Notes under the pieces: generated by a model | The model's input: the letters and a program-made list of their open reading frames with translations, nothing else | What the model was told of the DNA's origin: nothing | Databases searched by the model: none | DNA from: a virus | DNA: 64,000 nt | Virus record (IMG/VR): IMGVR_UViG_3300034159_000059 | Reading direction: 5' to 3' (one strand) | Position numbers and translations under genes: made by a program | In this document: piece after piece, positions 1 through 64,000 of the stretch | Layout of the letters: each line of letters opens with the position of its first letter | Position numbering within the stretch: the first letter of the stretch is position 1

Positions 1-423
1 GTTGAAGGCAGCGAGGTTCTGCGCGGCGACCTTCACAGCAGAAGCGGGGAGCTGATCCATGGTCTCCAGAAAGTACAGTGTCGAGAGGACGGTGTTTCCT
101 GCATCGACACAGGCGAACTTCCGAAGGTGTTGATCGTCGCTGTGAAGAACGAGTGCGAAGGCTTCGTCTCTCAGGACATCTCGCTCTTCCGGAGAAAGAA
201 GATGCGCCTCGGAGACCGCTTCAGGGAGGTTCTCGGGATCCGGACAAGCGGTCTTGAGAATCTCTCCTGTTCTGTCGTCGTAGAAGTCGAGAACCAGGCC
301 TGCGATCTTCATCTCTTCTGCTCCCTAATGGTGAGAGACCCTTCGCCTTTTTGCGAGTGTAGGGCAGGAGCGCAACGAGTGGCAACGATGAAGACAGCAA
401 GGAGGTTTCAAACCTCGACATAA
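1..423 (+). CDS. hypothetical protein (C-terminal part; gene enters from left edge)
   Basis: Frame 1 is open from base 1 to stop at 421-423 with strong GC third-position bias over at least the first ~300 nt. The listed ORF 127..423 is the in-window Met-initiated part. Confidence 0.3.
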   Translation, partial: VEGSEVLRGDLHSRSGELIHGLQKVQCREDGVSCIDTGELPKVLIVAVKNECEGFVSQDISLFRRKKMRLGDRFREVLGIRTSGLENLSCSVVVEVENQACDLHLFCSLMVRDPSPFCECRAGAQRVATMKTARRFQTST

Positions 424-464
424 GAAGAATGAGCTGAAGTCTTAGCTCTGAAGGAGAGTGTCTC

Positions 465-1124
465 ATGTATTACCCGGGCAACTCGGCGAGCCAACCGCCG
501 TGTTACGGGAATGGAAGGATGTACGACAACGAGTCCTCTCGTTGCCAGGCGTGTTCGTTTCAGCATCCGTGCAGGCAAGAGGTCATCAGGATGAGTTTCT
601 CACCACCGTTTGCTCCACTAGCTCCTGCGCCAGTGGCGACACCACAGCCGTTCTACAATACAAGCCCAGTCGCCGCCCCTGTACCGGCGAACTTCGCTCC
701 TACACCGTGGAGACCAACAGCGGCGCCGGCATGGGTACCACCTGCTGCCCCACTACCCATGCGGATCCCAGTTCAGACACAACAATCGGTAATGCAACTT
801 CCGGTGCCCTACCCCCCGACGCAGCAGTACCACCCAACACAGCAGTACCCGGGGACGCACCAGATGCCGAGCGGTCTTCCGTACTCCCCATTCGGCTTCT
901 ACGGGTATGCGCCAGATCCGATGTTTCAAGCTCTGGCAACCGTCCCTCCTATGTGGAGGCCGCAGAATCCCGGAGAGACGTTCGGAGTCCGGGTCCTGAA
1001 GAACACGGCGCTGGTCTTGATGGAAGCGCTCCTCCAGCAGTTCATGCTGGCAACACGACAAGCATTTCTGCCTCCGCCTCCAAGACCAGCGGATCCGATC
1101 ATCGACGTCACCCCGCAAGGGTGA
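465..1124 (+). CDS. proline-rich low-complexity protein with N-terminal Cys cluster (C-x15-C-x2-C-x5-C)
   Basis: ATG with GAAGGAGAG RBS 7 nt upstream. 219 aa, Pro/Gln/Tyr-rich. Ends 4 nt before the helicase start. The alternative frame 458..1135 is judged a shadow. Confidence 0.5.
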   Translation: MYYPGNSASQPPCYGNGRMYDNESSRCQACSFQHPCRQEVIRMSFSPPFAPLAPAPVATPQPFYNTSPVAAPVPANFAPTPWRPTAAPAWVPPAAPLPMRIPVQTQQSVMQLPVPYPPTQQYHPTQQYPGTHQMPSGLPYSPFGFYGYAPDPMFQALATVPPMWRPQNPGETFGVRVLKNTALVLMEALLQQFMLATRQAFLPPPPRPADPIIDVTPQG

Positions 1125-1128
1125 CGTT

Positions 1129-2616
1129 GTGGTAGTCATCTGGCTTGGGCGAGAGGAAACCGTGACATACGAGTTCGTTCCGAAAGAGCCAGGTAAAGCC
1201 TACGTATCGAACAGGCTCTGGCTCCCCAAGGCAGGCATTCGAGAAGCTCAGGTCAGACATGCCCTGGAGTTTCTGGTAGATGGGGAGGGAGGACAGGATC
1301 TTCTGAGGTTGTGGACTGAGAGTCAGTTCCACATCGTATGCCCTCGGGAATTCCTTCCTCCCTCGCAGTACCCTCACTACAAGTTCCCATTCATCGATCT
1401 CCGACCGACGTTTCGAAACGTCGAGTTCGAAGACTGTGTTGTTCCGAGAGACGAGGATCAAGAGAAAGCGTGGGCGGCCCTGGCTGCTCACGACAATGGC
1501 ATCCTAAACTTAGGGTGTGGTAAGGGTAAGACGAAGCTCGCTCTCAAGAAGATCGCCCAGAAGAAAGTCCCGACGCTCATCATCGTTCCGGATGGTGGCA
1601 TCTTGTCTCAGTGGATGGAGGCGATCGAAGGTAGTGCTTCTACTCCTGTAGGCCTTCGGTTCAAGAAGAAACTCGGTCTCCTTCAAGGAAAGAGCTTCGA
1701 GTGGGAGGGGTGTGACGTCGTCGTCGCCCTCATCACCACCCTGGCGCTCAAGATTCGAGACGGGAAGATTCCTGAAGAGTTCTTCAGGTACTTCGGACTC
1801 GTCATCTACGACGAAGTCCATCGACTAGGGGCGCCTGTCTTCTCCCTCTGCGCGGAGCCCTTCTACGGAGACCGTATCGGGCTCACAGCTTCTGTCGAGA
1901 GAGAAGACGGCCTCGATCCCATCTATCGTTACCACTTGGGCGAGCCCTTCTACTCCGACTTGAGGCAGGACCTTGTACCTCGAATCTACTTCTGGAGAAC
2001 ACCGGCCGCCGTCGATTTTGAGAAGTGCCGGAAGAACGACGTCGTCAACATCTCGCTTCTCCGAACCATCATCGGGCGAGACTTCGTAGGGAACTGTTAC
2101 AGGTACTACGCTATCCAAGAAGCGTTGAAGGGTGGTCGAAAGATCCTCTGCCTCTCCCACTCCTTGGACCAGCTCAAGCTCTTCCACGCCATCTTCCCGA
2201 ACTCCGGTCTCATCGTCGGAGCAACTCCGAAGGAAGAGCGTCTCCACATCCTCCGTTCCAACCAGATCGTATTTGCCATCGCCAAGCTAGGGAGCGAAGG
2301 GGCGGATGATTCTAGGCTTGATACACTTTTCTGGCTCACCCCTTTCCGCTCTCGCATCGCTCTTCAGCAGTCGATGGGTCGCATTCTTCGCACCTTCGCC
2401 GGCAAGATGACTCCCGTGATGGTAGTCTTTGAGGACCACAACACACCACCGCTTCGCAGTCTGTGCCACAAGCTGAGGGCCAATCTCCGTCTTTGGGAAT
2501 TCGAGATGGAGACGAACCCACCTCAGAAGTTCCCAACCCAACTCCCTCCAGAGATCAGGAATGTCTACGATGCAGCCTTCGCAGAACTCCCCGAACGACC
2601 AGGACTTGCAGCTTGA
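1129..2616 (+). CDS. SF2 DNA helicase (DEAH-box; UvsW/RecG-like class)
   Basis: Walker A LGCGKGKTKLAL, motif II DEVHRLGA, and C-terminal helicase motifs (QSMGRILR). GTG start. Confidence 0.8.
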   Translation: MVVIWLGREETVTYEFVPKEPGKAYVSNRLWLPKAGIREAQVRHALEFLVDGEGGQDLLRLWTESQFHIVCPREFLPPSQYPHYKFPFIDLRPTFRNVEFEDCVVPRDEDQEKAWAALAAHDNGILNLGCGKGKTKLALKKIAQKKVPTLIIVPDGGILSQWMEAIEGSASTPVGLRFKKKLGLLQGKSFEWEGCDVVVALITTLALKIRDGKIPEEFFRYFGLVIYDEVHRLGAPVFSLCAEPFYGDRIGLTASVEREDGLDPIYRYHLGEPFYSDLRQDLVPRIYFWRTPAAVDFEKCRKNDVVNISLLRTIIGRDFVGNCYRYYAIQEALKGGRKILCLSHSLDQLKLFHAIFPNSGLIVGATPKEERLHILRSNQIVFAIAKLGSEGADDSRLDTLFWLTPFRSRIALQQSMGRILRTFAGKMTPVMVVFEDHNTPPLRSLCHKLRANLRLWEFEMETNPPQKFPTQLPPEIRNVYDAAFAELPERPGLAA

Positions 2617-3091
2617 GAAGTTGACCCTAGAGCTCCATGAGAAGTTGAAGAAGGAGGGGGTAGATCCTGACGCTCTTGCTGTGCTCAGAGTCATGGATCA
2701 AGAAATGCTCATCGGGGAAGTGGGGGATCACGAACACTTCCTAGACGCCAACGGGGGCCACGGACCATTCATGGGTACGAGGCAAGAGATCCACGTCTGT
2801 CTCAAGAACCCGAAGCTCATCATTCGGCGCGTTCTGTCGCAGCAATCGACGGGAGCCCTGGCAATCCAAACCGTCTTCTCTGACTACGATCTGCTCGATG
2901 AAGGGTACATCGAGGTCGTTCCCAAGACCTTCTTCTTCCTGGATTGGTTGAACTACCAGAGTCAGATCAACTACTGCGGCGCCTACTTCAACTTCTTGGA
3001 GGGCAGGCGCTTGGCCAGAGCACAAGCTGCGGGCATCCAGATCGCTGGGCCGGAGGCTCTGCGGGAGCTGCCAAAAGTCGGGAGAGGCTGA
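2561..3091 (+). CDS. hypothetical protein
   Basis: 176-aa ORF. Its 5' end overlaps the helicase end by 56 nt (start uncertain; alternative ATG at 2694). Its stop overlaps the UDG start (ATGA). Confidence 0.4.
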   Translation: MSTMQPSQNSPNDQDLQLEKLTLELHEKLKKEGVDPDALAVLRVMDQEMLIGEVGDHEHFLDANGGHGPFMGTRQEIHVCLKNPKLIIRRVLSQQSTGALAIQTVFSDYDLLDEGYIEVVPKTFFFLDWLNYQSQINYCGAYFNFLEGRRLARAQAAGIQIAGPEALRELPKVGRG

Positions 3092-3921
3092 TGGCAGAGA
3101 AGAAGCCGAAGAAGGAGCAGCCCGTAGAAGCCAAGCTCCACTCGTTCACAGGAACGAAGATGGAGCAGTTGAAGCAGCTCTGGGAGCAGCACTGGTACGG
3201 ATGTCAGCGCTGTATCCTGCACACCTTTCGTCGAGGAGATGACGGCTCTCCTTTCCCAGACATCGTCTTTGGGGATGGGAATCCTGAAGCCAAGATTCTG
3301 ATTATCGGCGAGGCTCCTGGGGCCGAAGAGGACATCAGCGGGGTGCCTTTCGTTGGACCCGCCGGGAGGCTGCTGAACCAGATCCTCGCATCAGTGTCAG
3401 ACGACCCTGGTATCCAAGAACTCTACCGATGGTACAGCAGCATCCGCCATACCAAGGAGAATATCGACCACTTCCACGAGAAGGTTTTGGAGTGGCGCCG
3501 CCACGAGTTCTTCATCACCAATGCGGTGGCTTGTCGACCCCCAGACAACCGGACCCCTACCCATCCAGAAGTAAAAGCCTGCTGGGAGAGGCTTCTCAAC
3601 ATCATCGACATCATCGACCCCTGGTTCATCATCGCCAGCGGGAAGTCTGCCGTCGAAGTCTTAGTCCATCGGCAGATCGAGATCACGAGGAAGCACGGCG
3701 AGATCTTCGATGTCGAAATCCCTGGCCATGTGATGCCGTATCGCAAGCCTGTGATGGCTACGCTTCACCCTTCTTACCTACTGCGCCAGGCAGACTGGAA
3801 GAACAAGAAGGGCAGTTTCATGCAGACAGTTCACGATTATCTCCAGGCGATGCGCTACGTCGATGGGATGAAGTTCCAGCATCTCGGCACGCCGATCCCC
3901 AAACGGTTGGACTACCCCTAG
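3091..3921 (+). CDS. udg: uracil-DNA glycosylase, family 4 (Fe-S type)
   Basis: Motifs GCQRCIL, ILIIGEAPGAEED and GVPFVGPAGRLLNQIL, typical of family-4 UDG. Start moved to ATG 3091 (ATGA overlap with upstream stop). The listed ORF 2944 adds a non-protein-like N-terminal extension. Confidence 0.85.
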   Translation: MAEKKPKKEQPVEAKLHSFTGTKMEQLKQLWEQHWYGCQRCILHTFRRGDDGSPFPDIVFGDGNPEAKILIIGEAPGAEEDISGVPFVGPAGRLLNQILASVSDDPGIQELYRWYSSIRHTKENIDHFHEKVLEWRRHEFFITNAVACRPPDNRTPTHPEVKACWERLLNIIDIIDPWFIIASGKSAVEVLVHRQIEITRKHGEIFDVEIPGHVMPYRKPVMATLHPSYLLRQADWKNKKGSFMQTVHDYLQAMRYVDGMKFQHLGTPIPKRLDYP

Positions 3922-3934
3922 AAAGGAAACACCC

Positions 3935-4591
3935 ATGAACGAGCAGACGACGGCCGAAGTCTCCCGGCCGCAGCACCAGATCCTTGTCGACGAGTTCCTC
4001 GATCTCGACAAGCAGTGCCAGGAGATCATCGAGAAGTTCAACACTGGCAAGATCCTCTACGACGCGATGCCGACGGACGGAGGCAGCGGGTCTCTCAAGG
4101 AGTTCATGGACAAGCTGGTGGCCAAGTTCAACGCCGCCAGAGCCTTCCTCAACCTCCTCATCGAGAAGAGGAACGCCAAACTTCAAGAGGTGAGTGCTGC
4201 GATGCGCTCTCTCGTCATGGCCGGGGAGAATGTGCAGCGTGGTCCGGACGGGAAGGCGTCGGTGCAGCGATACGGCCCCTTCGAAGTCTCGTCCAAGACC
4301 TTCCGCGGTTTCACTCCGGAAACCCTCTTCGGCGAGCTCCAGAAGCTCGGGCTATACGAGCGCGTCCTCGATCTCAAGCAGATCAACAAGAACTCTGGGG
4401 CAGAAGAGGCCGCGATCCAGCAGGAGTGGAAGATCGCTTACGAGACGGTGAAGAACTGGCTCCGTGAACAGAATCTGGAAGAGGTCCTCCAGAACGCCTA
4501 CGAAGAGAAGGAAGGGACCCCGGCCGTAACTGGTCCGAAGCCTCTGGCGATGCTGGGGGAAGTCGATACCAACAAGAAGGGCAAGAAGTGA
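3935..4591 (+). CDS. hypothetical protein (Lys-rich C-terminus)
   Basis: 218-aa ORF with good codon bias. No recognisable motif. Confidence 0.5.
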   Translation: MNEQTTAEVSRPQHQILVDEFLDLDKQCQEIIEKFNTGKILYDAMPTDGGSGSLKEFMDKLVAKFNAARAFLNLLIEKRNAKLQEVSAAMRSLVMAGENVQRGPDGKASVQRYGPFEVSSKTFRGFTPETLFGELQKLGLYERVLDLKQINKNSGAEEAAIQQEWKIAYETVKNWLREQNLEEVLQNAYEEKEGTPAVTGPKPLAMLGEVDTNKKGKK

Positions 4592-4595
4592 AGCC

Positions 4596-4979
4596 ATGGG
4601 TTCGGAGCTTCAAAACCGTCTCCCCAAGTACTTCATCACCCGGGAATACGTGAACAAGGGGAAGACCACAACCGATCGGTATGAAGGAGAAGTTCCCATG
4701 GAAGTACAGAACTACGCGACGCAAGTTCTCGGAGACGGACAGGCCAGAATCTCAGTCACAGCCGACTTCGGGATGAAGGATTACGGAAATGGAGCCAACG
4801 GTTCTGTCACCATTTCCCTCTCCTGCAACCAGGACGACACCACCATCAACAACGTCGTGAACACCCTCTCGATCTGGACTCGTGCCTACGCCAAGCAACA
4901 CTTCGAGGCGATGGACAAAGAGTTCCAGCAGATGTTCTTCACCAAGAAGCAAGAAGGACCTCCGTCCTTCAAGCCATGA
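4596..4979 (+). CDS. hypothetical protein
   Basis: 127-aa ORF with codon bias. Confidence 0.45.
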   Translation: MGSELQNRLPKYFITREYVNKGKTTTDRYEGEVPMEVQNYATQVLGDGQARISVTADFGMKDYGNGANGSVTISLSCNQDDTTINNVVNTLSIWTRAYAKQHFEAMDKEFQQMFFTKKQEGPPSFKP

Positions 4980-4992
4980 GCAAGGTCAAGAA

Positions 4993-5295
4993 ATGAAAAC
5001 CGTCAACGGAAGGCCGAGGTTCGATTCCATCTTCCTCGGGCAGATCACAGTCGAGCTTCTCTCCGTCCCGGACCTTCATCTCCAGGCCACCTTCGGCTAT
5101 GCAGGTTCGAAGGACCAACGTCGTTACGGACAGTCCAGTCGCTCCGCTGGCTGGAGTCCGGAAACGCTCAAGCGGTTGAACGCTCTAGTTGAGTCCATCG
5201 AGCAAGACATCGCTTCCGACATCTTCGAAGGAGTCACAAGTCCTGGTGGAGAGACTGAGGGGGATCCCCCCATAGATAGTGTTCCAGGTCTTTGA
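4993..5295 (+). CDS. hypothetical protein
   Basis: Met at 4993 (MKTVNGRPRF...). Stop at 5295 is followed by two hairpins. Confidence 0.4.
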   Translation: MKTVNGRPRFDSIFLGQITVELLSVPDLHLQATFGYAGSKDQRRYGQSSRSAGWSPETLKRLNALVESIEQDIASDIFEGVTSPGGETEGDPPIDSVPGL

Positions 5296-5302
5296 CCTTG
5301 AC

Positions 5303-5345
5303 CACGCCACGAAGGCTCCATCATCGTGAGAGCCTTCGTGGCGTG
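5303..5345 (+). other. perfect 16-bp stem / 11-nt loop hairpin (cacgccacgaaggctc...gagccttcgtggcgtg), no U tract
   Basis: Inverted repeat read directly from sequence, immediately after the 5295 stop. Confidence 0.5.
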
Positions 5346-5379
5346 GTGGGCAAGCTCGTCTCAGTCACCGTCATAAGCC

Positions 5380-5424
5380 GAGCGGCGGAGGGTAGTAAGA
5401 CCACCTTCCGCCGCTCTCGTTTTA
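5380..5424 (+). terminator. rho-independent terminator-like hairpin (gagcggcgga...tccgccgctc) + TCGTTTTA
   Basis: 10-bp stem followed by a T-run, ~25 nt upstream of the DnaB-like gene RBS. Confidence 0.45.
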
Positions 5425-5446
5425 GCCTTCTACCTGGAGGGATCCC

Positions 5447-6841
5447 GTGTCGGCGCACATCGAATACGCGCTCATTTCAAGGGTCATCGAAGACCATGAC
5501 TTCCAAACGCTGGAGAAGAACCAGATCACAGCGAGCTTCTTCACCGCTCCAGAAGTTCGAATGGTCTACGAATATCTTCGTTGGACATACCACCACCCTG
5601 AGACCGCTGGGCTCGTCCCCTCGATCGACATGGTTCGGCAGTACTACCCGAGCTTCAACCCAGTGTACGCCCCAGACTCGGCAGCGATTCTCTGCCAAGC
5701 CCTGCGAGACACGAAGCTGAAGCTGGATCTTCTCTCCCTCGCGCAGACGCTTCAGTTCGCGGCGGAGAAGGATCCAAAAGAGGCCTTCTCGAAAGCGCGG
5801 CAGGCGGTACAAGCAATGGCTTCGATGGAGCAAGTCGGAAACGACCTCTCCATGTCAGCGGCTTACCAGATCCTGATGGAGCGCTACTCTTCCGTCGCTA
5901 CGGCTGGGGGAGTGATTGGGATCCCCTACCCATGGGATCTCTTGAATCAAGAGACACAGGGACTTCAGAACGGCAACTACGTCATCGTCTACGGACGACC
6001 CAAGTCGATGAAGACGTGGACAGCTATCTACATGGCCGTTCACGCTTACATGAAGTCTCGACGGCGAGTGCTCTACTACACCAGAGAGATGCCGCAACTT
6101 CAGGTTGCACAACGTGTCGCGGCTGCGATGTGCGGGGTCAGCTACAAGGCCTTCATCAACGGTATGCTGGAGCCAAGCCTTCTACAGTACGCCCAGTTCA
6201 TCCTCCAGAGCCTGCTCAACGATGAAGTCTCGGCGGGAAAGCATGGGCACCAACCGTGCTTCGTCATCACAGCAGATCGCAGTCCGAATGGCGGCGGTGT
6301 CACTTGGTTGAACTCAAAGATCGCCGAGATCAAGCCTGACATCGTATTCGTCGATGGCGTCTACCTGATGCGAGACGATCGTTCCAACCAGCGTAACGCC
6401 GACTGGAAGAACATCCTCCACATCTCCCAAGATATTCGCCAGATGGCCCTCACCATGAACATCCCGATCGTCGCTATCACACAGGCCAACAAGAAGTCGG
6501 AACAGATTCGAGGAGATGGCGACACGGACATGGCCTACACCGATGCGTTCAACCAGGACGCTGATGCCACGTTCAAGGTGAAGCACGTCATGAAGCGAGA
6601 TGAGGCAACGGGGCTCAAGAAGTCCGAGATCCACATCTACGCCCCCAACCTCCGAGAAGGTCTCCTCGACGGAATCGTCATCAACGGGGTTCCTGCTACA
6701 GACTTCAGCTACATCCGCCCCATAGTTGAGGCAGATGAAGAGGAGGAGGAGCCGGCATACGGAGAGAAGAAGCCAGCGAAGCCTATGGGATCGACCTTCC
6801 GAAAGACGCAGATCGATCCGGTAACCAAAGTGGGAACATGA
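5447..6841 (+). CDS. DnaB-like replicative DNA helicase
   Basis: GTG start with GGAGGGA RBS. Walker A YGRPKSMKTW. RecA-like C-terminal domain (FVDGVYLM, ITQANK). Confidence 0.8.
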   Translation: MSAHIEYALISRVIEDHDFQTLEKNQITASFFTAPEVRMVYEYLRWTYHHPETAGLVPSIDMVRQYYPSFNPVYAPDSAAILCQALRDTKLKLDLLSLAQTLQFAAEKDPKEAFSKARQAVQAMASMEQVGNDLSMSAAYQILMERYSSVATAGGVIGIPYPWDLLNQETQGLQNGNYVIVYGRPKSMKTWTAIYMAVHAYMKSRRRVLYYTREMPQLQVAQRVAAAMCGVSYKAFINGMLEPSLLQYAQFILQSLLNDEVSAGKHGHQPCFVITADRSPNGGGVTWLNSKIAEIKPDIVFVDGVYLMRDDRSNQRNADWKNILHISQDIRQMALTMNIPIVAITQANKKSEQIRGDGDTDMAYTDAFNQDADATFKVKHVMKRDEATGLKKSEIHIYAPNLREGLLDGIVINGVPATDFSYIRPIVEADEEEEEPAYGEKKPAKPMGSTFRKTQIDPVTKVGT

Positions 6842-6856
6842 TCGACCGAGATCTGG

Positions 6857-7945
6857 ATGCGAGAACAAGTCCTCTCGTTGCTCCAGCGATACTTGCCGGG
6901 ATCTATCCGGCCGGGCGCTGGCGGCAACGTTCTACTGAAGTGTCCCTTTCACAAAGAGGGACAAGAACGTCGCCCTTCGTTTAGCGTGAATGTAGAGCTA
7001 GGGCTCTTTCACTGCTTCACTTGTCACACCGCCGGAGACATCAGGTATCTCCTCCGACTCCTAGGTCTACCTCGAAGCAACATCGACGCAGAGCTGCATT
7101 CCATCCAAGCAGAGCTCGACTCCAACCGAGCAAAGCTGGAGTTCGAGAAGACTCACTTCTTCGTCAACGCTGATCCGTTCAAGGCGAAGTTCCCTCTTCC
7201 TGAAAGTCTTCTCGGCGTCTACGAGTGGTGCCCTACGCTGCTTGTGGAGCACGGCCTCTCGATGGAGCTTCTTCGCGACTACGAGATCGGCTTCGACCGA
7301 ATACAGAACCGCATCACCTACCCGCTGCGGGACATGTACGGCACGTTGGCGGGCATCATCGGAGGCAAGACGCTCCCACAACAAGAACCCAAGTACTTGG
7401 TCTACGAAGGAGGGCATCAAGAGCAGAAGACGAACAAGTGGGTATCGGGCGACTTCGGGCCTTGGTTTGATGAACAGTTTCCTGGCTACCGATGCGAAAA
7501 CCATGACTTCATCTGGAACTACAACCGTGTCTACCCAAGGGTCATGGAAGCTGTGTCAGGGCAAGATGATACGGTCATCTTGGTTGAAGGATACAAAGCC
7601 TGTCTCTGGACCATCCAGAGCGGTTTCCTGAACACGGTGGCACTGATGGGATCCTACATCTCCGAGACGCAGCAGCGAATGCTCCACCGTCTCGGCGGTA
7701 TGGTGTATCTCTTCTTCGACAACGACTACGCCGGTAGAGAAGCAACGAAGAGGATCGGCAAGCTCTTGTGGCGTCCGCTTCATGGACGTCTCAAGGTAGT
7801 GCAGTACCCGGAGGAAGATGTGAAGATGTCCATCTCCGGCGATGACAGAGGCGATTCACAACCAGACGACTATGAGGCGCAAGGTATTCACCAGATGGTG
7901 GCTAACAGCCTCGACTTCCACGTCTACATGAGCAAGCATAGGTGA
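6857..7945 (+). CDS. DnaG-type DNA primase (CHC2 zinc finger + TOPRIM)
   Basis: CPFHKEGQERRPSFSVN...HCFTCHTAGD zinc-binding motif. TOPRIM region ILVEGYKA...FFDNDYAGREA. Confidence 0.85.
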   Translation: MREQVLSLLQRYLPGSIRPGAGGNVLLKCPFHKEGQERRPSFSVNVELGLFHCFTCHTAGDIRYLLRLLGLPRSNIDAELHSIQAELDSNRAKLEFEKTHFFVNADPFKAKFPLPESLLGVYEWCPTLLVEHGLSMELLRDYEIGFDRIQNRITYPLRDMYGTLAGIIGGKTLPQQEPKYLVYEGGHQEQKTNKWVSGDFGPWFDEQFPGYRCENHDFIWNYNRVYPRVMEAVSGQDDTVILVEGYKACLWTIQSGFLNTVALMGSYISETQQRMLHRLGGMVYLFFDNDYAGREATKRIGKLLWRPLHGRLKVVQYPEEDVKMSISGDDRGDSQPDDYEAQGIHQMVANSLDFHVYMSKHR

Positions 7946-7948
7946 CAC

Positions 7949-9382
7949 ATGGCGATCAACGAATTCCGCAGGAACACGAAGTCGGACTCCAAGAGAGCAG
8001 GCGGTGGCAAGGGCTTCGGCAACTGGCGTGAGCGTTGGAGGCTTCCTCAGAGCCAGTCGGCCCCATTCGTCCTCATCGAAGGAGACTATCCGGACCCGCA
8101 CCCGGATCCGGAGCAGGTCGAGGTTGGTCCGGGCGGGCAGCCGAATCCGGTGCTCCTCCCCTACTACAAGTTCCGGCAGCACAAGAGGAAGATTCCGAAC
8201 CGGGCATACCCACTCTCCGGTTCCTGCTCCAAGGGATGGGACGACTACAACCCGCAGCCCTGCGTCGGCTGCGCATACATGGACAGCGGAGACAAGGCAT
8301 TCAGCCTCTCTGACCAGGTGGCGATCGGCGTCATACATCTCGGGCTCTACCACCGCCACTCGGTGTGGGACGAGAAGACGAACGACTGGATGAAGTCGAA
8401 GAAGGAGGGCGCGAACCTCGTCTACAACGAGACGGAACACACCGACCCCAAGACCTGCAACTTCTGCAAGTACATGGCAGGGCAGCAGGTCGTCCTCAAG
8501 CAGGGAGAGACATTCCCTGCCTACCAGCCGCAGCACCTATCCTGGGTGTTCGGCAGTCGTAGGTACCTGGAGATCGGCAAAGGCCACCTCGGAGATCTCA
8601 GCGAGTGGGACAAGCAGATCGGGATGCACTGCGGAGGCACCAAGTGGGCGAAGGACTCTACTGGCAACTACCTCAAGGATCCGAGCACTGGGCAGTACGT
8701 TCCGATCGGTTCGTGCAACAATCAGCTCAACGTTGATGGGTACATCTGCCCGACCTGCAACACGATGCTCATCAACGCAGAGACGGACTCTCGCGATCTC
8801 AAGACGCTGGAGGAGCTGGCTTTCAAGAAGTACCCCTGCCACGTCTGCCAGAAGCAGGTCTTCTTGAAGGAAGTCAACTCCTGCGACATCTGCGGCCCGA
8901 CGAACACCAACGGAGGACAGGCCGTGGTGCGCGGCATCTTCGATGGTGTGCTTCACGGGATGCGGCAGGGAGAAGGAACGCAGAGCCACCTGGTGTTGAC
9001 TCAGTTCACGTCGATCCAGGAGTTCGAAGCGTCCCTCTCGCCTGAGATCAAGGCTCTCATCGGAAAGCCTCTGACGGAGCGGATCGACGAGCTCAGCAAG
9101 CCTTACGACTTCGCTGAGCTGTTCAAGGCTCAACCTCTCGCCAAGCAGGCCGAGAGACTACAGGTGCAGGTGCCTGCGCAGTACGCGCAATACGTCCAGG
9201 CACAGGGACCTCAGCAGGCGATGCCGCCGTCCTACGGTCAGTCCTACGTACCGCAGCCCGGTGGGTTCGCTCCGCCGACCGCTCCTCCTGCGCAGCAGCA
9301 GTTCATACCCTACGCCTCTACTCCGGGAGGCCCGGGACCGGCTCCATTCGTGGCGCCGCCGAAGCCGAACTTCGGAAAATAA
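7949..9382 (+). CDS. multi-Cys zinc-finger protein with PQ-rich C-terminal tail, unknown function
   Basis: 477 aa. At least five Cys pairs (CVGC, CNFC, CPTC, CHVC, CDIC). Low-complexity C-terminus. Sits between primase and polymerase. Confidence 0.55.
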   Translation: MAINEFRRNTKSDSKRAGGGKGFGNWRERWRLPQSQSAPFVLIEGDYPDPHPDPEQVEVGPGGQPNPVLLPYYKFRQHKRKIPNRAYPLSGSCSKGWDDYNPQPCVGCAYMDSGDKAFSLSDQVAIGVIHLGLYHRHSVWDEKTNDWMKSKKEGANLVYNETEHTDPKTCNFCKYMAGQQVVLKQGETFPAYQPQHLSWVFGSRRYLEIGKGHLGDLSEWDKQIGMHCGGTKWAKDSTGNYLKDPSTGQYVPIGSCNNQLNVDGYICPTCNTMLINAETDSRDLKTLEELAFKKYPCHVCQKQVFLKEVNSCDICGPTNTNGGQAVVRGIFDGVLHGMRQGEGTQSHLVLTQFTSIQEFEASLSPEIKALIGKPLTERIDELSKPYDFAELFKAQPLAKQAERLQVQVPAQYAQYVQAQGPQQAMPPSYGQSYVPQPGGFAPPTAPPAQQQFIPYASTPGGPGPAPFVAPPKPNFGK

Positions 9383-9444
9383 GCACGACGTAAACGGGAC
9401 CCCTTCTCGGAGACGGGAGGGGGTCCTTCTCTATCAGGAGAGTC

Positions 9445-11436
9445 ATGCCAGTCTTCGACCTATCCCTGCCCCCTGCCTACTTCGTAGAGACGGAGCATGA
9501 GGCAAGGCAGTGGATGAACCACTTCCTTGTGAGCTCCAAGGCGAACAACGGTCTCGGCCTCGACTCTGAGACCAGCGGCATTACCAAGTTCAAAGACGTT
9601 GTCATCATCTGGTCTCTCTCAGACGGTGCCAACCGGATCTGCCTTCCAGCCAAGTTCATCCCACTCTACAGGGAGCCCATCCTAGAGAACCCGGAAATCA
9701 ACTTCGACCTCACCAACGCGAAGTTCGACGCCCACATGTTCGCCAACACGGGAGCGGACATCTCCAAGGCCGGAGAGTGGCGAGACACAGTGGTGCAGTC
9801 TTTTCTCTTCAACGAGAACAACCAAGGGCGTCACGGTCTCAAGGAGTGCATCCGAGATCACTTCAACCGGGAACCCCCCACCTTCGAACAGATCTTCGGC
9901 AAGATTCCGATCGTGAAGAAAGGGATGCCGAAGAAGACCTACGCCGACCTCATCAACGAAGCTCTCGCTGATCCTGTGAGACGCGCCGCCGCGACAGACT
10001 ACGCGGCCATGGACGCATACAACTCTACAACGCTGCGCGCCTACTTCGATCAACAGCTCGAAGAGATCAAGATGTACCCGGGGATGACGTTGAAGCAGTT
10101 CTTCTACGACGTCGAGGTCCCCTTCACCAAGGTTCTCTGGAAGATTGAGCGTCGAGGCTTCCAGGTTGATGCGGGCTATCTGTGGGCGCTGAAGGGGCCC
10201 ATGGAGAAGCGGATGGAGGAGATCGAGAAGGAGTTCGCCAAGGCAGCAGGGCAGCTTCTCAGTCTTCAGTCGACGCATGCCATGCGGTGGTTCTTCTACG
10301 ACTTCCTGAAGAAGGAGCCCTTCAAGTACACGAAGGGCGGGGTTTCTGGAAACATCCAGCCATCTACTGACGTAGAAGTCATGGACGAGTGGGCCGGCAA
10401 AGGTGATGAGTGGGCAAAGCTGCTTCTGGAGTATCGGGGCATCGCGAAAATCCACGGCACCTACGTCGAAGGCATCATGGAGCTGCTCGACTCCAAGTAC
10501 AGAGTCCACACCTCCCTGAACCAGACCGGGGCCCAGTCTGGACGCCTCAGCTCGTCAGACCCCAACCTCCAGAACATTCCCCGTCCTGGAGAAGATCAGT
10601 TCAGGATCCGTGACGCTTTCATCGCCGGAGCGGGCAAGAGGCTCATCGTAGCCGACTACGCCCAGCTTGAAATGCGTCTCATGGCGCACTTCAGCCAAGA
10701 CGAGAAGATGATCAAGGCCATCGTTGATGGCATCGATCTTCACTGCTTCACTGTCTCCGAGATGCACGGCATTCCCTACGACGAAGTCATCGCCGCTGTG
10801 AAGGCGGAGAAGCTTCATAAGAAGGGGAAGCTAGGGCGCGACCTCACGGAGCGGGAAGAAGAGCTGCTCCTCATGCGGCAGGCTGCCAAGGCCACTGGCT
10901 TCGGCATCATCTACGGTATCGGCGGTCCTCGCCTTGCTATGGGCCTCACCAAGATCAGCAAGGGCAAGATCTACTCCGAGGCCGAAGGCTGGCAGCTCAT
11001 CGAGAAGTGGTTCGGCGTCTTCCCCCGAGTCCGAGACTTCATCGAGGGCATGAAGAAGCAGATCCGCACGAAGGGCTACGTCCAGACCATCACTGGCCGG
11101 TTCCGCCGTTCCGGTGACGTCGCCAACATGACCAAGAAGGACGCATCCCAGATCGAGCGCACCTTGGTGAACGCCATCGTTCAAGGTTCGGCTGCGGACG
11201 TGGCCAAAGCTTCCATGCTGCGAGCTGAGCACGACCCAATCATGAGGGAGTACGGGGCCACGATGGAGCTCCAGGTCCACGACGAACTCGTCTTCGAAGT
11301 ACCAGACATTCCCGAGGTCGTGGAAGGCTGCAAGAAGAGGCTCAAGGAGATCATGGAGAACCCGTTCGGCCAGCCGCTGCTCGTCCCCCTACCGGCCGAA
11401 GTTGGAGACGGTTACTCATGGGCGACTGCCAAGTAA
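9445..11436 (+). CDS. polA: DNA polymerase I family A with 3'-5' exonuclease domain
   Basis: Exo I motif GLDSETSG. Motif A DYAQLEMRLMAH. O-helix RRxxKxxNFGxxYG-like (RQAAKATGFGIIYG). Motif C QVHDELVFE. Confidence 0.9.
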   Translation: MPVFDLSLPPAYFVETEHEARQWMNHFLVSSKANNGLGLDSETSGITKFKDVVIIWSLSDGANRICLPAKFIPLYREPILENPEINFDLTNAKFDAHMFANTGADISKAGEWRDTVVQSFLFNENNQGRHGLKECIRDHFNREPPTFEQIFGKIPIVKKGMPKKTYADLINEALADPVRRAAATDYAAMDAYNSTTLRAYFDQQLEEIKMYPGMTLKQFFYDVEVPFTKVLWKIERRGFQVDAGYLWALKGPMEKRMEEIEKEFAKAAGQLLSLQSTHAMRWFFYDFLKKEPFKYTKGGVSGNIQPSTDVEVMDEWAGKGDEWAKLLLEYRGIAKIHGTYVEGIMELLDSKYRVHTSLNQTGAQSGRLSSSDPNLQNIPRPGEDQFRIRDAFIAGAGKRLIVADYAQLEMRLMAHFSQDEKMIKAIVDGIDLHCFTVSEMHGIPYDEVIAAVKAEKLHKKGKLGRDLTEREEELLLMRQAAKATGFGIIYGIGGPRLAMGLTKISKGKIYSEAEGWQLIEKWFGVFPRVRDFIEGMKKQIRTKGYVQTITGRFRRSGDVANMTKKDASQIERTLVNAIVQGSAADVAKASMLRAEHDPIMREYGATMELQVHDELVFEVPDIPEVVEGCKKRLKEIMENPFGQPLLVPLPAEVGDGYSWATAK

Positions 11437-11717
11437 CCAGAGTCGTGAATCTCCGTCAGGAGCCCTACGATGTCTACATCGGACGGCCAGGGAATGGAGA
11501 AAGCGGCTACTTCGGCAATCCGTATTCCTCCGGAACGCGCTCTCAGAATATCGAAGCGTTCCGGAGGTATTTCTTGGATCGCGTAGAGAAGGACCCTTCC
11601 TTCCGCCAACGAGTCCTGGAGTTGAAGGGCAAGAGGCTTGGGTGTTTCTGTCACCCAGCACCTTGTCACGGAGATGTGATCGCAGGATGGCTGGAGGAGT
11701 TATGGCCGTATACGTAG
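11418..11717 (+). CDS. DUF4326 family protein
   Basis: GNPY...CFCHPAPCHGDVIAGWL signature. 19-nt overlap with the polA end. Confidence 0.7.
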   Translation: MGDCQVTRVVNLRQEPYDVYIGRPGNGESGYFGNPYSSGTRSQNIEAFRRYFLDRVEKDPSFRQRVLELKGKRLGCFCHPAPCHGDVIAGWLEELWPYT

Positions 11718-12118
11718 ACACCCTCTTCACGGCGATGTCGAAGGATCCTCACACCAAAAGAGTGGGAGCTCGAAACGGGAATCTCTGGTGCCACATGTTT
11801 ACCGATGGACCAGAAGAAGAGCTCCACCTCTTCGCAGAGAACATCGGCCTCCTACGGGCATGGGCTAAGACAAGCTCGATGGGAAGCCTTCACTACGACA
11901 TCACACCAGCGAAACGCAAACTCGCTGTGAAGCGTGGAGCTGTTGAAGTAGAGCGCAGAAAAGCCGCGGTGATTCTTGCCGCATCACGCCAACGTAAACG
12001 GATACACGTACACCATGACCAACGAACAACAGATGGTGCTGGAGTTTCATCAGAAGTTCAACGGACTCATCAGCCCGAAGCCGACGACGTTGTCAGAGTT
12101 CGGGACGAAGTACCATGA
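11702..12118 (+). CDS. DUF4031 family protein (possible C-terminal read-through)
   Basis: MAVYVDTLF...NLWCHMFTD...EELHLFAENIGL motif. Frame stays open to 12118 and overlaps the next gene. Upstream part of listed ORF 11402 rejected. Confidence 0.5.
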   Translation: MAVYVDTLFTAMSKDPHTKRVGARNGNLWCHMFTDGPEEELHLFAENIGLLRAWAKTSSMGSLHYDITPAKRKLAVKRGAVEVERRKAAVILAASRQRKRIHVHHDQRTTDGAGVSSEVQRTHQPEADDVVRVRDEVP

Positions 12119-12413
12119 GCTTCGAGTCCGCCTCATCAAGGAAGAGCTGACAGAGTACGAGTACGCTCTTGCAGCAGGAGACCTCGTTGGCATCGCCGAC
12201 GCCCTCGGAGACCTGAAGTACGTCATCGAAGGAGCAGCGGTGTCTCATGGGATCGACCTCGATCCGATTTTCCGTGAGATCCATCGCTCCAACATGACGA
12301 AGACCGGAGGCGGGAAGGATGCCGGAGGAAAGATCCTCAAGGGTCCAGACTACGAGCCTCCCATCCTCGCTCCCCTTCTCCAAGCCCAGGTCGAGGACGA
12401 GTCTGGGTTGTGA
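12015..12413 (+). CDS. MazG-like nucleoside triphosphate pyrophosphohydrolase
   Basis: EFHQKF...EELTEYEYA...ADALGDLKYVIEG, an all-alpha NTP-PPase pattern. Start chosen at MTNEQQ. Overlaps the DUF4031 ORF by ~100 nt. Confidence 0.6.
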   Translation: MTNEQQMVLEFHQKFNGLISPKPTTLSEFGTKYHELRVRLIKEELTEYEYALAAGDLVGIADALGDLKYVIEGAAVSHGIDLDPIFREIHRSNMTKTGGGKDAGGKILKGPDYEPPILAPLLQAQVEDESGL

Positions 12414-12730
12414 CCTTCGCTGAGCTCGTCGCGACAGTGGCGGAAGAGTCCGGGCTACCAAAAACAACGGTGGCGCGGACTCTCCGCTCCTTCATCGCGC
12501 TCACAAGGAAGGCTCTAGCGTCAGGGGATGGTGTTAGACTTCACGGCTTCGGGGCCTTCTACACGATCTTCCCCAGGCCTGGCCCCATGTTCGGAGGACG
12601 AAGAAGCGCTACAGGGCGACGAATCGTCCGCTTCAAGGAAACAAGACGTGGGATACTCAAGCAAGTGGCAGATCGAATGGGCGCGGAAAGGTCTATGCAA
12701 GAGGTGCGGGAGAAAAAGAGCACCAGGTAG
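12410..12730 (+). CDS. HU/IHF-family DNA-binding protein
   Basis: FAELVATVAEESGL...GDGVRLHGFGAFY...GRRSATGRRIVRFK matches the HU fold signature. Confidence 0.75.
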   Translation: MTFAELVATVAEESGLPKTTVARTLRSFIALTRKALASGDGVRLHGFGAFYTIFPRPGPMFGGRRSATGRRIVRFKETRRGILKQVADRMGAERSMQEVREKKSTR

Positions 12731-12731
12731 T

Positions 12732-13112
12732 ATGCGTTGTAGTAGATGCAAGAAAGGCACACGTGCCTGGTACGTGAAGCACCGCACTCAGCAACTAGCC
12801 TACGCAAAGGCTCGTGGCATCACGCTGAAGAAAGCCGCCTTCGTTGCTTATGGAGGAGCAGTCTGTGTGTGTTGTGGAGAGACGCATTTCGAGTTCTTGA
12901 CTATTGATCACATCAAGAACAACGGGTTCAGTCATCGTAAGGCCGTGGGAAATGATATCTACAACTGGTTGAAACAGAACTGCTATCCAAAAGGCTACAG
13001 AGTCCTCTGCATGAACTGTAACTTCGCCAGAGGACTCTGTGGAACATGCCCGCACGAGAAGGAGTCGAGACATGGAGAAGTACGGCGTTGTTCTCAACGA
13101 AGAGACGAATGA
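12732..13112 (+). CDS. HNH endonuclease (free-standing)
   Basis: Cys-rich (CSRC, CVCC) with HFEFLTIDHIKNNG HNH motif and a C-terminal CMNCN...CGTC pair. Confidence 0.65.
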   Translation: MRCSRCKKGTRAWYVKHRTQQLAYAKARGITLKKAAFVAYGGAVCVCCGETHFEFLTIDHIKNNGFSHRKAVGNDIYNWLKQNCYPKGYRVLCMNCNFARGLCGTCPHEKESRHGEVRRCSQRRDE

Positions 13113-13233
13113 AAAGACGGCGAGCGATGGTTGCCCAAGCTGCGGGACCGGTCTCGACGAGAACAAACACTGTCCGGACCACGGGACCGAGCCGTTTGAG
13201 AAGCGTCCCAAGGTCGAGCCAAAGAAGAAGTGA
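13072..13233 (+). CDS. small zinc-ribbon protein
   Basis: GAGAAGGAG RBS, CPSCG...CPDHG, Lys-rich tail. Overlaps the HNH gene end. Confidence 0.35.
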   Translation: MEKYGVVLNEETNEKTASDGCPSCGTGLDENKHCPDHGTEPFEKRPKVEPKKK

Positions 13234-13256
13234 AGTCAACTAGATAGGAGCCTTTC

Positions 13257-14534
13257 ATGCCGCCCAAGAAGGTGAAGGCGGAGGCGAAAGTTTTGTCCAA
13301 GCTTCCCTCCCGATTCGAGAGAGCAGCCGCTCTCTTGGACACGATGAACAAGAAGATGAAGGGCCACGCTCAGCTCAAGAAGGCATCTGAGTACGTGCTC
13401 CCCTTCATGACGAAGAGGATGCCCACCGGACTGCTCTCCATCGATGTGGAACTGAAAGGCGGATTCCCCTGCGGTGGCCTTTCTCAAATCGTCGGTCCCA
13501 AGAATGCCGGCAAGACCTACCTGCTTTGGCAGGTCATGCGTCAGCAACAGTTCTACAAGGGAGAGAAGTTCACCGCCCTTCTCGCCATGACCGAGATGAG
13601 AGCTGATCGGACACAGGCTCGTTTGGCTGGGGTGGCCATCTCTCTAGGAGATGAGGACATCGAAGCCTTGGAGGCAGCTCGGATGGACTCGGGTCTACCG
13701 AAGTTCTCCAAGGAAGAGATCACCGATCTGAAGAGAGAGGTCGGGACCATCCACGAAGTTCACGGCGACTCGGCTGAGAGCTTGTTCGATGTAGTTCTTC
13801 AAGCGGTCCATGACAACGTCTACCACCTCATCGTCATCGATTCGTTCGGCACGATCATGTCCGGCGCTGAGGCAGAGGTCGATTCTCTAGGAGACAAGCA
13901 GTACGGCGGGGCTGCTAAACCCATCACCCAGTTCCTGAAGCATCTCTCAGCCATGTTGACGATGGACGATGGTACTGGGAAGGCCAGAGATGTCTGCATC
14001 ATCGGAATCAACCAGATCAGAGACTCCATCGGCGACCCCAGTGTCGAGTTCAAATCTCCAGGTGGGAAAGCTCTGGAGCATGCCAAGTTCGTCGATCTCT
14101 ACGTTACGAGCGGCAAGCAGATCGGGTACGAAGACAAGCTCTACACCTCTGACGGAACCAAGGGGCGTTTCGTACAAACCGGCAAAGAGGTGAACTGGAA
14201 GATTCTGAAGGGGAAGGCCGGGATCCACGAAGGCGGCAGAGGGAGCTACATCTACGACTTTCGCACGGGCGCCGGAGACTTCTACCTCGACACTCTCGTA
14301 GCTGGCGTCAGAAACGAGGTGGTGATTCCCAACGGAACCTGGCTCTGTCTGCCGAGCCCGGAGGATCCGAACAAGAACTTGCTTCAGAAGCAAGGGAAGG
14401 AAGCCTTCATCGCAGCACTGGTGGAGGACGCAACGACGTGTGCAGCAGAGGGAAGCACGGACTCCCTCATGAACTACATCCGTGCCGAAGTGTTCAAGAA
14501 GAACAGCATCTACCTCAACCACAACTGGGAGTAG
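13257..14534 (+). CDS. RecA/UvsX-like recombinase
   Basis: GGFPCGGLSQIVGPKNAGKTYLL (Walker A in RecA context). HLIVIDSFG motif. 425 aa. Confidence 0.8.
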   Translation: MPPKKVKAEAKVLSKLPSRFERAAALLDTMNKKMKGHAQLKKASEYVLPFMTKRMPTGLLSIDVELKGGFPCGGLSQIVGPKNAGKTYLLWQVMRQQQFYKGEKFTALLAMTEMRADRTQARLAGVAISLGDEDIEALEAARMDSGLPKFSKEEITDLKREVGTIHEVHGDSAESLFDVVLQAVHDNVYHLIVIDSFGTIMSGAEAEVDSLGDKQYGGAAKPITQFLKHLSAMLTMDDGTGKARDVCIIGINQIRDSIGDPSVEFKSPGGKALEHAKFVDLYVTSGKQIGYEDKLYTSDGTKGRFVQTGKEVNWKILKGKAGIHEGGRGSYIYDFRTGAGDFYLDTLVAGVRNEVVIPNGTWLCLPSPEDPNKNLLQKQGKEAFIAALVEDATTCAAEGSTDSLMNYIRAEVFKKNSIYLNHNWE

Positions 14535-14537
14535 TGT

Positions 14538-14765
14538 ATGAGCGAGAGCACCGCAGCAAAGCTGACGAATGACGACGGACCGGAGACCACCGAAGCCCCT
14601 CGAACCGTCATCGAGGCTCGCGTTCGAGAGTTGATGCCCGACACCATGAGGCTGTCGGGTGAAGCACTGAATGCCCTGAACCACCGCGTCTCCCTCCTCG
14701 TCGACGATGCTGTGAAGCGCTGCAAGATGAACGGGAGGAGTACGCTCAAGCCGCAGGACTTCTGA
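14538..14765 (+). CDS. histone-fold protein (archaeal HMf-like singlet)
   Basis: C-terminal ~55 aa align to the HMfB fold: RLSGEALNALNHRVSLLVDDAVKRCKMNGRSTLKPQDF vs RVSDDARITLAKILEEMGRDIASEAIKLARHAGRKTIKAEDI. Confidence 0.6.
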   Translation: MSESTAAKLTNDDGPETTEAPRTVIEARVRELMPDTMRLSGEALNALNHRVSLLVDDAVKRCKMNGRSTLKPQDF

Positions 14766-14777
14766 TGAACTGAAGGA

Positions 14778-14811
14778 GGGCGCCCAGATGAGTTGGGCGC
14801 CCTCTTTTCTT
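14778..14811 (+). terminator. rho-independent terminator (gggcgccca-gatgagt-tgggcgccc + TCTTTTCTT)
   Basis: Perfect 9-bp GC-rich stem followed by a T-run, directly after the histone-fold gene. Confidence 0.65.
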
Positions 14812-14820
14812 GGGAGAGGT

Positions 14821-15378
14821 ATGGCCAAGACTCGTGCGCAGCGTCGCAGCAAGCTCCAAGAGAAGCGCATCGCGAAAGACATCGGAGGAAAGGTACAGGC
14901 CGGTTCCGGATCATCGTGGCGCGCGAAGGGGGATGTTCGTAAGCCTCTCGACCTACGAGTAGAGGCCAAGTTCACCACGAAGGATTCCTACGTCTTGAAG
15001 CACGCTGACCTCCTCAAGATCCAGGAAGAAGCTTTGTTGGGGGGAGTAGAGGCCAGCGTCATGCAGATCGAGTTCGTAGAACAGCTTGGCTACAGCCAGA
15101 AGTTCGCCATCCTCGACTACGCATGGTTCCTTGAACTTCGCTCCGCTTGTGGGGACGCAGACAAGGCTGTGTACGACGGAAAGAAGGACACCTGGGCAAG
15201 CTCGATGACTCTCCACAAGGACGAGCTTCAGGCTCACCTATCTGGTGTCAGCTCGGTAGCGTATGAGTGGGTTTGTAGACTCAACTTCCAGGACTACTAC
15301 CAACGCTCCCCTACTAGAAGCTACGCCCTCATCTTCTGGAGCCGGTTTCAAGAGCTCCGAGAGGCTTCCAACCAATGA
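14821..15378 (+). CDS. PD-(D/E)XK nuclease, Hjc/VRR-NUC-like (putative Holliday-junction resolvase)
   Basis: GGKVQAGSGSS...DLRVEAKFT resembles the Hjc G-S-G / D...ExK catalytic arrangement. Start set at ATG 14821 downstream of the terminator. Confidence 0.45.
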   Translation: MAKTRAQRRSKLQEKRIAKDIGGKVQAGSGSSWRAKGDVRKPLDLRVEAKFTTKDSYVLKHADLLKIQEEALLGGVEASVMQIEFVEQLGYSQKFAILDYAWFLELRSACGDADKAVYDGKKDTWASSMTLHKDELQAHLSGVSSVAYEWVCRLNFQDYYQRSPTRSYALIFWSRFQELREASNQ

Positions 15379-16235
15379 GACCAGTCGTCCAGCTTCACAC
15401 CATCGAACAGTGGTCGGCTCTAGACAAGCCAACGCAGGACACCATCCTCAGAGCCATCAAGATCCGAGACCGCCTCTGGGCCTGGAGGCTTGTCCATGAG
15501 CAGCAGAAGAACAGCAATCCGCCGCCAGAAGGATGGTATGCGTGCAAGCGCTGTGAGCAGCGCGGATGGGTGTATCAGAGACCGCGCAAGGCAGGCATCC
15601 ACCCGTCAGCTCTGCACTCGGTCTGTCTGCTCAAGATCTACTACGAAGCCATCGGGGTAGAGCAGGAAGTCGCTCACGAGGCGCGAGAGCTTCTCATCTT
15701 CGATATCGGGACCGCGTGCCACGGTATGCTCCAGCACTTCGGAGCACACGGGGTCTGGGGCTCTTCCTACGTCCCAGAGGTTCCCATCGAGGAGACCCCC
15801 GTAGCGAAAGAGCTGGGGATTGTAGGACACGCCGATGCGGACAACATCCTCGTCATCGACGAGATCCCAGGGGCGCCTATCTTCGAGGTCGGGATCGTTC
15901 ACGAGTACAAGACCATCAACAGCAAGGGCTTCGACAACCTGCACGGAAAACCGAAGCCGCAGCACATCCAGCAAGCCACGATCTACTCGAAGTGCCTGAA
16001 CCGACCGATCGTCGACTTTCTCTACCTCAACAAGGACAACTCCAACATCCAGGACTTCCCCGTGCCGTTCATGCCGCACATCTGGGAAGAGATGGAGAAG
16101 AGAGCGATCACGGTTCGAGATGCTGTCGCGAGCGGTACTCCTCCTCATGGCAACACCGGCTACCACTGCGGGCAGTGCGGTTACATCTACCAGTGTGAAG
16201 CGTACAAGCTCGCGCACCCAGCACAGAAAGGATAG
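15375..16235 (+). CDS. Cas4/RecB-like PD-(D/E)XK exonuclease with Fe-S Cys cluster
   Basis: N-terminal CKRCEQ plus C-terminal YHCGQCGYIYQCE cysteines. Core DIG...HADADNI...EYKT nuclease motifs. Confidence 0.7.
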   Translation: MRPVVQLHTIEQWSALDKPTQDTILRAIKIRDRLWAWRLVHEQQKNSNPPPEGWYACKRCEQRGWVYQRPRKAGIHPSALHSVCLLKIYYEAIGVEQEVAHEARELLIFDIGTACHGMLQHFGAHGVWGSSYVPEVPIEETPVAKELGIVGHADADNILVIDEIPGAPIFEVGIVHEYKTINSKGFDNLHGKPKPQHIQQATIYSKCLNRPIVDFLYLNKDNSNIQDFPVPFMPHIWEEMEKRAITVRDAVASGTPPHGNTGYHCGQCGYIYQCEAYKLAHPAQKG

Positions 16236-16238
16236 GCC

Positions 16239-16823
16239 ATGGCAGCGAACTACGGAGTCCTCACGCTGGTGCAGCCTGAGAGCATCGAGGGCGGATCTTC
16301 GATGCTCTCAGTGACCAAGCTCGCCACGGAAGAGGTGATGAAGAGGGGATTCTTCTTCCCTCCTCTGCCTCAGCAGTCCTACCAAGGAACTCTCCCTCCC
16401 AACGTCGTTCAGCTCTCCGACGAACAGCTCGGAGTCCTCTTGAACGAAGTCGCTACCTGGGCGTCATACGCCGAGACGCAGCTCTCCCTCGCCAAGCAAT
16501 CTCACAATGAATCGGAGGCGAGACTCGACTTCATCCGAAGCCGGATCCGTCTCGGCCTCAAAGCGTCCGAGGAGCACAGAAAGCTCTCGAATCCTGACAA
16601 GGACGACTTCGTGAACACCGACCCTCGCGTCCTCATGGCGCAGAGGGAGTTTTTGTTCTGTCAGGCGGTGCATGACTACACGAAGCAGCTCGTGAACGCA
16701 GCCCAGCGCGACTGGGAAACCATCTCGCGGCGCATCACCCAGCGAGGCCAAGAGATCGATCGCAACCGTCGAGGGGACAGTGTCGGCTCCGTGCCTGTCA
16801 TGTCCAGCGCGTTCCGGAGGTAG
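16239..16823 (+). CDS. hypothetical protein
   Basis: 194-aa ORF, codon bias. Confidence 0.5.
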   Translation: MAANYGVLTLVQPESIEGGSSMLSVTKLATEEVMKRGFFFPPLPQQSYQGTLPPNVVQLSDEQLGVLLNEVATWASYAETQLSLAKQSHNESEARLDFIRSRIRLGLKASEEHRKLSNPDKDDFVNTDPRVLMAQREFLFCQAVHDYTKQLVNAAQRDWETISRRITQRGQEIDRNRRGDSVGSVPVMSSAFRR

Positions 16824-16824
16824 T

Positions 16825-16932
16825 GTGTCGCTCTTCGATTGGGTGAACCTTCACCCACATGAAGCTAAGCAAGCTCTCGAACTGATCTGCGGTACCGCGA
16901 TCCTCATCGCGCTCATCCTGCACAGAGACTAG
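16825..16932 (+). CDS. possible small membrane peptide (35 aa)
   Basis: GTG start 4 nt after a GGAGG. Hydrophobic C-terminus LICGTAILIALIL. GC3-biased. Below the ORF-track threshold. Confidence 0.25.
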   Translation: MSLFDWVNLHPHEAKQALELICGTAILIALILHRD

Positions 16933-16940
16933 GAGTCGTC

Positions 16941-17741
16941 GTGTCGATCATCGTCGGAGTCATGGGACAGACCAGGGCCGGGAAAGACACAACCGCTGAC
17001 TACCTTCAGAAGGAGCACCGTTTCGTCCGTATCGGGTTGGCAGATCCCATGAAGCGTTTTCTCAAGGAGATCTTCGACTTCTCTGACGCACAGCTTTGGG
17101 GGAAGGATCGCGAGAAGCCGGATCCCCGCTACATCCGCATGAAGCGGGGTGCTATAGGTTCGTCGAACAAGAGGGCGTTTCGACAGCCTGACGGCTCTTT
17201 CAACCTAGAAGACACTGTCTACGCAGGAAAAGAGAAACTCTGGCAAGAGCTGGCGGACGAGTATGGGAACGTGCCGACTCCGGACGAGGATCAACATCTC
17301 TCCGCCCGCTACGCTCTCCAGACTCTTGGAACAGAGTGGGGGCGCGCTTGCTACAACGACGTCTGGATCGACTACGGCATTCGGGTAGCCAAGATGATCT
17401 TATCGAACCCTCGTCACGGCTATGTACCTAGCCAGGGGTTGTTCACCGCATGCGAAGCTGACGACGACTGGCCAGAAGCTCAAGGGGTCGTCTTCTCGGA
17501 TCTGCGATTCAGTAACGAGTTCGACGCGGTGAAGAAGGCAGGCGGCATCCTCGTGCGGATCCTTCGTCCCGGGTTCGATGGAGAAACGGAAAGTGGGATC
17601 GCCTTCCATGCCTCGGAAGAAGAACAGAAGAGCTTCGAGAACGACGAGTTCGACCTCATCTTGCGTAATGACGGGACGGTCGAAGATCTGTACGCTCGCA
17701 TCGAGCAAGATCTCATCCCGCTCATCAAGAGGAGACAATGA
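16941..17741 (+). CDS. deoxynucleoside monophosphate kinase (T4 gp1-like)
   Basis: IIVGVMGQTRAGKDTTADYL is near-identical in pattern to the T4 gp1 P-loop (SGVKRSGKDTTADFI). C-terminal VRILRPG...LRNDGTVEDL matches the gp1 C-terminus. Confidence 0.8.
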   Translation: MSIIVGVMGQTRAGKDTTADYLQKEHRFVRIGLADPMKRFLKEIFDFSDAQLWGKDREKPDPRYIRMKRGAIGSSNKRAFRQPDGSFNLEDTVYAGKEKLWQELADEYGNVPTPDEDQHLSARYALQTLGTEWGRACYNDVWIDYGIRVAKMILSNPRHGYVPSQGLFTACEADDDWPEAQGVVFSDLRFSNEFDAVKKAGGILVRILRPGFDGETESGIAFHASEEEQKSFENDEFDLILRNDGTVEDLYARIEQDLIPLIKRRQ

Positions 17742-17914
17742 AAGCTTGGAGACTTCTGAGAGGCAACACCACTCTTCAAATCCTCCACGTTGATGAGAAG
17801 ACGCGACACGTCTCTCGCATCACCAACCTCCCCCTCAAGAGCCCCATGACGGAAGGGGAGGCTCAGAACTTCATGGACTCGCAGTATCCGAATCTCACTG
17901 AGAAGAAGGAGTAG
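17738..17914 (+). CDS. possible small protein (58 aa)
   Basis: ATGA overlap with the kinase stop. Fills the gap to the next gene. Confidence 0.25.
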   Translation: MKAWRLLRGNTTLQILHVDEKTRHVSRITNLPLKSPMTEGEAQNFMDSQYPNLTEKKE

Positions 17915-17916
17915 CC

Positions 17917-18162
17917 ATGGACCAGCCAGCTTGGTTGCAGCGCTACTACGGGAAGGCGATGGTCGTAGTGCATCCAAAGGTCATCCTCGAAGGAAAGAAG
18001 AAGGCCTTGGTGCAGCTTCGAAAGGGGACAGAGACGGCCTATGTCCTCCTCGACAAGAACGGGCTTCACAACTTCTCCGCCCACGAAGCTCTCCATGAGG
18101 GGGTTGCAAGCCCTGCGAAGCTGGAGGAGATGAAGGCTCTACTCGTCGACCGGGATCGGTGA
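17917..18162 (+). CDS. hypothetical protein
   Basis: 81-aa ORF. Confidence 0.45.
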   Translation: MDQPAWLQRYYGKAMVVVHPKVILEGKKKALVQLRKGTETAYVLLDKNGLHNFSAHEALHEGVASPAKLEEMKALLVDRDR

Positions 18163-18548
18163 TGTACTACCGCAACCCCTACGACTCTCCACGAGTCATC
18201 AGAGCTGCCCTCGAAGACATCCTCTCCAACGTCCAAGAGGTGTTCATCGGTACGCTTCTGACCCAAGACACTATGAACGCGGCCGAGGCATCCATAGAGA
18301 GCATGCTCCATGCTCTCTATTTCAAGGGCTCTCATCTTTCGAGACTCATCGGAATTCACATCACCTCGGCAACGAGTGGACCGAGCCCGACTTTCACGAT
18401 CCAGTTCCAAGGCCTGAACGAAGACGGAAAGTGGCTCCTCACACAACTCAAGATCGACGAACCACTTCCTCCCCCTGCCGTTCTGATTCCAGAGAAGCAA
18501 GAGAAGGTAGCCCCCAAGACAGTCTTCACGAGAATCGTGGAGCTCTGA
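18159..18548 (+). CDS. hypothetical protein
   Basis: 129-aa ORF, ATGA coupling. Confidence 0.5.
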   Translation: MMYYRNPYDSPRVIRAALEDILSNVQEVFIGTLLTQDTMNAAEASIESMLHALYFKGSHLSRLIGIHITSATSGPSPTFTIQFQGLNEDGKWLLTQLKIDEPLPPPAVLIPEKQEKVAPKTVFTRIVEL

Positions 18549-18558
18549 AGGAGACACA

Positions 18559-19395
18559 ATGCTCGATGTCGTTCTGATCGATTACGCCCGCGATCCGCTG
18601 ACCAAGCTCTATGGCGCGTACCGCACCTGCTACACACAGAAGACTCCTCGTGAGGTGTGGGCTGAGATCGAGTCGGAGCCCGGACGCGCCCTCCAGCTCG
18701 ATCCTACTGTGACGGAAGAGCGACGCAAGAAGCCAGAGGAGATCAGCAACTTCGTGAAGGAGCGACTCAAAACCGGACACGTCTCTCCTCTGGAGCAGGT
18801 GGTCTTCTGGTTCGGGATCAGCGGCGTCTCCCGAGCTCTCTCCCATCAGCTCGTCCGACACCGGATCGGCATCAGCTTCGAGCAGCAGTCGCAGCGCTAC
18901 GTCCGCTACAAGGGCGATCAGCTCGACTTCGTGAAGCCGAAGTCCTGGGAGAAGTTTCCCATCCTCAATGAGAGGTACGAGGCCCTGATGCGTGACATCG
19001 GGTCACTGTATTCGATCGCCGTCAAGTCAGGGATCCCGAACGAGGACGCGCGCTTCATCTTGCCGAATGCTATGCCGACGAACTTCCAGGTGATGGTGAA
19101 CTTCGCCGAGCTGCTCCACATCGCCGATCTGCGGCTCTGCTGGCGGGCTCAGTGGGAGATTCGGAGGATGGTGGCTCTCATGAGAGCCGAGGTGAAGAAG
19201 GCAGTTCCGGAGCTCGCCGCGTTCATCCAGCCGAAGTGCGGAGAGAATAGGTCTGGGTCCTGCGACGAATCTCTCAAGGACTACCACGCTTGCCCTCTCT
19301 CGAAGGTGCGCCCTCACAAGCAGGAACTCCTCGACCTCTGGAAGGATGCGAGAGCTCTGACGGAAGAGCAGATGTCTCCGCCGGAGACGCCATGA
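18559..19395 (+). CDS. thyX: flavin-dependent thymidylate synthase ThyX
   Basis: ThyX signature RHRIGISFEQQSQRY (RHR-x7-S). N-terminal YRTCY region. Confidence 0.85.
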   Translation: MLDVVLIDYARDPLTKLYGAYRTCYTQKTPREVWAEIESEPGRALQLDPTVTEERRKKPEEISNFVKERLKTGHVSPLEQVVFWFGISGVSRALSHQLVRHRIGISFEQQSQRYVRYKGDQLDFVKPKSWEKFPILNERYEALMRDIGSLYSIAVKSGIPNEDARFILPNAMPTNFQVMVNFAELLHIADLRLCWRAQWEIRRMVALMRAEVKKAVPELAAFIQPKCGENRSGSCDESLKDYHACPLSKVRPHKQELLDLWKDARALTEEQMSPPETP

Positions 19396-19577
19396 AGTGT
19401 GAACGGCCTGGAGATGGTTGTCCAAACGACGCTTCCGTCTCCACGACAGTATCTGGACGAGTAGGAGACCGTGTCGTCTCCGCGCCTCTCAGACTCTGTG
19501 CGAGTTGTTACAAGCAGATGTTCGAGCAGGGGCCGCAGTCGATGGGGATCACAATCAAGAGTGAGAAGCCGTCATAA
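19392..19577 (+). CDS. small Cys-containing hypothetical protein
   Basis: ATGA overlap with the thyX stop. 61 aa. Confidence 0.3.
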   Translation: MKCERPGDGCPNDASVSTTVSGRVGDRVVSAPLRLCASCYKQMFEQGPQSMGITIKSEKPS

Positions 19578-19600
19578 GTACGTTGAGGAGGAACGTTTAG

Positions 19601-20311
19601 ATGCTGACCGTCCAAGAGGCGAGAGAGGTACGAGCTTCCTGTTTTAGCCCGCAGGGTTGGGAGTACTGCGACATCGCTCCATGGCTCCAAGAGCTGGGTC
19701 TCCGGATACAGGAGGCTCAAGCAGCCAAGACGAACATCGTGAACATCAGCTACACCCATCCACGAGGTCTCTTTCCCCCTCAGATCCGCCGACGAGCTCC
19801 GATCCTGGCGTACATGAAGCAGGCGCAGGCGATCGGATGGTACTTCGACTCTTCTTCCAGTCCCGGCACTCCCTACTCCAACCTGTACTTCTTGCCGACG
19901 GGGTGGGGAGCCGAGATCCTCGTCAATGGGACGCTCGACTGGTGCCCCACCGCGCCCTTCGAGCAGGAGATTGAGAGGAGGGTGATGGAGGCCCAGGCCG
20001 TATCCCCTATTCCGGTCATCGACCTCACTTGCTACCACGAGCGAGGAGGCATCTCTCCCGTCATCCTGAAGCGCATTGAGCGCCGAAGAGATCCCAAGTG
20101 GCGGGAGTTGGTGGACGCTGAAATCACTCGTCTACGGGGTGAGGCCAACAAGGATGAAGCGTTCGCCAAGACCCAAGAAGAGAGGGCGGAGGGTGTAGAT
20201 AACCCGACTGCTCTTCTGCAAGCAGCAAAAGAGCTTCGTGCAAGAGCCGCGCAGAGCCGAGAGCAGGTCCGCCATCTGGCTCGGGAGCTCGGGGTCTCGG
20301 AGGCTGCATGA
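19601..20311 (+). CDS. hypothetical protein
   Basis: 236-aa ORF with AGGAGGAA RBS-like sequence upstream. Confidence 0.5.
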   Translation: MLTVQEAREVRASCFSPQGWEYCDIAPWLQELGLRIQEAQAAKTNIVNISYTHPRGLFPPQIRRRAPILAYMKQAQAIGWYFDSSSSPGTPYSNLYFLPTGWGAEILVNGTLDWCPTAPFEQEIERRVMEAQAVSPIPVIDLTCYHERGGISPVILKRIERRRDPKWRELVDAEITRLRGEANKDEAFAKTQEERAEGVDNPTALLQAAKELRARAAQSREQVRHLARELGVSEAA

Positions 20312-20874
20312 CGGAGTACGACCAGAACGGGAAACGGATCTACCTTCGAGTCTGGTACCCCCAGCTCCCGCCGACGACCAACCATCTCTACTACCTGGGG
20401 ACGCGCCTCACAGACGAGGCTCGGATCTACCGAGGCGCGTTTCGTCAGTACATGCAGCAGAACTACGGTCACCAGATCTCTGAGATGGAAGAGCCGAACG
20501 ACAAGGCGTTGGTGACCGTCAAGCGCAAGAACAAGCCCACCATCGAGGAGTTGAAGGACGTCAAGACGAGGAACCCGAACCTCCTCTACGGCATCAACCT
20601 GACGTTCTTCATGGATGTCTTCACGACCTGGGGAGATCCGAAGTACCCCAAGTCACAGAGAGCCAAGTTTCGGTTCTCGAAGACGGACCTCTCGAACCGA
20701 GTCAAGTTCGTTGAGGATTGCTTCAAGTACGCCCTCGACCTCGACGACTCCCTCACCTTTTGGAGCTCTCAGAGGAAAATCCACAATCCCCAACAGCAAG
20801 GAGTGGACATCGAGTACTTCGTAGTACCCCCCGAAAGCGTTGGGGTTGAGAGCGTTGGAGGCCCACCGATTTGA
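20308..20874 (+). CDS. rusA: RusA-like Holliday junction resolvase (with insertion)
   Basis: LPPTTNHLYY (cf. RusA PPSNNRYY). KTDLSNRVKF and ALDLDDSL match the RusA catalytic Asp clusters (RRDLDN / WLDDAQV). Confidence 0.55.
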   Translation: MTEYDQNGKRIYLRVWYPQLPPTTNHLYYLGTRLTDEARIYRGAFRQYMQQNYGHQISEMEEPNDKALVTVKRKNKPTIEELKDVKTRNPNLLYGINLTFFMDVFTTWGDPKYPKSQRAKFRFSKTDLSNRVKFVEDCFKYALDLDDSLTFWSSQRKIHNPQQQGVDIEYFVVPPESVGVESVGGPPI

Positions 20875-21317
20875 AAGACCTCAATCCGGACACGCTGCGT
20901 CTGATGTCCGACGAGGAATTGCGAGAACGGCAGAGGCGTACCGGCGAGTTGGGGAATGGGAAAGTAGTCATCTGCCAGCCAGACCTGACGGACCCTATGG
21001 TCATGCAGCAGGTCCCTAGAGCGACGTGTGTCGCGACTCCCTACTACGCTTGTCTTAGCTGTAAACACCATCACTTCGAGTTCATCTTCCGAACTCAAAC
21101 GGAAGAGAATTGGGTGTTGTGCCCTAGATGGAACAGGGAAACCTCGACCGGGCCTCCGGACTACTACGTCCCAGTCTGGTTGTCGGAGTGTTATGGTAAG
21201 ACACATCCGTTCTGCTCGCAGTGTCCCAGCCGTGAGGAACTGGATGACCTCCTCACAGACAAGCAGCGAGAAGGTTGGTTGGAGCGGTATCGAAAACTGA
21301 CGAAGGAGGAGTCTTGA
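20871..21317 (+). CDS. hypothetical Cys/His-rich protein
   Basis: 148 aa. CLSCKHHHFEF ... CPRWN ... CSQCP. Confidence 0.5.
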   Translation: MKDLNPDTLRLMSDEELRERQRRTGELGNGKVVICQPDLTDPMVMQQVPRATCVATPYYACLSCKHHHFEFIFRTQTEENWVLCPRWNRETSTGPPDYYVPVWLSECYGKTHPFCSQCPSREELDDLLTDKQREGWLERYRKLTKEES

Positions 21318-21490
21318 AGACCTTCATCATCGGAGTGAAGGAGGTTCATATCCAACCAGTCAGAGTCGAAGCCGACTCAAGAGAAGAGGCGATCAAGAAG
21401 GTCGCAGAGGGAGAAGGAGAGACTCTCGAAGAACTTCTAGAGTACGACTACACCTTGGAGCCGGACGTCTGGACAGCCCAGGAGAGGTGA
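21313..21490 (+). CDS. small hypothetical protein
   Basis: TTG start with GAAGGAGGAG RBS. Overlaps the upstream stop. Confidence 0.35.
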
Positions 21491-21777
21491 TGAAAAAGCG
21501 CTTGCGCCTCAAGTGCTCCAAACGAGTCTTCTGCACTCGACTCGAAGAGCGTCTCAACCCGGAAGCGAACCACGGCAAGGGCCTCGCCCTGTTCTACGTA
21601 ACGCATCACAAAAGCGGGAAGGGTCGACGTCTAGGCGTCATGCACAAGACCTCCGAGAAGGACGGCGGCCTCCTTCTCACCTTCTGCCCGTGGTGCGGAA
21701 CGAATCTACTAGAGCTCTTCAAGCTCGTCCGCACCAGCGGGAATATGCCTGAAGTCGATCCTGGAGCGGAGAGATGA
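21487..21777 (+). CDS. hypothetical protein (CPWCG motif)
   Basis: 96-aa ORF. Confidence 0.45.
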   Translation: MMKKRLRLKCSKRVFCTRLEERLNPEANHGKGLALFYVTHHKSGKGRRLGVMHKTSEKDGGLLLTFCPWCGTNLLELFKLVRTSGNMPEVDPGAER

Positions 21778-21995
21778 GCCAGGTTCGCTGCGAGGTGGAG
21801 GAGGTCGAGCTAGAAAACGACTGCGGGAAAATGGTTGAAGGGGTCAGAGTCACTTGCGGACGTTGCGGTCACACGACTGAATCGTTCGGCACCGGCCCTG
21901 CCAGCACTCGTCGCTGTCTCGCCCTCCTCCGAGAAGAGTGTCCTGAAGGTGAGCGGAACTTCTACATCACCGAGGGAGAGAACAGAGATGCTTGA
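21774..21995 (+). CDS. small Zn-ribbon-like hypothetical protein
   Basis: CGRCGHT motif. Confidence 0.4.
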   Translation: MSQVRCEVEEVELENDCGKMVEGVRVTCGRCGHTTESFGTGPASTRRCLALLREECPEGERNFYITEGENRDA

Positions 21996-22025
21996 GAACG
22001 TTCCACGTGGAACAGAGGAGAGCTA

Positions 22026-22355
22026 ATGACTGAAGGCGACGAGAAGCTCTCACTCTGCAACGAATCGGAGCTCTTGTGGCTGGCGAGGAGGCAGGGTCTT
22101 CCTGTCTTGCGTTACGGCATCCCAAGGGAAGAGCTTCTCGCCATCGTCTCAGGAGAAGCTCGTGTGGAGGAGAGACATCTCTCTCCCACCAACCAGACCA
22201 GAGCGAGGCTGGAAGCATTCGTCCAGGCGAACTTCGATCGGGTCCAGGGACAACTCCCAGGATGTACAGGCTTGTGCCGAACCTTCCACTGCACAGAGGG
22301 GAAGCACATGCACTGCTTCATCCCCAACGAGTCGATGCTTCTCTGCCATGAATGA
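22026..22355 (+). CDS. hypothetical protein
   Basis: 109-aa ORF. Stop overlaps the next start (ATGAATGA). Confidence 0.45.
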   Translation: MTEGDEKLSLCNESELLWLARRQGLPVLRYGIPREELLAIVSGEARVEERHLSPTNQTRARLEAFVQANFDRVQGQLPGCTGLCRTFHCTEGKHMHCFIPNESMLLCHE

Positions 22356-23637
22356 GTCCTACAACCAGGAATGTCTTACCTGCGCGAAGATCGGATACTG
22401 TGCGCAGCTCACCATTCCGAAGCTCCTTGGCGGGCACGTCTGCCCGTCATTCGTCGCAGCAGCAGTTCCCGTGATACAGGCGCGCGTCGCGATGGTAGAG
22501 AAGTACGACCCTGTTACCGCCGCCCGAGCGCTCTTGAATCGAACCGACAAGCACAGCCAGGAGGAGTCCATTGAAATGAGCCTCGACGCCCCGACCCCAG
22601 GGACGACCTACTCGGACAGGAAGAAGCAGTTTGAGATCATGCCTTTCATGGATGTCCGTCTGATCGGGAACAAGAAGTACCGATACGAAGACGGCACACC
22701 GATCTTGGACTGGGACGCGACGCTGCACACCGACTCGCGTCAGGTATCCATCGAGAAGGTTCTCCAGTTCGAACTCGACGAAGGTTTCATCGTCCCAGAT
22801 GGAGCAGAGCAGTCCACCCAGCAGCCCCAGCAAGGAGTTCAGCAGATGGCCAATCCCTACATGCCCCCGAACGGAATGCCTCAGCCCAACATGATGCAGC
22901 CTCCTGGCGCTCCGCCGCCCATGCCGATGCCAGGTGGTGCTCCTCCCGGCATGATGATGCCGACGATGGCTCCGCCGATGGCACCCCCGCCTCCGCAGGC
23001 CGCCCCTTACGGGATGGCGCCGATGGCCCCTCCAGGGGCACCACCTCCGGTTGCCAGCCCGGCGCAAGCTGCGGCCGTGGCTCAGGGTGTTTCTCCCGAC
23101 GCTGCGCCGCAGACAACCCCGACGGGGCGGAAGAAGAGAGGCTCTGCTGCCGCTGCGGCTGCCGCACCTCCGCCGGCAGCCCCTCCTGCACCTCCAGGAC
23201 AGCCTCAGCAGTACGCGCAGCCGGCTCCAAACCAGTACGCGCCCCAGGCAGTTCCTGCGACGCCCTGGGGAGGCATGCAGCCGCCAGGTCTGCCGCCGGC
23301 CATCCCTGCGCCGATGAGCATGTCGGCCCCCATGGCGCCGGTCGCACCGCCCCAGCAAGTCGCCCCCCCTCCGGGTGCCGACACGGGGATGATCCTCCAG
23401 CGACTGGACGCACTCGGGCAGGCAGTGGGCGCCGTCGGGAATGCGGCTCAGGAGGGTACGAAGCAGTCCCTCGCTGCGGTCAATGAGCTGAAGAGCATCC
23501 TCCTCATCAACACAGCGACGCTCTGGTACCTCTGCCTCTCCAACAGCAGCATCATGAGCGACGTGGCGAAGAACGGAGGCGACCTGCGCACGTTCGATGG
23601 CTTCGTCGCCTACATGCAGCGCTACGTCCCTCGGTAA
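22348..23637 (+). CDS. Pro/Ala/Met-rich low-complexity protein with N-terminal Cys motif and globular C-terminal domain
   Basis: Start ATG 22348 (MNESYNQECLTCAKIGYCAQ). ~200-aa P/A/M/Q-rich region. The listed ORF 22162 carries an Arg-rich extension rejected here. Confidence 0.55.
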   Translation: MNESYNQECLTCAKIGYCAQLTIPKLLGGHVCPSFVAAAVPVIQARVAMVEKYDPVTAARALLNRTDKHSQEESIEMSLDAPTPGTTYSDRKKQFEIMPFMDVRLIGNKKYRYEDGTPILDWDATLHTDSRQVSIEKVLQFELDEGFIVPDGAEQSTQQPQQGVQQMANPYMPPNGMPQPNMMQPPGAPPPMPMPGGAPPGMMMPTMAPPMAPPPPQAAPYGMAPMAPPGAPPPVASPAQAAAVAQGVSPDAAPQTTPTGRKKRGSAAAAAAAPPPAAPPAPPGQPQQYAQPAPNQYAPQAVPATPWGGMQPPGLPPAIPAPMSMSAPMAPVAPPQQVAPPPGADTGMILQRLDALGQAVGAVGNAAQEGTKQSLAAVNELKSILLINTATLWYLCLSNSSIMSDVAKNGGDLRTFDGFVAYMQRYVPR

Positions 23638-23660
23638 GGGCGTCGACGTCTTCTACAACA

Positions 23661-23691
23661 GGAGCGGCTCGTGCAGACGGCGAGCCGCTCC
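23661..23691 (+). other. perfect 11-bp stem hairpin (ggagcggctcg...cgagccgctcc)
   Basis: Inverted repeat 24 nt after the 23637 stop. No clear U tract. Confidence 0.4.
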
Positions 23692-23729
23692 TCGTTCGAC
23701 GCCCCAACACCGTTCCACCGTCTCAATTC

Positions 23730-23888
23730 ATGAGCCTCACCGATGAGCAGGTGAGGGCCATGCCCGATGCAGACCTCCGCACCTTCCTCGACTACTACCT
23801 AGGTGTTCGCCTCTCCCCAGAGACGCCAAGATCTGTTCTGCTATCCAAGTTGAACAGCATCGCAGTCGGAGCGAGGGACATCTCATGA
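23730..23888 (+). CDS. possible small protein (52 aa)
   Basis: ATG 23730. GC3-biased. ATGA overlap with the next gene. Below the ORF-track threshold. Confidence 0.25.
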   Translation: MSLTDEQVRAMPDADLRTFLDYYLGVRLSPETPRSVLLSKLNSIAVGARDIS

Positions 23889-24424
23889 GGATCGCTGTGA
23901 CGAACCATGCCGTGGAACGCTATCAAGAGCGAGTCCCCGGCGCTTCCAAGCTCAACGCGGAAGCGGTGCGAAACATCATCCGCAGTCTTTACGTGGAGGC
24001 AGTGGAAAACAACACAACGAGAGAGCATCCGGGATACCCCGACCGCGCCATGGTCCCCTTCTCTGCCGGAAGGGAGCAGATGTTTCTGGCGGTTGGGCCG
24101 AACAAGACCAAGTTCCCCGGAGACATCGCAGTCCTCGGCGTGCTGTACGACCGAGAGGTTGGGAGAAGTGGAGTAGCCTCCATCGGCGATCACCTCTCCG
24201 AAGAGACCAAGCAGAAGCTGGCGCAGTTCCAGGTCATCAAGAGGACCAAGTTCCTCATCCGAATCAACCGAAGTACCCGAACGCCGAAGGAAGTCTACGA
24301 CGCCTTGGATGAGGAAGAGTTGGAATGTGTACTGAAGAACAGAGCGCCGGATCTGAACGAAGTTGAGATCTTCCAACGAGTGGATCTCAAGATCCAACCA
24401 GACTACACGCTGAAGAAGAGCTGA
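23885..24424 (+). CDS. hypothetical protein
   Basis: 179-aa ORF. Last + strand gene before the convergent terminator. Confidence 0.5.
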   Translation: MRIAVTNHAVERYQERVPGASKLNAEAVRNIIRSLYVEAVENNTTREHPGYPDRAMVPFSAGREQMFLAVGPNKTKFPGDIAVLGVLYDREVGRSGVASIGDHLSEETKQKLAQFQVIKRTKFLIRINRSTRTPKEVYDALDEEELECVLKNRAPDLNEVEIFQRVDLKIQPDYTLKKS

Positions 24425-24426
24425 TA

Positions 24427-24456
24427 GAAGGCGACGAAGTCGTCGCCTTCTTTTTT
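24427..24456 (+). terminator. rho-independent terminator at the convergence point (gaaggcgacga...tcgtcgccttc + TTTTTT)
   Basis: GC-rich hairpin followed by T6. The minus-strand gene stop lies in the T-run. Confidence 0.65.
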
Positions 24457-24811
24457 AGCCATTGTTCGGAAACTGACGACCATCGCAGTCGTCCGAGATG
24501 ATGCCGTCGTGGATCCAGCCGTGGTAAAGGCCCACGATGTTGATGCTCGGGACCAAAGTGACGAGAGGAGGTTCTCCTGTCACCACCCAGCCCGCCCGCT
24601 CTGGATCCAGATCTCCGTTCTTGATGAAGCACGTGTCTATGCAGAAGGAGCCACAAGGCAGCCAGACCATCATCGGCAGACGCTTCTCGCGCCAGGTCAT
24701 GTCGTAGTAGGCGGAGAGCCACCGGCTCGGCCAGTAGTCGCACGGCCACATGTCTCCGATCTCAGGAGACGCACCACTTGCCGGATCTATCATCCGAATC
24801 GACCAGGCCAT
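24455..24811 (-). CDS. hypothetical protein; weak Cys...His...His arrangement (possible small peptidase)
   Basis: 118 aa. LPCGSFC ... GLYHGWIHDG. Confidence 0.4.
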   Translation of the reverse strand: MAWSIRMIDPASGASPEIGDMWPCDYWPSRWLSAYYDMTWREKRLPMMVWLPCGSFCIDTCFIKNGDLDPERAGWVVTGEPPLVTLVPSINIVGLYHGWIHDGIISDDCDGRQFPNNG

Positions 24812-25122
24812 CAGGAACCCTTTCTACTCACCCCGTTCTTCTCATCACCCTTCTTCTTGAGACCACACACGGCGAAGTCGGTGCAGGCCTTTCCGTAGAG
24901 CCTTCGAATCTTCTCATCCTTGCAGAGTGTACAGAATAGGTTGGGCTCGTCGGTGCTGGTGATCACGATCGGTCTCATCGACTTGACGTCGCGCACGAGA
25001 ACCTCATCCGGGCTGATCGACTCAAGGGTAGCGTCTTGCAGGAGCCCCTTCTTCTCGAACTCCGAGAGAAGCTCCCGAGTGTCTCCCCAGAAGACCGCTA
25101 GCGTTGGCTTGCGCTCTGTCAT
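24811..25122 (-). CDS. hypothetical protein
   Basis: 103-aa ORF, start/stop coupled to its neighbours. Confidence 0.45.
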   Translation of the reverse strand: MTERKPTLAVFWGDTRELLSEFEKKGLLQDATLESISPDEVLVRDVKSMRPIVITSTDEPNLFCTLCKDEKIRRLYGKACTDFAVCGLKKKGDEKNGVSRKGS

Positions 25123-26609
25123 TTCGCCCGATCTTCCTGCCGCAAGAGCTCCCGGAACTGGGTGTTGAGACGATCCTTGTCTCTAGAGAGACGGGTCAGG
25201 TACTCGTCAACCCCAAGTCCTTGGGACCGTAGACCCATTCTCTCCAACATCCCTGTGCGAGGTCTAGTGGCTAGGAAGCGCTGAACGAGGACCTTCCGCT
25301 CCTCTGGAGGTAGATCAGCGTGGCTTCCGTACCTCACGCCCCGTCCAATGACCTGGCGGAGCTTCTCATCATTCCAGTGCGGCTCCAAGACCTGCATGAG
25401 CCTCGTTCCCTTCAGATCGAGGCCTTCTCCTCCTGCACTGGACAGCAAGAGGGCGCGGATCTTGTTCTCGTTGTACGCCTTCACCAGCTCGTTGCGTTCC
25501 TTCTTCTTCATCTGGCCGCTGAACTCCCCGTAAGGAATCCCGGCCTCGGTGAGCTTCTTCTTGTACGGATCGAGTCCCGCTTGCAGGTAGTTCGAGTAGA
25601 CGACAGCCTTTGCGCGCGGGTTGCTGTCGAGGTTCTTCTTCAGCTCCTCGAAGGCCTTCTGGATCTTTGGGGCTTCCGGCTCTCCAGCCGTCTGAAAGGG
25701 AGCCGTAGCGTTCGAGACCTGTCGAACTCCTCCTAGGAAGGCGTTCAGGTCGCCAGCCTCTTGTTTCGTTGGAGGCAGACCCTTCTTCACCTTGTACCGA
25801 ACCCAGAACGGAGCCTTCTTCATCAAGGTGTCGTAGAACTCAAGCTGGCGCTGGGACATCGGCACCTTCATCTCCTGAGTCTCCACCTCCGGGAAGTTCT
25901 CCTTCGAGCCTTCGTAGTAGTCGACCCACTTGTTGAGAGTCGACTGGAGCTCCTTCCTTCTAGCTGGGTTGACGATAGGAACCGAGCCAGAACTGACTCC
26001 CCGAAGCTTGGCGATGAGTCCTGGGTTCTTGCGCAGGTGGTAGATGTACCGATCTTCGAAGTCCTGCCGATCTTCTGGGAGGATCTTCCCACCAGCCGCG
26101 ATGTTGACGAGCGGGGCGATGTCGGAGGGCCGGTTGTAGAAAGGAGTGCCCGTGAGGAGAAGACGCTTCTGAGAGGTGTTCTTTCGAAGCGTCTCGAAAG
26201 TCTTGGATCCCGTATCTCTGGCTCGATGTGCCTCGTCCACCACCATGAGGGGAGCCGAGGGACCTTCTCCCTTCCTCGCGACGTTCTGCATCGAGACGAT
26301 CTTCGAAGCCTGTCGCTTCCCTTGGGTGTGTTTCTTGATCTCCTTCTTGTAGTTGGCTTGAAGAGCGGCGGGCACCACCACCGTCGAGGGAACTCCCAAC
26401 GCTTCTTGGGCTGCGATGGCTGTGAGGGTCTTTCCGGAGCCGAGGCCATGCGCGACTACCAACCCAGGCTGATCCGCCTTCTGGATCCTCTTCACTACGC
26501 GCTCTTGATGCGGCTGAAGAGGCGTGACAAGTCTCGCCTCTTTCAGCAGCCTTGCAGCTCGTAGAAGTGCCTGGGGGTCGTAGGTCACGGCTTTGCCGTT
26601 CCCTTCCAC
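25119..26609 (-). CDS. SNF2-family helicase/ATPase
   Basis: Walker A GLGSGKTLTA. DEAH box VVDEAHRARD. Motif III LLLTGTPFYNRPSD. C-terminal helicase motifs (LLSSAGGEGLDL, VIGRGVRYGS). Confidence 0.8.
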   Translation of the reverse strand: MEGNGKAVTYDPQALLRAARLLKEARLVTPLQPHQERVVKRIQKADQPGLVVAHGLGSGKTLTAIAAQEALGVPSTVVVPAALQANYKKEIKKHTQGKRQASKIVSMQNVARKGEGPSAPLMVVDEAHRARDTGSKTFETLRKNTSQKRLLLTGTPFYNRPSDIAPLVNIAAGGKILPEDRQDFEDRYIYHLRKNPGLIAKLRGVSSGSVPIVNPARRKELQSTLNKWVDYYEGSKENFPEVETQEMKVPMSQRQLEFYDTLMKKAPFWVRYKVKKGLPPTKQEAGDLNAFLGGVRQVSNATAPFQTAGEPEAPKIQKAFEELKKNLDSNPRAKAVVYSNYLQAGLDPYKKKLTEAGIPYGEFSGQMKKKERNELVKAYNENKIRALLLSSAGGEGLDLKGTRLMQVLEPHWNDEKLRQVIGRGVRYGSHADLPPEERKVLVQRFLATRPRTGMLERMGLRSQGLGVDEYLTRLSRDKDRLNTQFRELLRQEDRAK

Positions 26610-26824
26610 CCATGCAGAATGCGAGCAGTGTCGACTAGAGAAGGACTTGCTCCTCCGTCAGACACTGCCGCGATGACCATGCACCACTTCTCCTTGTCGA
26701 TGACGGCCTCAAAGATCATCGGCCCATTCTCCCCATCCATCTTCTGGATGAGAACGGAACCGTCATCCTGTCTTCGGAAAGACAAGCCGTCTCGAAGGTG
26801 AATCTCGGTATCCACTGGCATCAT
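26585..26824 (-). CDS. hypothetical protein
   Basis: Start chosen at Met giving ATGA coupling with the upstream stop (79 aa). Confidence 0.35.
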   Translation of the reverse strand: MMPVDTEIHLRDGLSFRRQDDGSVLIQKMDGENGPMIFEAVIDKEKWCMVIAAVSDGGASPSLVDTARILHGWKGTAKP

Positions 26825-27591
26825 CGATCCTTTTCGAATGGAGCCCACGCCATCCCCAACCCGTAGAACGTCTTCCCCCCAGCTCCCCACAGAGACGGCC
26901 CGACGTCGAAGTGACCGAACTTGTATGTCATCCCCAACCCAACCAACACTCCATCCCCAACACCCAAGTCGCCTTGCAGCTTGAGCTTCTCGTACCAGCT
27001 TGGGGCGAAGAGGCTGGTATCGACTCCCGTCATACCGAGGTCGATCTTCATGGTTTCATCAGACGAGGTTGCGAAGGAGTGCCATACGCCCTCTCTGTCT
27101 CGTGCTACGGCTACTCCGATTTTGAGAGGCAAAGCCTGGTCTAGGTGTAGCTCGTACTTCCCGCTTGGAGCCAGCGTGAACCCTGAGACCTTGAACAGCC
27201 CGAATGCTTGGTCGAAAGACACTCTCGACTCCCCAGGAGTCTCCGGTGGGTGGTCGACCGTTCCCTGGCCTTTCGCTACTTGTGCCTTGAGCTGAATCAC
27301 CAAGTTCGTGAGGTTGGCGACCTGAGAGTCGGTCTTCGACAACTGATCACTCAAGGCCTTTCCTTGAGTGGTGCTGGTATCGATGAGGTTCTGAAGCTTC
27401 GTCACATCCTGCGCTTGCTTCTCGAACACTCCCTTTTGAACCTCAATCGTTGTCGCCTGGGTTGCGACCTGGTTTTGAAGCGCTGCGATCTTCTTCTCGT
27501 ACTGGTTTCTCTGCCAGGCAACCCAGACTACGAAAACGACTATAACCAGCATCCCGATACCTACCAGGACGCGGACCAAGGATCTCTGCAT
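26821..27591 (-). CDS. membrane-anchored coiled-coil protein (possible spanin-like lysis accessory)
   Basis: N-terminal TM helix LVGIGMLVIVVFVVWVAW, then a heptad-like Q/A/K-rich region and a beta-rich C-terminus. Confidence 0.45.
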   Translation of the reverse strand: MQRSLVRVLVGIGMLVIVVFVVWVAWQRNQYEKKIAALQNQVATQATTIEVQKGVFEKQAQDVTKLQNLIDTSTTQGKALSDQLSKTDSQVANLTNLVIQLKAQVAKGQGTVDHPPETPGESRVSFDQAFGLFKVSGFTLAPSGKYELHLDQALPLKIGVAVARDREGVWHSFATSSDETMKIDLGMTGVDTSLFAPSWYEKLKLQGDLGVGDGVLVGLGMTYKFGHFDVGPSLWGAGGKTFYGLGMAWAPFEKDR

Positions 27592-27594
27592 GAC

Positions 27595-27888
27595 TCACCC
27601 CGCTCGACCGCTAGAAAGCTCTTCGACCAGGGGAGGTTCTCTCACGACGTCGGACTGCGCGATCAGAGCCTGTGTCTTGGCCTTATGCTCTGAGGCGTTG
27701 CCCATCGTCATGATACCCAAAGCCGAAACGATGAGGCCCCCAAAGCCACCGTACAGCCCGACGGCGTTTGGGTAGTTTCGAACCACGAAGAGAGCACAGA
27801 AGGCCAGGCCGGAAGCTACCAGGAAGGCGATAAGCTTGCGGTTTCCTTCAGTGATTCTCTTGACGAAGTCTGCCATGCGCTCCTCCAA
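27595..27888 (-). CDS. putative holin (two TM helices)
   Basis: 97 aa. Hydrophobic segments LIAFLVASGLAFCALFVV and GLYGGFGGLIVSALGIMTM, with a charged C-terminus. Confidence 0.45.
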   Translation of the reverse strand: MEERMADFVKRITEGNRKLIAFLVASGLAFCALFVVRNYPNAVGLYGGFGGLIVSALGIMTMGNASEHKAKTQALIAQSDVVREPPLVEELSSGRAG

Positions 27889-28284
27889 TCAGGATGTGCT
27901 GACTGATTGGAGCGCAACAACAGGGCTGCGGGAAGCATTTTTCTCGACGAGGTTCTTCACCACGTTGAAGAGAAGAAGCCATCTCTGCTGGTCAGAGAGG
28001 GAGAGAAAAGCGTCTTCCGTCATTCCTTGGATCTGCGCACACATGTCTTCTACACGCTGTCGATCGACAAGCTTTGCCTTCCTCGCAGCGATCCCTGCTT
28101 GATCGGCGACGACAACTTTTCCGTCTTCGACCTTGTAGAACTGAGGACCGACTTCAAAGAAGTCGGGAGGCACCTCCGTAGTTACGACTAGTTCTCCATC
28201 ATTCAAAAAACTGTGATCCGCTGTGTCGTCAGAAGACGCAGAACGAATCACTCCTGACTCGTTGAGGTATGTGAGTTTTGCCAT
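27889..28284 (-). CDS. hypothetical protein
   Basis: 131-aa ORF. Confidence 0.45.
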   Translation of the reverse strand: MAKLTYLNESGVIRSASSDDTADHSFLNDGELVVTTEVPPDFFEVGPQFYKVEDGKVVVADQAGIAARKAKLVDRQRVEDMCAQIQGMTEDAFLSLSDQQRWLLLFNVVKNLVEKNASRSPVVALQSVSTS

Positions 28285-28292
28285 GTTCGATC

Positions 28293-31200
28293 CTAGTCAA
28301 CGATCCACGCCGCGGCAGTGAATCCGTTAGGAAGTGTGCCGTTTCTATCGGACGAAACACCTAGAGTGTAGGTCCAGTTTCCGTAAGGGACGGCCACCAT
28401 TCCTCCGGCAATACAGGACTCTGTGTGCCCGTTGTACACTTGATTCCCAGTGGTCGCGGTCGCTCCGTTACTGACCGACAGCGTGATGTTGTACGTACCA
28501 GGACCGTCTCCTCCGTTGGAGATGGAGCCTACGAAGAAGAAGGCCATGTGAGCGCCGTTAGGGTTGGGCACATTCACTGGACCGGACAACCACGTTTCTG
28601 CGAAGCCGAAGTAGTGTGACTCCGTCCTGCCTCTAGCGACGGCGCCACCACCACGGCTCGCAAGGGAGCTGGGTACGACGTACTGATCATGGTGATGGTA
28701 GGCGTCTGCACTGTACCCACTAACCAACGTCTTCAGAGCATTGGGTTCGAGAGCCCGCCAGGAATTGTCCTGCCCTGCTCGCAGATCCCGTATCCACAGA
28801 CGCCCGATGTGATCTGCGTCTACTGAGATCGCGGCCCCGTCGCTACCAGCCGGCCCGTCATAAGCACGAACTCCGTAGCCTAGGTATTTTCCACCAAGGA
28901 TACCGAGCGCGTAACAGGCGCCAGAGAAAGATGCTGCGCCGGCTGAGCTAACAGAGCCCGCAGTCCCGAGATCCAAGCTCTTACCCTTGATGACGCCTGT
29001 CCCTGCCGTAGAGACATCAAGGCTCTTGCCTTTGAACTGCCCAGAAGCTCCAGCAGAGATATCGACGGCGTTGCCGGTCATGTTGCCGGAGGTGTCGATC
29101 GCGGCCTGTCCAGCGTTGATGTCGAGACGGTCCGCCTTCACGAAACCATCGGCGCCAGAAGTGACGTCGAGCGACTTGCCGGTGACCGCACCCGTCGTAG
29201 CGATGGTCGCCTGGCCGCTGTTGACATCAAGCCGATCTGCCTTCACGAAGCCGTCTGCCCCTGACGTCACGTCGAGAGAAGTGGCAGTAGCTGCGCCTGC
29301 CTGACTGACGGCCGCGTTCGGGAGAGTGAGGTTACCCCCGCTGCCGATGTCCCCAGCGACGGCGAGAGCTTGCGCGATCACCATACGTCCTCGGACGTTG
29401 GTAGGGTTTCCGAGCTTGCCGATGTCGACCGCTGGAGCGCTGGCCCCGAGGTCGATGTTGTCGAGAGAGTCCAGGGTTCGGCGCTGTCCACTGGAAATGT
29501 GACGAAGCCCTCTCGTCCAGATGCTCACCGAAGTGGTGTTGATGAGAGTCTTCGTGAGATCCACCACGAAGTCTGCAAGCAGGAACGAGTCAGGAGAGGT
29601 GACGTTGAAGAGAGGCCCAGACGCTCCATGAGTGAGACGAATGTCCGGACTGGCCCCTCGGAGCTGGATTCCTGTGCAGGGGACGATCCACCCACCGGTT
29701 GGCGCAGTGAGAGGACTCGTGACGATGATCTCAGCCCAGTAGAAAGGAACTCCCGCCTTCGAGAGTCGGTAGAGATACTCGAAGGCGCTTTCCAGAGATA
29801 CGAACTGCGACCCGACTCCGACTGTGATGGAGATCGTATCGCTTGCGTCCACTCTAGAAGCCGAGGAGAAGGTCGTGACGTGTCCGTTACTACCTACCGT
29901 CACGCTCAGAAGCAGCTTCCCTTTCCCGGCAGTCAGAGGGGTGAAACCGTTCTGCTCTTCCGAAGTGGATCCGTCTCTGGGCTCCACACCTAGGAAGGTC
30001 GGAGAGGCTGCGGAGGCAGACTTGATCTGACAGTCGTTCTCATCCCAGTAGTAGAGCCAGTTCTGCGCAGACCCCGTCGAGATGTACGAGAAGGTCTGTG
30101 AAGGCACACGCACCGGCCGCCCATGCCACCGAACCATGAAGGCCCCGATGGTGAGGGCAGATGTGCCAGAAGTGAGAACAGGCCTGGAGAGAACAGCGTT
30201 CGGCTGTGTGTCGAAGTTTGCTGCGAAAGGAGCGAAGACTCCGTAGCCCTGATCGATGAGAGCTTGGATGGTACGCTCTCTCTTTGAGGCAGGGACGGCC
30301 GCCCAGACATCGACCTGAGCTCCAACGGGAACAGGCGGTGTGATTTGGAGCTGAGCACCCGTTGCGTAGGGACCACGGGTAATGGAAATGCTGCCCCAAG
30401 ACTCCGTGCTCTGCTGCACCCAGTTGAGCTCCACCACAGGCTGCTCATCCGCCAAGGTGACGCCAGCAAGGGCAAGCTCTACAGGAGACATCGGACGCAG
30501 AGCCAGGTGGCTTGCGTCGACCACATCTTCGACCATCCAGCGAAGTCCGTTGTTCGACCACGGGGTGATGTTCTCGGCCCCCGTGATGGTGACGAAGTCC
30601 CCAGGTTGGACCGCGTTGAGGTTCGCAGTGAGCTCTACCACTCGACCGTTCCGCACAGCCGTCAGGGCAGTGGAGGCAAGAACTTGTTGATTGCCTCCAA
30701 CGAGGTCCGTGTTCGCCTGGTCTAGGACGCCAACGACTCTGCTCTGGGAGACCTGCTTCGTCGCGTGATCGACGAGGAAGAAGAAGTGCGCCAAGTTCTC
30801 CTTCGAAGAATCAGAGAAGCCGACGAAGACCTTCTGAGAACCGCAGTCGAAGGCGCTGATCGGAGAGCTGGCGGTGATCGTACCGACATTTGCCAGCGTG
30901 ACCTCCTTTCGCATCTGCTCGGCGAAAAGGACGTCTGTGTTCGACATCACCCGGCCCATAGCGCGGATGAAGGCATCGCTGGTGAGATTCTCTCCTGCGG
31001 CCGGAAGCGCTGTGCCGAACGGTTGTTCGATGTCGGCCAGAGGGCTGGTCGTCAGGTCCCCACCAACTGAGTAGAAGTTCTGAGTTCCAAGGTCGAATCC
31101 GAGAGCGGTGGCGGCGGTCCCTCCCGTCACTTTCACCCAGCCAGTACCGCCACCAGTCTTGGTACGCAGACCGACGCAGCCTCCGGCATCGAACGCTTGG

Positions 31201-31472
31201 ACGTTGATCGAATCAAGTCCTGTGCTCAAAGCCGAGAGCACAAGGTCCACCCGAGCTAGATGTTGAACTGAGCTTGGGATTTGTACCGAGGCGCTTCCTG
31301 AGTCACTGGCGACGATGAGAGTGTCCCCAGAGGTGATGTTGGGGAAGTATGGGTAGGCAGAGTCAGCGTCGATATCGTTTCGCCGAAGGTTGCCTCGAAC
31401 GAAAGCCGCAGTCGGTCTACGAAGAGCTTTCCCTGCAAGCTGTGGGCGGCGGTAGTAGGTCATCTGCGGCAT
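28293..31472 (-). CDS. tail fibre / tailspike-like protein with internal tandem repeats
   Basis: 1059 aa. Gly/Ser/Thr-rich beta-type composition. Repeated ~36-aa units (SLDVTSGADGFVKADRLDxNxGQAxI). Confidence 0.55.
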   Translation of the reverse strand: MPQMTYYRRPQLAGKALRRPTAAFVRGNLRRNDIDADSAYPYFPNITSGDTLIVASDSGSASVQIPSSVQHLARVDLVLSALSTGLDSINVQAFDAGGCVGLRTKTGGGTGWVKVTGGTAATALGFDLGTQNFYSVGGDLTTSPLADIEQPFGTALPAAGENLTSDAFIRAMGRVMSNTDVLFAEQMRKEVTLANVGTITASSPISAFDCGSQKVFVGFSDSSKENLAHFFFLVDHATKQVSQSRVVGVLDQANTDLVGGNQQVLASTALTAVRNGRVVELTANLNAVQPGDFVTITGAENITPWSNNGLRWMVEDVVDASHLALRPMSPVELALAGVTLADEQPVVELNWVQQSTESWGSISITRGPYATGAQLQITPPVPVGAQVDVWAAVPASKRERTIQALIDQGYGVFAPFAANFDTQPNAVLSRPVLTSGTSALTIGAFMVRWHGRPVRVPSQTFSYISTGSAQNWLYYWDENDCQIKSASAASPTFLGVEPRDGSTSEEQNGFTPLTAGKGKLLLSVTVGSNGHVTTFSSASRVDASDTISITVGVGSQFVSLESAFEYLYRLSKAGVPFYWAEIIVTSPLTAPTGGWIVPCTGIQLRGASPDIRLTHGASGPLFNVTSPDSFLLADFVVDLTKTLINTTSVSIWTRGLRHISSGQRRTLDSLDNIDLGASAPAVDIGKLGNPTNVRGRMVIAQALAVAGDIGSGGNLTLPNAAVSQAGAATATSLDVTSGADGFVKADRLDVNSGQATIATTGAVTGKSLDVTSGADGFVKADRLDINAGQAAIDTSGNMTGNAVDISAGASGQFKGKSLDVSTAGTGVIKGKSLDLGTAGSVSSAGAASFSGACYALGILGGKYLGYGVRAYDGPAGSDGAAISVDADHIGRLWIRDLRAGQDNSWRALEPNALKTLVSGYSADAYHHHDQYVVPSSLASRGGGAVARGRTESHYFGFAETWLSGPVNVPNPNGAHMAFFFVGSISNGGDGPGTYNITLSVSNGATATTGNQVYNGHTESCIAGGMVAVPYGNWTYTLGVSSDRNGTLPNGFTAAAWIVD
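29072..29285 (-). repeat. two tandem ~108-nt imperfect direct repeats inside the tail-fibre gene
   Basis: The nucleotide repeat ...gtcgatcgcggcctgtccagcgttgatgtcgagacggtccgccttcacgaa... recurs ~108 nt later. Confidence 0.6.
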
Positions 31473-31481
31473 GCGCGCTCC

Positions 31482-32171
31482 TTAGAAGCGGATTTCCCAT
31501 TCCACCTGGAACTCCAGCGCGTTCGTCTTCTCCACTGGCTCGACAAGTCCCTTGTATGCACAAGGTGCCTGCAAGACCGCAGAGTCGATGTCCGTCAGTC
31601 GTCCCGTCGGAGGAGGTCCGACTTGAAAGCCGTTGGCGGGGTTTCCGTCGGAGAAGAGACCGAGCTCTGACACAAGCACAGAGGTCGCTTCTCCGAAGGT
31701 GATCTGGTCTTCAGAGAAAACTCGAACGTACCGAACAGTGGTACGGGTTGGCGAGAGAGGGAAACTCGTAGCGTTGTGATCCAACGGGGCCAGGAAGAGT
31801 CCGGACACGAAGGGTACTGGGTGAACGAGTGCCGTGACGCTTGAGTCTTCTGTCTGAAGACCGATCCCCGTCCCGAGGTAGGCCATGCGATCTTCTCGGT
31901 AGGGAGTCTGCCCGCCCGCCGTGTACGTCATCAACATCGCCAAGAACTCTCGACCAGTGTTGGTCCAGATGTTCTTTCCTTCACGGTAGGAGCCTGGGAC
32001 GATCTTCCCTCGCTCTCGGCAGAGGGTACGAACCCATCCCTTTACCTCAACGACGCTGGCATCCTCTCCCCACGATCTCTCCAACTCCTTCGTCCCGCGG
32101 AGAGTGATTCGTCCAGAGTCGTTCACATGCACCAAATCAGAGAACATCAGAGCCTCCGGGTCACCGACCAC
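31482..32171 (-). CDS. virion structural protein (putative baseplate/tail component)
   Basis: 229 aa. 25-nt overlap with the upstream giant gene. Confidence 0.45.
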   Translation of the reverse strand: MVGDPEALMFSDLVHVNDSGRITLRGTKELERSWGEDASVVEVKGWVRTLCRERGKIVPGSYREGKNIWTNTGREFLAMLMTYTAGGQTPYREDRMAYLGTGIGLQTEDSSVTALVHPVPFVSGLFLAPLDHNATSFPLSPTRTTVRYVRVFSEDQITFGEATSVLVSELGLFSDGNPANGFQVGPPPTGRLTDIDSAVLQAPCAYKGLVEPVEKTNALEFQVEWEIRF

Positions 32172-35100
32172 TGCGTCGAGCCGTTGGTCAAGGCGACCGT
32201 CAGTTTCACAGTTGTAGCCGAGACTTGAGCGATTGGGTAGGAGCCAGGACCATATCCTACGTCCTGAGTCTTGTTCGCCCCATTCGTCAAGACATTGAAG
32301 AAGTCCCCCGGCCGGAAGCCGGACATGGCCGGGTTGAACGAGCTCCAGGTGACGGTGTCTCCAGAGATGACGCCCACTTCGGCTGACTGTTGAATCACGG
32401 TCAGCCGGGCAGAGTCCTTGATGACTCCATCAGGAGGGTCTAGAAGGACGGATCCTCCAAGTCTCTTCTTGAAGAGCGTTGCTGCGAAAGTCCCCTCTGG
32501 CGGCGGCGGAGAGAGTTGAAACCCATTCACAGGATCGAGAATCGTGAAGCGCTGCTCACCAGTGGGGAGATCGAGCTCAAGCTCGTCACCCACTTCCGAG
32601 ATGGCCCGCGCGAATTGTGAGACAGAGATGGTGTGCCCGTCGTTGATTAGGACAGTCACAAAAATCCCATCCGTCGGGAAGAGGGCCGGTTTACAGACTC
32701 CGTAGTAAGAGACTCCGTCAGGAATGGGGGGAGTGACGAGAAGCTTGTTCCACGAGGTCCCCGTCTGGCTCAGGGCAACAATCGTATGCCGAGAAGCGTT
32801 GTTGTTGAAGAACGCCAAGAACCAGTCCCCGACACCTACCCCATCTCTTCGCAGACCTCCTTCGACAGTCACCAGAGATAGAGAGTAGTCGTGGTTCGTA
32901 TCACTGTCATGATAGCTCTGAGCTACTACAGCAGAGACCTCGCCAGTTCGGATAGACAGAGTCATCGGGCGAGCGATGGCGAAATGCACGCCTGTCTTTC
33001 CTGTCTCCATCACCAACCCATCATCAGGGTTTAGGACGGAGATGGTGTCATCGGTAAGCGATCCGATGACGTAGCTCCCGTCGTTGAGACCCCCATCGAT
33101 GATGAGGAGATCAGTCGGGACGCAGAGAGGAGCTTCAAAGGACTCGTTCTCTCGCGGATTCACAAGACCACCACTCGGTACACGGATCGTCCCGTCTGGA
33201 TCGATCACCAAGTCCTTTCCGGCGCGGCGAAGCCAGAGAGGGGCCCCAAAGTCCCAATACAAAGAGAAGAACCCACTGTAGGTTCGTTGATCGAAAGAGA
33301 GACCGAACGGCAGGGACACCCCCACGGTGTCTAGAAGGACCGGGCCTGCTCCGGGACTGTTTCGGATCCTCATCGCGAGCTTGTCGCTGATGAGGACTTG
33401 GTCGGTGAACTCAGAAGTGTTGGTGATGGTGAGCGCGATGTATGAAGGCGTGATCTTCCGAAGGAAGCTGGAGACCAGGCTCACTTCATTCGGCTGGAAG
33501 ATGTTGTCGTTGATGCGAACTCGCGCGGAATGGTACTGCTGGAGAAGTTGAACCGCAGTGCGTGTTCCGGAGAAGGGGATCTTGAAGTCCGCGATCTCGA
33601 CCCCCTTCGAAAGAGACGCGAACGCTTCAACAACATCCCCCACTTGGTAGGGTTTCTTTGTTGCCGGGTTGGTGTCTACGCCTGCCAGCTCGGAGCTGGT
33701 GTCGATGGGAAAGGTGTAGATCCGGAAGACTCCTAGGGAGACGTTCTGAGCGTCCACGTCCTCAATGAGGATTCGACCCAACACCGGGTTCCCTGTCCCA
33801 TCGAGCCGATAATCGTTTTCGATGGAGCGGATGACTCCCCGCTTCTCGGTGAAAGGTAGCCCGAGAAGGAGGGATACTCCGAGTCTGATCTTGTTGATGG
33901 CGGAGCCACTGACGTAGGCGTACATGAGCCCGGCAACGGCTTGCCGATAGCTTGACTGGGTCGTTACACTCTCCAGCTCTTGTTTGGTGAGACCGACCAA
34001 GAGGCCGAAGTTGCGTTCGATGTTGTCTGAGTTGTCGAAGAAGGAAACCTCAGCCCACAAGCGTTTGGGGGCCGCATTCTTGGAAGAGAAGAGGCCGGGG
34101 ATGAAGCGAAGGAATCTCCCAGACAAGCCGCGCCTTACCTCGACCACCCCTGTCACGTAGTCAGAGAGCGGGTAAAGCGGCACAGGACGAGACAACCGCA
34201 GCTTCCGTCGAGAGAGCACCTGCACTACGGAGTAGTCTCCGTACAGAAGGAGAGGGGCCTCGATGTGGAAGGTGTCTCCTGGAGAGATGCCGAGGTCTAC
34301 GAAGTCTCCACCATCTGCCTCGACAACATCGGTTCCGGTGCGGAAGGTGAGCTCTCCGGAGATCGCAACATCCCCGTCCACCACGTAGTGGGCGCGCTCG
34401 GTCACCACGACAGGCCGTCGATCCAAAGAGAAGCGAGCGCCTCCTCGAATCTTGTAGAGCTGTCCGTTCTCTTCCAGAATCGTGGGCTGAGAAATGTACT
34501 CCTGAAGCGCTGGGATCGATCGGACAGAGGCGTCTATAGGGATCAGCCGGTTCCGGATAATGGCTCTCGGAACTACCGAGAAGCCCCATCCCGCCGCAGA
34601 GAAGACCGTCTTCGAAGAGAGCTCGGTATTCCAGAACTCTCGTTTGAAGAAGATCGATCCCAAGTACGTCACGATCGCCTGAGCATCCCCTGAGAAGGCA
34701 AGGGAGTTGTTTGGGAGTTCTACCGCTTGGTAGGTCCCAAGCTTCGAGGACAAGGTGAGTAGGAGCTCATTCTGTAGAGGAGGGACCTCCCCTTCGGCCA
34801 GATCATCCGTCGAAAGAACGAAACCAAGACGGTTCTTGGAAGCGCCTACAACTTGGAGACGGATGTCCGCCGACGTTCCTCGATCCGACACCACAGACAC
34901 AAGAAGAGTGTCTCCAGGGCGCACACCCATACTCTCAAAGTCAAGAGTCTGAGAGACGAGAGTATGTGGGACTCTCCAAGCAAGGGCCTTCTGTCCTGGG
35001 ATGACCGTCTTACCTTCCACAGCGATCATCACCACAGGCACTCGTTGCGTAGTATCTACTGCTGAGCGCGCGATCGTGTAAGCGTTCCCGTTCACGACGA

Positions 35101-36373
35101 TCACCCGGCCTGGCGCAATCTGGGACAGGTTCGAGGCTTCGGAGAGGGGAACCGTGATCGTATCGGAGAAGCCGGTCTCTACTGCTGGAATGACAAAGCC
35201 GACGGGGCGGTACACCTTGGCGGGCACCCCGTCTGCGGTCCCGGCCGCCGGCGGCTTTCTGTCGACGATAATGTATCCGCCGCTCTTATCTACGATCCGG
35301 TAGTACCCCGCATTGACGCCAGAAGGGATGACGACGACATCGCCGATCCTGACGTCGTCGAGACCGCTTGGACGGGTCGACTTGTAGAAAGGGTACCCGT
35401 ATATGTCGGACATCACGAGGTCGTAATGCCGCTCGTCTGTGGTGGTCCAAGTAGTGGACTGCGGATCGAAAAGGAAAACTGCTCCGGCGATGATGACGTC
35501 GGACGGAACACCTTCCTGAAGGTTCGTCGGGTTCCTGGGAATGCTGGTGGATAGACGAAACCCATTCTGCTTCGCAGTGGTACTGGAGATGGCGTAGGTG
35601 CCGATGTTCTCAGGGCTGCGTGAGTAAAGGATCTGGAACGGTTTGCCTGCCAGATCTGGACGCACAGCTCCTTGAGTTACGATGAGCTCATTCTTGGAGA
35701 CGATGACAGCGAGCCCAGACTCTCCGAGCGCGCCAGTGGAAGCTCCCTTGCCAGCGCTGTGATTGCCAAGGAAGAAGCTGACATCGTCCTCGCTCAACGA
35801 GAACTGAGGTTCGTAGGACAACCAGCGCCGCTGGTAGAAGTCTTGAATGTCCCTGATGCTCTTGTTCCAGTCATTCTGGTAGAGCTTCAAGAGATCCGCT
35901 CCACAGATCTGGATGAGCGCCGACCAGAGCGTTTCAAAGAAGTCTCGGCCATCCACCTGAGTCCAGACGTCCCGCAGGTAGCTCCAGATGAACTTGCCAT
36001 CCGGAACCAGTCCTCGTGCGTGGGGCACGAGGATAGCTCGAACATCGATGGTCTTCGTCAACATCGGGCTCTCGAACACACCGTTCGAGACGAAGAGACC
36101 GACGACGTACTGACCTACCAGATCAGGAGAAAAGGAGACCTGGGCTCCGAGGTCATCGAGGGTGCGAAAGCCCTCCAAGGCGATTTGAGAGCCGATCGGA
36201 ACAGAGACGAAGCCAAAGGTGTAAGTGAGGGAGTGGCTGTCTGGATCCGAGCTCAGCCGTCCATCGAGGCTGATGATCGACCCCAAGACTGCGAACTCTT
36301 GGCTCGTCACGAACGAAGCGACGGGGACCCGCTTCTGACTGACGACTGAACCGGTTAGGACGAAAGAGGTCAT
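32147..36373 (-). CDS. giant virion structural protein (1408 aa)
   Basis: Long ORF with codon bias. Beta-rich composition typical of tail or baseplate proteins. Confidence 0.55.
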   Translation of the reverse strand: MTSFVLTGSVVSQKRVPVASFVTSQEFAVLGSIISLDGRLSSDPDSHSLTYTFGFVSVPIGSQIALEGFRTLDDLGAQVSFSPDLVGQYVVGLFVSNGVFESPMLTKTIDVRAILVPHARGLVPDGKFIWSYLRDVWTQVDGRDFFETLWSALIQICGADLLKLYQNDWNKSIRDIQDFYQRRWLSYEPQFSLSEDDVSFFLGNHSAGKGASTGALGESGLAVIVSKNELIVTQGAVRPDLAGKPFQILYSRSPENIGTYAISSTTAKQNGFRLSTSIPRNPTNLQEGVPSDVIIAGAVFLFDPQSTTWTTTDERHYDLVMSDIYGYPFYKSTRPSGLDDVRIGDVVVIPSGVNAGYYRIVDKSGGYIIVDRKPPAAGTADGVPAKVYRPVGFVIPAVETGFSDTITVPLSEASNLSQIAPGRVIVVNGNAYTIARSAVDTTQRVPVVMIAVEGKTVIPGQKALAWRVPHTLVSQTLDFESMGVRPGDTLLVSVVSDRGTSADIRLQVVGASKNRLGFVLSTDDLAEGEVPPLQNELLLTLSSKLGTYQAVELPNNSLAFSGDAQAIVTYLGSIFFKREFWNTELSSKTVFSAAGWGFSVVPRAIIRNRLIPIDASVRSIPALQEYISQPTILEENGQLYKIRGGARFSLDRRPVVVTERAHYVVDGDVAISGELTFRTGTDVVEADGGDFVDLGISPGDTFHIEAPLLLYGDYSVVQVLSRRKLRLSRPVPLYPLSDYVTGVVEVRRGLSGRFLRFIPGLFSSKNAAPKRLWAEVSFFDNSDNIERNFGLLVGLTKQELESVTTQSSYRQAVAGLMYAYVSGSAINKIRLGVSLLLGLPFTEKRGVIRSIENDYRLDGTGNPVLGRILIEDVDAQNVSLGVFRIYTFPIDTSSELAGVDTNPATKKPYQVGDVVEAFASLSKGVEIADFKIPFSGTRTAVQLLQQYHSARVRINDNIFQPNEVSLVSSFLRKITPSYIALTITNTSEFTDQVLISDKLAMRIRNSPGAGPVLLDTVGVSLPFGLSFDQRTYSGFFSLYWDFGAPLWLRRAGKDLVIDPDGTIRVPSGGLVNPRENESFEAPLCVPTDLLIIDGGLNDGSYVIGSLTDDTISVLNPDDGLVMETGKTGVHFAIARPMTLSIRTGEVSAVVAQSYHDSDTNHDYSLSLVTVEGGLRRDGVGVGDWFLAFFNNNASRHTIVALSQTGTSWNKLLVTPPIPDGVSYYGVCKPALFPTDGIFVTVLINDGHTISVSQFARAISEVGDELELDLPTGEQRFTILDPVNGFQLSPPPPEGTFAATLFKKRLGGSVLLDPPDGVIKDSARLTVIQQSAEVGVISGDTVTWSSFNPAMSGFRPGDFFNVLTNGANKTQDVGYGPGSYPIAQVSATTVKLTVALTNGSTQWSVTRRL

Positions 36374-36381
36374 GCGTTCTC

Positions 36382-38787
36382 TCAGCTAACGCCTCCGCCG
36401 GAGCCTCCACCACTTTCTTCGTCTGCGGTGATGATGGCTAGAGCCCGGCCTCCGAAAGCGTCCGTGAAATAGGTATCCCCATGAGGCTCCTGCAAAAGCT
36501 CAAAGTCGAACCCGGAGGATACACCCCAGCGAAGGTATTCCCACTCGGAGATGCAGTAGTTGTGTGAGTTGAAGTTCCCAAAGGCGATGCCCGGTTCTGC
36601 ATCAGTGTCGTCAGGATGAGGAGTGAACTGGTCCCATGGGATCGAGATGAGAGGCGTGTCCATGATGTAGTTCGAACCGTAGACTTCGATTCGGTGGTAT
36701 GGACGGTACACCAAGCGGTAGCTCTTCATCTGCATCCAGTCCGCATCGGTCGAGTACAATCTTCCGATAGCCGTCTGCTGGATGATCTCATCCTCCAGCC
36801 CCCCATTCCCTGGGATGATGCCGATCTTTCGACCATATACCCCACAGTCGAAAAAGCCGATGTGAATGCGGAAAGGGTTGTTCAACGGACTCTCTTGCCT
36901 TCCGAAGAAGACCGTAGCCCCGATCCCTGTCCACTGGTTTGGGGCATTCGAGGCCCCGCTCGCGTCAGTGTAGGAGGACACTCGGGCGCGGAAGTCGAGC
37001 TGGAATCCTCGATGAAGAGTGAAATCCCCCGGGCGGTAGAAGGAGATGCCTCGCCCATCCCCCGGCCCAAAGCTCGTCTTTTCGATGGCGAGTTTGCTGT
37101 CCTGCATCACCGCCGTACCTCCGCCCTCTTCTAGAAGCTCGAAGGAGACGGGGGCTGCTGAAGGGAGGGAGTCTTCCTTCTCCCAGGCCAAGTAGTGATT
37201 CAAATAGTTGATGGAGGCGACGTTGACATCTCCTAGCGTAGGAGCGTTGCTGAGGTGGCCGATATCGATCCGTCCTTGTTGCTGGACGTCGGTAGGGAAC
37301 TCGGAGGCCAAAGGGACAGTCAAGAACGGGGTATCCATGTCCTCGACGAAGAGGCGCAGCTCTCCTCTCCTCCTGTCCACCGTGAGACGGACTAGCTTCA
37401 ACGTTCGGTAATCCACCCACGACATAACATCGTCTGTGCTAGCGGTGTAATAGCCGTGGGCCACATCCCCCGCCAGCCCTGTGTTCTTGACGATGCCGAG
37501 AGAGCGTTGGAGCTCAGTGTCGAGAGCGATGAGCTGAAACACTTGAGCCCCGTCGGATACCCGGATCCCGAGCCCGGTGTCGGCGTTGATGAGGGCATTC
37601 AGCTTCCCTGACATCCACGCTTCGACAGAGAACCCATCCTGCCTAGTCGTCAGCCGTGGCTCTAGGCGAGAGATCCTAGCCTCTCCATGGAGAGCTTCTT
37701 TGTGGATGGTCGCGTAGAGGGGAACGGTCTTCCTCCCAGGCTGGTACCAAAAGCTGATCTCGGGAAGAACTGTACCAGAGACCTGCCACCTCCCGAGACC
37801 TTGGTCCACTGGAAGGCGTTGATCGGTAGCAAAGAAGGAGTAGGGAAGGTCTGGGCGACGTCGGTAGGAGTGAGAGAGCTGCCCCTCTCCATTCATGATC
37901 CCAAGAGGCGCGTAGGGGTAGATCGCCCAGTCCGTGATCTCTACCAGATCCTCGGCGCCTCCCATGTTCCCAAAGTAGAGGGTCGCGCTCAGGCTCGGAC
38001 CGGAACGCCTCTGAGAGAAGGAACTATCTGCGGGTCGAAATTCCCCCAACATGGAGAGAGGGAGCGCAGGATCGATAGGCGTCGGCGCCGAGTCGGAGGG
38101 GTTCTGAACCCAGATCTGCGCAGTCTGGGTACCCGCGTCTATGTAGAAGAAGACGGTGTAGATGTCCCCGTCCGAGAGAGTAGTCCACCCAACTCCCGGG
38201 ATCTCTGTCTCGGCTCCCCGAGCTTGGTTGTATGCGAGGAGGGGGCCTCCTAGAACAAGACTGCCGCCGGCACCATCATCCCTCAAGAAAACGAAGAGGC
38301 CTGTGTTGCGAACACCGTACTCCAGCCCCAGGTAGATGGGGGCGATGTTGTCGAGGTCGCAGACGTAGCGAGAGTCTTTCGACCAAGACGCCCGGACTCG
38401 AAAAGAGACAGAGGCCAGCACAGACCCGTAGGTATCTATGGGGAGCTGGATTTCGTAGACACCTGTATCGACTCCGGAAGAGGTCCCTGGACCAATGTCT
38501 AGAACCGCGCCGTCCGCAAAACGAGGCAGGACGGATGTCGAAGGCTCTCGGCGCTCTGGCGTTCGAACCATCACTGCGACTCTTTTTAGGAGGTCCGTAT
38601 CCTCTTCAGGAAGAACCGCGACTCCTCCAGCAGTTTTCTGTACGATGTTGGAGAAAGCGAGGCGGGCTTGGAGAGACGGGAGAAGCACGTAGCCGGTGTC
38701 AGACTTCAGGCTGAAAAGGAACGGGGTTCCCGGGAGAAGGGGGCTGTTGACGTCTCCGGGAGTGGTGTTTACGAGTCGAAGAGCCAA
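36382..38787 (-). CDS. virion structural protein (801 aa)
   Basis: Long ORF, beta-rich. Confidence 0.55.
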   Translation of the reverse strand: MALRLVNTTPGDVNSPLLPGTPFLFSLKSDTGYVLLPSLQARLAFSNIVQKTAGGVAVLPEEDTDLLKRVAVMVRTPERREPSTSVLPRFADGAVLDIGPGTSSGVDTGVYEIQLPIDTYGSVLASVSFRVRASWSKDSRYVCDLDNIAPIYLGLEYGVRNTGLFVFLRDDGAGGSLVLGGPLLAYNQARGAETEIPGVGWTTLSDGDIYTVFFYIDAGTQTAQIWVQNPSDSAPTPIDPALPLSMLGEFRPADSSFSQRRSGPSLSATLYFGNMGGAEDLVEITDWAIYPYAPLGIMNGEGQLSHSYRRRPDLPYSFFATDQRLPVDQGLGRWQVSGTVLPEISFWYQPGRKTVPLYATIHKEALHGEARISRLEPRLTTRQDGFSVEAWMSGKLNALINADTGLGIRVSDGAQVFQLIALDTELQRSLGIVKNTGLAGDVAHGYYTASTDDVMSWVDYRTLKLVRLTVDRRRGELRLFVEDMDTPFLTVPLASEFPTDVQQQGRIDIGHLSNAPTLGDVNVASINYLNHYLAWEKEDSLPSAAPVSFELLEEGGGTAVMQDSKLAIEKTSFGPGDGRGISFYRPGDFTLHRGFQLDFRARVSSYTDASGASNAPNQWTGIGATVFFGRQESPLNNPFRIHIGFFDCGVYGRKIGIIPGNGGLEDEIIQQTAIGRLYSTDADWMQMKSYRLVYRPYHRIEVYGSNYIMDTPLISIPWDQFTPHPDDTDAEPGIAFGNFNSHNYCISEWEYLRWGVSSGFDFELLQEPHGDTYFTDAFGGRALAIITADEESGGGSGGGVS

Positions 38788-38838
38788 GGCGAGTCCTCTG
38801 ACACCGAGTTGCCGCGATTATACGGAAGGGGGCCCACC

Positions 38839-39147
38839 ATGCACAGCCTCAAGGCGATGGACCAGCAGAGAATCCGAGAGATTCTCGACGCGCGAGACGA
38901 GAAGGGGGAAAAGCTCTACCCGGATGTCTTGACGCCTCTGATGGAGAAGGAAGAAGAGCTCTTCCGGACTGCCTCCTGTCCCAAGTGCGGCGCCATGGCT
39001 CCGACGCCGACCTTGAACACCCATCGCCCTTTCGTACCCAACTCGCCTTTGCCGAACAAGATCCTGCGCTGTGTGACCTGCGGTACGGAGTTCGACCCCA
39101 GGACCGGCCTCATCACCCTGGCGTCGATCATCGACGGGTCAGGTTGA
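38839..39147 (+). CDS. small Zn-ribbon protein encoded on the opposite strand inside the virion operon
   Basis: GGAAGGGGG RBS 8 nt upstream of the ATG. Very strong GC3 bias. CPKCG...CVTCG. Its 3' end overlaps the stop of the 1550-aa minus gene by 20 nt. Confidence 0.5.
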   Translation: MHSLKAMDQQRIREILDARDEKGEKLYPDVLTPLMEKEEELFRTASCPKCGAMAPTPTLNTHRPFVPNSPLPNKILRCVTCGTEFDPRTGLITLASIIDGSG

Positions 39148-42100
39148 TACGCTCCCCTGTTGGGATGTCTGTCAGGCCCGAGACGTCCTGTCCCGGAGAG
39201 AAGAAGGTGACTCGGGGAGAGCCGTTGTAGGGGACCTTGGTGTCTGTCGCAGCGGCCCCGCCGAGCTGATTCTCCGAGAACTCGACCCACATCCGCCTGT
39301 TCCAGTCATAGACCGTAGAGGAGATCTTGGTCGGGGTATCAGGGTTCCCGCTGTGGTTGTCGATGATCTTCTCCATCTCAGAGACGTCCACCGCAGTCTC
39401 GACAGGAAGCTGGTCGATGTAGCTCTGAAGATCCGTAGCGATAGCCCCTGGGCTGTCTCCTCCGGTGTAGGAAGCGTCATAGGAGACGTAGGCCGGCAAG
39501 AAGTGCCGGGACAAGAGACCTGCGGAGAGGACTCGATCGTCGAGAGAGTCGATGAAGTCTTGTACCAGCTCGACCAAAGAGGATCGCTCGTAGGTGATCT
39601 GGACAGGGGATCCCACGACCCTTACCAAACTGTCTGTGGAGTCCGGACTTCCGACCGGCAAGATGTTGATGGGCAGATCGAGGAACCCGTCCTCCAGCAT
39701 CGAGTAGGTGAAGTTCGGATCCTTCACCGCGTGTCGGTAGCCGATCGAGTTGTACGTCCCTTCGTCTGTAGTGAGGTAGCTATCCTGCGCCAAGTTCGAC
39801 TGCTCGGAAGGAGCCAGTGAGACGATCTCCGTGTCAAAGTAGTAGAGAAAGCCCTCACGGTTCTGGCTCATCTCGGTCGAGGTGATGCGTCGAACGTTGG
39901 GGCGGTAGATTCGGTACGGCTGCCTCACTCCTTGCCGAAGCGTGTCGGTTGGCGCGATCGCTCCTCCCGAGACCGAAGCGTCATGCAAGATGCTCTGGAA
40001 CGTGAAGTCCGTAGCGACAGCTTCGTAGATGCGAATCGGAACTGCTCCCACAAGCTCCGTACCTGTCGGAGCTGTGGTGGGAGGGGGAACGTCTCTTGAG
40101 ATGTTGGAAGGAGCGGTGCTGGGCGCCGTAGTGGTGATCCACCGGACGGTTCCTTCTTCCGTCGAAGGATTATTGAACTGAGTCTGGCTCGGCGTCTGCA
40201 CCTTGATGGCTGTACCGAAACCACTGATGTCTTTGTTGTACACCTGGAGGATGGGGAAAGACCCCATCCAACGGTAGTCCATTCCGAAGAGGGTGATGTA
40301 GCTTCCGACGTCGGAGTCGTCCCAAGGACGGTCTCCCGAGCTGGCCACCACTACGTTGGCCCCCGTTGCGTAGATCCCTCCTGCATCATAGAAGTAGTCG
40401 CCCCCCGCCCCCTGCTTCGAGATGAGAGAGGTTGATCCTTGCAGCACTCGATCGACGAGCACGTTCCTGCCGTCGATGTATCGAGTGATGTGGTAACCCC
40501 CTTGGTCCGAGCCCTCTTCGATGAAGAGCAGGTTTCCGACCATGGATGCCGTGAAGACTGTGTCGGCCGAGTCAGGAGCAGTGAGCTGCTGAGAACCCGC
40601 ACTCGTCTGAACCACTGCCTGCTGAAGCCTTGTGGTGTAGAGAAATACCTCCTCACGCACGGAGAGGACATCCCCAGGACGTACTCCGGCAGAGAAGATG
40701 GAGAGGCGCGACGAGTCGGCAAAGACCGGGTTGGCTTGGTCGGATGGATCCAAGTCTCTCGGATACGATGTCGGATCTGCATCCGAGGTAAGCCGAGGAG
40801 GGACCACCTCGTACTGAGTGTAGCGAAGTGGATCTGGACGGAACTTCGCGAAATCGCCTGTCGAAGTCTTGTACGACCTGGTCGTCACCAGGTCGGCGTC
40901 TCCCGTCTTCTCTTCGAATAGAGTCGGCTCTCTGAAGTAGGTTCGAAGGACGCCGCGGGCAGGCAGGCCCCAGTCGTAGTAGCACGCGGACATTGCGTCT
41001 ACGACGCCTTGGAGTTCCTCTCCAGAGGGAGGATCTGAGATCCCCCCATCGACGAGAGCGTTGTAGACCTTCTCTCCCAGGGAGGCGTACCAGTTCTGGA
41101 AGAAGGTCGGGAACGGGATAGGGAGCGAGACGTCTCCAGAAGTGAGACCGATCGACTCCCCGTGCTCCATCAAGAACTCGATGAGGCGCTTTGTTGGATC
41201 GACAGGGAAAGTGCCGTAGATCTGGAGGAAGTACACGTAACACGTCTTGGGCGCGGAATCGCCTAGTAGCGACGGATGCGGGACGTTGCCTCCTACGGAG
41301 TACTTGAACTTGTGGACCGCCTTGATGAGGTAGCTTCCCTTGTTCGGCCCATTCTTGATCGTGAAACACTCTCCAGGATTGGGATCGATGGGTGGCGTGT
41401 TCACAGCGTCATCGAAACTCTCCGTGGTAGCCATGAAGAAGCTGGTCTTCCCTTGAGAGTCTGAGCGGAAGTCGAGCTCTGCCTGGCTGCCATCAGGAAA
41501 GATGACCGGGAGGTAGATCCCGTCCGGAGAATCGAAACCCATCGAGTAGCGCCGATCGCCTGAGTCTGCGGCCGTGCTTGAAAAGCTGTCGAGCAAGGTA
41601 GAGAGGTCAGGAAGGACGTACCCGGAGGCAAGCTGGCTGGATCCCAGAACCTTCGCGGAGGTGAGGGGTCCTGTCGGAATCACTGCTGCCGGATCGGCTG
41701 GGGGGATGGTGAGGCCAGTAGACTGCTTCGCTGAATCCAGGAGCAGAAGTTCCCGAACGCGGACCAGCGGCCGAATGACGGACTCCAGGGGTGTGAAGAC
41801 TTCGAAGGGAATGTTGAAACTCGTCGCAGTGAGCTTCCGATCGAGGTAGATGCCCTGGCCGCCGAGCTTGGAATCAAACGACTGGATGGTGTAGTCCCCT
41901 ACATCCAGACCTTCGAGAACCCTTACAGTGTCACCGACACGAGCTCCGAATTGGAGAAGATCGTTCTGCGCAGTGGTGATGAGGTTCGATCCGATGGTAG
42001 TGCGCAGATCTCGTTGCTCTGCATCACCGAACGGGAACCTGACGATACGGGCTTCGAAAGGGTTGATGCGGATCTGCTTGAGGACGCGGTACCGCAAGCC

Positions 42101-43780
42101 ATTCACCGGACTCGCTGCCGTGAGCTTCTGGTTCAGATAGAGGTTCCCAGAATCGTCCATGTCCCCGATGACGTAGAGACCGGCATCAGATCCTTCTTCG
42201 ATCGATAGAACGTCTCCGAGATCTACTCCTGCGGCCTCGAACGCGAAGTCAGGGGATAGGTCATGAACGATGTTGGAGCCGCTTACGGTTAGCAGGCCCA
42301 GGCGCTCTAGAAAGAAGTGCGGGTTCTGGGTAGTAGATCCCAGCTTCCCTAGATCGTAGACCCCATCGACGACGGCTTTGGTGGTGTCTTGTGTGGTCGG
42401 TCGGACATAGATGTCGCTTCGGCCGAAGATGTGAACGGACTGGTTATCGACGGTGAGGCTCACATCCCCGATATCTGGGATGGATGTGACGTGAATTGTC
42501 CCCTTCTTCGTGAAGCCTCCTTCGAAGGACAAGGGGAGAGTGTCCAAGAAGGACTGAACGTTGGTGACTCCGAATGTCAAAGAGAGGACAGCGTCCGGAT
42601 CCTCCCAACGAACGAAGTACCCTGTCTGGAACTCTCCGGTAGACGCACGGGGGCCGAAGAGAAGCTCTGCCACCTTCAGGCGAACGAAGCGGCGAGCTTG
42701 GGGGACTCCATCAAACTGGCCCGTCTCTCCGGCTCCGAACATGCGTGACACACTGCTCCCGCCCCCTCCAACAGAAACCTTGGGGAGGTAGAAGTAGAGG
42801 GTATCCCCCGTCTGAGGGATCGCGCTCTCTTCTCCCTCAATAGTACGAGCTCGGACATAGGCCACCTGCTTGTAGAGCTCGACTACTCCAGTGATCCAGG
42901 CATGTCCTGGGGACGCGGCAACAAGGATGTCCCGCTGCATCTCCGCATCCTTGGCTCCAACCACTTGAACTGAGCGAAGTGCTCCCTTGAAGACCGTATT
43001 GAGCCGAGCTCTCGCTCCGCGACGAGTCACCAGGGAGCGCTCGGTGAGGGACTCTTCCGCAGCCGATGCGAAGGAGATCGTGTCTTGCCTGTCGGTTCCT
43101 CCTGTGAAGGCCCGAAGGTTGGAGACCTTGATGACGTTCGGAACCCCCTCGATGCCTGAGATCTCGTCGATGCCGATGTTGTAGGAGGAGCCTGCGTTCT
43201 CCGCACGGAGGGGAACGTCCATGTAAAAGAACGAGCCGTCCCGATTGAACGCCATCGACTCCGCAGAGCTGACCACTGGATTCGTCGGGAAGAAATTCAG
43301 GTTCGAACCACTGTAAACGCGATTCGCGACGTCGATCCGAACATCGGTAGGGTTGGCGAAATAGAGCCGGACGGCACCAACGGCGTAGCCACCCTGGTCC
43401 CGAGAGTCGAAGAAGTTTGCGATGAGAGCATCCGCGTCCTCATCCGACAAGACAGAAGGATCGACGAGAGACTGGTTCTTCTTGATCGTCTGCACCTCTC
43501 GCTTGAAAGGCTCCAGAATGATGCGGAGAGGGTTGATGAAGATGTCCCTCAACGCCCCTGGATCGTTGGCGTAGATGTCAGGGAACTCTTGAGCGAAACG
43601 ATCGGTGACGAACGTATCGATGTCCGTCTCGAAAGGATCCGTGCCCAGGTAGGAGAGGACAGGATGGATGAACTTCGTCTGCGCTGCGGACCCGGGAGAT
43701 ATGTCCGTGGTCGGGTCAAGCGCGACGAGACGGTCTTCTAGAAACTGCTGGAGGTCGGCGCTGGCCATGAGGTCACCCAA
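39128..43780 (-). CDS. giant virion structural protein (1550 aa), possibly baseplate-associated
   Basis: Long biased ORF. Confidence 0.55.
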   Translation of the reverse strand: MGDLMASADLQQFLEDRLVALDPTTDISPGSAAQTKFIHPVLSYLGTDPFETDIDTFVTDRFAQEFPDIYANDPGALRDIFINPLRIILEPFKREVQTIKKNQSLVDPSVLSDEDADALIANFFDSRDQGGYAVGAVRLYFANPTDVRIDVANRVYSGSNLNFFPTNPVVSSAESMAFNRDGSFFYMDVPLRAENAGSSYNIGIDEISGIEGVPNVIKVSNLRAFTGGTDRQDTISFASAAEESLTERSLVTRRGARARLNTVFKGALRSVQVVGAKDAEMQRDILVAASPGHAWITGVVELYKQVAYVRARTIEGEESAIPQTGDTLYFYLPKVSVGGGGSSVSRMFGAGETGQFDGVPQARRFVRLKVAELLFGPRASTGEFQTGYFVRWEDPDAVLSLTFGVTNVQSFLDTLPLSFEGGFTKKGTIHVTSIPDIGDVSLTVDNQSVHIFGRSDIYVRPTTQDTTKAVVDGVYDLGKLGSTTQNPHFFLERLGLLTVSGSNIVHDLSPDFAFEAAGVDLGDVLSIEEGSDAGLYVIGDMDDSGNLYLNQKLTAASPVNGLRYRVLKQIRINPFEARIVRFPFGDAEQRDLRTTIGSNLITTAQNDLLQFGARVGDTVRVLEGLDVGDYTIQSFDSKLGGQGIYLDRKLTATSFNIPFEVFTPLESVIRPLVRVRELLLLDSAKQSTGLTIPPADPAAVIPTGPLTSAKVLGSSQLASGYVLPDLSTLLDSFSSTAADSGDRRYSMGFDSPDGIYLPVIFPDGSQAELDFRSDSQGKTSFFMATTESFDDAVNTPPIDPNPGECFTIKNGPNKGSYLIKAVHKFKYSVGGNVPHPSLLGDSAPKTCYVYFLQIYGTFPVDPTKRLIEFLMEHGESIGLTSGDVSLPIPFPTFFQNWYASLGEKVYNALVDGGISDPPSGEELQGVVDAMSACYYDWGLPARGVLRTYFREPTLFEEKTGDADLVTTRSYKTSTGDFAKFRPDPLRYTQYEVVPPRLTSDADPTSYPRDLDPSDQANPVFADSSRLSIFSAGVRPGDVLSVREEVFLYTTRLQQAVVQTSAGSQQLTAPDSADTVFTASMVGNLLFIEEGSDQGGYHITRYIDGRNVLVDRVLQGSTSLISKQGAGGDYFYDAGGIYATGANVVVASSGDRPWDDSDVGSYITLFGMDYRWMGSFPILQVYNKDISGFGTAIKVQTPSQTQFNNPSTEEGTVRWITTTAPSTAPSNISRDVPPPTTAPTGTELVGAVPIRIYEAVATDFTFQSILHDASVSGGAIAPTDTLRQGVRQPYRIYRPNVRRITSTEMSQNREGFLYYFDTEIVSLAPSEQSNLAQDSYLTTDEGTYNSIGYRHAVKDPNFTYSMLEDGFLDLPINILPVGSPDSTDSLVRVVGSPVQITYERSSLVELVQDFIDSLDDRVLSAGLLSRHFLPAYVSYDASYTGGDSPGAIATDLQSYIDQLPVETAVDVSEMEKIIDNHSGNPDTPTKISSTVYDWNRRMWVEFSENQLGGAAATDTKVPYNGSPRVTFFSPGQDVSGLTDIPTGERINLTRR

Positions 43781-44420
43781 CGGTTACGGAAGCAGACCCA
43801 CCGAGCACGTTCTTGAGATCAACGACGGCGGTAAGGCTGGTGGTCTGCTGATCAAATGTCACATCTGAGAGAGATGCGGAGAGAAGACGTTCCGCAGGGG
43901 GGATGTTGGAGTTCTTCGCTTGCTGACGAAGGAGCTGCTGTTTTGTCTTCTCCACAGCAAGAGAGAGCTCTGACACGGCATTGCTCTCACTGGAAGACGC
44001 GGGCTGCCCGATGACAGACCTCGCCCCGCCTCCCGCTGTCTGGTTGAAAATGTCTGATCCTGGGTTGGTCAAGAAGATGAGTAGCCACTCTTGGACCAAC
44101 CGATCGATTCCTTCCACAGTCCTGACAGGTCTGTTGATGCCGAGCGAGATCATGGCATCGAGCTTTGACACGGACACGGGGGCCAGAACCCGTAGGTCTC
44201 GCAAGGCTTGCCCGACTTGAGAATCCGGAATGCGAGCAATGATTCGAGTCGGAGAAGTGATGATGAACTCGGAGACCCCCAACCCGTTGTACGTGATCTC
44301 GTCTGCGGTGTTGAGCCTTTCTCCGAGGATGACGATCGCTGGAGGAGAAAAGTTCCGTACAGGAGCCACAGAGGCTACCTTGAGGAGAGACTTGGCTTGG
44401 ACAACGCGAAAGTCTCTCAT
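43773..44420 (-). CDS. virion structural protein
   Basis: 215 aa, coupled to neighbours. Confidence 0.45.
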   Translation of the reverse strand: MRDFRVVQAKSLLKVASVAPVRNFSPPAIVILGERLNTADEITYNGLGVSEFIITSPTRIIARIPDSQVGQALRDLRVLAPVSVSKLDAMISLGINRPVRTVEGIDRLVQEWLLIFLTNPGSDIFNQTAGGGARSVIGQPASSSESNAVSELSLAVEKTKQQLLRQQAKNSNIPPAERLLSASLSDVTFDQQTTSLTAVVDLKNVLGGSASVTVG

Positions 44421-44734
44421 CCGACCTTCTCCGGGTTGAGCCCAAGTGCTTCAAGTTTTGTGGGGTCGCTTCCTGCGTCACTCACGGCCTGAACGACTCT
44501 ATCGATTCCCTGAGAAATGGTATCGAGCATGGAAAGCTTCGACATGCGGACGTCGATGGTGTTTCCGGAGGCGCCAAGGAGAGCTCTTGAGGCGCCTCCT
44601 TGGATGGCGTCGATCTGCTGCTGAATGAGGTGATCGAGAGTCAACGCGGCAGTGGCTCTATTTGCCTCGACCCCTCGCACGAAGGAGTAGCTCGCCTGAA
44701 GAAGCTCTTGGATGCTAGAGGGAGTAGCCATCAA
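44417..44734 (-). CDS. small virion/baseplate-type protein
   Basis: 105 aa, ATGA-coupled. Confidence 0.4.
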   Translation of the reverse strand: MMATPSSIQELLQASYSFVRGVEANRATAALTLDHLIQQQIDAIQGGASRALLGASGNTIDVRMSKLSMLDTISQGIDRVVQAVSDAGSDPTKLEALGLNPEKVG

Positions 44735-46800
44735 GCATGCCCCGCAGAGATAGAAGAAGGGGCGTCCGAGTCAGAAGTATCTTCGTCGAGGAAATTCGCT
44801 TGAGCGAATCCGGAAGCTGCTCGCATGAAGTTGCCGCCATAGGAGGCTTGATCAGCATCCATCCCAAGCAAGGCTTGGACGTCACACTTCAAGAGAAGAT
44901 CGGCCGCCCGGTCGTAGTGTCTCTCCTGAAGGGTTGTCAAGATGCCCTCAACGATCTGTCGTTCTTCCAGAGCTGCTCCATCTGGCAGCATTGTCGACGG
45001 GTCTGAGAGCAGGTTCAATAGAGAAGAAAGCTCATCCTCTAGACTCTGTGCCTCCCGAATGGCTGTGTTGCGCTGCCCTGGGGCCGAGGAAGCTTCTAGA
45101 GGGGCGATGGTTCGATCCAACTTGTTGAGGTCAGAGGCGTAAGAGAGGCTTCCCCAACGACGAACGAAGTTCTTCAAGGTCGAAATGAGGCTGTCGTAGG
45201 CCAGAGTCAGAGAGCTGATTCCCGCGACGGGGCCTGTTCGAGTCGGTAGAAGGGCGTCGATGGTGACGCTCTCTTGTCTCACGTCGATGATGGTGTGCGT
45301 CGAGGTTTCCCCGAACACCAGACGATCTCCCACCTGAACGATCTCTCGATGGTCAGTTACTCCAACAAGGCTGACCACATCAGACATCGCTGCGAAGGTT
45401 CCTGTGAGCCCGAACGAAGCCGGAGTGAGTAGAGTGAGAGTCGTCCCGGGAGCTGACTCCAGCGAGACCACTTGCACTTGGCCACTGTGGAGGGCGGTGG
45501 CTGATATAAGGGTGAAGAGCGAATTCACCGCATCAGCAACGACTTGAGCCGAGAGCGTTCGAAGGCCTACTTGCCCGACTGCGAATCCGAGCCCAGTGTG
45601 CGCGCTGAGAGCGGTGTAGGAGGGAACTTCTGTCGTCGTCTCGGAAGCAGTGCTCCAGTACACAGACAGGACCGCAACCTTCGTAGCTCCCGAGAAGTAG
45701 AGAACCCAACGCGAAGGGTCATGGGCAAACTGCGAGACAGTGACGAATCCTAGTGCTTGGGAGGTCACCGCTGAACAGAGTGCCGACACAGATGCGAAGG
45801 TCCCAGAAATCGGGATTCGCTTCTGGACTCCGTCAACGGACACGAAGAGGCCGTAGCTGGCTGGGATCGTGAGAGGAAACGTGATGGGGGAGGAGACCAG
45901 GATGGCGGCACTCTCTGCGAAGAAACTAGAGGACTCACTCCTGCCATTCACGGTGACGGTAAACACAGGACTCACTCCTAGGAGGAACGGTCCTTGGGCA
46001 CTCGTAACCTGCACCTGCGACGCGGCACTCGAAGCCGCCGTGCCGAACGGGAAGAGGGTGTCTAGGGGAGATGGAGGGGAGGCGATGCTTTTGATAGTCT
46101 CCCTGCTCCCGATGAGACGGATGGCGTAGTCTCTGGCCGGAGACGGATCCCCGGCCGCCTCGACCTGGTTGATGATGGATTCGAGGTCGAGACGAGCTCT
46201 TGCAATGGTGGAGGTGCCTATGAGGGCGTTGAAGGGGGCAGAGAGGAAGTTGTCGATCCCGACGGTAAGGTTGTAGAGCCGATCCAAGGTGTCCGCGTGT
46301 TGCTCCTTCAGAGCCTGCATCTCCGCTACTAGGTCGAGGTGTGCCTCCGCTGAAGGACGAACGAGTTCGTCGGATCCTTTGCGACGGACATTCCTTGAAA
46401 GCTCGTCTTCGAGGAACGAGTCGACCGACTTCGAATAGAGCTGGAGGGGAACCGCCTCCGAACTCATCCGTGGAAGCTTCTCCAACTGAAGCAGTGCGGT
46501 GCGGGCCTGTTGGAGAGTCGCGGCTCCCTGAATCTTGAAGGATGTGTTGCCGAGATCTTGGATGTCCTTCTTGAGTTGTTCCAAGAGGGAGATCTCGTCC
46601 TGGACCGATCTCTGAAGACCATTTCTAGCCAGCAGCGCGAAGTAGAGAGCGCTACGAGGTTTCAGAAGGAGGTTGAGCGCGACGGACTCAAAGACAGCCG
46701 TGGCCTCTATGGTGGAGTTGGTGACTCCACCAGTCTTGCCCTCGGCAACGCTTCTAGAAAGTAGCGAGGAGACATGGTCATCTAGAGAAGTCACCGCCAT
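44731..46800 (-). CDS. virion structural protein (689 aa)
   Basis: Start moved to Met (MAVTSLDD...) at 46800, coupled with the upstream stop. The listed 71-aa Arg-rich extension is rejected. Confidence 0.5.
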   Translation of the reverse strand: MAVTSLDDHVSSLLSRSVAEGKTGGVTNSTIEATAVFESVALNLLLKPRSALYFALLARNGLQRSVQDEISLLEQLKKDIQDLGNTSFKIQGAATLQQARTALLQLEKLPRMSSEAVPLQLYSKSVDSFLEDELSRNVRRKGSDELVRPSAEAHLDLVAEMQALKEQHADTLDRLYNLTVGIDNFLSAPFNALIGTSTIARARLDLESIINQVEAAGDPSPARDYAIRLIGSRETIKSIASPPSPLDTLFPFGTAASSAASQVQVTSAQGPFLLGVSPVFTVTVNGRSESSSFFAESAAILVSSPITFPLTIPASYGLFVSVDGVQKRIPISGTFASVSALCSAVTSQALGFVTVSQFAHDPSRWVLYFSGATKVAVLSVYWSTASETTTEVPSYTALSAHTGLGFAVGQVGLRTLSAQVVADAVNSLFTLISATALHSGQVQVVSLESAPGTTLTLLTPASFGLTGTFAAMSDVVSLVGVTDHREIVQVGDRLVFGETSTHTIIDVRQESVTIDALLPTRTGPVAGISSLTLAYDSLISTLKNFVRRWGSLSYASDLNKLDRTIAPLEASSAPGQRNTAIREAQSLEDELSSLLNLLSDPSTMLPDGAALEERQIVEGILTTLQERHYDRAADLLLKCDVQALLGMDADQASYGGNFMRAASGFAQANFLDEDTSDSDAPSSISAGHA

Positions 46801-47243
46801 CAGGCATCCTCGTCCTCGTCCATGTTCTCGATAAGACGTCGCTCCGCTTCGAGAATGGGGACTCCGCCACCTTCTCGCTCTAGGTGTTCGATCTTCGCCA
46901 CATGTTCCTTCGTGAGAGTCTGCACCCAATGACGGATCTTGTCCGGAGGGAGATCCACCAGGTGACAGACGTTTTCGAAGGAGTTGAAGAGCTGAGAAGG
47001 CTGGAAGAGCCACTTGTAGGCCTTCTCAGCTTCCTTGCGGGACTCCAGTTTCATCGCGTCTCGGTAAGAGACCCAATCAAAGGCCGCGCGGATGATGACC
47101 TTCATCCACAGCGCTCTGTAGCCGACATACCGGTCAACCCCGCGCTGGGCAGAGTCGTAACTGATATTCGGCCCCTTCGTGCATCGAAAGACCACCGCCG
47201 GGATGTGCTTCTGGATGATCTTGGCAAGAGCTTGTTGAGTCAT
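46800..47243 (-). CDS. hypothetical protein with acidic C-terminus
   Basis: 147 aa. Confidence 0.45.
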   Translation of the reverse strand: MTQQALAKIIQKHIPAVVFRCTKGPNISYDSAQRGVDRYVGYRALWMKVIIRAAFDWVSYRDAMKLESRKEAEKAYKWLFQPSQLFNSFENVCHLVDLPPDKIRHWVQTLTKEHVAKIEHLEREGGGVPILEAERRLIENMDEDEDA

Positions 47244-48172
47244 GGGGCGATGGTCACCGTAAGTACTGGTGCAGAGATGGAGTAGTCGGGAACTCGATGC
47301 GGATAGAGGCCAGGAGCGACTCCCGCAGTCACCGTCACAACTCCCTCGGCTCGGGCCGTAATACCGAGCTGCCCTAGATGTCCGAGGTAAGCAACGTCCG
47401 CAAGAGTCTGATCGGATGATGTGAAACAGATGATGTCATGTAGCTGCTTGGAGCGGCTGACGTAGTCGCTGAAGAGAACAGTGACATCGACTTGAGTGAT
47501 GTCGCCGGGCTTCATCGAAAGGGTCGTAACACTACCACCCCATACCAAACTGATCGGGTAGGGGTGGATGAGGTCGAAGAGGTTCGCCGTCGGGCGATCG
47601 GGGACCTTGAAGTTCCAAGTCTCATCATCTTCGCCAGCGAATGTGATGAAGTACTCTCCCGTGCGAAGCAGATCGAGAACCACGAACCCGTTCGGATCTG
47701 TACGAGCCTCTAGACTGGCCGGAGTGACGGCGTTTCCGTCTACCATCTCCGGAGTCTTCTTTCGAAGATCTGCGTCTGAGGAGAGACGAACCAGTGCGTT
47801 TGCTACGGGCTGGTTCTGGTAGTTGAGGAACCTTCCAACACAACGACAGACTCGGGGATCGATAGGAGCGCCGAAGACTCCGAGCTGAGTTGCTGTTGCG
47901 TAGAAGCCATTCGGAAGAGCGTCGTTGGTTGGTTCGTAGACCTTGATGAGTTGAGGGTTCGTGAATAGGTACCCGATCTTGAAGAACCGCGCCTCATAGG
48001 ACTGGCCATCAGCAAGGCCAGGAAGCAGGAAAGCTGTGCGTCCTGCGGCATCGGACAACCCGTAGGCCACCTGAACCAGGCTCGTTGGGTCGTAGATCCC
48101 TACCGCGACCCCCGCAACCGGCAAGGCAGAGGGGGTGGAGTCTGCTACGTAGAGGTTGACCGGTACCGCCAT
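47240..48172 (-). CDS. structural protein with Ig-like (carboxypeptidase-regulatory-like / Big_2-like) domains
   Basis: N-terminal MAVPVNLYVADS...AGVAVGIYD beta-sandwich-like region. C-terminal ...GITARAEGVVTVTAGV Big_2-like segment. Confidence 0.45.
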   Translation of the reverse strand: MAVPVNLYVADSTPSALPVAGVAVGIYDPTSLVQVAYGLSDAAGRTAFLLPGLADGQSYEARFFKIGYLFTNPQLIKVYEPTNDALPNGFYATATQLGVFGAPIDPRVCRCVGRFLNYQNQPVANALVRLSSDADLRKKTPEMVDGNAVTPASLEARTDPNGFVVLDLLRTGEYFITFAGEDDETWNFKVPDRPTANLFDLIHPYPISLVWGGSVTTLSMKPGDITQVDVTVLFSDYVSRSKQLHDIICFTSSDQTLADVAYLGHLGQLGITARAEGVVTVTAGVAPGLYPHRVPDYSISAPVLTVTIAP

Positions 48173-49099
48173 CTAGAGACTCCTGCGCGTCAAGAGCGGG
48201 GGAACCGTTTGTACTGTGAACATGTCTGTCGCCGTGGAAAGAGCCTGCATGATGTCGAAGCTGGCCGCGTCCGGGACAGTGATGGATCGAATGAGGGTCG
48301 AGCTCTCGATACCGACTCGAACATGCGCGCCGCGCAAAAGAGGTGCTTGCACAAAACCAGTCTCGTCAGCCTCGTATAGCAAAGGTTGCGAGCTGTAGAC
48401 TGCGGCGCCTCCCAACATCTCCGGATGATCTTCTGCGATGATCAGACGACCTTTTGCAGCAGAACCATCAAGACCTAGAAAGGTCATGTAGCCGATGGAG
48501 ATCTTGGAAGGGTCCGCAGCAGGAGCAGCCGGAGGGACCCATGGGGAGAACTTCGAGAAGGGAGAGAGCCCGTCTGCGGAGAAGCGCCAGCGATATCGAG
48601 CGTTGGAGGCAACAGCGGCAACATCGTAGTACGGGTAGAGGACAGAGTCCGCACTCAAGGGGATACGGGCATCGGCCCCAGCAGCCCCCGCGCCGTTCGT
48701 GAAAAAGCCGGCAGGACTGGAAACGATCTCGATAGTGCCCGCTCTCCCCGTAGCCGGTGAAGAGAGAATGACAGTTTGATCGAGAGAGACTGCGGCTCCT
48801 AGAAGGACTTGGTTGATTCGAGCCGCAGCCTGGTCTGGCGTCCAGTAGGCGAGGATCGGGTCGAAGAAGATCTCCTGCTCCCCTCCCCCGTCCATCTTGA
48901 CGTAGAGGGACAGGCCTCCCAAAGCGAAGGAGTTCCTGGCAGTGGTGGAGAGCACCTCGGCATGCTCGGCAACGTTCGAAGTGATCTCCCGCCAAGTATC
49001 TCCATCATCCTCAGAAAGCCACACCTCGATGTGCGTATAGCCTGCGGTCAGTAGGCTCTGGACGTTCGAAGCGGGGATGGAGAGAAAAGAAGGCATCAA
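48173..49099 (-). CDS. virion structural protein
   Basis: 308 aa. Confidence 0.45.
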   Translation of the reverse strand: MMPSFLSIPASNVQSLLTAGYTHIEVWLSEDDGDTWREITSNVAEHAEVLSTTARNSFALGGLSLYVKMDGGGEQEIFFDPILAYWTPDQAAARINQVLLGAAVSLDQTVILSSPATGRAGTIEIVSSPAGFFTNGAGAAGADARIPLSADSVLYPYYDVAAVASNARYRWRFSADGLSPFSKFSPWVPPAAPAADPSKISIGYMTFLGLDGSAAKGRLIIAEDHPEMLGGAAVYSSQPLLYEADETGFVQAPLLRGAHVRVGIESSTLIRSITVPDAASFDIMQALSTATDMFTVQTVPPLLTRRSL

Positions 49100-49105
49100 A
49101 GGCCT

Positions 49106-49402
49106 CTATTTGCACTTCGCATGGGCAGGGGAACGAGGAGGGACGACTCCGATGGTCTCCGCAAGGCGGCGAGCTGCCGAGCGAACACGCTTCTTCTCTT
49201 CCGTCGCTTTCTGAATCTCTTTTCCGAGTCGGCTGTAGACCCCCGTGATGCTCAACGACTCGACCGTCTCTCCGAGACCTGGCTGGGGAGGTTGAAGAGC
49301 GCAGAAGTCCCCACGCTCTACTGCGCGCAGATTCTCATCAACCAGCTTGGTTACACTACGACTCCGACCTCTCACTAGCCTTACAAAGAATGCGATGACC
49401 AT
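49106..49402 (-). CDS. hypothetical protein (98 aa)
   Basis: Only the Met-initiated C-terminal part of listed ORF 49106..49807 is protein-like. ATGA coupling with the upstream gene. Confidence 0.35.
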   Translation of the reverse strand: MVIAFFVRLVRGRSRSVTKLVDENLRAVERGDFCALQPPQPGLGETVESLSITGVYSRLGKEIQKATEEKKRVRSAARRLAETIGVVPPRSPAHAKCK

Positions 49403-49779
49403 TACCCACCTCCCCCTCCCGTGCGGCGATGTGGAGTCGCCGGCTGCATACCGTTGATTTGAGCTGTGAGCATCGAGACCATATCGCCGACTCGATCCAG
49501 AGCAGTAGTCGTCTCTTTGGCCTGAGCCACGTGCTCGGTGACCATCTCGATCACCTTGGAAGTAATTCCCTGGGAATCCTCCACCCTCTTCTCTTGAGCG
49601 GAGGTGACTCGCTTCCCCATCTCGTCTAGTTGCGTTACGAATTTCTCCTCCCGTTCCCGCGACAAGTTGTTGAGCCGAACGTTCTCTTTCCATAGGAAGA
49701 CTACCGCAATGTAGGGCGCAAGAATGATGAGCCCGACGATCCCGTAAGTTTTCAGAACGAGATGAGTGAATTCCTCCAT
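49402..49779 (-). CDS. membrane protein, N-terminal TM helix + coiled coil
   Basis: GIVGLIILAPYIAVVFLW, then E/K/Q-rich helices. Confidence 0.45.
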   Translation of the reverse strand: MEEFTHLVLKTYGIVGLIILAPYIAVVFLWKENVRLNNLSREREEKFVTQLDEMGKRVTSAQEKRVEDSQGITSKVIEMVTEHVAQAKETTTALDRVGDMVSMLTAQINGMQPATPHRRTGGGGG

Positions 49780-49781
49780 AC

Positions 49782-49991
49782 TCAGGATCCCTCAAGATAC
49801 GAGGCAAGGCTTTTCTGCGCGACCGCGGATACCACAGCGGTGCTGACAGCCTGAATCCCCTTCCCTCCCATTCGCCCGTTGAGAACAGCCGTCAAGACAG
49901 AGGCCTCGTTGGTCAGTCGAGCACGTTCCTTGGCCACGTACTCTTTCGTAGTGGTCTGAAGGTCTTGAAGAAGGGCGAGGCGAGTGGTCAT
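49782..49991 (-). CDS. small hypothetical protein
   Basis: 69 aa. Confidence 0.4.
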   Translation of the reverse strand: MTTRLALLQDLQTTTKEYVAKERARLTNEASVLTAVLNGRMGGKGIQAVSTAVVSAVAQKSLASYLEGS

Positions 49992-49994
49992 GGA

Positions 49995-50882
49995 TCAATC
50001 CCCCACCCGTTCGAGGATCTTCGTCATGATGGCGCGCTTCGCCTTCGAAACCTTGGACACTTCCCAGCGCAGCTTCTTGGCGATGGCTCCGCTTTTGACG
50101 ACGGGAGCATGATCTGTCCGCGGGAACATGAGCTCGTGAACCTTCTGCTCGTGCGGCTTCAGCTCTGGGTAAACTACATGAGCCGCTTGGAGGTACGGAT
50201 CGTGGGCGTGATGCCCTACGCCTTCCACCTTCTCGCCGCCAGCCGTGATGTCGTAGTTGCGTCGAACCTGGCTCTCTACCTGAAGCACATCCTTCAAGGA
50301 GAGCTTCCCTTTCGACGCATCCGCGATCTGGTGAGAAGATGGCTCGAAGCCCATCTTCTCTGTGAGCTCGTGTTTGACGGCGTTGTAAGGAGTGATCTTC
50401 TTCGCAAGATCTTCATGGATGCGCGCTGGGTTCTGGTGCCACACCACGAAGCGCTTGATACCGCGAAGGTTGTTCTCGACCCAGGTGTTGAGCCTCGCGC
50501 CAGAGGGGTGGCTAGGATCCCACTTCTCCAACGCCTTCCGGTAGTGTTGAACAAGCTCAGCCTTCTGAGTAACGCGGTTGACCTCCGCCCCTTTGAAGCG
50601 AGAGAGCCAGTTGTTGATGATAGGCATGTGGCTCTTCTTGAGAGCCTCGAAGTCTTCAGACCTCTGTCCGCCATCCATCCACTTGTGCCACATGGCCTCC
50701 TCCTTGTCTCGAAGGAGACCTCGGTTCTTCTGCTTCTCGGCGGGGCTTTCTACTGTGGGCGGAGCAAGCGATACCTTGGGAGGGGTGTAGATGGGGACCT
50801 TCGGCTGCGCCTTGGAGCGCGCCGCTGCAAGCTTCGCGAAGAGCCAGTCAAAGGCCTCGCTCCTGGTAGTGCTCTCTGCCAT
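49995..50882 (-). CDS. sigma-70 family RNA polymerase sigma factor-like protein
   Basis: KALEKWDPSHPSGARLNTWVENNLRGIKRFV aligns with region 2.2-2.4 of sigma-70 ([30 protein letters not shown]). A region-3-like ELTEKMGFEPSSHQIADASKGKLSLKDVL and a region-4-like C-terminus are also present. Confidence 0.5.
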   Translation of the reverse strand: MAESTTRSEAFDWLFAKLAAARSKAQPKVPIYTPPKVSLAPPTVESPAEKQKNRGLLRDKEEAMWHKWMDGGQRSEDFEALKKSHMPIINNWLSRFKGAEVNRVTQKAELVQHYRKALEKWDPSHPSGARLNTWVENNLRGIKRFVVWHQNPARIHEDLAKKITPYNAVKHELTEKMGFEPSSHQIADASKGKLSLKDVLQVESQVRRNYDITAGGEKVEGVGHHAHDPYLQAAHVVYPELKPHEQKVHELMFPRTDHAPVVKSGAIAKKLRWEVSKVSKAKRAIMTKILERVGD

Positions 50883-50886
50883 CGAA

Positions 50887-51366
50887 TCAGGCAGCGCCGC
50901 CGGAGAGAGGAGACTGCACCGGAGAAGCTCCTCTCGTTGGCGTAGTTGAACGCTTGGAGAGGGTCGGGAGAACGAAGGTCCCTCGACCTCCTGGAGCGGC
51001 TGATACCTTCAGGAGCTCGGGGTACCTCACCTGAGCATCCGTCAGACTGGCGGCAGCGATCTTGTCGAAGAATCCGTCAACGTTGGCTGTGACGGAGGAG
51101 GACTTGCCCATCCCGTAGAGTGATCCAAGGTCTGTAGGAGGTGGAGGGGGGATTCGCGGCGCGAGGCGCGATGGGGTCTCCGCAACGGGAGCTTGCGTGA
51201 AGAGTTGACGAAGCCGAGCCACTTCTCCGTCTCTAGCGCGATGCGCCTCGTCGAAGAGTAGTTCGGCCTCCGCACGAGTCCTGGCGCGCGTCTTCACTTC
51301 CAACTCCAGCCGCTCCTTCTCCTCGACGCCGAGGTTGGCCACTCCGGCTCTCTTGATCTTCTTCAC
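50887..51366 (-). CDS. hypothetical protein (Arg/Ala-rich)
   Basis: 159 aa. Confidence 0.4.
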   Translation of the reverse strand: MKKIKRAGVANLGVEEKERLELEVKTRARTRAEAELLFDEAHRARDGEVARLRQLFTQAPVAETPSRLAPRIPPPPPTDLGSLYGMGKSSSVTANVDGFFDKIAAASLTDAQVRYPELLKVSAAPGGRGTFVLPTLSKRSTTPTRGASPVQSPLSGGAA

Positions 51367-51375
51367 GGACGCCTC

Positions 51376-52008
51376 CTAGATCTTGGGCAGCGTTCCACGC
51401 AAGCCGATGTGTGGAACCTGCTGCGAAATGCTGGGCCCACTCTTGCCGAGGAACTGCGCCGAAGCGCGGCCGGTAGAGGGGAACTTGAAGGGAGTGGCTC
51501 CAGACGCCTTGGTCTTCTCCCACTTCTTCTTGGCATGGCGCTTCCGAGCCCATTCCGCGGCGCCGAGTCCTGCCCCCGCTGCCACGGCGCCAACCTGCCA
51601 CTTCGGATCGAGCTTGTAGAACCGTTGGGGCATCGGGCGACGAGACTGGACCCCCGCCTCTACGGCGCCATGGATGAACTTCGCTGCTCCGGCGCCCGCC
51701 AGCATGTGGACGCCGACCTCTTTGGTCTTGTCGATCTTGCTGGAAGGAGGAGCCTCCTGCTTCCGCTTTCTACGTCCCAGAACGCTGAGCCGTGGAAGAA
51801 CGGAAGGGTCCGGCCCCGCCGTCTTCTCAGAGAGCGGGAGAGATTGAGCCTTGGCGAGAATGGTCTTCGCCTTCTCGTACCCATCGCTCGGGACCGGTTG
51901 AGGGTGCGGATAGGAAAGGATCGTCTCAGCAGAGAGACCGGCGAGACTCACCTCGCCGATCTTCTTGAGCTCGTCCTCAAATCCATTTTTGAGGGCCTCC
52001 CAGAACAC
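51376..52008 (-). CDS. hypothetical basic protein, paralogous N-terminus to the next gene
   Basis: N-terminal FEDELKKIGE. GAGAAKF. KR-rich. Confidence 0.45.
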   Translation of the reverse strand: MFWEALKNGFEDELKKIGEVSLAGLSAETILSYPHPQPVPSDGYEKAKTILAKAQSLPLSEKTAGPDPSVLPRLSVLGRRKRKQEAPPSSKIDKTKEVGVHMLAGAGAAKFIHGAVEAGVQSRRPMPQRFYKLDPKWQVGAVAAGAGLGAAEWARKRHAKKKWEKTKASGATPFKFPSTGRASAQFLGKSGPSISQQVPHIGLRGTLPKI

Positions 52009-52011
52009 AGG

Positions 52012-52308
52012 CTACCTCCCCATCTGCTGCATCCTGATGGTCTTGCCTGTCTGGTAGTCCTCGGCCATCTGCTTCAGCTTGCGTTGGCCGTATAGAGCAC
52101 CGGCACCGCCTGTCGCCGCAGCGGCGAAGACGTGTCGACGGGCAAAGCCCGCTGAGGTCTTGAGCATGAAGTTCTTCTTCACGAACTTCCCGGCCTTGCC
52201 TGCAAGAGTCTCGGCCTTGAATGGACGAATCCCGGCGCGGCTGAAACCGCCACCGATCTTCTCCAGCTCATCCTCAAATGCTCGGCGGGTAACCTCCGAG
52301 AGATCCAT
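52012..52308 (-). CDS. hypothetical basic protein, paralogous N-terminus
   Basis: N-terminal FEDELEKIGG. GGAGALYG. KR-rich. Confidence 0.45.
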   Translation of the reverse strand: MDLSEVTRRAFEDELEKIGGGFSRAGIRPFKAETLAGKAGKFVKKNFMLKTSAGFARRHVFAAAATGGAGALYGQRKLKQMAEDYQTGKTIRMQQMGR

Positions 52309-52368
52309 GGACTACCTCCTCGTCCTGGCGAGGATACACCGCCACATCCGACCGTGGAAACGGTAGAA

Positions 52369-55300
52369 TTACCCTACGTAGCCTCTGTTCCCCCGCGTCA
52401 GCGCGGCCAGGTACGCTTCGACCTTCTCCAGCTTCTTGGCGCGCACGTCGTAGGAGGCGGCCACAGCCCGTTTCGCCTCGCCTCCCATCCTAGCCAGGCG
52501 CATCACAGGGTTGTCCATAAGGCCGGTCAGATTCCCAGCCTTTACCGTTGCCGGATGAACTGAGAGGGAGTGGAAGCCGAGCGTGCCGGACACCACGTTG
52601 ACGCTGGAGCCGCTGACGGAGATAGCAAGGTCGTGCGATCCCAAGAGCTCCCTCTTTGAAGCGACTGGGCGCCTGGTGAAGCTCTCGATGAACTCATCGA
52701 CGTCGAGATGCTCGGAACGCACCTTACCGTACAAGTATGCAATGAAGTTCAACGCCGTCTCAATGGAGAGTAGAGACCTCTTCTGATCGATGGTCTTGAT
52801 ACGTGCTTGAAGGGCTTTGACGTCTTCGTCGAAGGAAGTATCCAGTCCGTCCTCTGGAAGACTTGTCGGGACCTGCCTCAGTTCTGCTGGAACGCTTTGC
52901 GTGATGATTTGGTCGACGACAGACGCGCAGCCGAAGAATTTCTGGTAGATGCGCGGGCCGATGTTCTCGTTGTCGTAAGAAGTAGAAAGCCAAGAGGGAC
53001 GGACCACGTACTCGACAGGAACGCGAGGGTCTGTACTCTGGCTGTAAGGGACTGCGACTTCCTCGTGAATCATGATCGAGGTGAAATAGCGGACTCCATT
53101 CACCTCAGTCACGTTGTACGGTGGGAGAGCCTGAACAAGCTTCACCTTCCCACCCTTGAGACCCGTAGAGCCTACGGTGATGATACCTGGAGGACTTGGC
53201 ACCTTGATGGTGTCTCCCGCAGCTCCAAAAGGAGAGGCAGAGTCCACAAGGAAACTGGTGTTGGAAGAAGACTTGGTAGTCCCTTCTCCGAGAGACTGCA
53301 CAGCAACGCTCTTCTGTGTTGTCGTCTCTACCCCCTTGGAGATGGTCTTCACGTCGTAGGTGGCAGCGTTGCTGGACTGCTTGCGGATATCGAGAGCAGT
53401 GAGCGCCGCATCATTCGGCCCTTGGGGTGTGCAGTCTCTCAAGAAACTGAGCAGCTTCTCATTCGGAACCGCATCCTTGTAGCTGAGAGTCCAGTGAACC
53501 ACCTGCGTCTTGGTCTTGGTGTTCCCTGTTCGATCGAGAAGCTTCCCGATGAACTCGTCATCGATTCCAAGGTGAGAGCGGCAGTGGGACAGAGCCACGG
53601 TGGTATGTCCTCCGTCTTGGCCGACGGAGTGAGTGAGGGACTCGATCATCCCGAGGAACTGAGGAGGGGCTCCAAGCTCCCCCGCAGGGTTCTGACTGAG
53701 GCGAATGCGATCGAGGATCTCCTCCTCTGTGGCTGTGGGAAGGTTGACGTAGAACGGCTTCTGGATGACCGCAGAAGGGAACCCCACCACCAGATAAGGC
53801 ATGAAGCGGCCAGCGACGTTCAGAGTCCTAGCGCCCATGCGGTACTTGAAGAAGTGATGCATCCCGACGCGCTGGCTCCAGGTGAGCTTGGCCTGCTTGA
53901 GCTTCTTCTGAGCATCATTAGAAGTTCCCCGAAGCCAGCCAGAGCTAAAGGAATCAGGCAGCCATTCCTCTCGGGCCACGATGCCCGTGTGGAGCTCGTG
54001 ATCCATGAGGATGCGCCACTTGTTTGCCATATGCTTTGCGACCTCCAGGGAGAGGTCACGCAGGTCTGGCTCCAAGAGGTGGACGGAGAGAAGGGCCGAA
54101 TCGTTTGGAGCTGCTCCCGGGTTCGGGGTGGCGACCTGGGAGTGGACGGAGATCTCGACGCGCGTCACTTCGTTGATGAAGGTACGGTCGTATGTGAGTT
54201 GCGAGTACTGTTCCGGGAAGATCACGTTGCAGACCGGCGGAGCTCCCATGAAGCAGTCCGGACGAAAGATCTGAGATCGAAGCCGGTCGTCTCTCTTCCC
54301 AACGTAGTTGGCTCCCTCGGAGGTGGTGACCGTCTTGTCCCCCGCCGCGTCGAGAGAGGAGATGAGGTCTGCGGTGAGGCTTGCCGCAGTGGAACGCTGC
54401 ACGTCTCTTTCCTTCTCCGATAGAGTCATGAAGCTTTGAAGCAACTTCGCGATCACCGAGTTGAGGGTGCTCGCTCTGACTCCGACATCGCTCGGCAGTC
54501 CTTTGACCTTGGGCAAGACAGCCAGCACCTTCGTCTTCAAATCTGCCGAGACCTTCGCCAGAGTCGGCTTCTCCAAACTGGGGGAGTCTAGAAGGACAGC
54601 GGCGTCTTGGAGTGTCCCTCTGATGCCAGGGAAGTAGCGGCTTGCGGACAAGCTACCCTTGCTGGCAGGAACCTTGACGGAGACTTTGGTGGCAGATGGG
54701 TCATACTTCGCCACCGGGTTCGGAGCTACTGAGTAGTAGATGAACTGACAGAGCAACTTGAACATGTCGCGAAGAGTGATCTGCCCTCCGGCGACAGAGA
54801 TCTGGTTGTTCAGCCACTCGAAGAAGACACGGTGGTTGAGTAGCTTCTGAGCCGTCGAGTCGTTGTCCTCGGCCACTACCTGCGCCAGAAGATGGTTCCT
54901 CAACTCCGCGATGGTGAAGAAATCGTTCACCCCGAGCTGGTACCCTCGCAGCCCTCCCATGACTTCCATCAGACGAAGGATGCCTCCTGCCAGACCACCA
55001 ACGTCCGTTGAGCCTGGCATCTGAGGCTTCGAAAGGATCCAAGACCTGAGCTTCTCGGCGGGGCTCTGGGTAGGGACAGATGAAAAGAGGCCAGTGTTGG
55101 AAGCGTACACGCCTCCCTTCGCAACGAAAGCGTTCCCGCCCGGCCCGTAGTCCATCACCGTCGCTTGGCACAGATCCCAGTAGCTCGAATGATCCAAGCA
55201 CTGAAGAATGACGGCTCGACTCATCGGAGTCTTCTGAAAGCTGAAGCCGACGACCTCTCCACAGAAGAGAAGCTTGTAAACCTGGTCAGAGAGGCCGCTG

Positions 55301-55569
55301 TCTTGCGCGACTCCTTTATCGTTCGTGACGCGCAGCCCTGAAAGGCTCTGTCTCGCAATCTCTCCCTTGGTGGAGTTGACCAGAGGCTCCTCAAGAAAGA
55401 AGAGATGCACCATGGTGCGAGGTTTCAGCTCCATCACTTCGTCCAACGGAACGACTTGGATGGCCGCGGACACAGGAGCGAACATCGTCGCCTGAACCTG
55501 CGCCGAGATGACCGGGACTTCCTGACCTTCGAGAAAGAGACGGAGGTGGAGAGGCTTCGCAAGCGACAT
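52369..55569 (-). CDS. large virion-associated protein (1066 aa), function unknown
   Basis: Long biased ORF. Confidence 0.5.
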   Translation of the reverse strand: MSLAKPLHLRLFLEGQEVPVISAQVQATMFAPVSAAIQVVPLDEVMELKPRTMVHLFFLEEPLVNSTKGEIARQSLSGLRVTNDKGVAQDSGLSDQVYKLLFCGEVVGFSFQKTPMSRAVILQCLDHSSYWDLCQATVMDYGPGGNAFVAKGGVYASNTGLFSSVPTQSPAEKLRSWILSKPQMPGSTDVGGLAGGILRLMEVMGGLRGYQLGVNDFFTIAELRNHLLAQVVAEDNDSTAQKLLNHRVFFEWLNNQISVAGGQITLRDMFKLLCQFIYYSVAPNPVAKYDPSATKVSVKVPASKGSLSASRYFPGIRGTLQDAAVLLDSPSLEKPTLAKVSADLKTKVLAVLPKVKGLPSDVGVRASTLNSVIAKLLQSFMTLSEKERDVQRSTAASLTADLISSLDAAGDKTVTTSEGANYVGKRDDRLRSQIFRPDCFMGAPPVCNVIFPEQYSQLTYDRTFINEVTRVEISVHSQVATPNPGAAPNDSALLSVHLLEPDLRDLSLEVAKHMANKWRILMDHELHTGIVAREEWLPDSFSSGWLRGTSNDAQKKLKQAKLTWSQRVGMHHFFKYRMGARTLNVAGRFMPYLVVGFPSAVIQKPFYVNLPTATEEEILDRIRLSQNPAGELGAPPQFLGMIESLTHSVGQDGGHTTVALSHCRSHLGIDDEFIGKLLDRTGNTKTKTQVVHWTLSYKDAVPNEKLLSFLRDCTPQGPNDAALTALDIRKQSSNAATYDVKTISKGVETTTQKSVAVQSLGEGTTKSSSNTSFLVDSASPFGAAGDTIKVPSPPGIITVGSTGLKGGKVKLVQALPPYNVTEVNGVRYFTSIMIHEEVAVPYSQSTDPRVPVEYVVRPSWLSTSYDNENIGPRIYQKFFGCASVVDQIITQSVPAELRQVPTSLPEDGLDTSFDEDVKALQARIKTIDQKRSLLSIETALNFIAYLYGKVRSEHLDVDEFIESFTRRPVASKRELLGSHDLAISVSGSSVNVVSGTLGFHSLSVHPATVKAGNLTGLMDNPVMRLARMGGEAKRAVAASYDVRAKKLEKVEAYLAALTRGNRGYVG

Positions 55570-55579
55570 GGATCTCTCG

Positions 55580-57121
55580 CTACTGAGACTGGGATTGCTT
55601 CAGGGATTCCAAGCGCCGCTGCATCGCGTCGGTGGAAATGCTGGAAGCGAAGGCCTGGAATTCGGCGGTAGGAACTCCCATCACCTGCGGCTTTGAGGTC
55701 CCTGGTTGAGTGAGAGTTTGATTCGTACCGGAGGAGGTTCCGTCGGCCGAGGCTGAGATCGCGCGGTCGATGGCAGCCGCCGTTTCAGGAGATGTAGACT
55801 GCACGACGCTGTCGGCCAACGCTGCGTTGCTGAGAAGAGCTGTGGAACCTGCCACCACAGGAGTACCAGCGGCCAGCGCCGTGTTGGCCATGACACCACT
55901 TCCTGCCACAACTCCTCTTGCGGCCCCCAGCACCTGGAGACCGATACCTGTCTGGGAAAGCAAGCCGACCGTCTTCGTGATCTCCGAAGATGGAACGACT
56001 AGACCGTACCTAGCCCACTCCACCCGAGCTGTCTCGAACATCTGATCCTGACTGTCGAAGGAGGACTTGGTGTTGAAGGCCGCAGTGAATGTGTCCCCGA
56101 GCTCAAGAGATGAGGAACCGTACTGTTGAGAGATTCCAACGAACTCGTCGTCGTTCTGACCGAAAGTCGAGAATCGAATAGGGCCTTCCACACCCACGAC
56201 ATCTGCCGGAACGAACTTCGGGTCATCGAAGGCCAGCGCTCCGGCAAAGCCTACAGGGACGCGGATAGGGTCCCCGAGCCAAGCATTCGCAGAGAGAATG
56301 GAGTTCTGGGTGATCTCTGTGATCTTGGACCACGTATCTTGGATCGTCCTCACCGCATCATTCGCAATGCTCTCGAAGAGCGACGGGGACTGACCGACCG
56401 GAGTTGAGAAGGTGGGCACAAGTTGCGGTCTGTAAATGCTGGTATCCGTCTCCCCGAGATCCGTGAATGCGTTCGGGTTGGCGTTTGGATCCCCGAGACG
56501 AGAAAGGTTGGTGTAGTCGGTCACGAACATCTGGAACGAGAAAGGGACGTGGTTCCGTTCCTGTGAGTTCTTCACCGACGAGGTGGACATGATGTAGCCC
56601 GACACCATGGTGTCGTCGTAGGTGAGGTAGACGCGAGCATCGTTCTCGACACATTTCGAACCACGCAGGTAGTTCTCGTAGTTGTAGAGCCATTCGGCTT
56701 CCCAGTTGAAGTCGAAGGTGTTGATGAGGATCCCCTGAACCCCGAGAATACGCGGACGTTCTCCGAAGAAGAAGATGAACGCTTCGCCAAAGGTCTCTAC
56801 GATCTGCTGCTTCTCGACGCGCTCTTCTTGGACTTGCTGGATGAGGAAGTTCGAGTAGCTCTTCGACTTCATCATGTTGCCGTCCATCTCCCCGGTACGC
56901 GAACCGGCGTTGACGAGCGGCAGAGCGAGTCCGTTGGAGAGTAGGACCCGCAGGGTAGCGTAGGTATTGTCCTTTAGAACGATGCCGCGCGTAGGACGAC
57001 GAACGTCCCGCTGAAGCGCGCTGCGGACTTCTGCCGGATCCGAGCTCTTGATCGTGTTCGAGAGGTTCGAGAAGAGCTGGGATTGCCGATCCGGGATGAT
57101 GGCGACGGTGACGGAGCTCAT
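55580..57121 (-). CDS. virion-associated protein (513 aa)
   Basis: Long ORF. C-terminal Ala/Gly/Ser/Thr-rich tail. Confidence 0.45.
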   Translation of the reverse strand: MSSVTVAIIPDRQSQLFSNLSNTIKSSDPAEVRSALQRDVRRPTRGIVLKDNTYATLRVLLSNGLALPLVNAGSRTGEMDGNMMKSKSYSNFLIQQVQEERVEKQQIVETFGEAFIFFFGERPRILGVQGILINTFDFNWEAEWLYNYENYLRGSKCVENDARVYLTYDDTMVSGYIMSTSSVKNSQERNHVPFSFQMFVTDYTNLSRLGDPNANPNAFTDLGETDTSIYRPQLVPTFSTPVGQSPSLFESIANDAVRTIQDTWSKITEITQNSILSANAWLGDPIRVPVGFAGALAFDDPKFVPADVVGVEGPIRFSTFGQNDDEFVGISQQYGSSSLELGDTFTAAFNTKSSFDSQDQMFETARVEWARYGLVVPSSEITKTVGLLSQTGIGLQVLGAARGVVAGSGVMANTALAAGTPVVAGSTALLSNAALADSVVQSTSPETAAAIDRAISASADGTSSGTNQTLTQPGTSKPQVMGVPTAEFQAFASSISTDAMQRRLESLKQSQSQ

Positions 57122-57327
57122 CGCTCGACCCCCAGGCGAATGAGAAGATCTCGAACATCCCGAGAGACTCGGTGATTTGACGGAGTATCTCCGTTCATCA
57201 CCTCAGCCGAGTAGAGACGCATCTCCACTACCAGGACATCTTCGATGGTGGGGTTGTCTACGAGGTAGATAGTGTAAGGCCGCCCACTCAGAACAGCCTT
57301 GGTGCTGATGTCTGTGCGAAGAGGCAT
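57118..57327 (-). CDS. small hypothetical protein
   Basis: 69 aa, ATGA-coupled. Confidence 0.4.
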   Translation of the reverse strand: MPLRTDISTKAVLSGRPYTIYLVDNPTIEDVLVVEMRLYSAEVMNGDTPSNHRVSRDVRDLLIRLGVER

Positions 57328-57330
57328 GGT

Positions 57331-60300
57331 CTAGTACCCCGGAGTCGCATTCCCAGAAAGTTGCTGTTGAAGCTCGGTCGCCTTGGACCCCTTCTCTCCG
57401 ACCTTACCCAGCTTGTCGGCGTTGGCGGCGATGACCGCTTCTGCGATGACCTTGAGAGTGACTACCATCTGATTCTGGGCGTCTTTCTGCTGTTGCTGCT
57501 CTGCGCCTCCAGCAACAATCTGTGCGGAGCGATGGCGCCCTGTGACACCTTCCAGCTCCTTCATGGCGAGGTCAGTGAGCTGCCCACGGTCTCCCTTGAG
57601 GACTTTCTTGACCTCAGCGACGTCGATATGGAGCTCTTCCGCGAGCTTCGACGCAGAGACCATAGAGCCTCGACCATGGTGCTTCCAAATCTCTCGGGCG
57701 CCTTTCATACCCTCGTAGGCAGCTCGGACCGCAGGAGACGCAGTCTGCACCATCTGCTCCCGATCTCCTTCAGGTGCCTTGATGATTAGCTCGGCAGCAG
57801 ACTTCGCCGACTCCTGCATATCGCTCCAAGCCTTCTGTCGATCCTCTACCGACCCCTGAAGAAGAGCCTTCGACCCTCGATCGTAGGCTTCCTTCACTGC
57901 CTTCATCTTGTCGGCAAAAGCGGAGTTGCCGGACCGAGCCGCAGACTCGGCTGCCTCTCCTGCGGCAGTCGCCTGATCTGCGATGGCTCCAGCAAAAGCG
58001 ACGGTGTCCTTGGTCTTCGAAGCTTCCTTGAAGGCGTCGAGTACTCCCTTGGCCTTCGACGGATCCTTCTTCATCACTTCCAAAGCCTGTGCCGCTGCTT
58101 CCAACTCAGAAGACGTCAGTCGCTTCTTGGTCAGTTCCTCTACCCGAGCGACGTCGCCTTTCATGATGGCATCGTGGATGGCGTTCTTGTCCGTCGTGGC
58201 GCTGTTCCAAGCTTCGAGCACGTCTCGAACTGCTGGACGAGACTTCAGCGTCTGAGCAATGTTGGCGCCGAAATGCTTCACAAGCTGAGAGTCCGCTTCT
58301 CGGTAGTTGAGAGCGGCAGCGGCCACGTCGATGTACGACCCTTGCCCCCAAGCAGCGGAGGCGCTGATGCGAGCGCTTCTGTCGATCTCAGTGGCTTGGG
58401 CGGCGAAGACTGCGGCAGTGACGCCACCCATCCCTGTTCGCTTCTCTAGAGCTTCGAGACCCCGGCGTAGACCCCGTTCCTCTCCAGAGAAGGGGTTGAA
58501 TGCGTCCATAGACTTGGACGCGACCCGTTGCTGAATCATCTCAAGCTTCTTGGCTTCCGTCGCGTTCCGGAACTCATCTTTCCCCATGAGATCGCGATGA
58601 GCCTCCGCTGCGTAGCGGGCAGCGGCTTTCTCATCGTCGCTCATTCCCTTGAACATGGCGCCGGAGTCGATGTCGCCCAGCCTCTTGTTGTAGGACGCAA
58701 CATCCGAATCCTTGTTGATGTCGAGACCCTTGGCTCCGACCCAATTCGAGTACGTGCTGAAAGCGTTTTCCGGGGTTCGTCCTGTACCGGTGGAGCCGAT
58801 GCTACTGACCCATGCCCCAAGGCTGGATCCACGAACGTCGCGGACAAGAGAGCCAAAGTCCTGCCCCATCGTAGTAGGACCGGCTGCCATCGCCGAGGCG
58901 CCCATAGGGCCTGTCAGGCGAATGAGAGCGCCTAGAGTGCTACCCGGTCCGCTTCCCGAAGAGCGGCGGGCTCCAGTGTTTCCACCGAAGAGATCTTCCA
59001 GCGCCTTCTTGTCCTTGGTGGCGAACGCCTGAATGAACTTCTTCTGAGATTCTTCTGAAGCAGCGACCACGTAGTTGCCGACCATGTCATCGATGAAGCT
59101 GTCGACGCCTTTGGTGATCGTTCCCCACAACTCTGCGCCGAACTTCTGGAAGGGCTGAGAGATCTTGTTCCCAATGGCCGTCCCGACCCTCTTCATCACA
59201 GCCCGAGGATCCGCATTTTCACGCATAGACGACTGACGAGACCGCATGTTTGCGACGAGGTTCTGCGCCGCATTCGATCCACCTGTCCCGGACTGGTAGA
59301 GGTTTCGTGCGAGCTCGGCTTCCTGCTCCGACGCTCCATACCGTTGCATGAGTAGCTCAGGGGCCTGGGAGCCGTACTGACCCACAAGCTGGTCCATCAG
59401 CCCGTAGGTTGCCTGAACCCCTCCAGCCGCTGTGAACTCTCCTGCGAGACGAGACTGACTGGCCTCAAAGGCGATGGCGTTTTTTCCCTGAGACATCGTC
59501 TTCATACCACGCTGCCGAAGCTCGCCCGAAGAGATGAGTCCTTCTTGCCATCTCTTCATGACGTCTTGATTCAGACGAGCCTTCCCACCTTCATCAACCT
59601 CCATGGCCCCGGCGATCATGTACCGCCCCACGGAAGATCCTGCGAGACGGACGGACAAGTTCGCCATCCGCATCGAGGCGTCCTGAACCGCTTCGCCTCC
59701 CGTCTTGCCGGTGAGGTCTTCGAGGAGGCCCTGTTTGATGACGCCGCCCTGTTGGGCCAGACCGATGGTGGAGGCGATGTTCCCCGCTGCTCTCGCCATC
59801 GTGGAGCGCCCAGTGCCTGTCGCAGTGCCAAGGTCAGCCATGCCCTGCTGAAGCTGCATGAACTGCTGCTGAGTCATTCCCGTCGTGCCCGTAACTACTT
59901 GAGCCTGGACGGCGTTTCGAAGCTGGTCCGTGCGTCCGAAGAACCCGACACGCGCCGAGTGTTGGAAGAAAGCCCCCGCTTCTTCCATGGTGGAGCCGAT
60001 GACTTTGGAGATGTCTCGAATGGTGGTGATGGCTTCCTTGAAGCGTCGGTTGAACTCGAAGGCGTCTCGGACTCCCTGCATCACGCCAGACGCTTTGAGC
60101 GTCGGCATCATCTTGGTGAGCTCCTGCATCGACGTCATGAGCTCGGGCATCATCGCGAGTTGCCGTACCTGCTGACCGATGGCAGAAGCGTCGTCTCGGG
60201 TGAAACCGAAACCTGTACGGGATTGTGGGTTGATATGGTTGTACTGACCGAGGGCCGTATTCACCATCGACTGCTGCTGAGCGCCGCCCACGATGTTCGA

Positions 60301-60774
60301 GACCCCGTGCTGAAGCGCCATGGCAGGAAGCATGGAGAGACCGGCCACGCCTGCCGCTCCCGCCATCCCAAGCCCTCCCGCACGCGCCGCCCCGAACGCG
60401 GCGAAGGGGTTGACGAGCGGAGCGATACCCGCCCCAGCCTTCGTCATCGAGAAGAGCTCCATCCCCGTGAGGCCCATGGTGGGGATGGCAGAAGCTGCCC
60501 CCATCGCGGCACCGCCGATGCGGTTCCCCGCGCCGTAGCCGTAGAAGGGGTTCGCTCCGTAGCTGAAGCCGCCACCAGCTCCTTGAGGAAGAGGAGTGCC
60601 GCCGCCGGCTCCCAGACCCGCACCCCCGCCAAAAGACATCGGGGCACCGATCTGCGAGGCCATGGCGTACTGGCCCATGAAGAACTGGTTCTGTTGGGCT
60701 ATCTGTTCTGCGATTTCCTGGGAGGTCATGTGGCTCGCAGAGGACGAGGATAGAGAGCCTCCGTAGGGTAGCAT
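57331..60774 (-). CDS. tape-measure-like / internal virion protein (1147 aa)
   Basis: Gly-rich N-terminus followed by a long Ala/Lys/Glu/Gln-rich helical region. First gene after the divergent region. Confidence 0.45.
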   Translation of the reverse strand: MLPYGGSLSSSSASHMTSQEIAEQIAQQNQFFMGQYAMASQIGAPMSFGGGAGLGAGGGTPLPQGAGGGFSYGANPFYGYGAGNRIGGAAMGAASAIPTMGLTGMELFSMTKAGAGIAPLVNPFAAFGAARAGGLGMAGAAGVAGLSMLPAMALQHGVSNIVGGAQQQSMVNTALGQYNHINPQSRTGFGFTRDDASAIGQQVRQLAMMPELMTSMQELTKMMPTLKASGVMQGVRDAFEFNRRFKEAITTIRDISKVIGSTMEEAGAFFQHSARVGFFGRTDQLRNAVQAQVVTGTTGMTQQQFMQLQQGMADLGTATGTGRSTMARAAGNIASTIGLAQQGGVIKQGLLEDLTGKTGGEAVQDASMRMANLSVRLAGSSVGRYMIAGAMEVDEGGKARLNQDVMKRWQEGLISSGELRQRGMKTMSQGKNAIAFEASQSRLAGEFTAAGGVQATYGLMDQLVGQYGSQAPELLMQRYGASEQEAELARNLYQSGTGGSNAAQNLVANMRSRQSSMRENADPRAVMKRVGTAIGNKISQPFQKFGAELWGTITKGVDSFIDDMVGNYVVAASEESQKKFIQAFATKDKKALEDLFGGNTGARRSSGSGPGSTLGALIRLTGPMGASAMAAGPTTMGQDFGSLVRDVRGSSLGAWVSSIGSTGTGRTPENAFSTYSNWVGAKGLDINKDSDVASYNKRLGDIDSGAMFKGMSDDEKAAARYAAEAHRDLMGKDEFRNATEAKKLEMIQQRVASKSMDAFNPFSGEERGLRRGLEALEKRTGMGGVTAAVFAAQATEIDRSARISASAAWGQGSYIDVAAAALNYREADSQLVKHFGANIAQTLKSRPAVRDVLEAWNSATTDKNAIHDAIMKGDVARVEELTKKRLTSSELEAAAQALEVMKKDPSKAKGVLDAFKEASKTKDTVAFAGAIADQATAAGEAAESAARSGNSAFADKMKAVKEAYDRGSKALLQGSVEDRQKAWSDMQESAKSAAELIIKAPEGDREQMVQTASPAVRAAYEGMKGAREIWKHHGRGSMVSASKLAEELHIDVAEVKKVLKGDRGQLTDLAMKELEGVTGRHRSAQIVAGGAEQQQQKDAQNQMVVTLKVIAEAVIAANADKLGKVGEKGSKATELQQQLSGNATPGY

Positions 60775-60840
60775 CTGAAGTCGTCCTACCCAAGAGAAAG
60801 CTCACACGCTCTAAGGGGATAAGAAGACTAGGAGGTTCTG

Positions 60841-61317
60841 ATGCTTGGTCTTCTTGCGACGGTCCGTCTCCTACTCAAAGCCACTCTTCCAAGACGAATG
60901 GGGAGAGTGGTAGCAGGATGGGCCGATACCGTAGATGTTTTGGTGAAGAAGGAGAGACTCGGCCACATCGAGAGGGAACAGTACCTCGACATCAACCGAG
61001 ACAGGAGGAGATGGGAAGGCGAGCGATACGGGGCGGTTGAAGTCTTTCTAGAGTTCCACATCGCGCCAGAAGATCTCCCCCACACTGAAGCTTTTCACTG
61101 GGCGATCGGAGACTTCGTCTTCAAAACGAGCGAATGGGTCGATCTTTGGAACTGGCTCGACGTGAAGACATGGAATGCGACCAACGAAGAGAAGATGAAC
61201 ATCGGCGTTGACGGCCACTGGCTCCTCGAAGTCGGTCGTCGAAGGTGGGCTGACGAGAGTGTTAGGAACGAGGCGCGGAAGAACGCGAATCTCTCGGCAG
61301 AGAAAATGGTTCAGTGA
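60841..61317 (+). CDS. hypothetical protein
   Basis: TAGGAGG RBS 6 nt upstream of ATG 60841. 158 aa. Confidence 0.5.
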   Translation: MLGLLATVRLLLKATLPRRMGRVVAGWADTVDVLVKKERLGHIEREQYLDINRDRRRWEGERYGAVEVFLEFHIAPEDLPHTEAFHWAIGDFVFKTSEWVDLWNWLDVKTWNATNEEKMNIGVDGHWLLEVGRRRWADESVRNEARKNANLSAEKMVQ

Positions 61318-61618
61318 GGCAGGCATAAGCTGGCTACCGCTCTGGGTTTCTGTGCCCAGAGACGGTAGCCAGGCCCTTCTCCCTAACCTTAGCTCAAAGT
61401 CAAGAAGACGCGCCTGTTGTCACCTGCTCGTGGCGGTAGTAGAAGGATCGCACGCCCAGCTCCTGCAAGGCTGTGCGTACCGAAAGAAGGGGACGCCCCC
61501 GTGCTACTGCTCTATCCCGCTCAGGCGGGCTCGTTCCTCTTCGTCCTCAACCTCTTCTCGTAGTCCAACAACGGCCCAAGGCCCTTTGCCTTGGGCTTTT
61601 TCGTGTTCGGAGCCAACC
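61318..61618 (+). promoter_or_regulatory. structured ~300-nt leader upstream of nrdJ
   Basis: Long imperfect hairpin 61329-61374, small GC hairpins at ~61491-61527, and a terminator-like hairpin 61573-61601 (ggcccaagg-ccctttg-ccttgggc + TTTTT) ending 17 nt before the nrdJ ATG. Confidence 0.35.
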
Positions 61619-63682
61619 ATGGATGTGCAAGCAGGGCTTCAGTCACCCGAAGCGGTTGGGCAAGTCCGCGACCCAGAGGAGCTCAGCAGCAAGACTCCCG
61701 CATGGGGCCCCATCGGAGAGCAAGTCTTCAAGAGGTCCTACGCTCGCGAGCTCGATGACTCTGGTCGCAAGGAGACTTGGCACGAGACGGTTGTCCGCAC
61801 CGTGGACGGCAACCTGAATCTCGTCGATGCGCAGTACATCGAAGAGGGCGAACGCGAGAAGCTCATCGCCCTGCTACATCCCTTCGACGCACTTCCTGCG
61901 GGAAGACATCTGGCGGCCTCTGGTGTAAAGGGCCGCCAGTTCCTCTTCAACTGCCACGGATCCGGCTGGGACGCGGCAGAGCCCTGGGCCCATTTCACCT
62001 TCCTCTTCGACGAGCTCATGCAAGGAGGAGGAGTCGGGGCAAACTACTCCGACCGCTACCTGGACGCCCTTCCAGAGTTCCGACAGAACGTCGATCTCCA
62101 CATCATGTGTGAGGAATCGCATCCCGACATCGAGCGCTTCCGTAAGTACCTCACATCGAAAACGCAGTTCGACGTCGCCGACTACTACTTCATTCCAGAC
62201 TCTCGGGAAGGCTGGATCGCCTCGATCGAGTACGTCCTCAAAGCCGCATGGGGACACACTTCGAAGCGCCTCATCGTCATCGACGTCTCTCGGCTGCGCA
62301 AGAAGGGCTCGAAGCTCAAGACGGGTGGAGGGGTTTCGCCAGGCCCCGAACCCCTCGTCCTCATGCTGTCCAAGCTCGCCAAGCTGATGAAGGACATCGC
62401 AGGCAAGAGGCTCACCTGGCACATGGCGATGGAGATCGACCACCACATCGCAGCCTGTGTGGTCGCAGGAGGAAAGCGTCGCAGCAGCCGGATGTCGGTG
62501 AAGAGTTGGAAGGACACAGGCATCTTCGACTTCATCGACTACAAGAAGCTCGATGGAGATAGCTGGACCACCAACCTCTCGGTCGAGATCGACGACGACT
62601 TCATACACGCTTTCGAGGCCGATGATCCGAAGGCGCATCGTGTCCTGGAGGCCATCGTCCAGGGAAAGAGAACCAACGGAGAGCCTGGTATCTGGAACCG
62701 GAGCCGTTCCATGCAAGGCGAGCCGGAGCCGGAGGAGATGTACTGCCCGAATCCTTGCGGCGAGATCGGGCTCTATATGTGGGAGAACTGCAACCTCGGC
62801 CACATCAACCTTCAGCACTTCGCTCATCGTTCACCGAGGAAGGCCATCGAGGCATTCAGGCTCATGACCAGGTGGCTCATTCGTGCCACCTATGGAGACA
62901 TCCCGCAGCCTCGCCAGCGCGCCGTCACTGACAAGAACCGTCGCATCGGCGTCGGCTTCTTCGGCTTCCATGGATGGCTGGCCCTCCAAGGAATCAAGTA
63001 CAGCGAGTGCTGGAAGGATGAGTACACCCAGACCATGCTTCGCAGGTTCCGCGAAGCAGTCGACGAGGAGGCGACCAAGTACTCTCAGCAGCTCGGGATC
63101 CCGCGTCCGGCGAAGACCACCACTGTGGCGCCTACCGGAACGCTGGCTCTCCTCCCCGGAGTCTCGTCAGGACTCCAGCCTCTCTTCGCTCGGCACTTCA
63201 AGAGGCTGGTGCGGTACTCCGACACGGATCCGGAGCTCGAAGGCATCCGGGCAAAAGGCTACAAGGTCTACCAGGATCCCGACGCGCTCAACACCTGGAT
63301 CGTCGAGTACTGGTGCGAGGATCCTCTCGTCACCAAGGTGCGTGCTTCGGGCTACAACCCCGAAGACGTCGTGGAAGGCCAGGACGAGATCGACTTCACC
63401 GACTACCTAGAAGTTCAGGCGATGGTGCAAGACATCTACGCCGACAATGCCATCAGCTTCACCATCAACATCCCAGAGACCAAGATGCCGAACGAGAGCG
63501 AGATGGTCACTTCTCTCTCCAAAGTACTCTACCGGCTCAAGGGCACCACGGTCTTCCCGGACAAGTCTCGCAAGAATGCGCCGTACCAGCGCATCAGCAA
63601 GGAAGAGTTCGACAGCTACACTGGTCCGAGAGAGCTGAGTCAGGCAGAAGACGAGTGCAAGCACGGCTGCCCGATCACGTGA
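61619..63682 (+). CDS. nrdJ: ribonucleotide reductase, class II (adenosylcobalamin-dependent, NrdJ-type)
   Basis: Active-site NPCGEI motif (Asn-x-Cys-Gly-Glu). ~687 aa, monomeric class II size. Start placed at MDVQ (61619). The listed 137-aa upstream extension is Arg/Ser-rich non-protein-like sequence. Confidence 0.8.
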   Translation: MDVQAGLQSPEAVGQVRDPEELSSKTPAWGPIGEQVFKRSYARELDDSGRKETWHETVVRTVDGNLNLVDAQYIEEGEREKLIALLHPFDALPAGRHLAASGVKGRQFLFNCHGSGWDAAEPWAHFTFLFDELMQGGGVGANYSDRYLDALPEFRQNVDLHIMCEESHPDIERFRKYLTSKTQFDVADYYFIPDSREGWIASIEYVLKAAWGHTSKRLIVIDVSRLRKKGSKLKTGGGVSPGPEPLVLMLSKLAKLMKDIAGKRLTWHMAMEIDHHIAACVVAGGKRRSSRMSVKSWKDTGIFDFIDYKKLDGDSWTTNLSVEIDDDFIHAFEADDPKAHRVLEAIVQGKRTNGEPGIWNRSRSMQGEPEPEEMYCPNPCGEIGLYMWENCNLGHINLQHFAHRSPRKAIEAFRLMTRWLIRATYGDIPQPRQRAVTDKNRRIGVGFFGFHGWLALQGIKYSECWKDEYTQTMLRRFREAVDEEATKYSQQLGIPRPAKTTTVAPTGTLALLPGVSSGLQPLFARHFKRLVRYSDTDPELEGIRAKGYKVYQDPDALNTWIVEYWCEDPLVTKVRASGYNPEDVVEGQDEIDFTDYLEVQAMVQDIYADNAISFTINIPETKMPNESEMVTSLSKVLYRLKGTTVFPDKSRKNAPYQRISKEEFDSYTGPRELSQAEDECKHGCPIT

Positions 63683-63717
63683 AGCGCAGCAACAACTAGC
63701 TAACAAATGAAGACATA

Positions 63718-63753
63718 AGAAGAAGGACCGGGAGTGTTTACTCGGTCCTTCTT
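63718..63753 (+). terminator. 12-bp perfect hairpin (gaagaaggaccg...cggtccttcttc) after nrdJ
   Basis: Stem-loop 35 nt after the nrdJ stop, ending 2 nt before the next ATG. Weak T tract. Confidence 0.35.
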
Positions 63754-63755
63754 CT

Positions 63756-64000
63756 TATGAACACCTTCTTACCGTATCCAAGCTTTGAAGAGTCGGCTCG
63801 GGCGCTTGATGACAAACGGCTACCGAACCAAGTGAACGAAGCGCTCGTCATCTACAAAGTGCTGAGAGGAGAGACGAACGCCTGGAAACATCACCCAGCA
63901 GTTCTGATGTGGAAAGGGTACGTAGAGGCTTTACTCAACTATCGCGCGGCCATGATGCTGGAGTGCGGCCATCGCGGTATCTACAGAAACTGGACCCTGC
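63756..64000 (+). CDS. pyrimidine-dimer DNA glycosylase-like protein (N-terminal part; runs off window)
   Basis: LRGETNAWKHHPAVLMWKGY resembles the conserved LRGET..Y.HHPQL segment of the bacterial pyrimidine-dimer glycosylase-like family. Truncated at the window end. Confidence 0.4.

Follow-up and report, generated by a model that had tools for sequence, protein, structure and literature searches.

The window (the whole 64-kb stretch of viral DNA analyzed here) carries, between two giant minus-strand genes, a small open reading frame (ORF) on the opposite strand that fills the 340-nt intergenic gap from the gene for an 801-amino-acid (aa) protein to the gene for a 1550-aa protein. The locus raises the question of whether this ORF is a gene at all and, if so, whether it belongs to the core of the phage or was picked up as an accessory, and what a small backward gene could be doing there. 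A sequence-only reading had described the ORF as coding, with a ribosome-binding site, two CxxC pairs, and a 20-nt overlap with the stop of the 1550-aa gene, and had likened it to morons or regulators. The sizes it gave for the gap and for the overlap agree with ours (Table 1), and the ribosome-binding site GGAAGGGGG is present, at a spacing of 6 nt from the ATG.

The translation of 102 aa reads MHSLKAMDQQ...CPKCG...CVTCG...IIDGSG, with the two cysteine pairs at residues 47 to 51 and 78 to 82. GC content at codon positions 1/2/3 is 0.54/0.47/0.80, compared with a GC3 of 0.68 to 0.70 in the flanking giant genes. When the six frames were compared across related loci, the +1 frame alone was free of stops (12/12 loci), and each minus-strand frame contained stops in at least 9 of the 12. 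Pairwise dN/dS values for the gene ranged from 0.15 to 0.46, with dS saturated. We give next to no credence to the reading in which the ORF is not a gene, its open frame being a by-product of GC3-rich antisense sequence or a minus-strand frame being the expressed one. The antisense frame that has its third positions in common with the ORF does have a GC3 of 0.80 and a single stop in the window, as such a reading would have it, but the minus frames are all closed somewhere among the loci, four cysteines and the loop residues are invariant over about 200 clusters of homologues, dN/dS is well below 1, and the protein has a confidently modeled fold (AlphaFold). Expression of a minus-strand frame, which had been raised as the counter-case to the sequence-only reading, is refuted because the +1 frame is the only one open in all 12 loci and because of the dN/dS values. 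Together with the GC3 bias and the homologues described below, these comparisons show that the 102-aa ORF is coding, as had been claimed, and is a genuine, strongly constrained gene. One public gene call begins farther upstream, at a TTG at 38668 (159 aa). We rejected this start and take the ATG at 38839 and the 102-aa form as correct because the homologues begin at the aligned position, with ATG or GTG, behind a conserved ribosome-binding site.

Table 1. Features at and around the small zinc-ribbon gene, in window coordinates.
Feature	Position	Strand	Remarks
801-aa all-beta protein, lectin/concanavalin-like sandwich domains	36382..38787	-	structure model
19-nt motif GCGATTATACGGAAGGGGG	38814..38832		ribosome-binding site plus symmetric -10-like core
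GATTAT	38816..38821	+	same core as TATAAT
TATAAT	38817..38822	-	29 nt ahead of the TTG with which the 801-aa gene starts
Ribosome-binding site GGAAGGGGG	38824..38832	+	serves the 102-aa ORF
Stand-alone zinc-ribbon gene, 102 aa	38839..39147	+	two N-terminal helices, three-stranded ribbon, CxxC-x27-CxxC
First zinc knuckle, C47-P-K-C50	38977..38988	+	all four residues invariant in 27 sequences
Inter-knuckle loop, R63-P-F...S69-x-L-P-N73	39025..39057	+	conserved residues R63, P64, F65, S69, L71, P72
Second zinc knuckle, C78-V-T-C81, then TEFDP turn	39070..39081	+	C78, C81, T83, E84, P87 invariant
Convergent overlap between the 3' ends of the small gene and the 1550-aa gene (final codons and stop codon of the latter)	39128..39147	both	20 nt
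Baseplate protein, 1550 aa, gp6/J-like N-terminal wedge domain	39128..43780	-	PHROG 6, E = 3.9e-12

Modeling of the protein with AlphaFold from a 27-sequence alignment gave a pLDDT of 84 and placed helices at residues 9 to 16 and 31 to 44, followed by a three-stranded ribbon bearing both knuckles; the C-terminal residues are variable and have low pLDDT. In the model, the two CxxC knuckles sit at beta-hairpin turns of a small three-stranded sheet, which is the arrangement of a generic zinc ribbon, and the four cysteines are predicted to form a Zn(II) site. The pairs noted from the letters alone are in this way borne out.

A search of 5.8 billion proteins returned 27 hits, namely, an identical copy (P0001), 25 relatives of ~100 aa at 57 to 78% identity, and one distant relative (~40%), and a profile search of 1.84 billion representatives yielded ~197 clusters at 50% identity (E ≤ 1e-3). 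In the 150 of these 197 clusters that were listed, the family consists of stand-alone metagenomic proteins of 70 to 141 aa with no fused domain detected. The spacing CxxC-x26/27-CxxC is found in 149 of 188 members, and the median pI is 5.7 (103/188 below pI 6 and 19/188 above pI 8). Within the close family (27 sequences), the invariant residues are C47, P48, K49, C50, R63, P64, F65, S69, L71, P72, C78, C81, T83, E84, and P87. A deep alignment of 40 sequences retained the four cysteines and F65 as invariant, with P48, P64, L71, P72, and P87 at 90% or more, and held no basic residue among its invariants. The loop RPF...SPLPN is thus marked out by residue conservation as a candidate partner-binding surface.

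No significant structural or curated family match was obtained for the protein in Pfam, NCBIfam, PHROGs, PADLOC, the PDB, or Foldseek. Pfam and NCBIfam gave sub-threshold generic zinc-ribbon matches only (NCBIfam RpoP, 17.3 bits against a cut-off of 63), PHROGs gave zero matches, the best PADLOC match was at chance level (E = 0.038, to Cas12f), the best hit of the PDB profile search was a C2H2 finger (E = 0.011), and Foldseek against viral models gave nothing at E ≤ 0.001. The best of the sub-threshold ribbon matches were to transcription proteins, namely, RPA12 (E = 0.021), RpoP, Elf1, NrdR, and TFS, and three relatives are named RpoP/RPC12 or DUF1610 by JGI (COG names); Pfam matches to DUF1610 and to TFIIS_C were not found. 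When 40 family members were scanned against Pfam (E up to 0.05), Lar (3/40), YacG (1/40), and Com (1/40) appeared as isolated matches, all below the gathering threshold, and neither zf-dskA_traR nor Ogr_Delta was among the 25 most frequent of the 43 Pfam families. Nor did Ogr_Delta (PF04606) match the window protein when E values up to 1 were allowed. A precomputed match to PF27618.1 is attached to four close relatives (P0016, P0020, P0024, and P0180), and a literature search found no paper mentioning PF27618 and nothing on a zinc-ribbon gene lying on the opposite strand among baseplate genes. Among deposited phage genomes, a DNA search returned nothing resembling the locus, and tblastn queries with four members of the family found no homologue in 50,697 deposited phage records, nor did a scan of GTDB genomes. 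One candidate relative (L001, positions 3390 to 3893, IMG/VR, 34% identity) was rejected; it is an HNH-like 167-aa ORF on a high-GC contig with only the string CVTCGTEF in common. The homology and structure searches suggested in the sequence-only reading accordingly gave a divided answer, in that a family of ~197 clusters came to light and a known family or structural match did not.

We then looked at the surroundings of the gene. The identical 102-aa protein is also encoded on a 209,442-bp JGI contig, and relatives are encoded by contigs 198 kb and 138 kb long; the lineage is one of uncultivated large soil myovirus-like phages, with contigs of 138 to 209 kb. On the + strand, the window encodes a helicase, DnaB, a primase, a family A DNA polymerase (PolA), a RecA-like ATPase, and a class II ribonucleotide reductase, and on the - strand, from 24 to 61 kb, lies a block of giant genes without Pfam matches that includes the tail genes. 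A strong hairpin at 24426-24451 (11-bp stem with 7 G-C pairs, followed by a T-run) is likely a terminator dividing the two strand blocks because it falls exactly at the convergent junction of the + replication block and the - block. An SNF2-family helicase gene (25119-26609, -) sits at the edge of the structural block, so the strands split early and late functions imperfectly. A second reverse gene in this block (27907-28191, +), suggested by GC3, was rejected, as an overlapping minus-strand ORF of 131 aa reads as a normal protein.

The supposition that both neighbors of the small gene are virion genes is supported. Besides the PHROG match of the 1550-aa protein (Table 1), its N terminus aligns with the baseplate wedge protein gp188 of Bacillus phage G (28% identity, residues 66 to 284), and a 215-aa protein encoded upstream of it matches a baseplate PHROG. 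The 801-aa protein was modeled from 15 homologues (pLDDT 89.4, pTM 0.84), and the best structural matches of the model were concanavalin/lectin-like sandwich domains of ~160 to 230 residues; a role at the baseplate periphery or in receptor binding is probable. The protein also resembles the carbohydrate-binding modules of phage baseplate proteins. Its gene starts with TTG, as it does in most relatives, behind the ribosome-binding site AGAGGA; one public gene call shortens the product to 768 aa.

Is the small gene a passenger at this site? Morons are patchy, fast-evolving genes, and P2 Z/fun are reverse-oriented morons in a tail region. The sequence-only reading had placed an antisense small gene inside a late operon and compared it with morons or regulators. 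We examined 12 contexts (the window, L002, L006, L007, L009, L011, and L013 to L018), reaching down to ~30% identity. In all 12 the small gene is opposite in strand to its giant neighbors; on its 5' side lies the start of a giant minus-strand gene, 26 to 82 nt away, and on its 3' side lies the end of the J-like gene, with an intervening gene in three contexts. Where the J-like gene comes next, the two overlap by 14 to 35 nt in seven relatives (L002, L006, L007, L009, L011, L013, and L015) and abut without overlap in L017. The three distant contexts with an intervening gene each have one extra variable + strand gene between the small gene and the J-like gene: in L014 a 186-aa protein with one hydrophobic segment (10348-10908), in L016 an 84-aa glycine-zipper protein (10659-10913), and in L018 a 101-aa protein with a C-terminal hydrophobic segment (7138-7443). 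On the evidence of these arrangements, the reverse-strand site is an insertion hotspot for accessory genes in distant relatives, and the extra genes look moron-like. The J-like gene is homologous in every tested locus with a complete gene (31 to 61% identity), and the left-hand gene, on the side of the 801-aa protein, is recognizably homologous in the close clade and L013 only.

For the six closer genomes (L002, L006, L007, L009, L011, and L013), we compared conservation over the same genome pairs. The small protein has 51 to 74% identity, and the 11 flanking tail proteins have 30 to 69%. It ranks first in conservation in two of the six genomes and trails the best protein by no more than 6 points in the other four, the proteins of 229 aa and 147 aa being the only ones to equal or surpass it. 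Patchy presence was not seen, the gene occupying the same site in 12/12 contexts at ~30 to 78% identity, and neither was faster evolution than in the flanking core genes. Because the position is fixed in all 12 contexts and the conservation is among the highest in the module, the zinc-ribbon gene is shown by comparison of these genomes to be a core gene of the phage lineage and not a picked-up accessory. Like the P2 Z/fun-type morons, it is a small reverse gene by tail/fiber genes, with putative expression signals of its own; unlike morons, it is universal in its lineage and among its most conserved proteins. Of the earlier description, then, the antisense placement inside the tail/baseplate block holds and the moron framing is not supported, and no significant PADLOC match speaks for the latter. 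The protein may still be a regulator, anti-sigma-like or binding some other protein. Neither the 3' overlap nor the antisense strand folded better, as RNA, than shuffled sequence, no convincing terminator was found flanking the small gene, and Rfam and tRNA scans of the whole 64-kb window were empty.

The 51-nt spacer upstream of the small gene holds a noncoding block, GCGATTATACGGAAGGGGG, whose right half is the ribosome-binding site and whose left half reads TATAAT on the minus strand. Six distinct phages carry this block almost unchanged, although their synonymous sites are saturated. A 15-nt core of the motif occurs in exactly one copy in each of 11 loci, always upstream of the small gene, and an 18-mer of it was found in 2 of 2.9 million viral contigs, both at the zinc-ribbon locus. 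A regulon search found no second copy of the motif in the window, where this TATAAT is likewise unique on both strands. The plus strand of the same core reads GATTAT, its -11A and -7T being paired reciprocally with those of the minus strand, and a -18T is present on the + strand. Such reciprocal pairing within one -10 core is what characterizes symmetric bidirectional -10 promoters, which according to PMC10268837 (summarizing Warman et al. 2021) have divergent starts 18 bp apart; by analogy, start sites are predicted here at ~38810 (-) and ~38828 (+), also 18 bp apart. The locus resembles those promoters in having a single TATAAT-like core in which -11A/-7T of both strands are reciprocally paired, and it is unlike them in that the GCGATTATACGGAAGGGGG motif is without a -35 element or TGn extension and is limited to one clade.

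On neither strand did we find a -35 element, and no sigma-70 promoter was called by the promoter tool. A TTGACG/TTGACA about 60 nt upstream was considered as a -35 element and rejected, as it is accounted for by Leu-Val-Asn codons conserved within the 801-aa gene, and the window itself has not retained it. Pairs of sigma-70 -35/-10 elements occur at or below chance over the first 60 kb of the window (0 vs 3.9 expected from 20 to 40 kb), which makes scanning for promoter consensus sequences uninformative here, and GATTATAC-like 8-mers are depleted (4 found vs 10.5 expected). To judge from these counts, canonical host promoters are probably something the phage avoids or does without. Distant relatives (L013, L015, and others) have spacers of 26 to 37 nt without the TATAAT motif, which is, in the loci aligned, specific to the window's clade. 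The sequence-only reading had pointed to 38788-38838 as the place to look for a promoter; a classical sigma-70 promoter was not found there, and a conserved -10-like element was, with its best match facing the other strand. We regard the motif itself as a firm observation and its function as a promoter as putative.

What the protein does can be argued from its residues, its strand, and this motif. We tentatively prefer the reading in which it regulates the tail module, or serves it as an adaptor, by binding protein and is transcribed separately. It would bind another protein, not DNA, through the invariant RPF...SPLPN loop and the TEFDP turn; a protein-binding rather than a nucleic-acid-binding role is suggested because the family is acidic and its conserved non-Cys residues are Phe, Pro, and Leu, not Arg or Lys. 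Its gene would form a separate transcription unit, to which the opposite strand, the conserved ribosome-binding site, and the 19-nt motif with its reciprocal core point, and its schedule could differ from that of the surrounding tail genes because the small gene shares its strand with the replication and nucleotide-metabolism genes. The protein would then time expression of the tail module, for example, by binding RNA polymerase or a transcription factor, a possibility consistent with the sub-threshold matches to transcription-protein ribbons and with the precedent of jumbo-phage ribbons (PMC7824862). In the window's clade, the -10-like element is fused with the ribosome-binding site of the small gene and looks toward the 801-aa lectin-domain gene as well. 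RNA polymerase sitting on it in one orientation would exclude the opposite one, and transcription continuing past the end of the 1550-aa gene would traverse the small gene in antisense. Competition between orientations and antisense read-through would leave zinc-ribbon expression inversely coupled to that of the tail genes.

Several points count against this preferred reading. Timing and promoter use are predictions from sequence, the likeness to transcription-factor ribbons is below significance throughout, there is no -35 element, the TATAAT motif is limited to one clade, and the strand rule is imperfect, with the SNF2 helicase on the - strand. Moreover, the shared -10 element, if bidirectional, could have the small gene co-expressed late with the lectin-domain gene, and the baseplate linkage and structural-gene-like conservation fit a role in assembly about equally well. 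A stronger form of the preferred reading, which we consider improbable, is a timing switch in which one -10 element serves the zinc-ribbon and lectin/fiber genes, the zinc-ribbon protein feeds back on the choice of orientation or on the polymerase, and read-through from the J-like gene silences the small gene. If true, this would place a compact switch, common to the whole lineage, within the baseplate operon of a jumbo-phage clade.

A baseplate/fiber assembly factor or minor structural component is nearly as likely as a regulator or adaptor, which still leaves it somewhat doubtful. Here the ribbon would bind the C-terminal part of the 1550-aa protein or the lectin protein, either aiding baseplate assembly as a chaperone or clamp or remaining part of the virion, and would be made late from the shared bidirectional promoter. 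The adjacency to the J-like baseplate gene, invariable down to ~30% identity, agrees with this, as do conservation equal to that of the module's best-conserved structural proteins and an acidic protein whose conserved surface residues are hydrophobic or proline and not basic; the -10-like element in common with the 801-aa gene would provide co-expression. The opposite orientation in a late block, however, would bring head-on transcription just when a structural protein is needed, no PHROG or tail-family match was found, and synteny in phages can come from ancestry alone. We consider it unlikely that the gene encodes a host-takeover, anti-defense, or superinfection-exclusion protein, expressed independently of the late operon and inhibiting a host enzyme or defense. 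Its reverse orientation with its own ribosome-binding site would suit such a protein, small acidic proteins are typical inhibitors, the same reverse-strand site holds variable, accessory-looking small genes in L014, L016, and L018, and a few members have sub-threshold Lar and YacG-type ribbon matches. Yet the gene is never absent and is among the slowest-evolving of the module, the opposite of the usual counter-defense pattern; every Lar and YacG score is under the curated cut-offs; and neither PADLOC, where Cas12f was the top hit, nor the deposited phage records or GTDB genomes lend it support.

Quite unlikely, finally, is a regulator that resembles P2 Ogr or Mu Com and binds nucleic acid, which would act on late promoters or an mRNA leader and activate the tail genes. 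That P2-type phages encode the zinc-finger late activator Ogr beside tail gene D (PMC3091744) gives this reading its model, two relatives are named "RNA-binding Zn-ribbon (DUF1610)" by JGI, and there are weak matches to Zn_ribbon_Com in one member and to Phage_zn_bind_8 in another. Set against these are the failure of Ogr_Delta to match, the different Cys spacing, the acidic pI, with neither Arg nor Lys conserved across the deep family, and a conserved DNA motif that occurs once per genome segment, so that no regulon is visible. Ogr is basic, and the Cys spacing of Ogr/Delta is CX2C-X22-CX4C, whereas the present family is acidic, with CX2C-X26/27-CX2C in the majority of members; nor is a repeated target motif to be seen. 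The two are alike in being proteins of ~70 to 100 aa encoded beside tail genes, Zn-binding and transcribed on its own in the case of Ogr and predicted to be so in the present one, Ogr lying next to tail gene D in the P2-type gene order Int-Ogr-D (PMC3091744). From the TFIIS_C/Rpb9/RPA12/TFS ribbons, the protein is set apart by the lack of a significant profile match and by its loop, which reads RPFxPxSPLPN in place of an acidic hairpin motif.

For the stand-alone zinc ribbons of jumbo phages, a role as transcription factors or DNA-binding proteins has been proposed, and these ribbons include a TFIIE-like ZnR and a ZnR expansion to ~35 copies in Bacillus phage G (PMC7824862). The window protein resembles them as a small stand-alone C4 ribbon from a large phage with no enzymatic domain; it differs in having no sequence relationship to them detectable by tblastn in the 50,697 records and in being single-copy, acidic, and fixed in reverse inside a baseplate block. 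They are the closest functional comparison, and the position of the gene recalls P2 Ogr; by the tests run, it is a member of neither group.

The gene is a well-documented conserved hypothetical that leaves current views unchanged. To our knowledge, small stand-alone zinc ribbons are common in large phages, with almost none having an assigned role. The unusual property of this one is its lineage-wide conservation in reverse orientation inside a baseplate operon, which is well supported; the symmetric -10-like motif is a second, suggestive property. A gene that is single-copy, deeply conserved, always backwards at one junction of the baseplate block, and joined in one clade to a conserved promoter-like element offers an unusually clean handle. 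If it is a regulator, it would show how tail genes are timed in an uncultivated jumbo-phage lineage without recognizable sigma-70 promoters; if it is a baseplate factor, it would be a new component of contractile-tail assembly.

Elsewhere in the window, the + strand carries an ORF of 491 aa (22162-23637) with a long Pro/Ala/Gln/Met-rich low-complexity center and no Pfam match. The early block on the same strand also contains three ORFs with cysteine pairs, at 20871-21317 (148 aa, many Cys), 21487-21777 (96 aa, CPWCG), and 21774-21995 (73 aa, DCGK...TCGRCG), and by these motifs the phage may encode several small zinc-binding proteins.

Follow-up and report, generated by a model that had tools for sequence, protein, structure and literature searches.

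The locus raises the question of what a sigma-70-like gene does among the virion genes of a phage. Its ATG-initiated ORF appears in the ORF listing of the window (the whole 64-kb stretch of viral DNA that was analysed), and the preliminary description proposed that its product, together with three small downstream genes, forms a late regulatory cassette switching transcription to the tail genes (Table 1).

Table 1. Features of the sigma locus and related genes in the window
Feature	Coordinates	Strand	Evidence or remarks
Sigma-70-family factor, long form with N-terminal extension	49995..50882	-	295 aa
N-terminal extension (residues 1-46), clade-specific: conserved helix, then Pro-rich linker	50745..50882	-	alignment A1, AF2
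Region 1.2-like helix and sigma domain 2 (regions 2.2-2.4; residues 47-150)	50433..50744	-	profile alignments to SigA, RpoS
Sigma domain 3 (residues 157-205)	50268..50414	-	Pfam Sigma70_r3
Region 3.2-like flexible acidic linker (residues 206-228)	50199..50267	-	AF2, A1
Sigma domain 4 with helix-turn-helix (residues 229-293)	50004..50198	-	AF2, profile alignments
d1, 69-aa helical protein	49782..49991	-	directly after sigma in 13/13 loci
d2, 125 aa, accessory; N-terminal TM segment and coiled coil	49402..49779	-	in 10/13 loci
d3, accessory gene of low conservation, 98 aa	49106..49402	-	not in L002 or L011; replaced in L004
u1, 159-aa conserved small protein upstream of sigma	50887..51366	-	NVDxFFxK...AQxRYPELLK; C-terminal SLSGGAA
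u2, 210 aa	51376..52008	-	N-terminal GFEDELKKIG; Gly-zipper hydrophobic segments
u3, 98 aa	52012..52308	-	N-terminal AFEDELEKIG; Gly-zipper segment
Promoter-like element, GTTTCC-N17-TGTATCCT	52331..52361	-	only intergenic gap near sigma
Baseplate hub, 1066 aa, gp27 / Mu gp44 / VgrG-like	52369..55569	-	AF2 and Foldseek
513-aa tail or baseplate protein, orthologue of Arash gp6	55580..57121	-	homology
1147-aa tape-measure-like protein	57331..60774	-	composition and position only
gp25-like baseplate protein, 215 aa	43773..44420	-	weak matches: phrog_2669 E=4e-4, phrog_43 E=0.009
gp6-like baseplate wedge protein, 1550 aa	39128..43780	-	phrog_6 E=3.9e-12
SNF2-type helicase, orthologue of Arash gp217	25119..26609	-	Pfam SNF2-rel_dom, Helicase_C

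As a single sequence, the sigma falls below every curated cutoff of Pfam and NCBIfam. Pfam analysis gave Sigma70_r3 alone (17 bits, below the cutoff of 25.3, E=0.0066) with no match to Sigma70_r2 or r4, NCBIfam TIGR02980 reached 14.4 bits against a threshold of 234, and a PHROG search found no match. A phmmer search of the protein against all PDB chains returned six weak matches (E=0.02), every one of them RpoS, in the same register as the alignment already proposed from the sequence (window side ALEKWDP..ARLNTWVENNLRGIKRF). The family as a whole is more informative: a profile of 34 homologues matched 70 PDB sequences, the best 60 of which were all sigma factors, with RpoS at the top (E=1.3e-8). 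The Pfam check on the proposed identity gave a divided result, as the single sequence shows only the sub-threshold r3 match, whereas 24 of the 34 family members match Sigma70_r3 (best 4e-8); Sigma70_r2 is matched by six (best 0.007). Most members also give weak matches to the NCBIfam SigBFG and cyano-RpoD models. Structure prediction agreed with the proposed identity: searching with the AlphaFold2 (AF2) model (mean pLDDT 81) in Foldseek gave sigma factors for all of the top 50 matches (E down to 1e-7, 230-340 aligned columns) and not an unrelated fold. The product is a genuine but very divergent sigma-70-family protein. Shorter relatives match the A1 profile over positions 46-297 at 1e-37 to 1e-50, and domains sigma2, sigma3 and sigma4 with the 3.2 linker are kept across at least 272 clusters of the wider family. 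For annotation, the lesson is that curated HMM thresholds miss this family.

The preliminary description had recognised regions 2.2-2.4, a region-3-like stretch and a region-4.2-like C-terminus, and all three domains are supported by profile alignments and the AF2 model. In the domain 2 segment, helices are predicted at residues 47-70, 75-95, 103-120 and 131-149, and family profile positions 59-199 align to the sigma2-3 fragment of SigA (1ku2_A). The 3.2-like linker has pLDDT <50 at residues 209-225 and a GGGEEVEGAG stretch conserved in A1. Domain 4 is modelled as helices 229-240, 243-252, 264-271 and 275-293, with an invariant SKVSK (residues 276-280, nt 50043-50057) inside the predicted recognition helix. 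When only the C-terminal 70 residues were used as a profile, no sigma match was obtained in PDB, so region 4 is supported through full-length alignments (SigF 1l0o_C over profile positions 77-294, FliA over 159-297) and through an intermediate family of shorter relatives (A8), whose profile aligns through SigA region 4.2 at 1.4e-18; Foldseek alignments of the model also span whole sigma chains. Conserved positions of the family include the ALEKFDP block of region 2.2, R141 and the invariant R144 of region 2.4, and RI-EP at the 2.4/3.0 boundary. The region 2.3 Trp dyad is not kept; NN stands in its place in the window sigma and W-x in some relatives. Conservation of regions 2.2, 2.4 and 4.2 lends indirect support to putative RNA polymerase (RNAP) core binding and promoter-specific initiation.

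The N-terminal extension sets this clade apart. Its AF2 helix spans residues 6-24 (consensus EALDWVLAKLSAA, with W13 and K17 invariant in A1), and a motif of this helix, [AG][LF]xxxLxK[LIM][SAG], is common only to the N-termini of the adjacent u2 and u3 in the window's clade. Most of the wider family has no such extension and matches profile positions ~46-297 only. The gene would encode a functional promoter-specificity subunit composed of sigma2, sigma3 and sigma4 preceded by a clade-specific helix and Pro-rich linker. Bacterial group 2/3 sigmas (RpoS, SigA, SigB/SigF/SigG, FliA) have the same fold and the same order of sigma2, sigma3, linker and sigma4, with a recognisable register across regions 2.2-3.0 at about 15% identity; the window sigma differs from them in its additional N-terminal module and its location in a phage baseplate operon.

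The placement of the gene among virion genes, outside the replication module (458-23637, opposite strand), was borne out by the hub upstream and the gp25- and gp6-like genes downstream. The AF2 model of the hub (pLDDT 77, pTM 0.71) resembles baseplate chains of the Anabaena contractile injection system (CIS; 5e-9) and AlgoCIS (8e-9), Mu gp44 (1wru, TMt 0.59), T4 gp27 and VgrG, and more than 262 homologues were found; an assignment of this 1066-aa protein as major capsid protein was dropped, since the fold search gives a baseplate hub. The Arash orthologue of the 513-aa protein, gp6, was detected in the virion proteome of that phage (PMC10585845 Table 2). The tape-measure-like protein, rich in Gly, Ala and Met in its A5 consensus, occupies the slot of Arash gp4, an abundant virion protein; it has no family match and no sequence match to Arash gp4. 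The gp6-like wedge protein is the orthologue of Arash gp13 (1.5e-17). A baseplate and tail run had been proposed to begin directly after the sigma: wedge genes do lie downstream, but the run does not start there, as the tape-measure-like, 513-aa and hub genes lie upstream. The order tape-measure-like, 513-aa, hub, small genes, sigma, d1 and gp25-like is kept in 13 of 13 loci, with GC ranging from 41% to 63%, and the sigma slot between hub and wedge genes recurs in Salmonella phage Arash and Vibrio phage D69. The sigma belongs to a large phage-specific family occupying one gene slot. The large proteins upstream of the sigma matched nothing in Pfam or PHROGs, nor in a tblastn search of 50,697 phage records; PDB matches of their orthologue profiles (M2-1, parvalbumin) were discarded as spurious. 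The C-terminal motif of u3 is DYQTGK, in most orthologues DYQTGR. A tRNA scan of the window found none.

Transcription of the cluster may begin in the 60-nt gap just past the hub gene. The clade consensus there is GTTyCC followed by TGTAnnnT, placed 22-23 nt from GTT in seven of eight aligned loci (L004 being ambiguous); TGTAnnnT itself (52331-52338 in the window) is invariant in all eight. With a looser regex, the element was found directly past the hub stop codon in nine of the 13 loci and was missing in four. It may function as a promoter, to judge from the sequence, and the sigma would be co-transcribed with the baseplate genes, the clade's transcript possibly starting at GTTyCC-N-TGTAnnnT. 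Being single per locus (one copy in the window) and missing in four loci, the element defines no regulon. As an RNA element, the gap showed no consensus structure (-4.7 kcal/mol, unfavourable covariation), and an Rfam search of 38000-62000 gave no match. Upstream of the adjacent operon of the tape-measure-like and hub genes stands another conserved element, CTTATCC (60817-60823 in the window); further copies of either element were found at orthologous sites only. A shared promoter motif had been suggested upstream of the genes starting at 49099, 47243, 44734 and 43780. These genes abut or overlap their upstream neighbours, leaving no promoter space, and no word of 7 nt or longer is common to the 120 nt upstream of each; three 6-mers are shared, against 1.1 +/- 1.4 in controls. 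Unbiased hexamer enrichment in the non-coding DNA of the window gave nothing significant. Within 44000-62000, there are three sigma-70 consensus promoter sites (3.4 expected) and 16 terminator-like sites (13.3 expected).

The closest characterised homologues of the sigma are Arash Gp10 (annotated as 'RNA polymerase sigma factor RpoS', OQ632216.1) and D69 gp11, which the A1 profile matches at 1e-26 and 7e-26. Their blocks are colinear with the window, the Arash sigma lying between hub gp8 and wedge genes gp12-13, although the genomes (181-187 kb) are lower in GC (45% at the D69 locus) and the sigmas are only about 25% identical to that of the window. Both are short forms of 229-234 aa that have neither the N-terminal helix nor the Pro-rich linker; as d1 is also missing beside them, they are not exact equivalents of the window sigma. 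Contigs of two further short-form relatives (P0197, P0280) are too short for gene context, and the D69 annotation is almost entirely hypothetical.

Arash and D69 encode both RNAP beta/beta' and an SNF2 helicase. In Arash, as in L234, L287 and L290, a beta-beta' pair is located beside the portal gene. Homologues of Arash gp206 carry Pfam Rpb2 and Rpb1 domains, and gp217, the helicase, adjoins the beta' gene; the window helicase is 39% identical to gp217 (E=2.5e-95). Within the clade, a contig of 195,735 bp (L015/L217) encodes a gp206 homologue (36% identity, E=2.7e-144), and the RNAP-bearing Ga0181358_1000001 is probably the clade contig of hub homologue P0088, the shared 196,807 bp being the sole ground for equating them. 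The 64-kb window has no beta/beta' gene, judging by NADFDGD and GDKxxGxHGNKG coding sites, and its own 209,442-bp contig is neither among the 120 gp206 matches listed nor among the eight metagenome loci. Giant viruses dominate among the matches listed in an NADFDGD scan of IMG/VR.

LC-MS/MS of Arash virions detected the Gp10 sigma at 100% coverage (24 unique peptides, 467 spectra) and the helicase Gp217 with 1148 spectra (PMC10585845). Calculated here per residue, these amount to 2.0 spectra for Gp10 and 2.4 for Gp217, alongside 2.3 for the RNAP protein Gp206 and 2.0 for Gp216, compared with 0.67 for hub Gp8 and 0.87 for the ribonucleotide reductase (RNR) Gp27. The virions were purified by sucrose gradient only, 116 of 272 proteins were detected, RNR and dNMP kinase among them, and carry-over of abundant proteins is allowed for in the paper itself (PMC10585845).

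The explanation favoured here, in which our confidence is evenly divided, is that the window sigma serves a phage-encoded polymerase as its specificity subunit, is produced together with the baseplate proteins and is probably virion-borne. Rather than host core polymerase only, its likeliest partner would be the bacterial-type enzyme of the phage, a beta-beta'N fusion plus beta'C accompanied by the SNF2 helicase, as encoded by clade members, Arash and D69. Given its late synthesis alongside virion proteins and the finding of its Arash orthologue in virions, the sigma is probably in the particle and would then start transcription in the next host; for the window's own phage, packaging is argued by analogy. 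Its pairing with the phage polymerase and the promoters that it would read are points that we infer. A bolder form of this explanation, which we put forward tentatively and consider rather doubtful, is that the lineage packages and injects a sigma-dependent bacterial-type holoenzyme (beta-beta'N, beta'C, SNF2 helicase and sigma) for early transcription, and that in the window's clade the N-terminal helix of the sigma serves as a docking signal by which sigma, u2 and u3 enter the tail or baseplate, ready to be ejected.

The cassette of the preliminary description, in which d1, d2 and/or d3 sequester the sigma until its release switches on the following tail genes, now seems very improbable. The three ORFs exist, d1 follows the sigma in every locus, the gene junctions are tight or overlapping, and d2, which has a coiled coil, is predicted to span the membrane once, all of which would suit such partners. 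However, no anti-sigma domain (ZAS, FlgM, RsbW/SpoIIAB, AsiA or similar) was found in d1 or d2 with Pfam and PHROGs or in d3 with PHROGs; d2 gave only weak, non-specific family matches. The TM segment of d2 begins near residue 10, leaving no room for a cytoplasmic N-terminal anti-sigma domain, d2 is present in just 10 of the 13 loci, and at least three loci lack d3 or have it replaced. The protein d1 contains no Cys or His. In locus L010 it is fused to a VanY peptidoglycan peptidase, whose N-terminal part it makes up; it is probably a virion or cell-wall-associated adaptor and not an anti-sigma factor. Arash and D69 carry the sigma with no homologue of d1-d3 (or of u1-u3), and the presence of the Arash sigma in virions together with phage RNAP points to a logic other than a sigma/anti-sigma tail-gene switch. 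Neither promoter space nor a common motif exists before the tail genes. Position alone is no ground for an anti-sigma label on small genes adjoining a phage sigma.

More weight, although still well short of an even chance, is given to a classical phage sigma redirecting host core to middle or late phage promoters in the manner of SPO1 gp28/gp34 or T4 gp55, its late-operon location then providing positive feedback. This would agree with the complete sigma2-3-4 architecture, with a window free of RNAP genes, with the conserved promoter-like element upstream of the sigma's own cluster and with reviews stating that large phages with sigma homologues generally use host RNAP (PMC7824862; PMC13282480). 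It is opposed by the late-gene upstream regions, which have no common motif, by the differing CTTATCC element of the neighbouring operon, by the RNAP of clade members and cultured relatives and by the detection of the Arash orthologue in virions (PMC10585845); a regulator co-transcribed with its supposed targets would also make an awkward switch. That the protein has left transcription altogether, for example through exaptation as a virion protein for baseplate assembly or DNA-end binding, is highly unlikely. Its fixed position among structural genes, the virion-detected Arash orthologue (PMC10585845) and the sub-threshold scores of the single sequence could be read in that way, but the conserved positions (the 2.2 block, the 2.4 arginines, RI-EP and the invariant helix-turn-helix helix) are those needed by a working sigma, the three domains and 3.2 linker persist throughout the wider family, and phage RNAP co-occurs.

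T4 gp55, SPO1 gp28 and gp33/34, and phiEco32 gp36 are phage sigma-family specificity subunits that retarget host RNAP to phage promoters; their genes lie in early or middle regulatory regions, and they act on host core, gp55 being a minimal, sigma2-only form. The window sigma, in contrast, is full length, lies in a baseplate module and belongs to a lineage with its own RNAP. The virion RNAPs of phiKZ, AR9 and N4 are likewise transcription proteins of late or structural regions; such proteins have been detected in the particle, and a role in initiating early transcription after injection has been proposed (PMC13282480; PMC10585845 for Arash). In phiKZ and AR9 the enzyme consists of split, highly divergent beta/beta' subunits, and a sigma-70 homologue is lacking (PMC13282480); the enzyme of N4 is single-subunit, whereas the Arash-type lineage combines bacterial-type beta/beta' with a bona fide sigma-70-family protein, its injection being only proposed.

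According to reviews, large phages with their own multisubunit RNAP have no sigma homologue, and those with sigma homologues have no polymerase and borrow that of the host (PMC7824862; PMC13282480). The window's lineage appears to have both. If this is true, the lineage would carry a sigma-dependent phage holoenzyme in its virions, which would open a new way to early transcription independent of the host; the system would also be tractable, as Arash infects Salmonella Typhimurium. Besides the cultured phages Arash and D69, the lineage takes in relatives by the hub gene, hundreds in number, on ~200-kb contigs.

The ORF at 49995-50882 is real, starts with ATG and encodes 295 aa. As a single sequence the product is a borderline sigma factor: its sole Pfam match was Sigma70_r3 (17 bits, cutoff 25.3), the NCBIfam SigBFG model scored 14 bits (cutoff 234), a PHROGs search gave no match, and phmmer against every PDB chain matched six RpoS chains only (E=0.02-0.12). 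These RpoS alignments reproduce the register of regions 2.2-3.0 proposed in the preliminary description. A database search identified 37 homologues (32-66% identity), including an identical copy on a 209,442-bp contig and a few already labelled sigma subunits by JGI. A profile of 34 of them (A1) found 70 PDB sequences at E<=1, with sigma factors accounting for 60 of 60 among the matches listed; the alignments included RpoS (E=1.3e-8), sigma2-3 of T. aquaticus SigA (A1 positions 59-199), SigF (77-294) and FliA (159-297). Sigma70_r3 was present in 24 of the 34 members (best 4e-8) and r2 in six. The AlphaFold2 model (mean pLDDT 81) is all-helical, with three domains and a disordered linker at 209-225, and its top 50 Foldseek matches were sigma factors throughout (230-340 columns aligned, E down to 1e-7); TM-scores were low, as would be expected were the domains oriented differently in a free model than in chains bound within a holoenzyme. 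When the last 70 residues were profiled by themselves, no sigma was matched, so region 4 needed further support. An exhaustive HMM search returned 272 clusters at E<=1e-30 and 5625 at <=1e-3, most of them 230-260 aa and covering profile positions ~46-297, and a profile of 37 such shorter relatives aligned with SigA (1.4e-18) from region 2 up to and including the helix-turn-helix of region 4.2. The profile matches, the fold and the shorter relatives therefore identify the protein as a sigma-70-family member with sigma2, sigma3, a 3.2-like linker and sigma4, bearing out the earlier assignment. The N-terminal helix and Pro-rich linker (residues 1-46) occur in only about 30 clusters. In a 728-aa relative (P0280; locus L018, 2401-4587) the sigma core (residues 24-250) precedes some 480 further residues that show a weak KilA-N match, making this protein a fusion of sigma to another DNA-binding module.

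The minus strand is nearly without gaps from 60774 down to about 26800. The hub protein has no annotation at sequence level; its family has more than 262 members, many on 195-210-kb contigs, and its AlphaFold model (pLDDT 77, pTM 0.71) resembles baseplate hub/spike proteins (Anabaena and Algoriphagus CIS chains, phi812, Mu gp44, MuSo2, T4 gp27, VgrG). With the hub upstream and gp25-like and gp6-like genes downstream, the sigma gene lies inside the baseplate module. Its placement among virion genes thus stands; the tail run does not begin only after it, as tail genes also lie upstream.

Features of the window, with coordinates where assigned
Feature	Coordinates	Strand	Remarks
Replication module	458-23637	+	helicases, UDG, DnaB, primase, PolA, RecA-like, ThyX, dNMP kinase
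218-aa early-region protein	3935-4591	+	weak bacterial HORMA_2 match, E=6e-4, below cutoff
238-aa ORF	11402-12118	+	overlaps PolA gene end; clear DUF4031 domain, E=3e-17
SNF2-type helicase	25119-26609	-	orthologue of Arash gp217, 39% identity, E=2.5e-95
Possible lysis cassette	26821-27888	-	end of tail block; two genes, weak matches: holin-like (97 aa, E=0.067); 256 aa, TM + coiled coil, Rz-like spanin (E about 3e-4)
gp6-like wedge	39128-43780	-	downstream of sigma; phrog_6, E=4e-12
760-aa ORF	44731-47013	-	GTG start
147-aa gene	46800-47243	-	
gp25-like baseplate protein, 215 aa	 	-	downstream of sigma; weak matches, E=4e-4, 0.009
Sigma	49995-50882	-	N-terminus 50745-50882
u2	51376-52008	-	small gene upstream of sigma
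u3	52012-52308	-	small gene upstream of sigma
GTTyCC/TGTAnnnT gap	52309-52368		immediately past hub stop; sole gap near sigma
Hub, 1066 aa	52369-55569	-	
513-aa protein	55580-57121		
69-aa gene	57118-57327	-	strongly conserved (..IDNPTIEDV..IRDxLIRLGVER)
1147-aa protein	57331-60774		looks like a tape measure protein (TMP), by composition only
yCTTATsCC	60817-60823	-	

The 760-aa ORF, whose orthologues are 705-762 aa, shares about 210 nt with the 147-aa gene; its translation probably begins at an internal ATG (MAVTSLDD...) near 46803, for a product of about 690 aa.

Local HMMs were run on the window and 12 fetched loci (GC 41% to 63%). The order TMP-like, 513-aa, hub, small genes, sigma, d1, 308-aa and gp25-like was found in every locus long enough. 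The small gene d1 (69 aa) directly follows sigma in all 13 loci, 10 of which also have d2; d3 is poorly conserved. Colinear homologous blocks were identified in two cultured phages: Vibrio phage D69, with matches to hub, sigma (gp11, sigma-like) and wedge proteins, and Salmonella phage Arash, where gp6 resembles the 513-aa protein (2e-42), gp8 the hub (2.5e-39), gp10 sigma (1e-26) and gp13 the wedge (1.5e-17). The TMP-like and 513-aa genes are always separated by the 69-aa gene at 57118; both Arash (gp5) and D69 have a 69-aa gene in that slot, without detectable sequence similarity to it.

Some members of the lineage encode an RNA polymerase (RNAP). Arash gp206 is, from domain content, a bacterial-type beta-beta'N fusion, since its homologues (at least 427) carry Pfam Rpb2 and Rpb1 domains; the gp217 gene adjoins that of beta' in Arash. 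No beta/beta' catalytic motifs were found within the 64-kb window. An IMG/VR motif scan matched the contig of clade member L015 (195,735 bp) through a gp206 homologue (36% identity, E=2.7e-144), and this contig also carries long-form sigma, hub, d1, d2 and gp25-like genes. A second RNAP-bearing contig, of 196,807 bp, is as long as the longest contig on record for hub homologue P0088. On these two grounds, the polymerase is encoded in at least one near-complete genome of the clade, and probably in two. In four further IMG/VR UViGs (L234, L267, L287 and L290; 193-202 kb) the order portal, beta-beta'N fusion, beta'C places the polymerase genes (32-35% identity to Arash) inside the head-gene region.

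Arash Gp10 is already annotated as a sigma factor and known from virions: LC-MS/MS of particles purified by sucrose gradient detected it with 467 spectra, 24 unique peptides and 100% coverage, together with RNAP beta Gp206 (the most-detected particle protein, 3516 spectra), beta' Gp216 (1210) and helicase Gp217 (1148) (PMC10585845). Spectra per residue, which we calculated from these data, were 2.0 for sigma, 2.3 for beta, 2.0 for beta', 2.4 for the helicase, 0.67 for the hub and 0.87 for RNR alpha, with the serious caveat that 116 of 272 Arash proteins were detected and that the authors themselves allow for carry-over (PMC10585845). The best-supported reading, to which we give an even chance, is that sigma would be made together with the baseplate proteins, would serve the lineage's own polymerase as specificity subunit and would probably be carried with the virion to act when the next host is infected. 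Phage sigma factors are well known, RNAP-less jumbo lineages included, and reviews treat a phage sigma homologue and a phage-encoded RNAP as mutually exclusive (PMC7824862, PMC13282480). The main rival is an ordinary phage sigma, directing the host core late in the same cell, which is possible but rather doubtful. Unusual here are the sigma-70-family factor alongside a phage-encoded bacterial-type RNAP, the invariant slot of its gene (hub on one side, wedge genes on the other), and the clade-specific N-terminal module with its d1 partner. A non-transcriptional exaptation is given very little credence.

It had also been proposed that sigma, possibly with membrane-associated or anti-sigma partners, forms a late regulatory cassette switching transcription to the tail genes, with a shared promoter motif to be sought upstream of 49099, 47243, 44734 and 43780; such a sigma/anti-sigma cassette is highly improbable. 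Intergenic space for a shared promoter is absent at all four, no common word of >=7 nt precedes them, and hexamers are shared about as often as in controls; no hexamer was enriched in the 2.7 kb of the window that is non-coding, and sigma-70-consensus sites are at chance number. The small genes after sigma do not behave as anti-sigma factors: d1, d2 and d3 had no family matches, some loci do without d2 or d3, and the TM segment of d2 sits at the extreme N-terminus. In locus L010 (14479-15189) d1 is the N-terminal domain (HMM E=2e-20) of a 236-aa protein with a VanY peptidoglycan peptidase/D-Ala-D-Ala carboxypeptidase domain at residues 133-235 (E=7e-15), a fusion that points to d1 as a putative virion or cell-wall-associated module.

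A six-frame scan of about 209 kb (the window and loci L001, L002, L004, L005 and L007-L009) with the loose motif [AG][LF]xxxLxK[LIM][SAG] gave 20 matches, all at residues ~8-20 of u3, u2 or sigma and none elsewhere; the window's own sigma (AFDWLFAKLA) is one residue off. As the pattern was designed post hoc, a docking helix shared by these N-termini is only suggested. In the gap past the hub stop, GTTyCC is followed by TGTAnnnT, which is invariant across eight aligned loci and lies 22-23 nt from GTT in seven (L004 is ambiguous), 20-35 nt ahead of the u3 ribosome-binding site. With a looser regex, the element is recovered directly after the hub stop in 9 of 13 loci. Conserved RNA structure was looked for in this element and not found, and the window holds no second copy. 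A second, distinct element, yCTTATsCC, precedes the TMP-like gene by 48-87 nt in 5 of 6 loci (window, L001, L002, L004 and L011, one at 41% GC). Judged by conservation and position, the two look like candidate promoters of adjacent transcription units, yCTTATsCC possibly representing a second promoter class; the invariant SKVSK recognition helix of sigma would suit a conserved -35-type element.

Follow-up and report, generated by a model that had tools for sequence, protein, structure and literature searches.

A candidate ribosome-mediated attenuator in the leader of a class II ribonucleotide reductase gene from a clade of jumbo phages

The nrdJ gene of a giant (jumbo) phage of ~209 kb appears to have a sigma70-type promoter of its own, followed by a leader of ~170 nt that may act as a ribosome-mediated transcription attenuator resembling those of pyrE and pyrBI in Escherichia coli; the probability of this reading is put at roughly one in two. 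The analysis covered the window, a stretch of 64,000 nucleotides of the phage genome, as well as related loci, and all of the features described below for the gap before nrdJ lie on the plus strand. The product of nrdJ is a class II ribonucleotide reductase as judged by Pfam and PHROGs. Identical synteny and the same leader were found at ~25 loci, all of which belong to one clade of uncultivated jumbo phages, and there the leader elements before nrdJ keep a constant order, while their stems show compensatory changes. A gene encoding a 158-aa protein always adjoins the leader on its upstream side (stop codon at 61315 to 61317), whereas on the downstream side nrdJ is preceded by the Shine-Dalgarno (SD) sequence GGAG at 61609 to 61612 and begins with ATG at 61619 to 61621, the distance from GGAG to ATG being 5 to 8 nt in all relatives. 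A 308-nt stretch here has a fold stability z score of -3.3, and none of 100 shuffles folded equally well; conservation across the relatives is the stronger evidence for the elements within it.

The leader is confined to this clade and to this gene among the sequences searched. A covariance model of the leader core gave only one match within the window, at 61447 to 61518 (E = 2.5e-10), and its matches beyond the window were solely upstream of nrdJ in clade members. The model found no match among those nrdJ loci of phages and bacteria, at 41 to 49% identity, that were sampled. No other copies of the promoter, of the 5' hairpin P1, or of the leader were found in the 64-kb window, and a pattern scan of viral-contig DNA with a conserved 18-mer returned only the contig that was already known. 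RNAalifold gave no consensus fold when whole leaders were aligned with plain MAFFT. An inverted-repeat search of the whole window was uninformative.

The predicted promoter is located inside the gap, at 61417 to 61445, and consists of a -35 element (TTGTCA, 61417 to 61422), a 17-bp spacer, and a -10 element (TAGAAG, 61440 to 61445), with transcription probably starting at A61452. Sigma70-type promoters were recognized as -35 and -10 hexamers that are 16 to 18 bp apart and are conserved while the spacer varies, and judged by sequence this arrangement is present here: TTGnCA and TAnAA are invariant in an alignment of nine loci in which the spacer sequence is variable. The pattern is present in most of the other clade members too, and it occurs once in the 64 kb, compared with 0.14 expected occurrences. 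An "AC" located 6 to 7 nt past the -10 element is also invariant. Position 6 of the -10 element is G or C instead of the usual final T, which is why a scan for consensus promoters missed it. Since the promoter lies within the gap, the leader measured from the predicted start is ~167 nt. The preliminary description of this DNA had treated the gap as one leader of ~300 nt, which the conserved promoter divides. That reading had overlooked both the internal promoter and the 20-codon upstream open reading frame (uORF) described below.

Several conserved elements lie upstream of the promoter. The long hairpin that had been placed at 61329 to 61374 was found at 61330 to 61372 (CTGGCTACCGCTCTGGG...CCCAGAGACGGTAGCCAG, -35.1 kcal/mol), with arms that covary in the relatives; because it is upstream of the promoter, it would be absent from a transcript made from that promoter. 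It forms part of a recurring module made up of CATAAG and a strong hairpin, with or without a following TTAGC, and comparable modules, located by their (C/G)ATAAG motif, begin at 5372, 60818, and 63714, beside gene starts. In the gap, the TTAGC box (61389 to 61393) sits between the long hairpin and the -35 element and is retained in nearly all relatives; the box also trails the hairpin at 5380 to 5416, as TTTAGCC. The motif AGAAAA-N18-CATAAG at 61301 to 61329, which overlaps the end of the 158-aa gene, is promoter-like and may have that function. An "AAAA ... TAnAAG" motif is retained in all relatives even though the C termini of the protein differ, and the pattern AGAAAR-N18-ATAAG is also found at 60795 to 60823, before the 158-aa gene.

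Downstream of the predicted start, the leader carries the features that would be expected of an attenuator with a leader peptide, namely, a short open reading frame with its own SD sequence and start codon. The putative SD sequence, AAGGGGA at 61487 to 61493, contains a GGG(G)A core that varies little or not at all across an alignment of 20 leaders and is always located 5 to 9 nt upstream of GUG or AUG, giving the conserved motif "GGGGAC N5-8 RUG." In the window, the predicted uORF runs from a GUG start codon for 20 codons (MLLLYPAQAGSFLFVLNLFS) to a UAG stop codon at 61561 to 61563 and so spans 61501 to 61563. Of 26 leaders, 25 (23 of 24 plus L254 and L255; the exception is L014) have a uORF of 13 to 20 codons in the same location; the family uORFs start with either GUG or AUG, and UAG, UAA, and UGA are all in use as stop codons. 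Length differences within the uORF stay in frame, as with the 6-nt difference in L255, whereas the noncoding distance from the -35 element to the start codon is distributed almost evenly over the three classes modulo 3 (7, 8, and 8). Across ~14 diverged lineages, a first in-frame stop at codons 13 to 20 was seen in only 8 to 18% of shuffles per sequence. The region is poor in stop codons in every frame (0, 3, and 5 over 23 sequences), and the openness of the uORF frame by itself is therefore weak evidence. Taken from these sequence features, the uORF is probably translated. A 48-aa open reading frame with a TTG start (61417 to 61563), which was listed mechanically and is a called gene in L004, was rejected because its start codon coincides with the -35 box and the part of the frame that precedes the GUG shows no conservation.

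The peptide itself is not conserved. Comparison with the closest relative (L254) showed four nonsynonymous and no synonymous codon changes, and neither a run of regulatory codons nor a shared enriched amino acid was found across the uORF peptides of the family, several of which end in proline or close to it. The short GC hairpins reported earlier at ~61491 to 61527 are present, one at ~61489 to 61499 (GGGGACGCCCC) and the other, P3, at 61516 to 61529 (-8.7 kcal/mol), where codons 6 to 10 of the uORF form the stem-loop CCCGC UCAG GCGGG (CCCGCUCAGGCGGG). A P3-like hairpin is found at codons 4 to 13 in ~13 of 23 members and is missing from some others; its arms covary, examples being CCCAC/GUGGG in L253, CCCCA/UGGGG in L008, and GCCGAC/GUCGGC in L009. 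P3 could possibly act as a pause or synchronizing hairpin for RNA polymerase. The second half of the uORF (61530 to 61560) is C/U rich and G poor in the window and C/A rich in other subgroups, so that what the subgroups share is only a composition rich in C and poor in G.

The leader ends in an intrinsic terminator at 61573 to 61601, found by a terminator scan and predicted to stop transcription in the window. Its stem, GGCCCAAGGC/GCCUUGGGCU, has 10 bp (61573 to 61582 paired with 61588 to 61597) rather than the 8 to 9 bp reported before, including 7 G-C pairs, and encloses the loop CCUUU; the run of five T residues (61597 to 61601) ends 17 nt upstream of the nrdJ ATG, as had been noted from the sequence. 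With the terminator directly before nrdJ, there is no room for a separate promoter between the two. L254 carries a compensatory change in the stem, from CCCAAGG/CCUUGGG to CCCGAGG/CCUCGGG, and all 23 members that were scored have a hairpin at this place, with -17.5 kcal/mol for cognate halves versus -8.4 kcal/mol for swapped halves. A U tract is likewise present in the subgroup of the window and in L010, L013, and L252. About half of the family (L015, L094-L102, L100, and others) has the hairpin without a proper U tract; the intrinsic-terminator step is thus not universal, and these members would need Rho or some other mechanism.

The spacing between the uORF and the terminator is the feature on which the proposed mechanism turns. 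The uORF stop codon is 9 nt from the terminator stem in the window and between -3 and 15 nt from it across 23 members, distances that would be within reach of occlusion by a terminating ribosome. Termination at the tR2 terminator, examined in E. coli, is almost fully repressed when a stop codon lies a few base pairs upstream; moving the stop codon from 28 bp to 5 bp away lowered termination from ~90% to <10%, full termination required a stop codon more than ~27 to 30 nt away, and the repression was lost when translation was uncoupled (PMC4824070). [quoted passage not shown] It is because of these published experiments, in which ribosomes stopping this near suppress an intrinsic terminator, that ribosome-mediated attenuation is considered the best reading of the nrdJ leader. 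In a few members, the stop codon is 13 to 15 nt from the hairpin, where occlusion would be only partial.

Under this proposal, transcription would start near A61452, and P1 would be the first structure to fold in the RNA. The RNA polymerase would then transcribe the SD sequence, the GUG, and the uORF with P3 and its C-rich, G-poor tail, reaching a strong terminator 9 nt beyond the stop codon, with the ribosome-binding site of nrdJ directly after it. If no ribosome followed close behind the polymerase, the terminator hairpin would fold and transcription would stop before nrdJ. A ribosome translating the uORF in step with the polymerase would, on arriving at the stop codon, cover the base of the terminator's 5' arm, so that the hairpin would be blocked and nrdJ would be transcribed. 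Translation of the uORF would in this way suppress the terminator, and the translating ribosome is most likely the "sensor"; the role of the uORF would be to be translated, the peptide itself being immaterial.

In its general plan, this leader is like rph-pyrE and pyrBI of E. coli, in which a reading frame ends before or runs into an intrinsic terminator ahead of a gene of nucleotide metabolism. In those operons, a closely following ribosome prevents the terminator hairpin from forming, no antiterminator is needed, and the distance to the stop codon is critical (PMC2784333; PMC4824070); for nrdJ, the same behavior is proposed by analogy. The nrdJ leader differs from pyrE and pyrBI in having a dedicated phage uORF of 13 to 20 codons, in preceding a class II ribonucleotide reductase gene, in adding a 5' hairpin with an invariant loop, and in the absence of the U tract from half of the family. 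Unlike the UTP-sensitive pyrE and pyrBI leaders, the family leaders also showed no conserved U-rich or other nucleoside triphosphate-sensitive pause tracts, and the tail of the uORF is C rich. The order of promoter, short leader frame with an SD sequence, possible pause hairpin within the frame, and terminator before the gene is shared with the trp, his, and leu attenuators. However, the nrdJ leader has neither the 2:3 antiterminator of those systems nor their regulatory codons, and the logic of those attenuators is the opposite, since completed translation should favor read-through in the nrdJ leader.

A simpler explanation is that the architecture is constitutive and the uORF and terminator do not form a switch. 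A leaky terminator would then hold nrdJ transcription at a fixed low level or insulate the gene from upstream transcription, and the 5' hairpin would stabilize the mRNA. Partial terminators between genes are common in phage genomes, and the searches for an input signal, for regulatory codons, and for an alternative fold all came back empty, as would be expected if nothing were being sensed; the weak or absent U tracts in half of the family point the same way. Constitutive expression nevertheless leaves unexplained why the SD sequence, the start codon, the in-frame stop, and the distance from stop to hairpin have been kept in lineages too diverged to align, and it offers no reason for the invariance of the P1 loop. 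This explanation is considered unlikely.

The composition of the uORF raises the prospect of Rho-dependent attenuation gated by translation, as in tnaC or mgtL, in which the C-rich tail would be a Rho loading site that is exposed when the uORF is untranslated, the hairpin would be a pause site, and the U tract in the subgroup of the window would be a later addition. The family uORFs contain 40.5% C and 17.4% G, a bias found in all subgroups irrespective of the peptide, and an excess of C over G is the accepted mark of Rho utilization (rut) sites (PMC13650167). The many members that have a hairpin lacking a U tract would also be accommodated. At only ~30 to 45 nt, however, the C-rich tract is short as rut sites go; the canonical intrinsic terminator of the window needs no Rho, and this route would depend on a host that has Rho. 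The resemblance to tnaC and mgtL extends to a short uORF, a C-rich and G-poor stretch, and premature termination that would be decided by translation of the uORF, but the window has a Rho-independent terminator, the C-rich tract belongs to the uORF instead of following it, and a conserved arrest peptide is lacking. Control by Rho is accordingly regarded as improbable for this leader.

Ribosome-mediated attenuation leaves the invariance of one element, the P1 loop, unexplained. P1 is the 5'-terminal hairpin of the predicted transcript (61452 to 61478), with the loop CUGCAA at 61463 to 61468, and 22 of 24 leaders carry exactly this loop. When the alignment was anchored on the loop alone, 77% of the cells were paired, compared with 58% in shuffles; all five pairs change on both sides, none of 500 shuffles reached the covariation score, and cognate arms gave -11.8 kcal/mol, compared with -6.0 kcal/mol when the arms were swapped. 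A structure-free register with a 7-nt loop failed (48% paired, not above shuffles), whereas the hexaloop register passed. As far as sequence can indicate, covarying arms around an invariant loop are the signature of sequence-specific recognition. The UGC-A within the loop resembles a T-box specifier codon followed by a purine, and this candidate was rejected; there was no T-box match in Rfam, and no bulge was visible by eye.

These properties of P1 are the basis for a third alternative, in which a phage or host protein or RNA binds CUGCAA and either renders the polymerase resistant to terminators, as with lambda N at nut or HK022 put, or blocks or opens the ribosome-binding site of the uORF. 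P1 would be the first RNA made, and in the window it ends 8 nt upstream of the SD sequence of the uORF. A YCCU sequence atop P1 can pair with the GGGG of the SD sequence in 94% of the cells, though without covariation. Like the nut sites (boxA/boxB) and put, P1 is a small hairpin with an invariant loop that sits close behind a phage promoter, with a terminator farther downstream, but the likeness is one of resemblance only: the loop sequence is unrelated, and neither a boxA-like conserved single strand nor an N-like partner was found. Nut and put sites are usually located behind several early promoters, whereas P1 is present in a single copy in the 64 of ~209 kb searched and in the flanks examined from all relatives, and no other P1-type hairpin of note was found in the window. 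Nut and put sites also contain no uORF, and factor binding at P1 would leave the uORF of the nrdJ leader unexplained unless it were combined with ribosome-mediated attenuation. No candidate for the binding protein emerged; the sequence of the neighboring 158-aa protein matched nothing in Pfam, PHROGs, or the PDB, and its AlphaFold model (pLDDT of 68, with ~85 for the C-terminal half) has no fold match, so that it offers no lead to a trans-acting factor. Control by such a factor is thought quite unlikely. In a combined form, the CUGCAA hexaloop would dock a phage or host factor that controls initiation at the uORF and thereby switches the terminator, for example, by exposing or hiding the GGGG of the SD sequence, which can pair with YCCU; this proposal is equally speculative, and we would not expect it to prove correct.

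The preliminary description had regarded a terminator just before a start codon as the expression platform of an attenuator or riboswitch. As the platform of an attenuator, the terminator agrees with the findings presented above, but a metabolite riboswitch binding adenosylcobalamin, a nucleotide, or another ligand is close to refuted. A conserved leader that is structured and ends in a terminator before the gene for a cofactor-dependent enzyme does invite that interpretation, and a leader before a B12-related gene with a terminator as a possible platform is all that this region shares with the cobalamin riboswitches (RF00174 and variants). Neither the whole window nor any of 19 related loci contained a match to an Rfam family at its gathering score, and a permissive scan of 61200 to 61750 up to E = 10 listed no cobalamin model. 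The matches to Hrs13 (24.7 bits, compared with a cutoff of 52), VrrA, and microRNA families were below threshold and were dismissed, that to Hrs13 as terminator-driven noise and the others as driven by the terminator or by a plain hairpin. B12 riboswitches found close to ribonucleotide reductase genes repress the enzymes that do not need B12, and none is known to repress nrdJ.

A conserved B12 box and the multihelix core or multistem junction of an aptamer were both absent from the leaders. Beyond the promoter, the invariant RNA features are only the SD sequence, the start codon, and the hexaloop, and a 6-nt loop is too little for an aptamer. The string "gcuacug" at 61503 to 61509, pointed out earlier when no canonical B12 box was recognized, is not a degenerate B12 box but variable coding sequence from codons 1 to 3 of the uORF (GUG CUA CUG), and L001 has GCGCAAG instead. 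No conserved antiterminator or other competing fold was found in 11 members, in which forbidding the terminator costs 7.6 to 21 kcal/mol and the alternative structures share no pairing. A kissing interaction in which the GGGAC motif would pair with the loop of the terminator looks favorable in L010, L013, and L252, where a change also seems to be compensated, but it does not extend to the family as a whole, and an SD sequence is the better explanation of the motif. The preliminary description had itself named the lack of a covariance-model match and of a mutually exclusive antiterminator as grounds for abandoning a riboswitch, and both are lacking here. It had also suggested an NrdR-like site, and a search of the whole window for tandem 16-bp boxes (consensus acaCwAtATaTwGtgt) found no box within three mismatches.

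Ribonucleotide reductase is among the commonest auxiliary genes of phages, and to our knowledge little is known of how phages control it. The nrdJ leaders form a compact, conserved family of ~170 nt that is not in Rfam and comes from an uncultivated jumbo-phage clade. They also hold a caution for genome scans, as a leader that looked like a riboswitch, with structure, a terminator, and a G-rich motif, turned out upon comparison of relatives to carry an SD sequence, a start codon, and a uORF. The invariant P1 loop provides a well-defined handle toward a new RNA-binding regulator. If P1 does dock a factor, the leader would be a leader-RNA family absent from Rfam in which a hairpin, a factor, and a leader peptide form a three-part regulator that sets when ribonucleotide reductase is made in the course of infection by a jumbo phage. 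If the leader is a ribosome-mediated attenuator, it would be a rare phage case of leader-peptide attenuation, through which a giant phage would couple its supply of deoxynucleoside triphosphates to the state of translation in the infected cell, as E. coli does with its pyrimidine genes.

The window is part of a ~209-kb contig with a G+C content of 57%, in which genes lie on the plus strand up to ~24 kb, on the minus strand up to 60774, and then on the plus strand again. Here, an open reading frame (ORF) of 158 aa (60841-61317) directly precedes the gap in front of nrdJ, which encodes a class II, B12-dependent ribonucleotide reductase and whose ATG at 61619 follows a Shine-Dalgarno (SD) sequence, GGAG, by 6 nt. 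The next gene (63757-64000, plus strand) encodes a pyrimidine-dimer DNA glycosylase similar to T4 DenV (Pfam Pyr_excise; E = 1.4e-20). The phage lineage is very poorly characterized. The long ORFs of the window had no match in Pfam or PHROG, including three of 1066, 513, and 1147 aa on the minus strand (52369-60774). The 158-aa protein, which begins with a hydrophobic helix and is a conserved neighbor of the leader, had no match in Pfam, PHROG, PDB sequences, or PDB folds (AlphaFold model, pLDDT 68).

Relatives of NrdJ at 53 to 73% identity are encoded on many contigs of 100 to 210 kb, which points to a jumbo-phage clade. All of the ~25 clade loci with nrdJ that we retrieved share a gene order consisting of a ~1100-aa protein (minus strand), a small gene of 140 to 183 aa (plus strand), a gap of ~290 to 310 nt, and nrdJ. 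Downstream of nrdJ, several relatives carry a hemerythrin-domain gene (L004, 4735-5151; L005, 4877-5302; L006, 4853-5266), loci L005 and L008 include a DNA ligase, and weak or faint HAD_PNKP-like matches were found in L009, L253, and the locus found with protein P0008. The DenV-like gene of the window, set against the hemerythrin and ligase genes of the relatives, indicates that the nrdJ neighborhood is a variable cassette of DNA metabolism genes. Several NrdJ relatives (P0012, P0013, P0024, P0083, P0092, P0105, P0107, P0112, and P0113) are 976 to 1062 aa long compared with the usual ~690 aa; P0083, P0092, and P0107 contain intein or LAGLIDADG domains (PF14528 and PF14890), indicating that inteins invaded the nrdJ lineage of these phages. 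Locus L238, a MAG contig labeled Bacteriovoracaceae, looks like a binned phage; a long poly-G run with masked N's just 5' of its nrdJ relative (~1220-1270) is probably an assembly artifact.

The preliminary description had listed a long hairpin, short GC hairpins, and a terminator shortly before the nrdJ ATG, and all three are present in the gap, a stretch of 308 nt that folds better than shuffled sequences (z = -3.3). The long hairpin (61330-61372, plus strand; -35.1 kcal/mol) lies 5' of a predicted promoter, and the short GC hairpins are found at ~61489-61499 (GGGGACGCCCC) and at 61516-61529 (P3; CCCGCUCAGGCGGG; -8.7 kcal/mol). A terminator scan predicted a canonical intrinsic terminator on the plus strand, with a 10-bp stem and loop CCUUU (61573-61597) and a T5 tract to 61601, ending 17 nt short of 61619. 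Among relatives, structure is conserved in the long hairpin and the terminator, where substitutions compensate each other. In the middle of the gap, discrete blocks of sequence are conserved. These include the hexamers of a predicted sigma70-type promoter (plus strand; -35 TTGTCA, 61417-61422; -10 TAGAAG, 61440-61445). The pattern, TTGnCA, 17 (rarely 18) variable bp, and TAnAAn, was invariant in the first nine loci and present in most others, and it occurs once in 64 kb compared with 0.14 expected. A simple scan missed the promoter because its -10 element does not end in the usual T. An invariant AC 6 to 7 nt 3' of the -10 likely marks transcription start at A61452.

The motif GGGGAC N5-8 (G/A)UG was considered as an aptamer core and rejected, as it represents an SD and start codon opening a short upstream ORF (uORF) of 13 to 20 codons in 23 of the first 24 leaders and likewise in L254 and L255. 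In the window, the uORF runs from GUG 61501 to UAG 61563 on the plus strand (MLLLYPAQAGSFLFVLNLFS). Comparison among loci provides evidence for selection on the frame itself: starts alternate between GUG and AUG, the stop at the equivalent position may be UAG, UAA, or UGA, length changes are in frame (6 nt in L255; 3 to 4 codons in L001 and L004), noncoding distances between the -35 and the start codon fall into the three mod-3 classes in roughly equal numbers (7/8/8), and a first stop at codons 13 to 20 arises in only 8 to 18% of shuffles per sequence. An in-frame stop often lies just 5' of the start. Conservation does not extend to the peptide; L254, the closest relative, shows four nonsynonymous codon changes and no synonymous ones, and peptides of other subgroups are quite different and hydrophilic. 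Composition is kept across the family (C, 40.5%; G, 17.4%), as is P3 (codons 5 to 11) in ~13 of 23 members, with covarying arms.

A hairpin at the terminator position is universal in the family, and its cognate halves fold at -17.5 kcal/mol versus -8.4 kcal/mol when swapped. A proper U tract is found in the subgroup of the window and in L010, L013, L252, L159, and L253; it is absent from L015 and L094 to L102, and members of this type may depend on Rho loaded onto the C-rich uORF tail. Forbidding the terminator cost 7.6 to 21 kcal/mol and yielded no common alternative pairing among the folds; the leader is not an RNA-only switch. Rfam gave zero matches at gathering thresholds in the window and 19 relatives, and a permissive scan of the gap gave only subthreshold matches that owed their scores to the terminator or to a simple hairpin. 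The sequence gcuacug, which was noted earlier and resembles a B12 box, is not conserved among relatives and was rejected, and no NrdR box was found for the NrdR-like site also suggested. The leader did not pass as a cobalamin riboswitch, trp-type attenuator, or NrdR site, nor, on the evidence so far, as a lambda nut or HK022 put antitermination site. The preliminary reading holds up in part, with attenuation likely and a riboswitch very unlikely.

The closest working likeness is to the occlusion-type attenuators pyrE and pyrBI of E. coli. In E. coli, a translated ORF that ends a few bp upstream of terminator tR2 represses it almost fully; a stop at a 5-bp distance lowers termination from ~90% to <10%, termination is maximal only past ~27 to 30 nt, and uncoupled translation abolishes repression (PMC4824070). 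The pyrE attenuator depends similarly on where the rph frame stops (PMC2784333). The distance from uORF stop to terminator stem, 9 nt in the window and -3 to 15 nt across the family, fits such ribosome occlusion. By this likeness, we propose that read-through into nrdJ would require the uORF to be translated by a ribosome that follows the polymerase closely, and the anatomy suggests that P3 could act as a pause hairpin synchronizing the two. Confidence in the predicted promoter, uORF, and terminator is high; we give the occlusion mechanism a probability of about 0.5.

Hairpin P1 (61452-61478, plus strand) forms from the first transcribed bases and has an invariant CUGCAA loop. In an alignment anchored on the loop alone, pairing held in 77% of cells compared with 58% in shuffles and at most 44% in slid registers; all five pairs vary on both sides, with a covariation score matched by 0 of 500 shuffles, and cognate arms fold at -11.8 kcal/mol versus -6.0 kcal/mol for swapped arms. 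The YCCU at the top of P1 can pair with the GGGG of the uORF SD in 94% of cells, but this pairing shows no covariation; a factor acting via P1 may control initiation at the uORF. The loop is missing in two members: in L098, CGAGGU serves both as the 3' arm of the 5' hairpin and as the uORF SD, and the 5' hairpin of L100 is a different one (GGAGGUGCUUCACCUCC). Both loci may be natural experiments on P1 function.

The long hairpin belongs to a recurring module of (C/G)ATAAG, a strong hairpin, and sometimes TTAGC, with plus-strand copies adjoining gene starts at 5372-5430, 60795-60856, 61301-61393, and 63714-63759. The further (C/G)ATAAG motifs start at 5372, 60818, and 63714, the hairpins range from -13 to -35 kcal/mol, TTAGC follows two of them, and AGAAAR lies 18 bp ahead of ATAAG in the copies at 60795 and 61301. 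The 63714-63759 hairpin contains the ATG of the DenV-like gene in its 3' arm. The module may represent a second promoter, of a phage type and carrying a 5' hairpin, or else a terminator-promoter unit or a 3'-end element.

A covariance model built on the core of the leader had a single match in the window (61447-61518; E = 2.5e-10), and elsewhere matched only upstream of nrdJ within the clade, with no match in any of the phage and bacterial nrdJ loci sampled at 41 to 49% identity. Among the papers available for searching, none described a leader peptide or a riboswitch preceding a phage nrdJ. The nrdJ leader is an undescribed family in uncultivated jumbo phages, and its proposed mechanism is of a kind already known.
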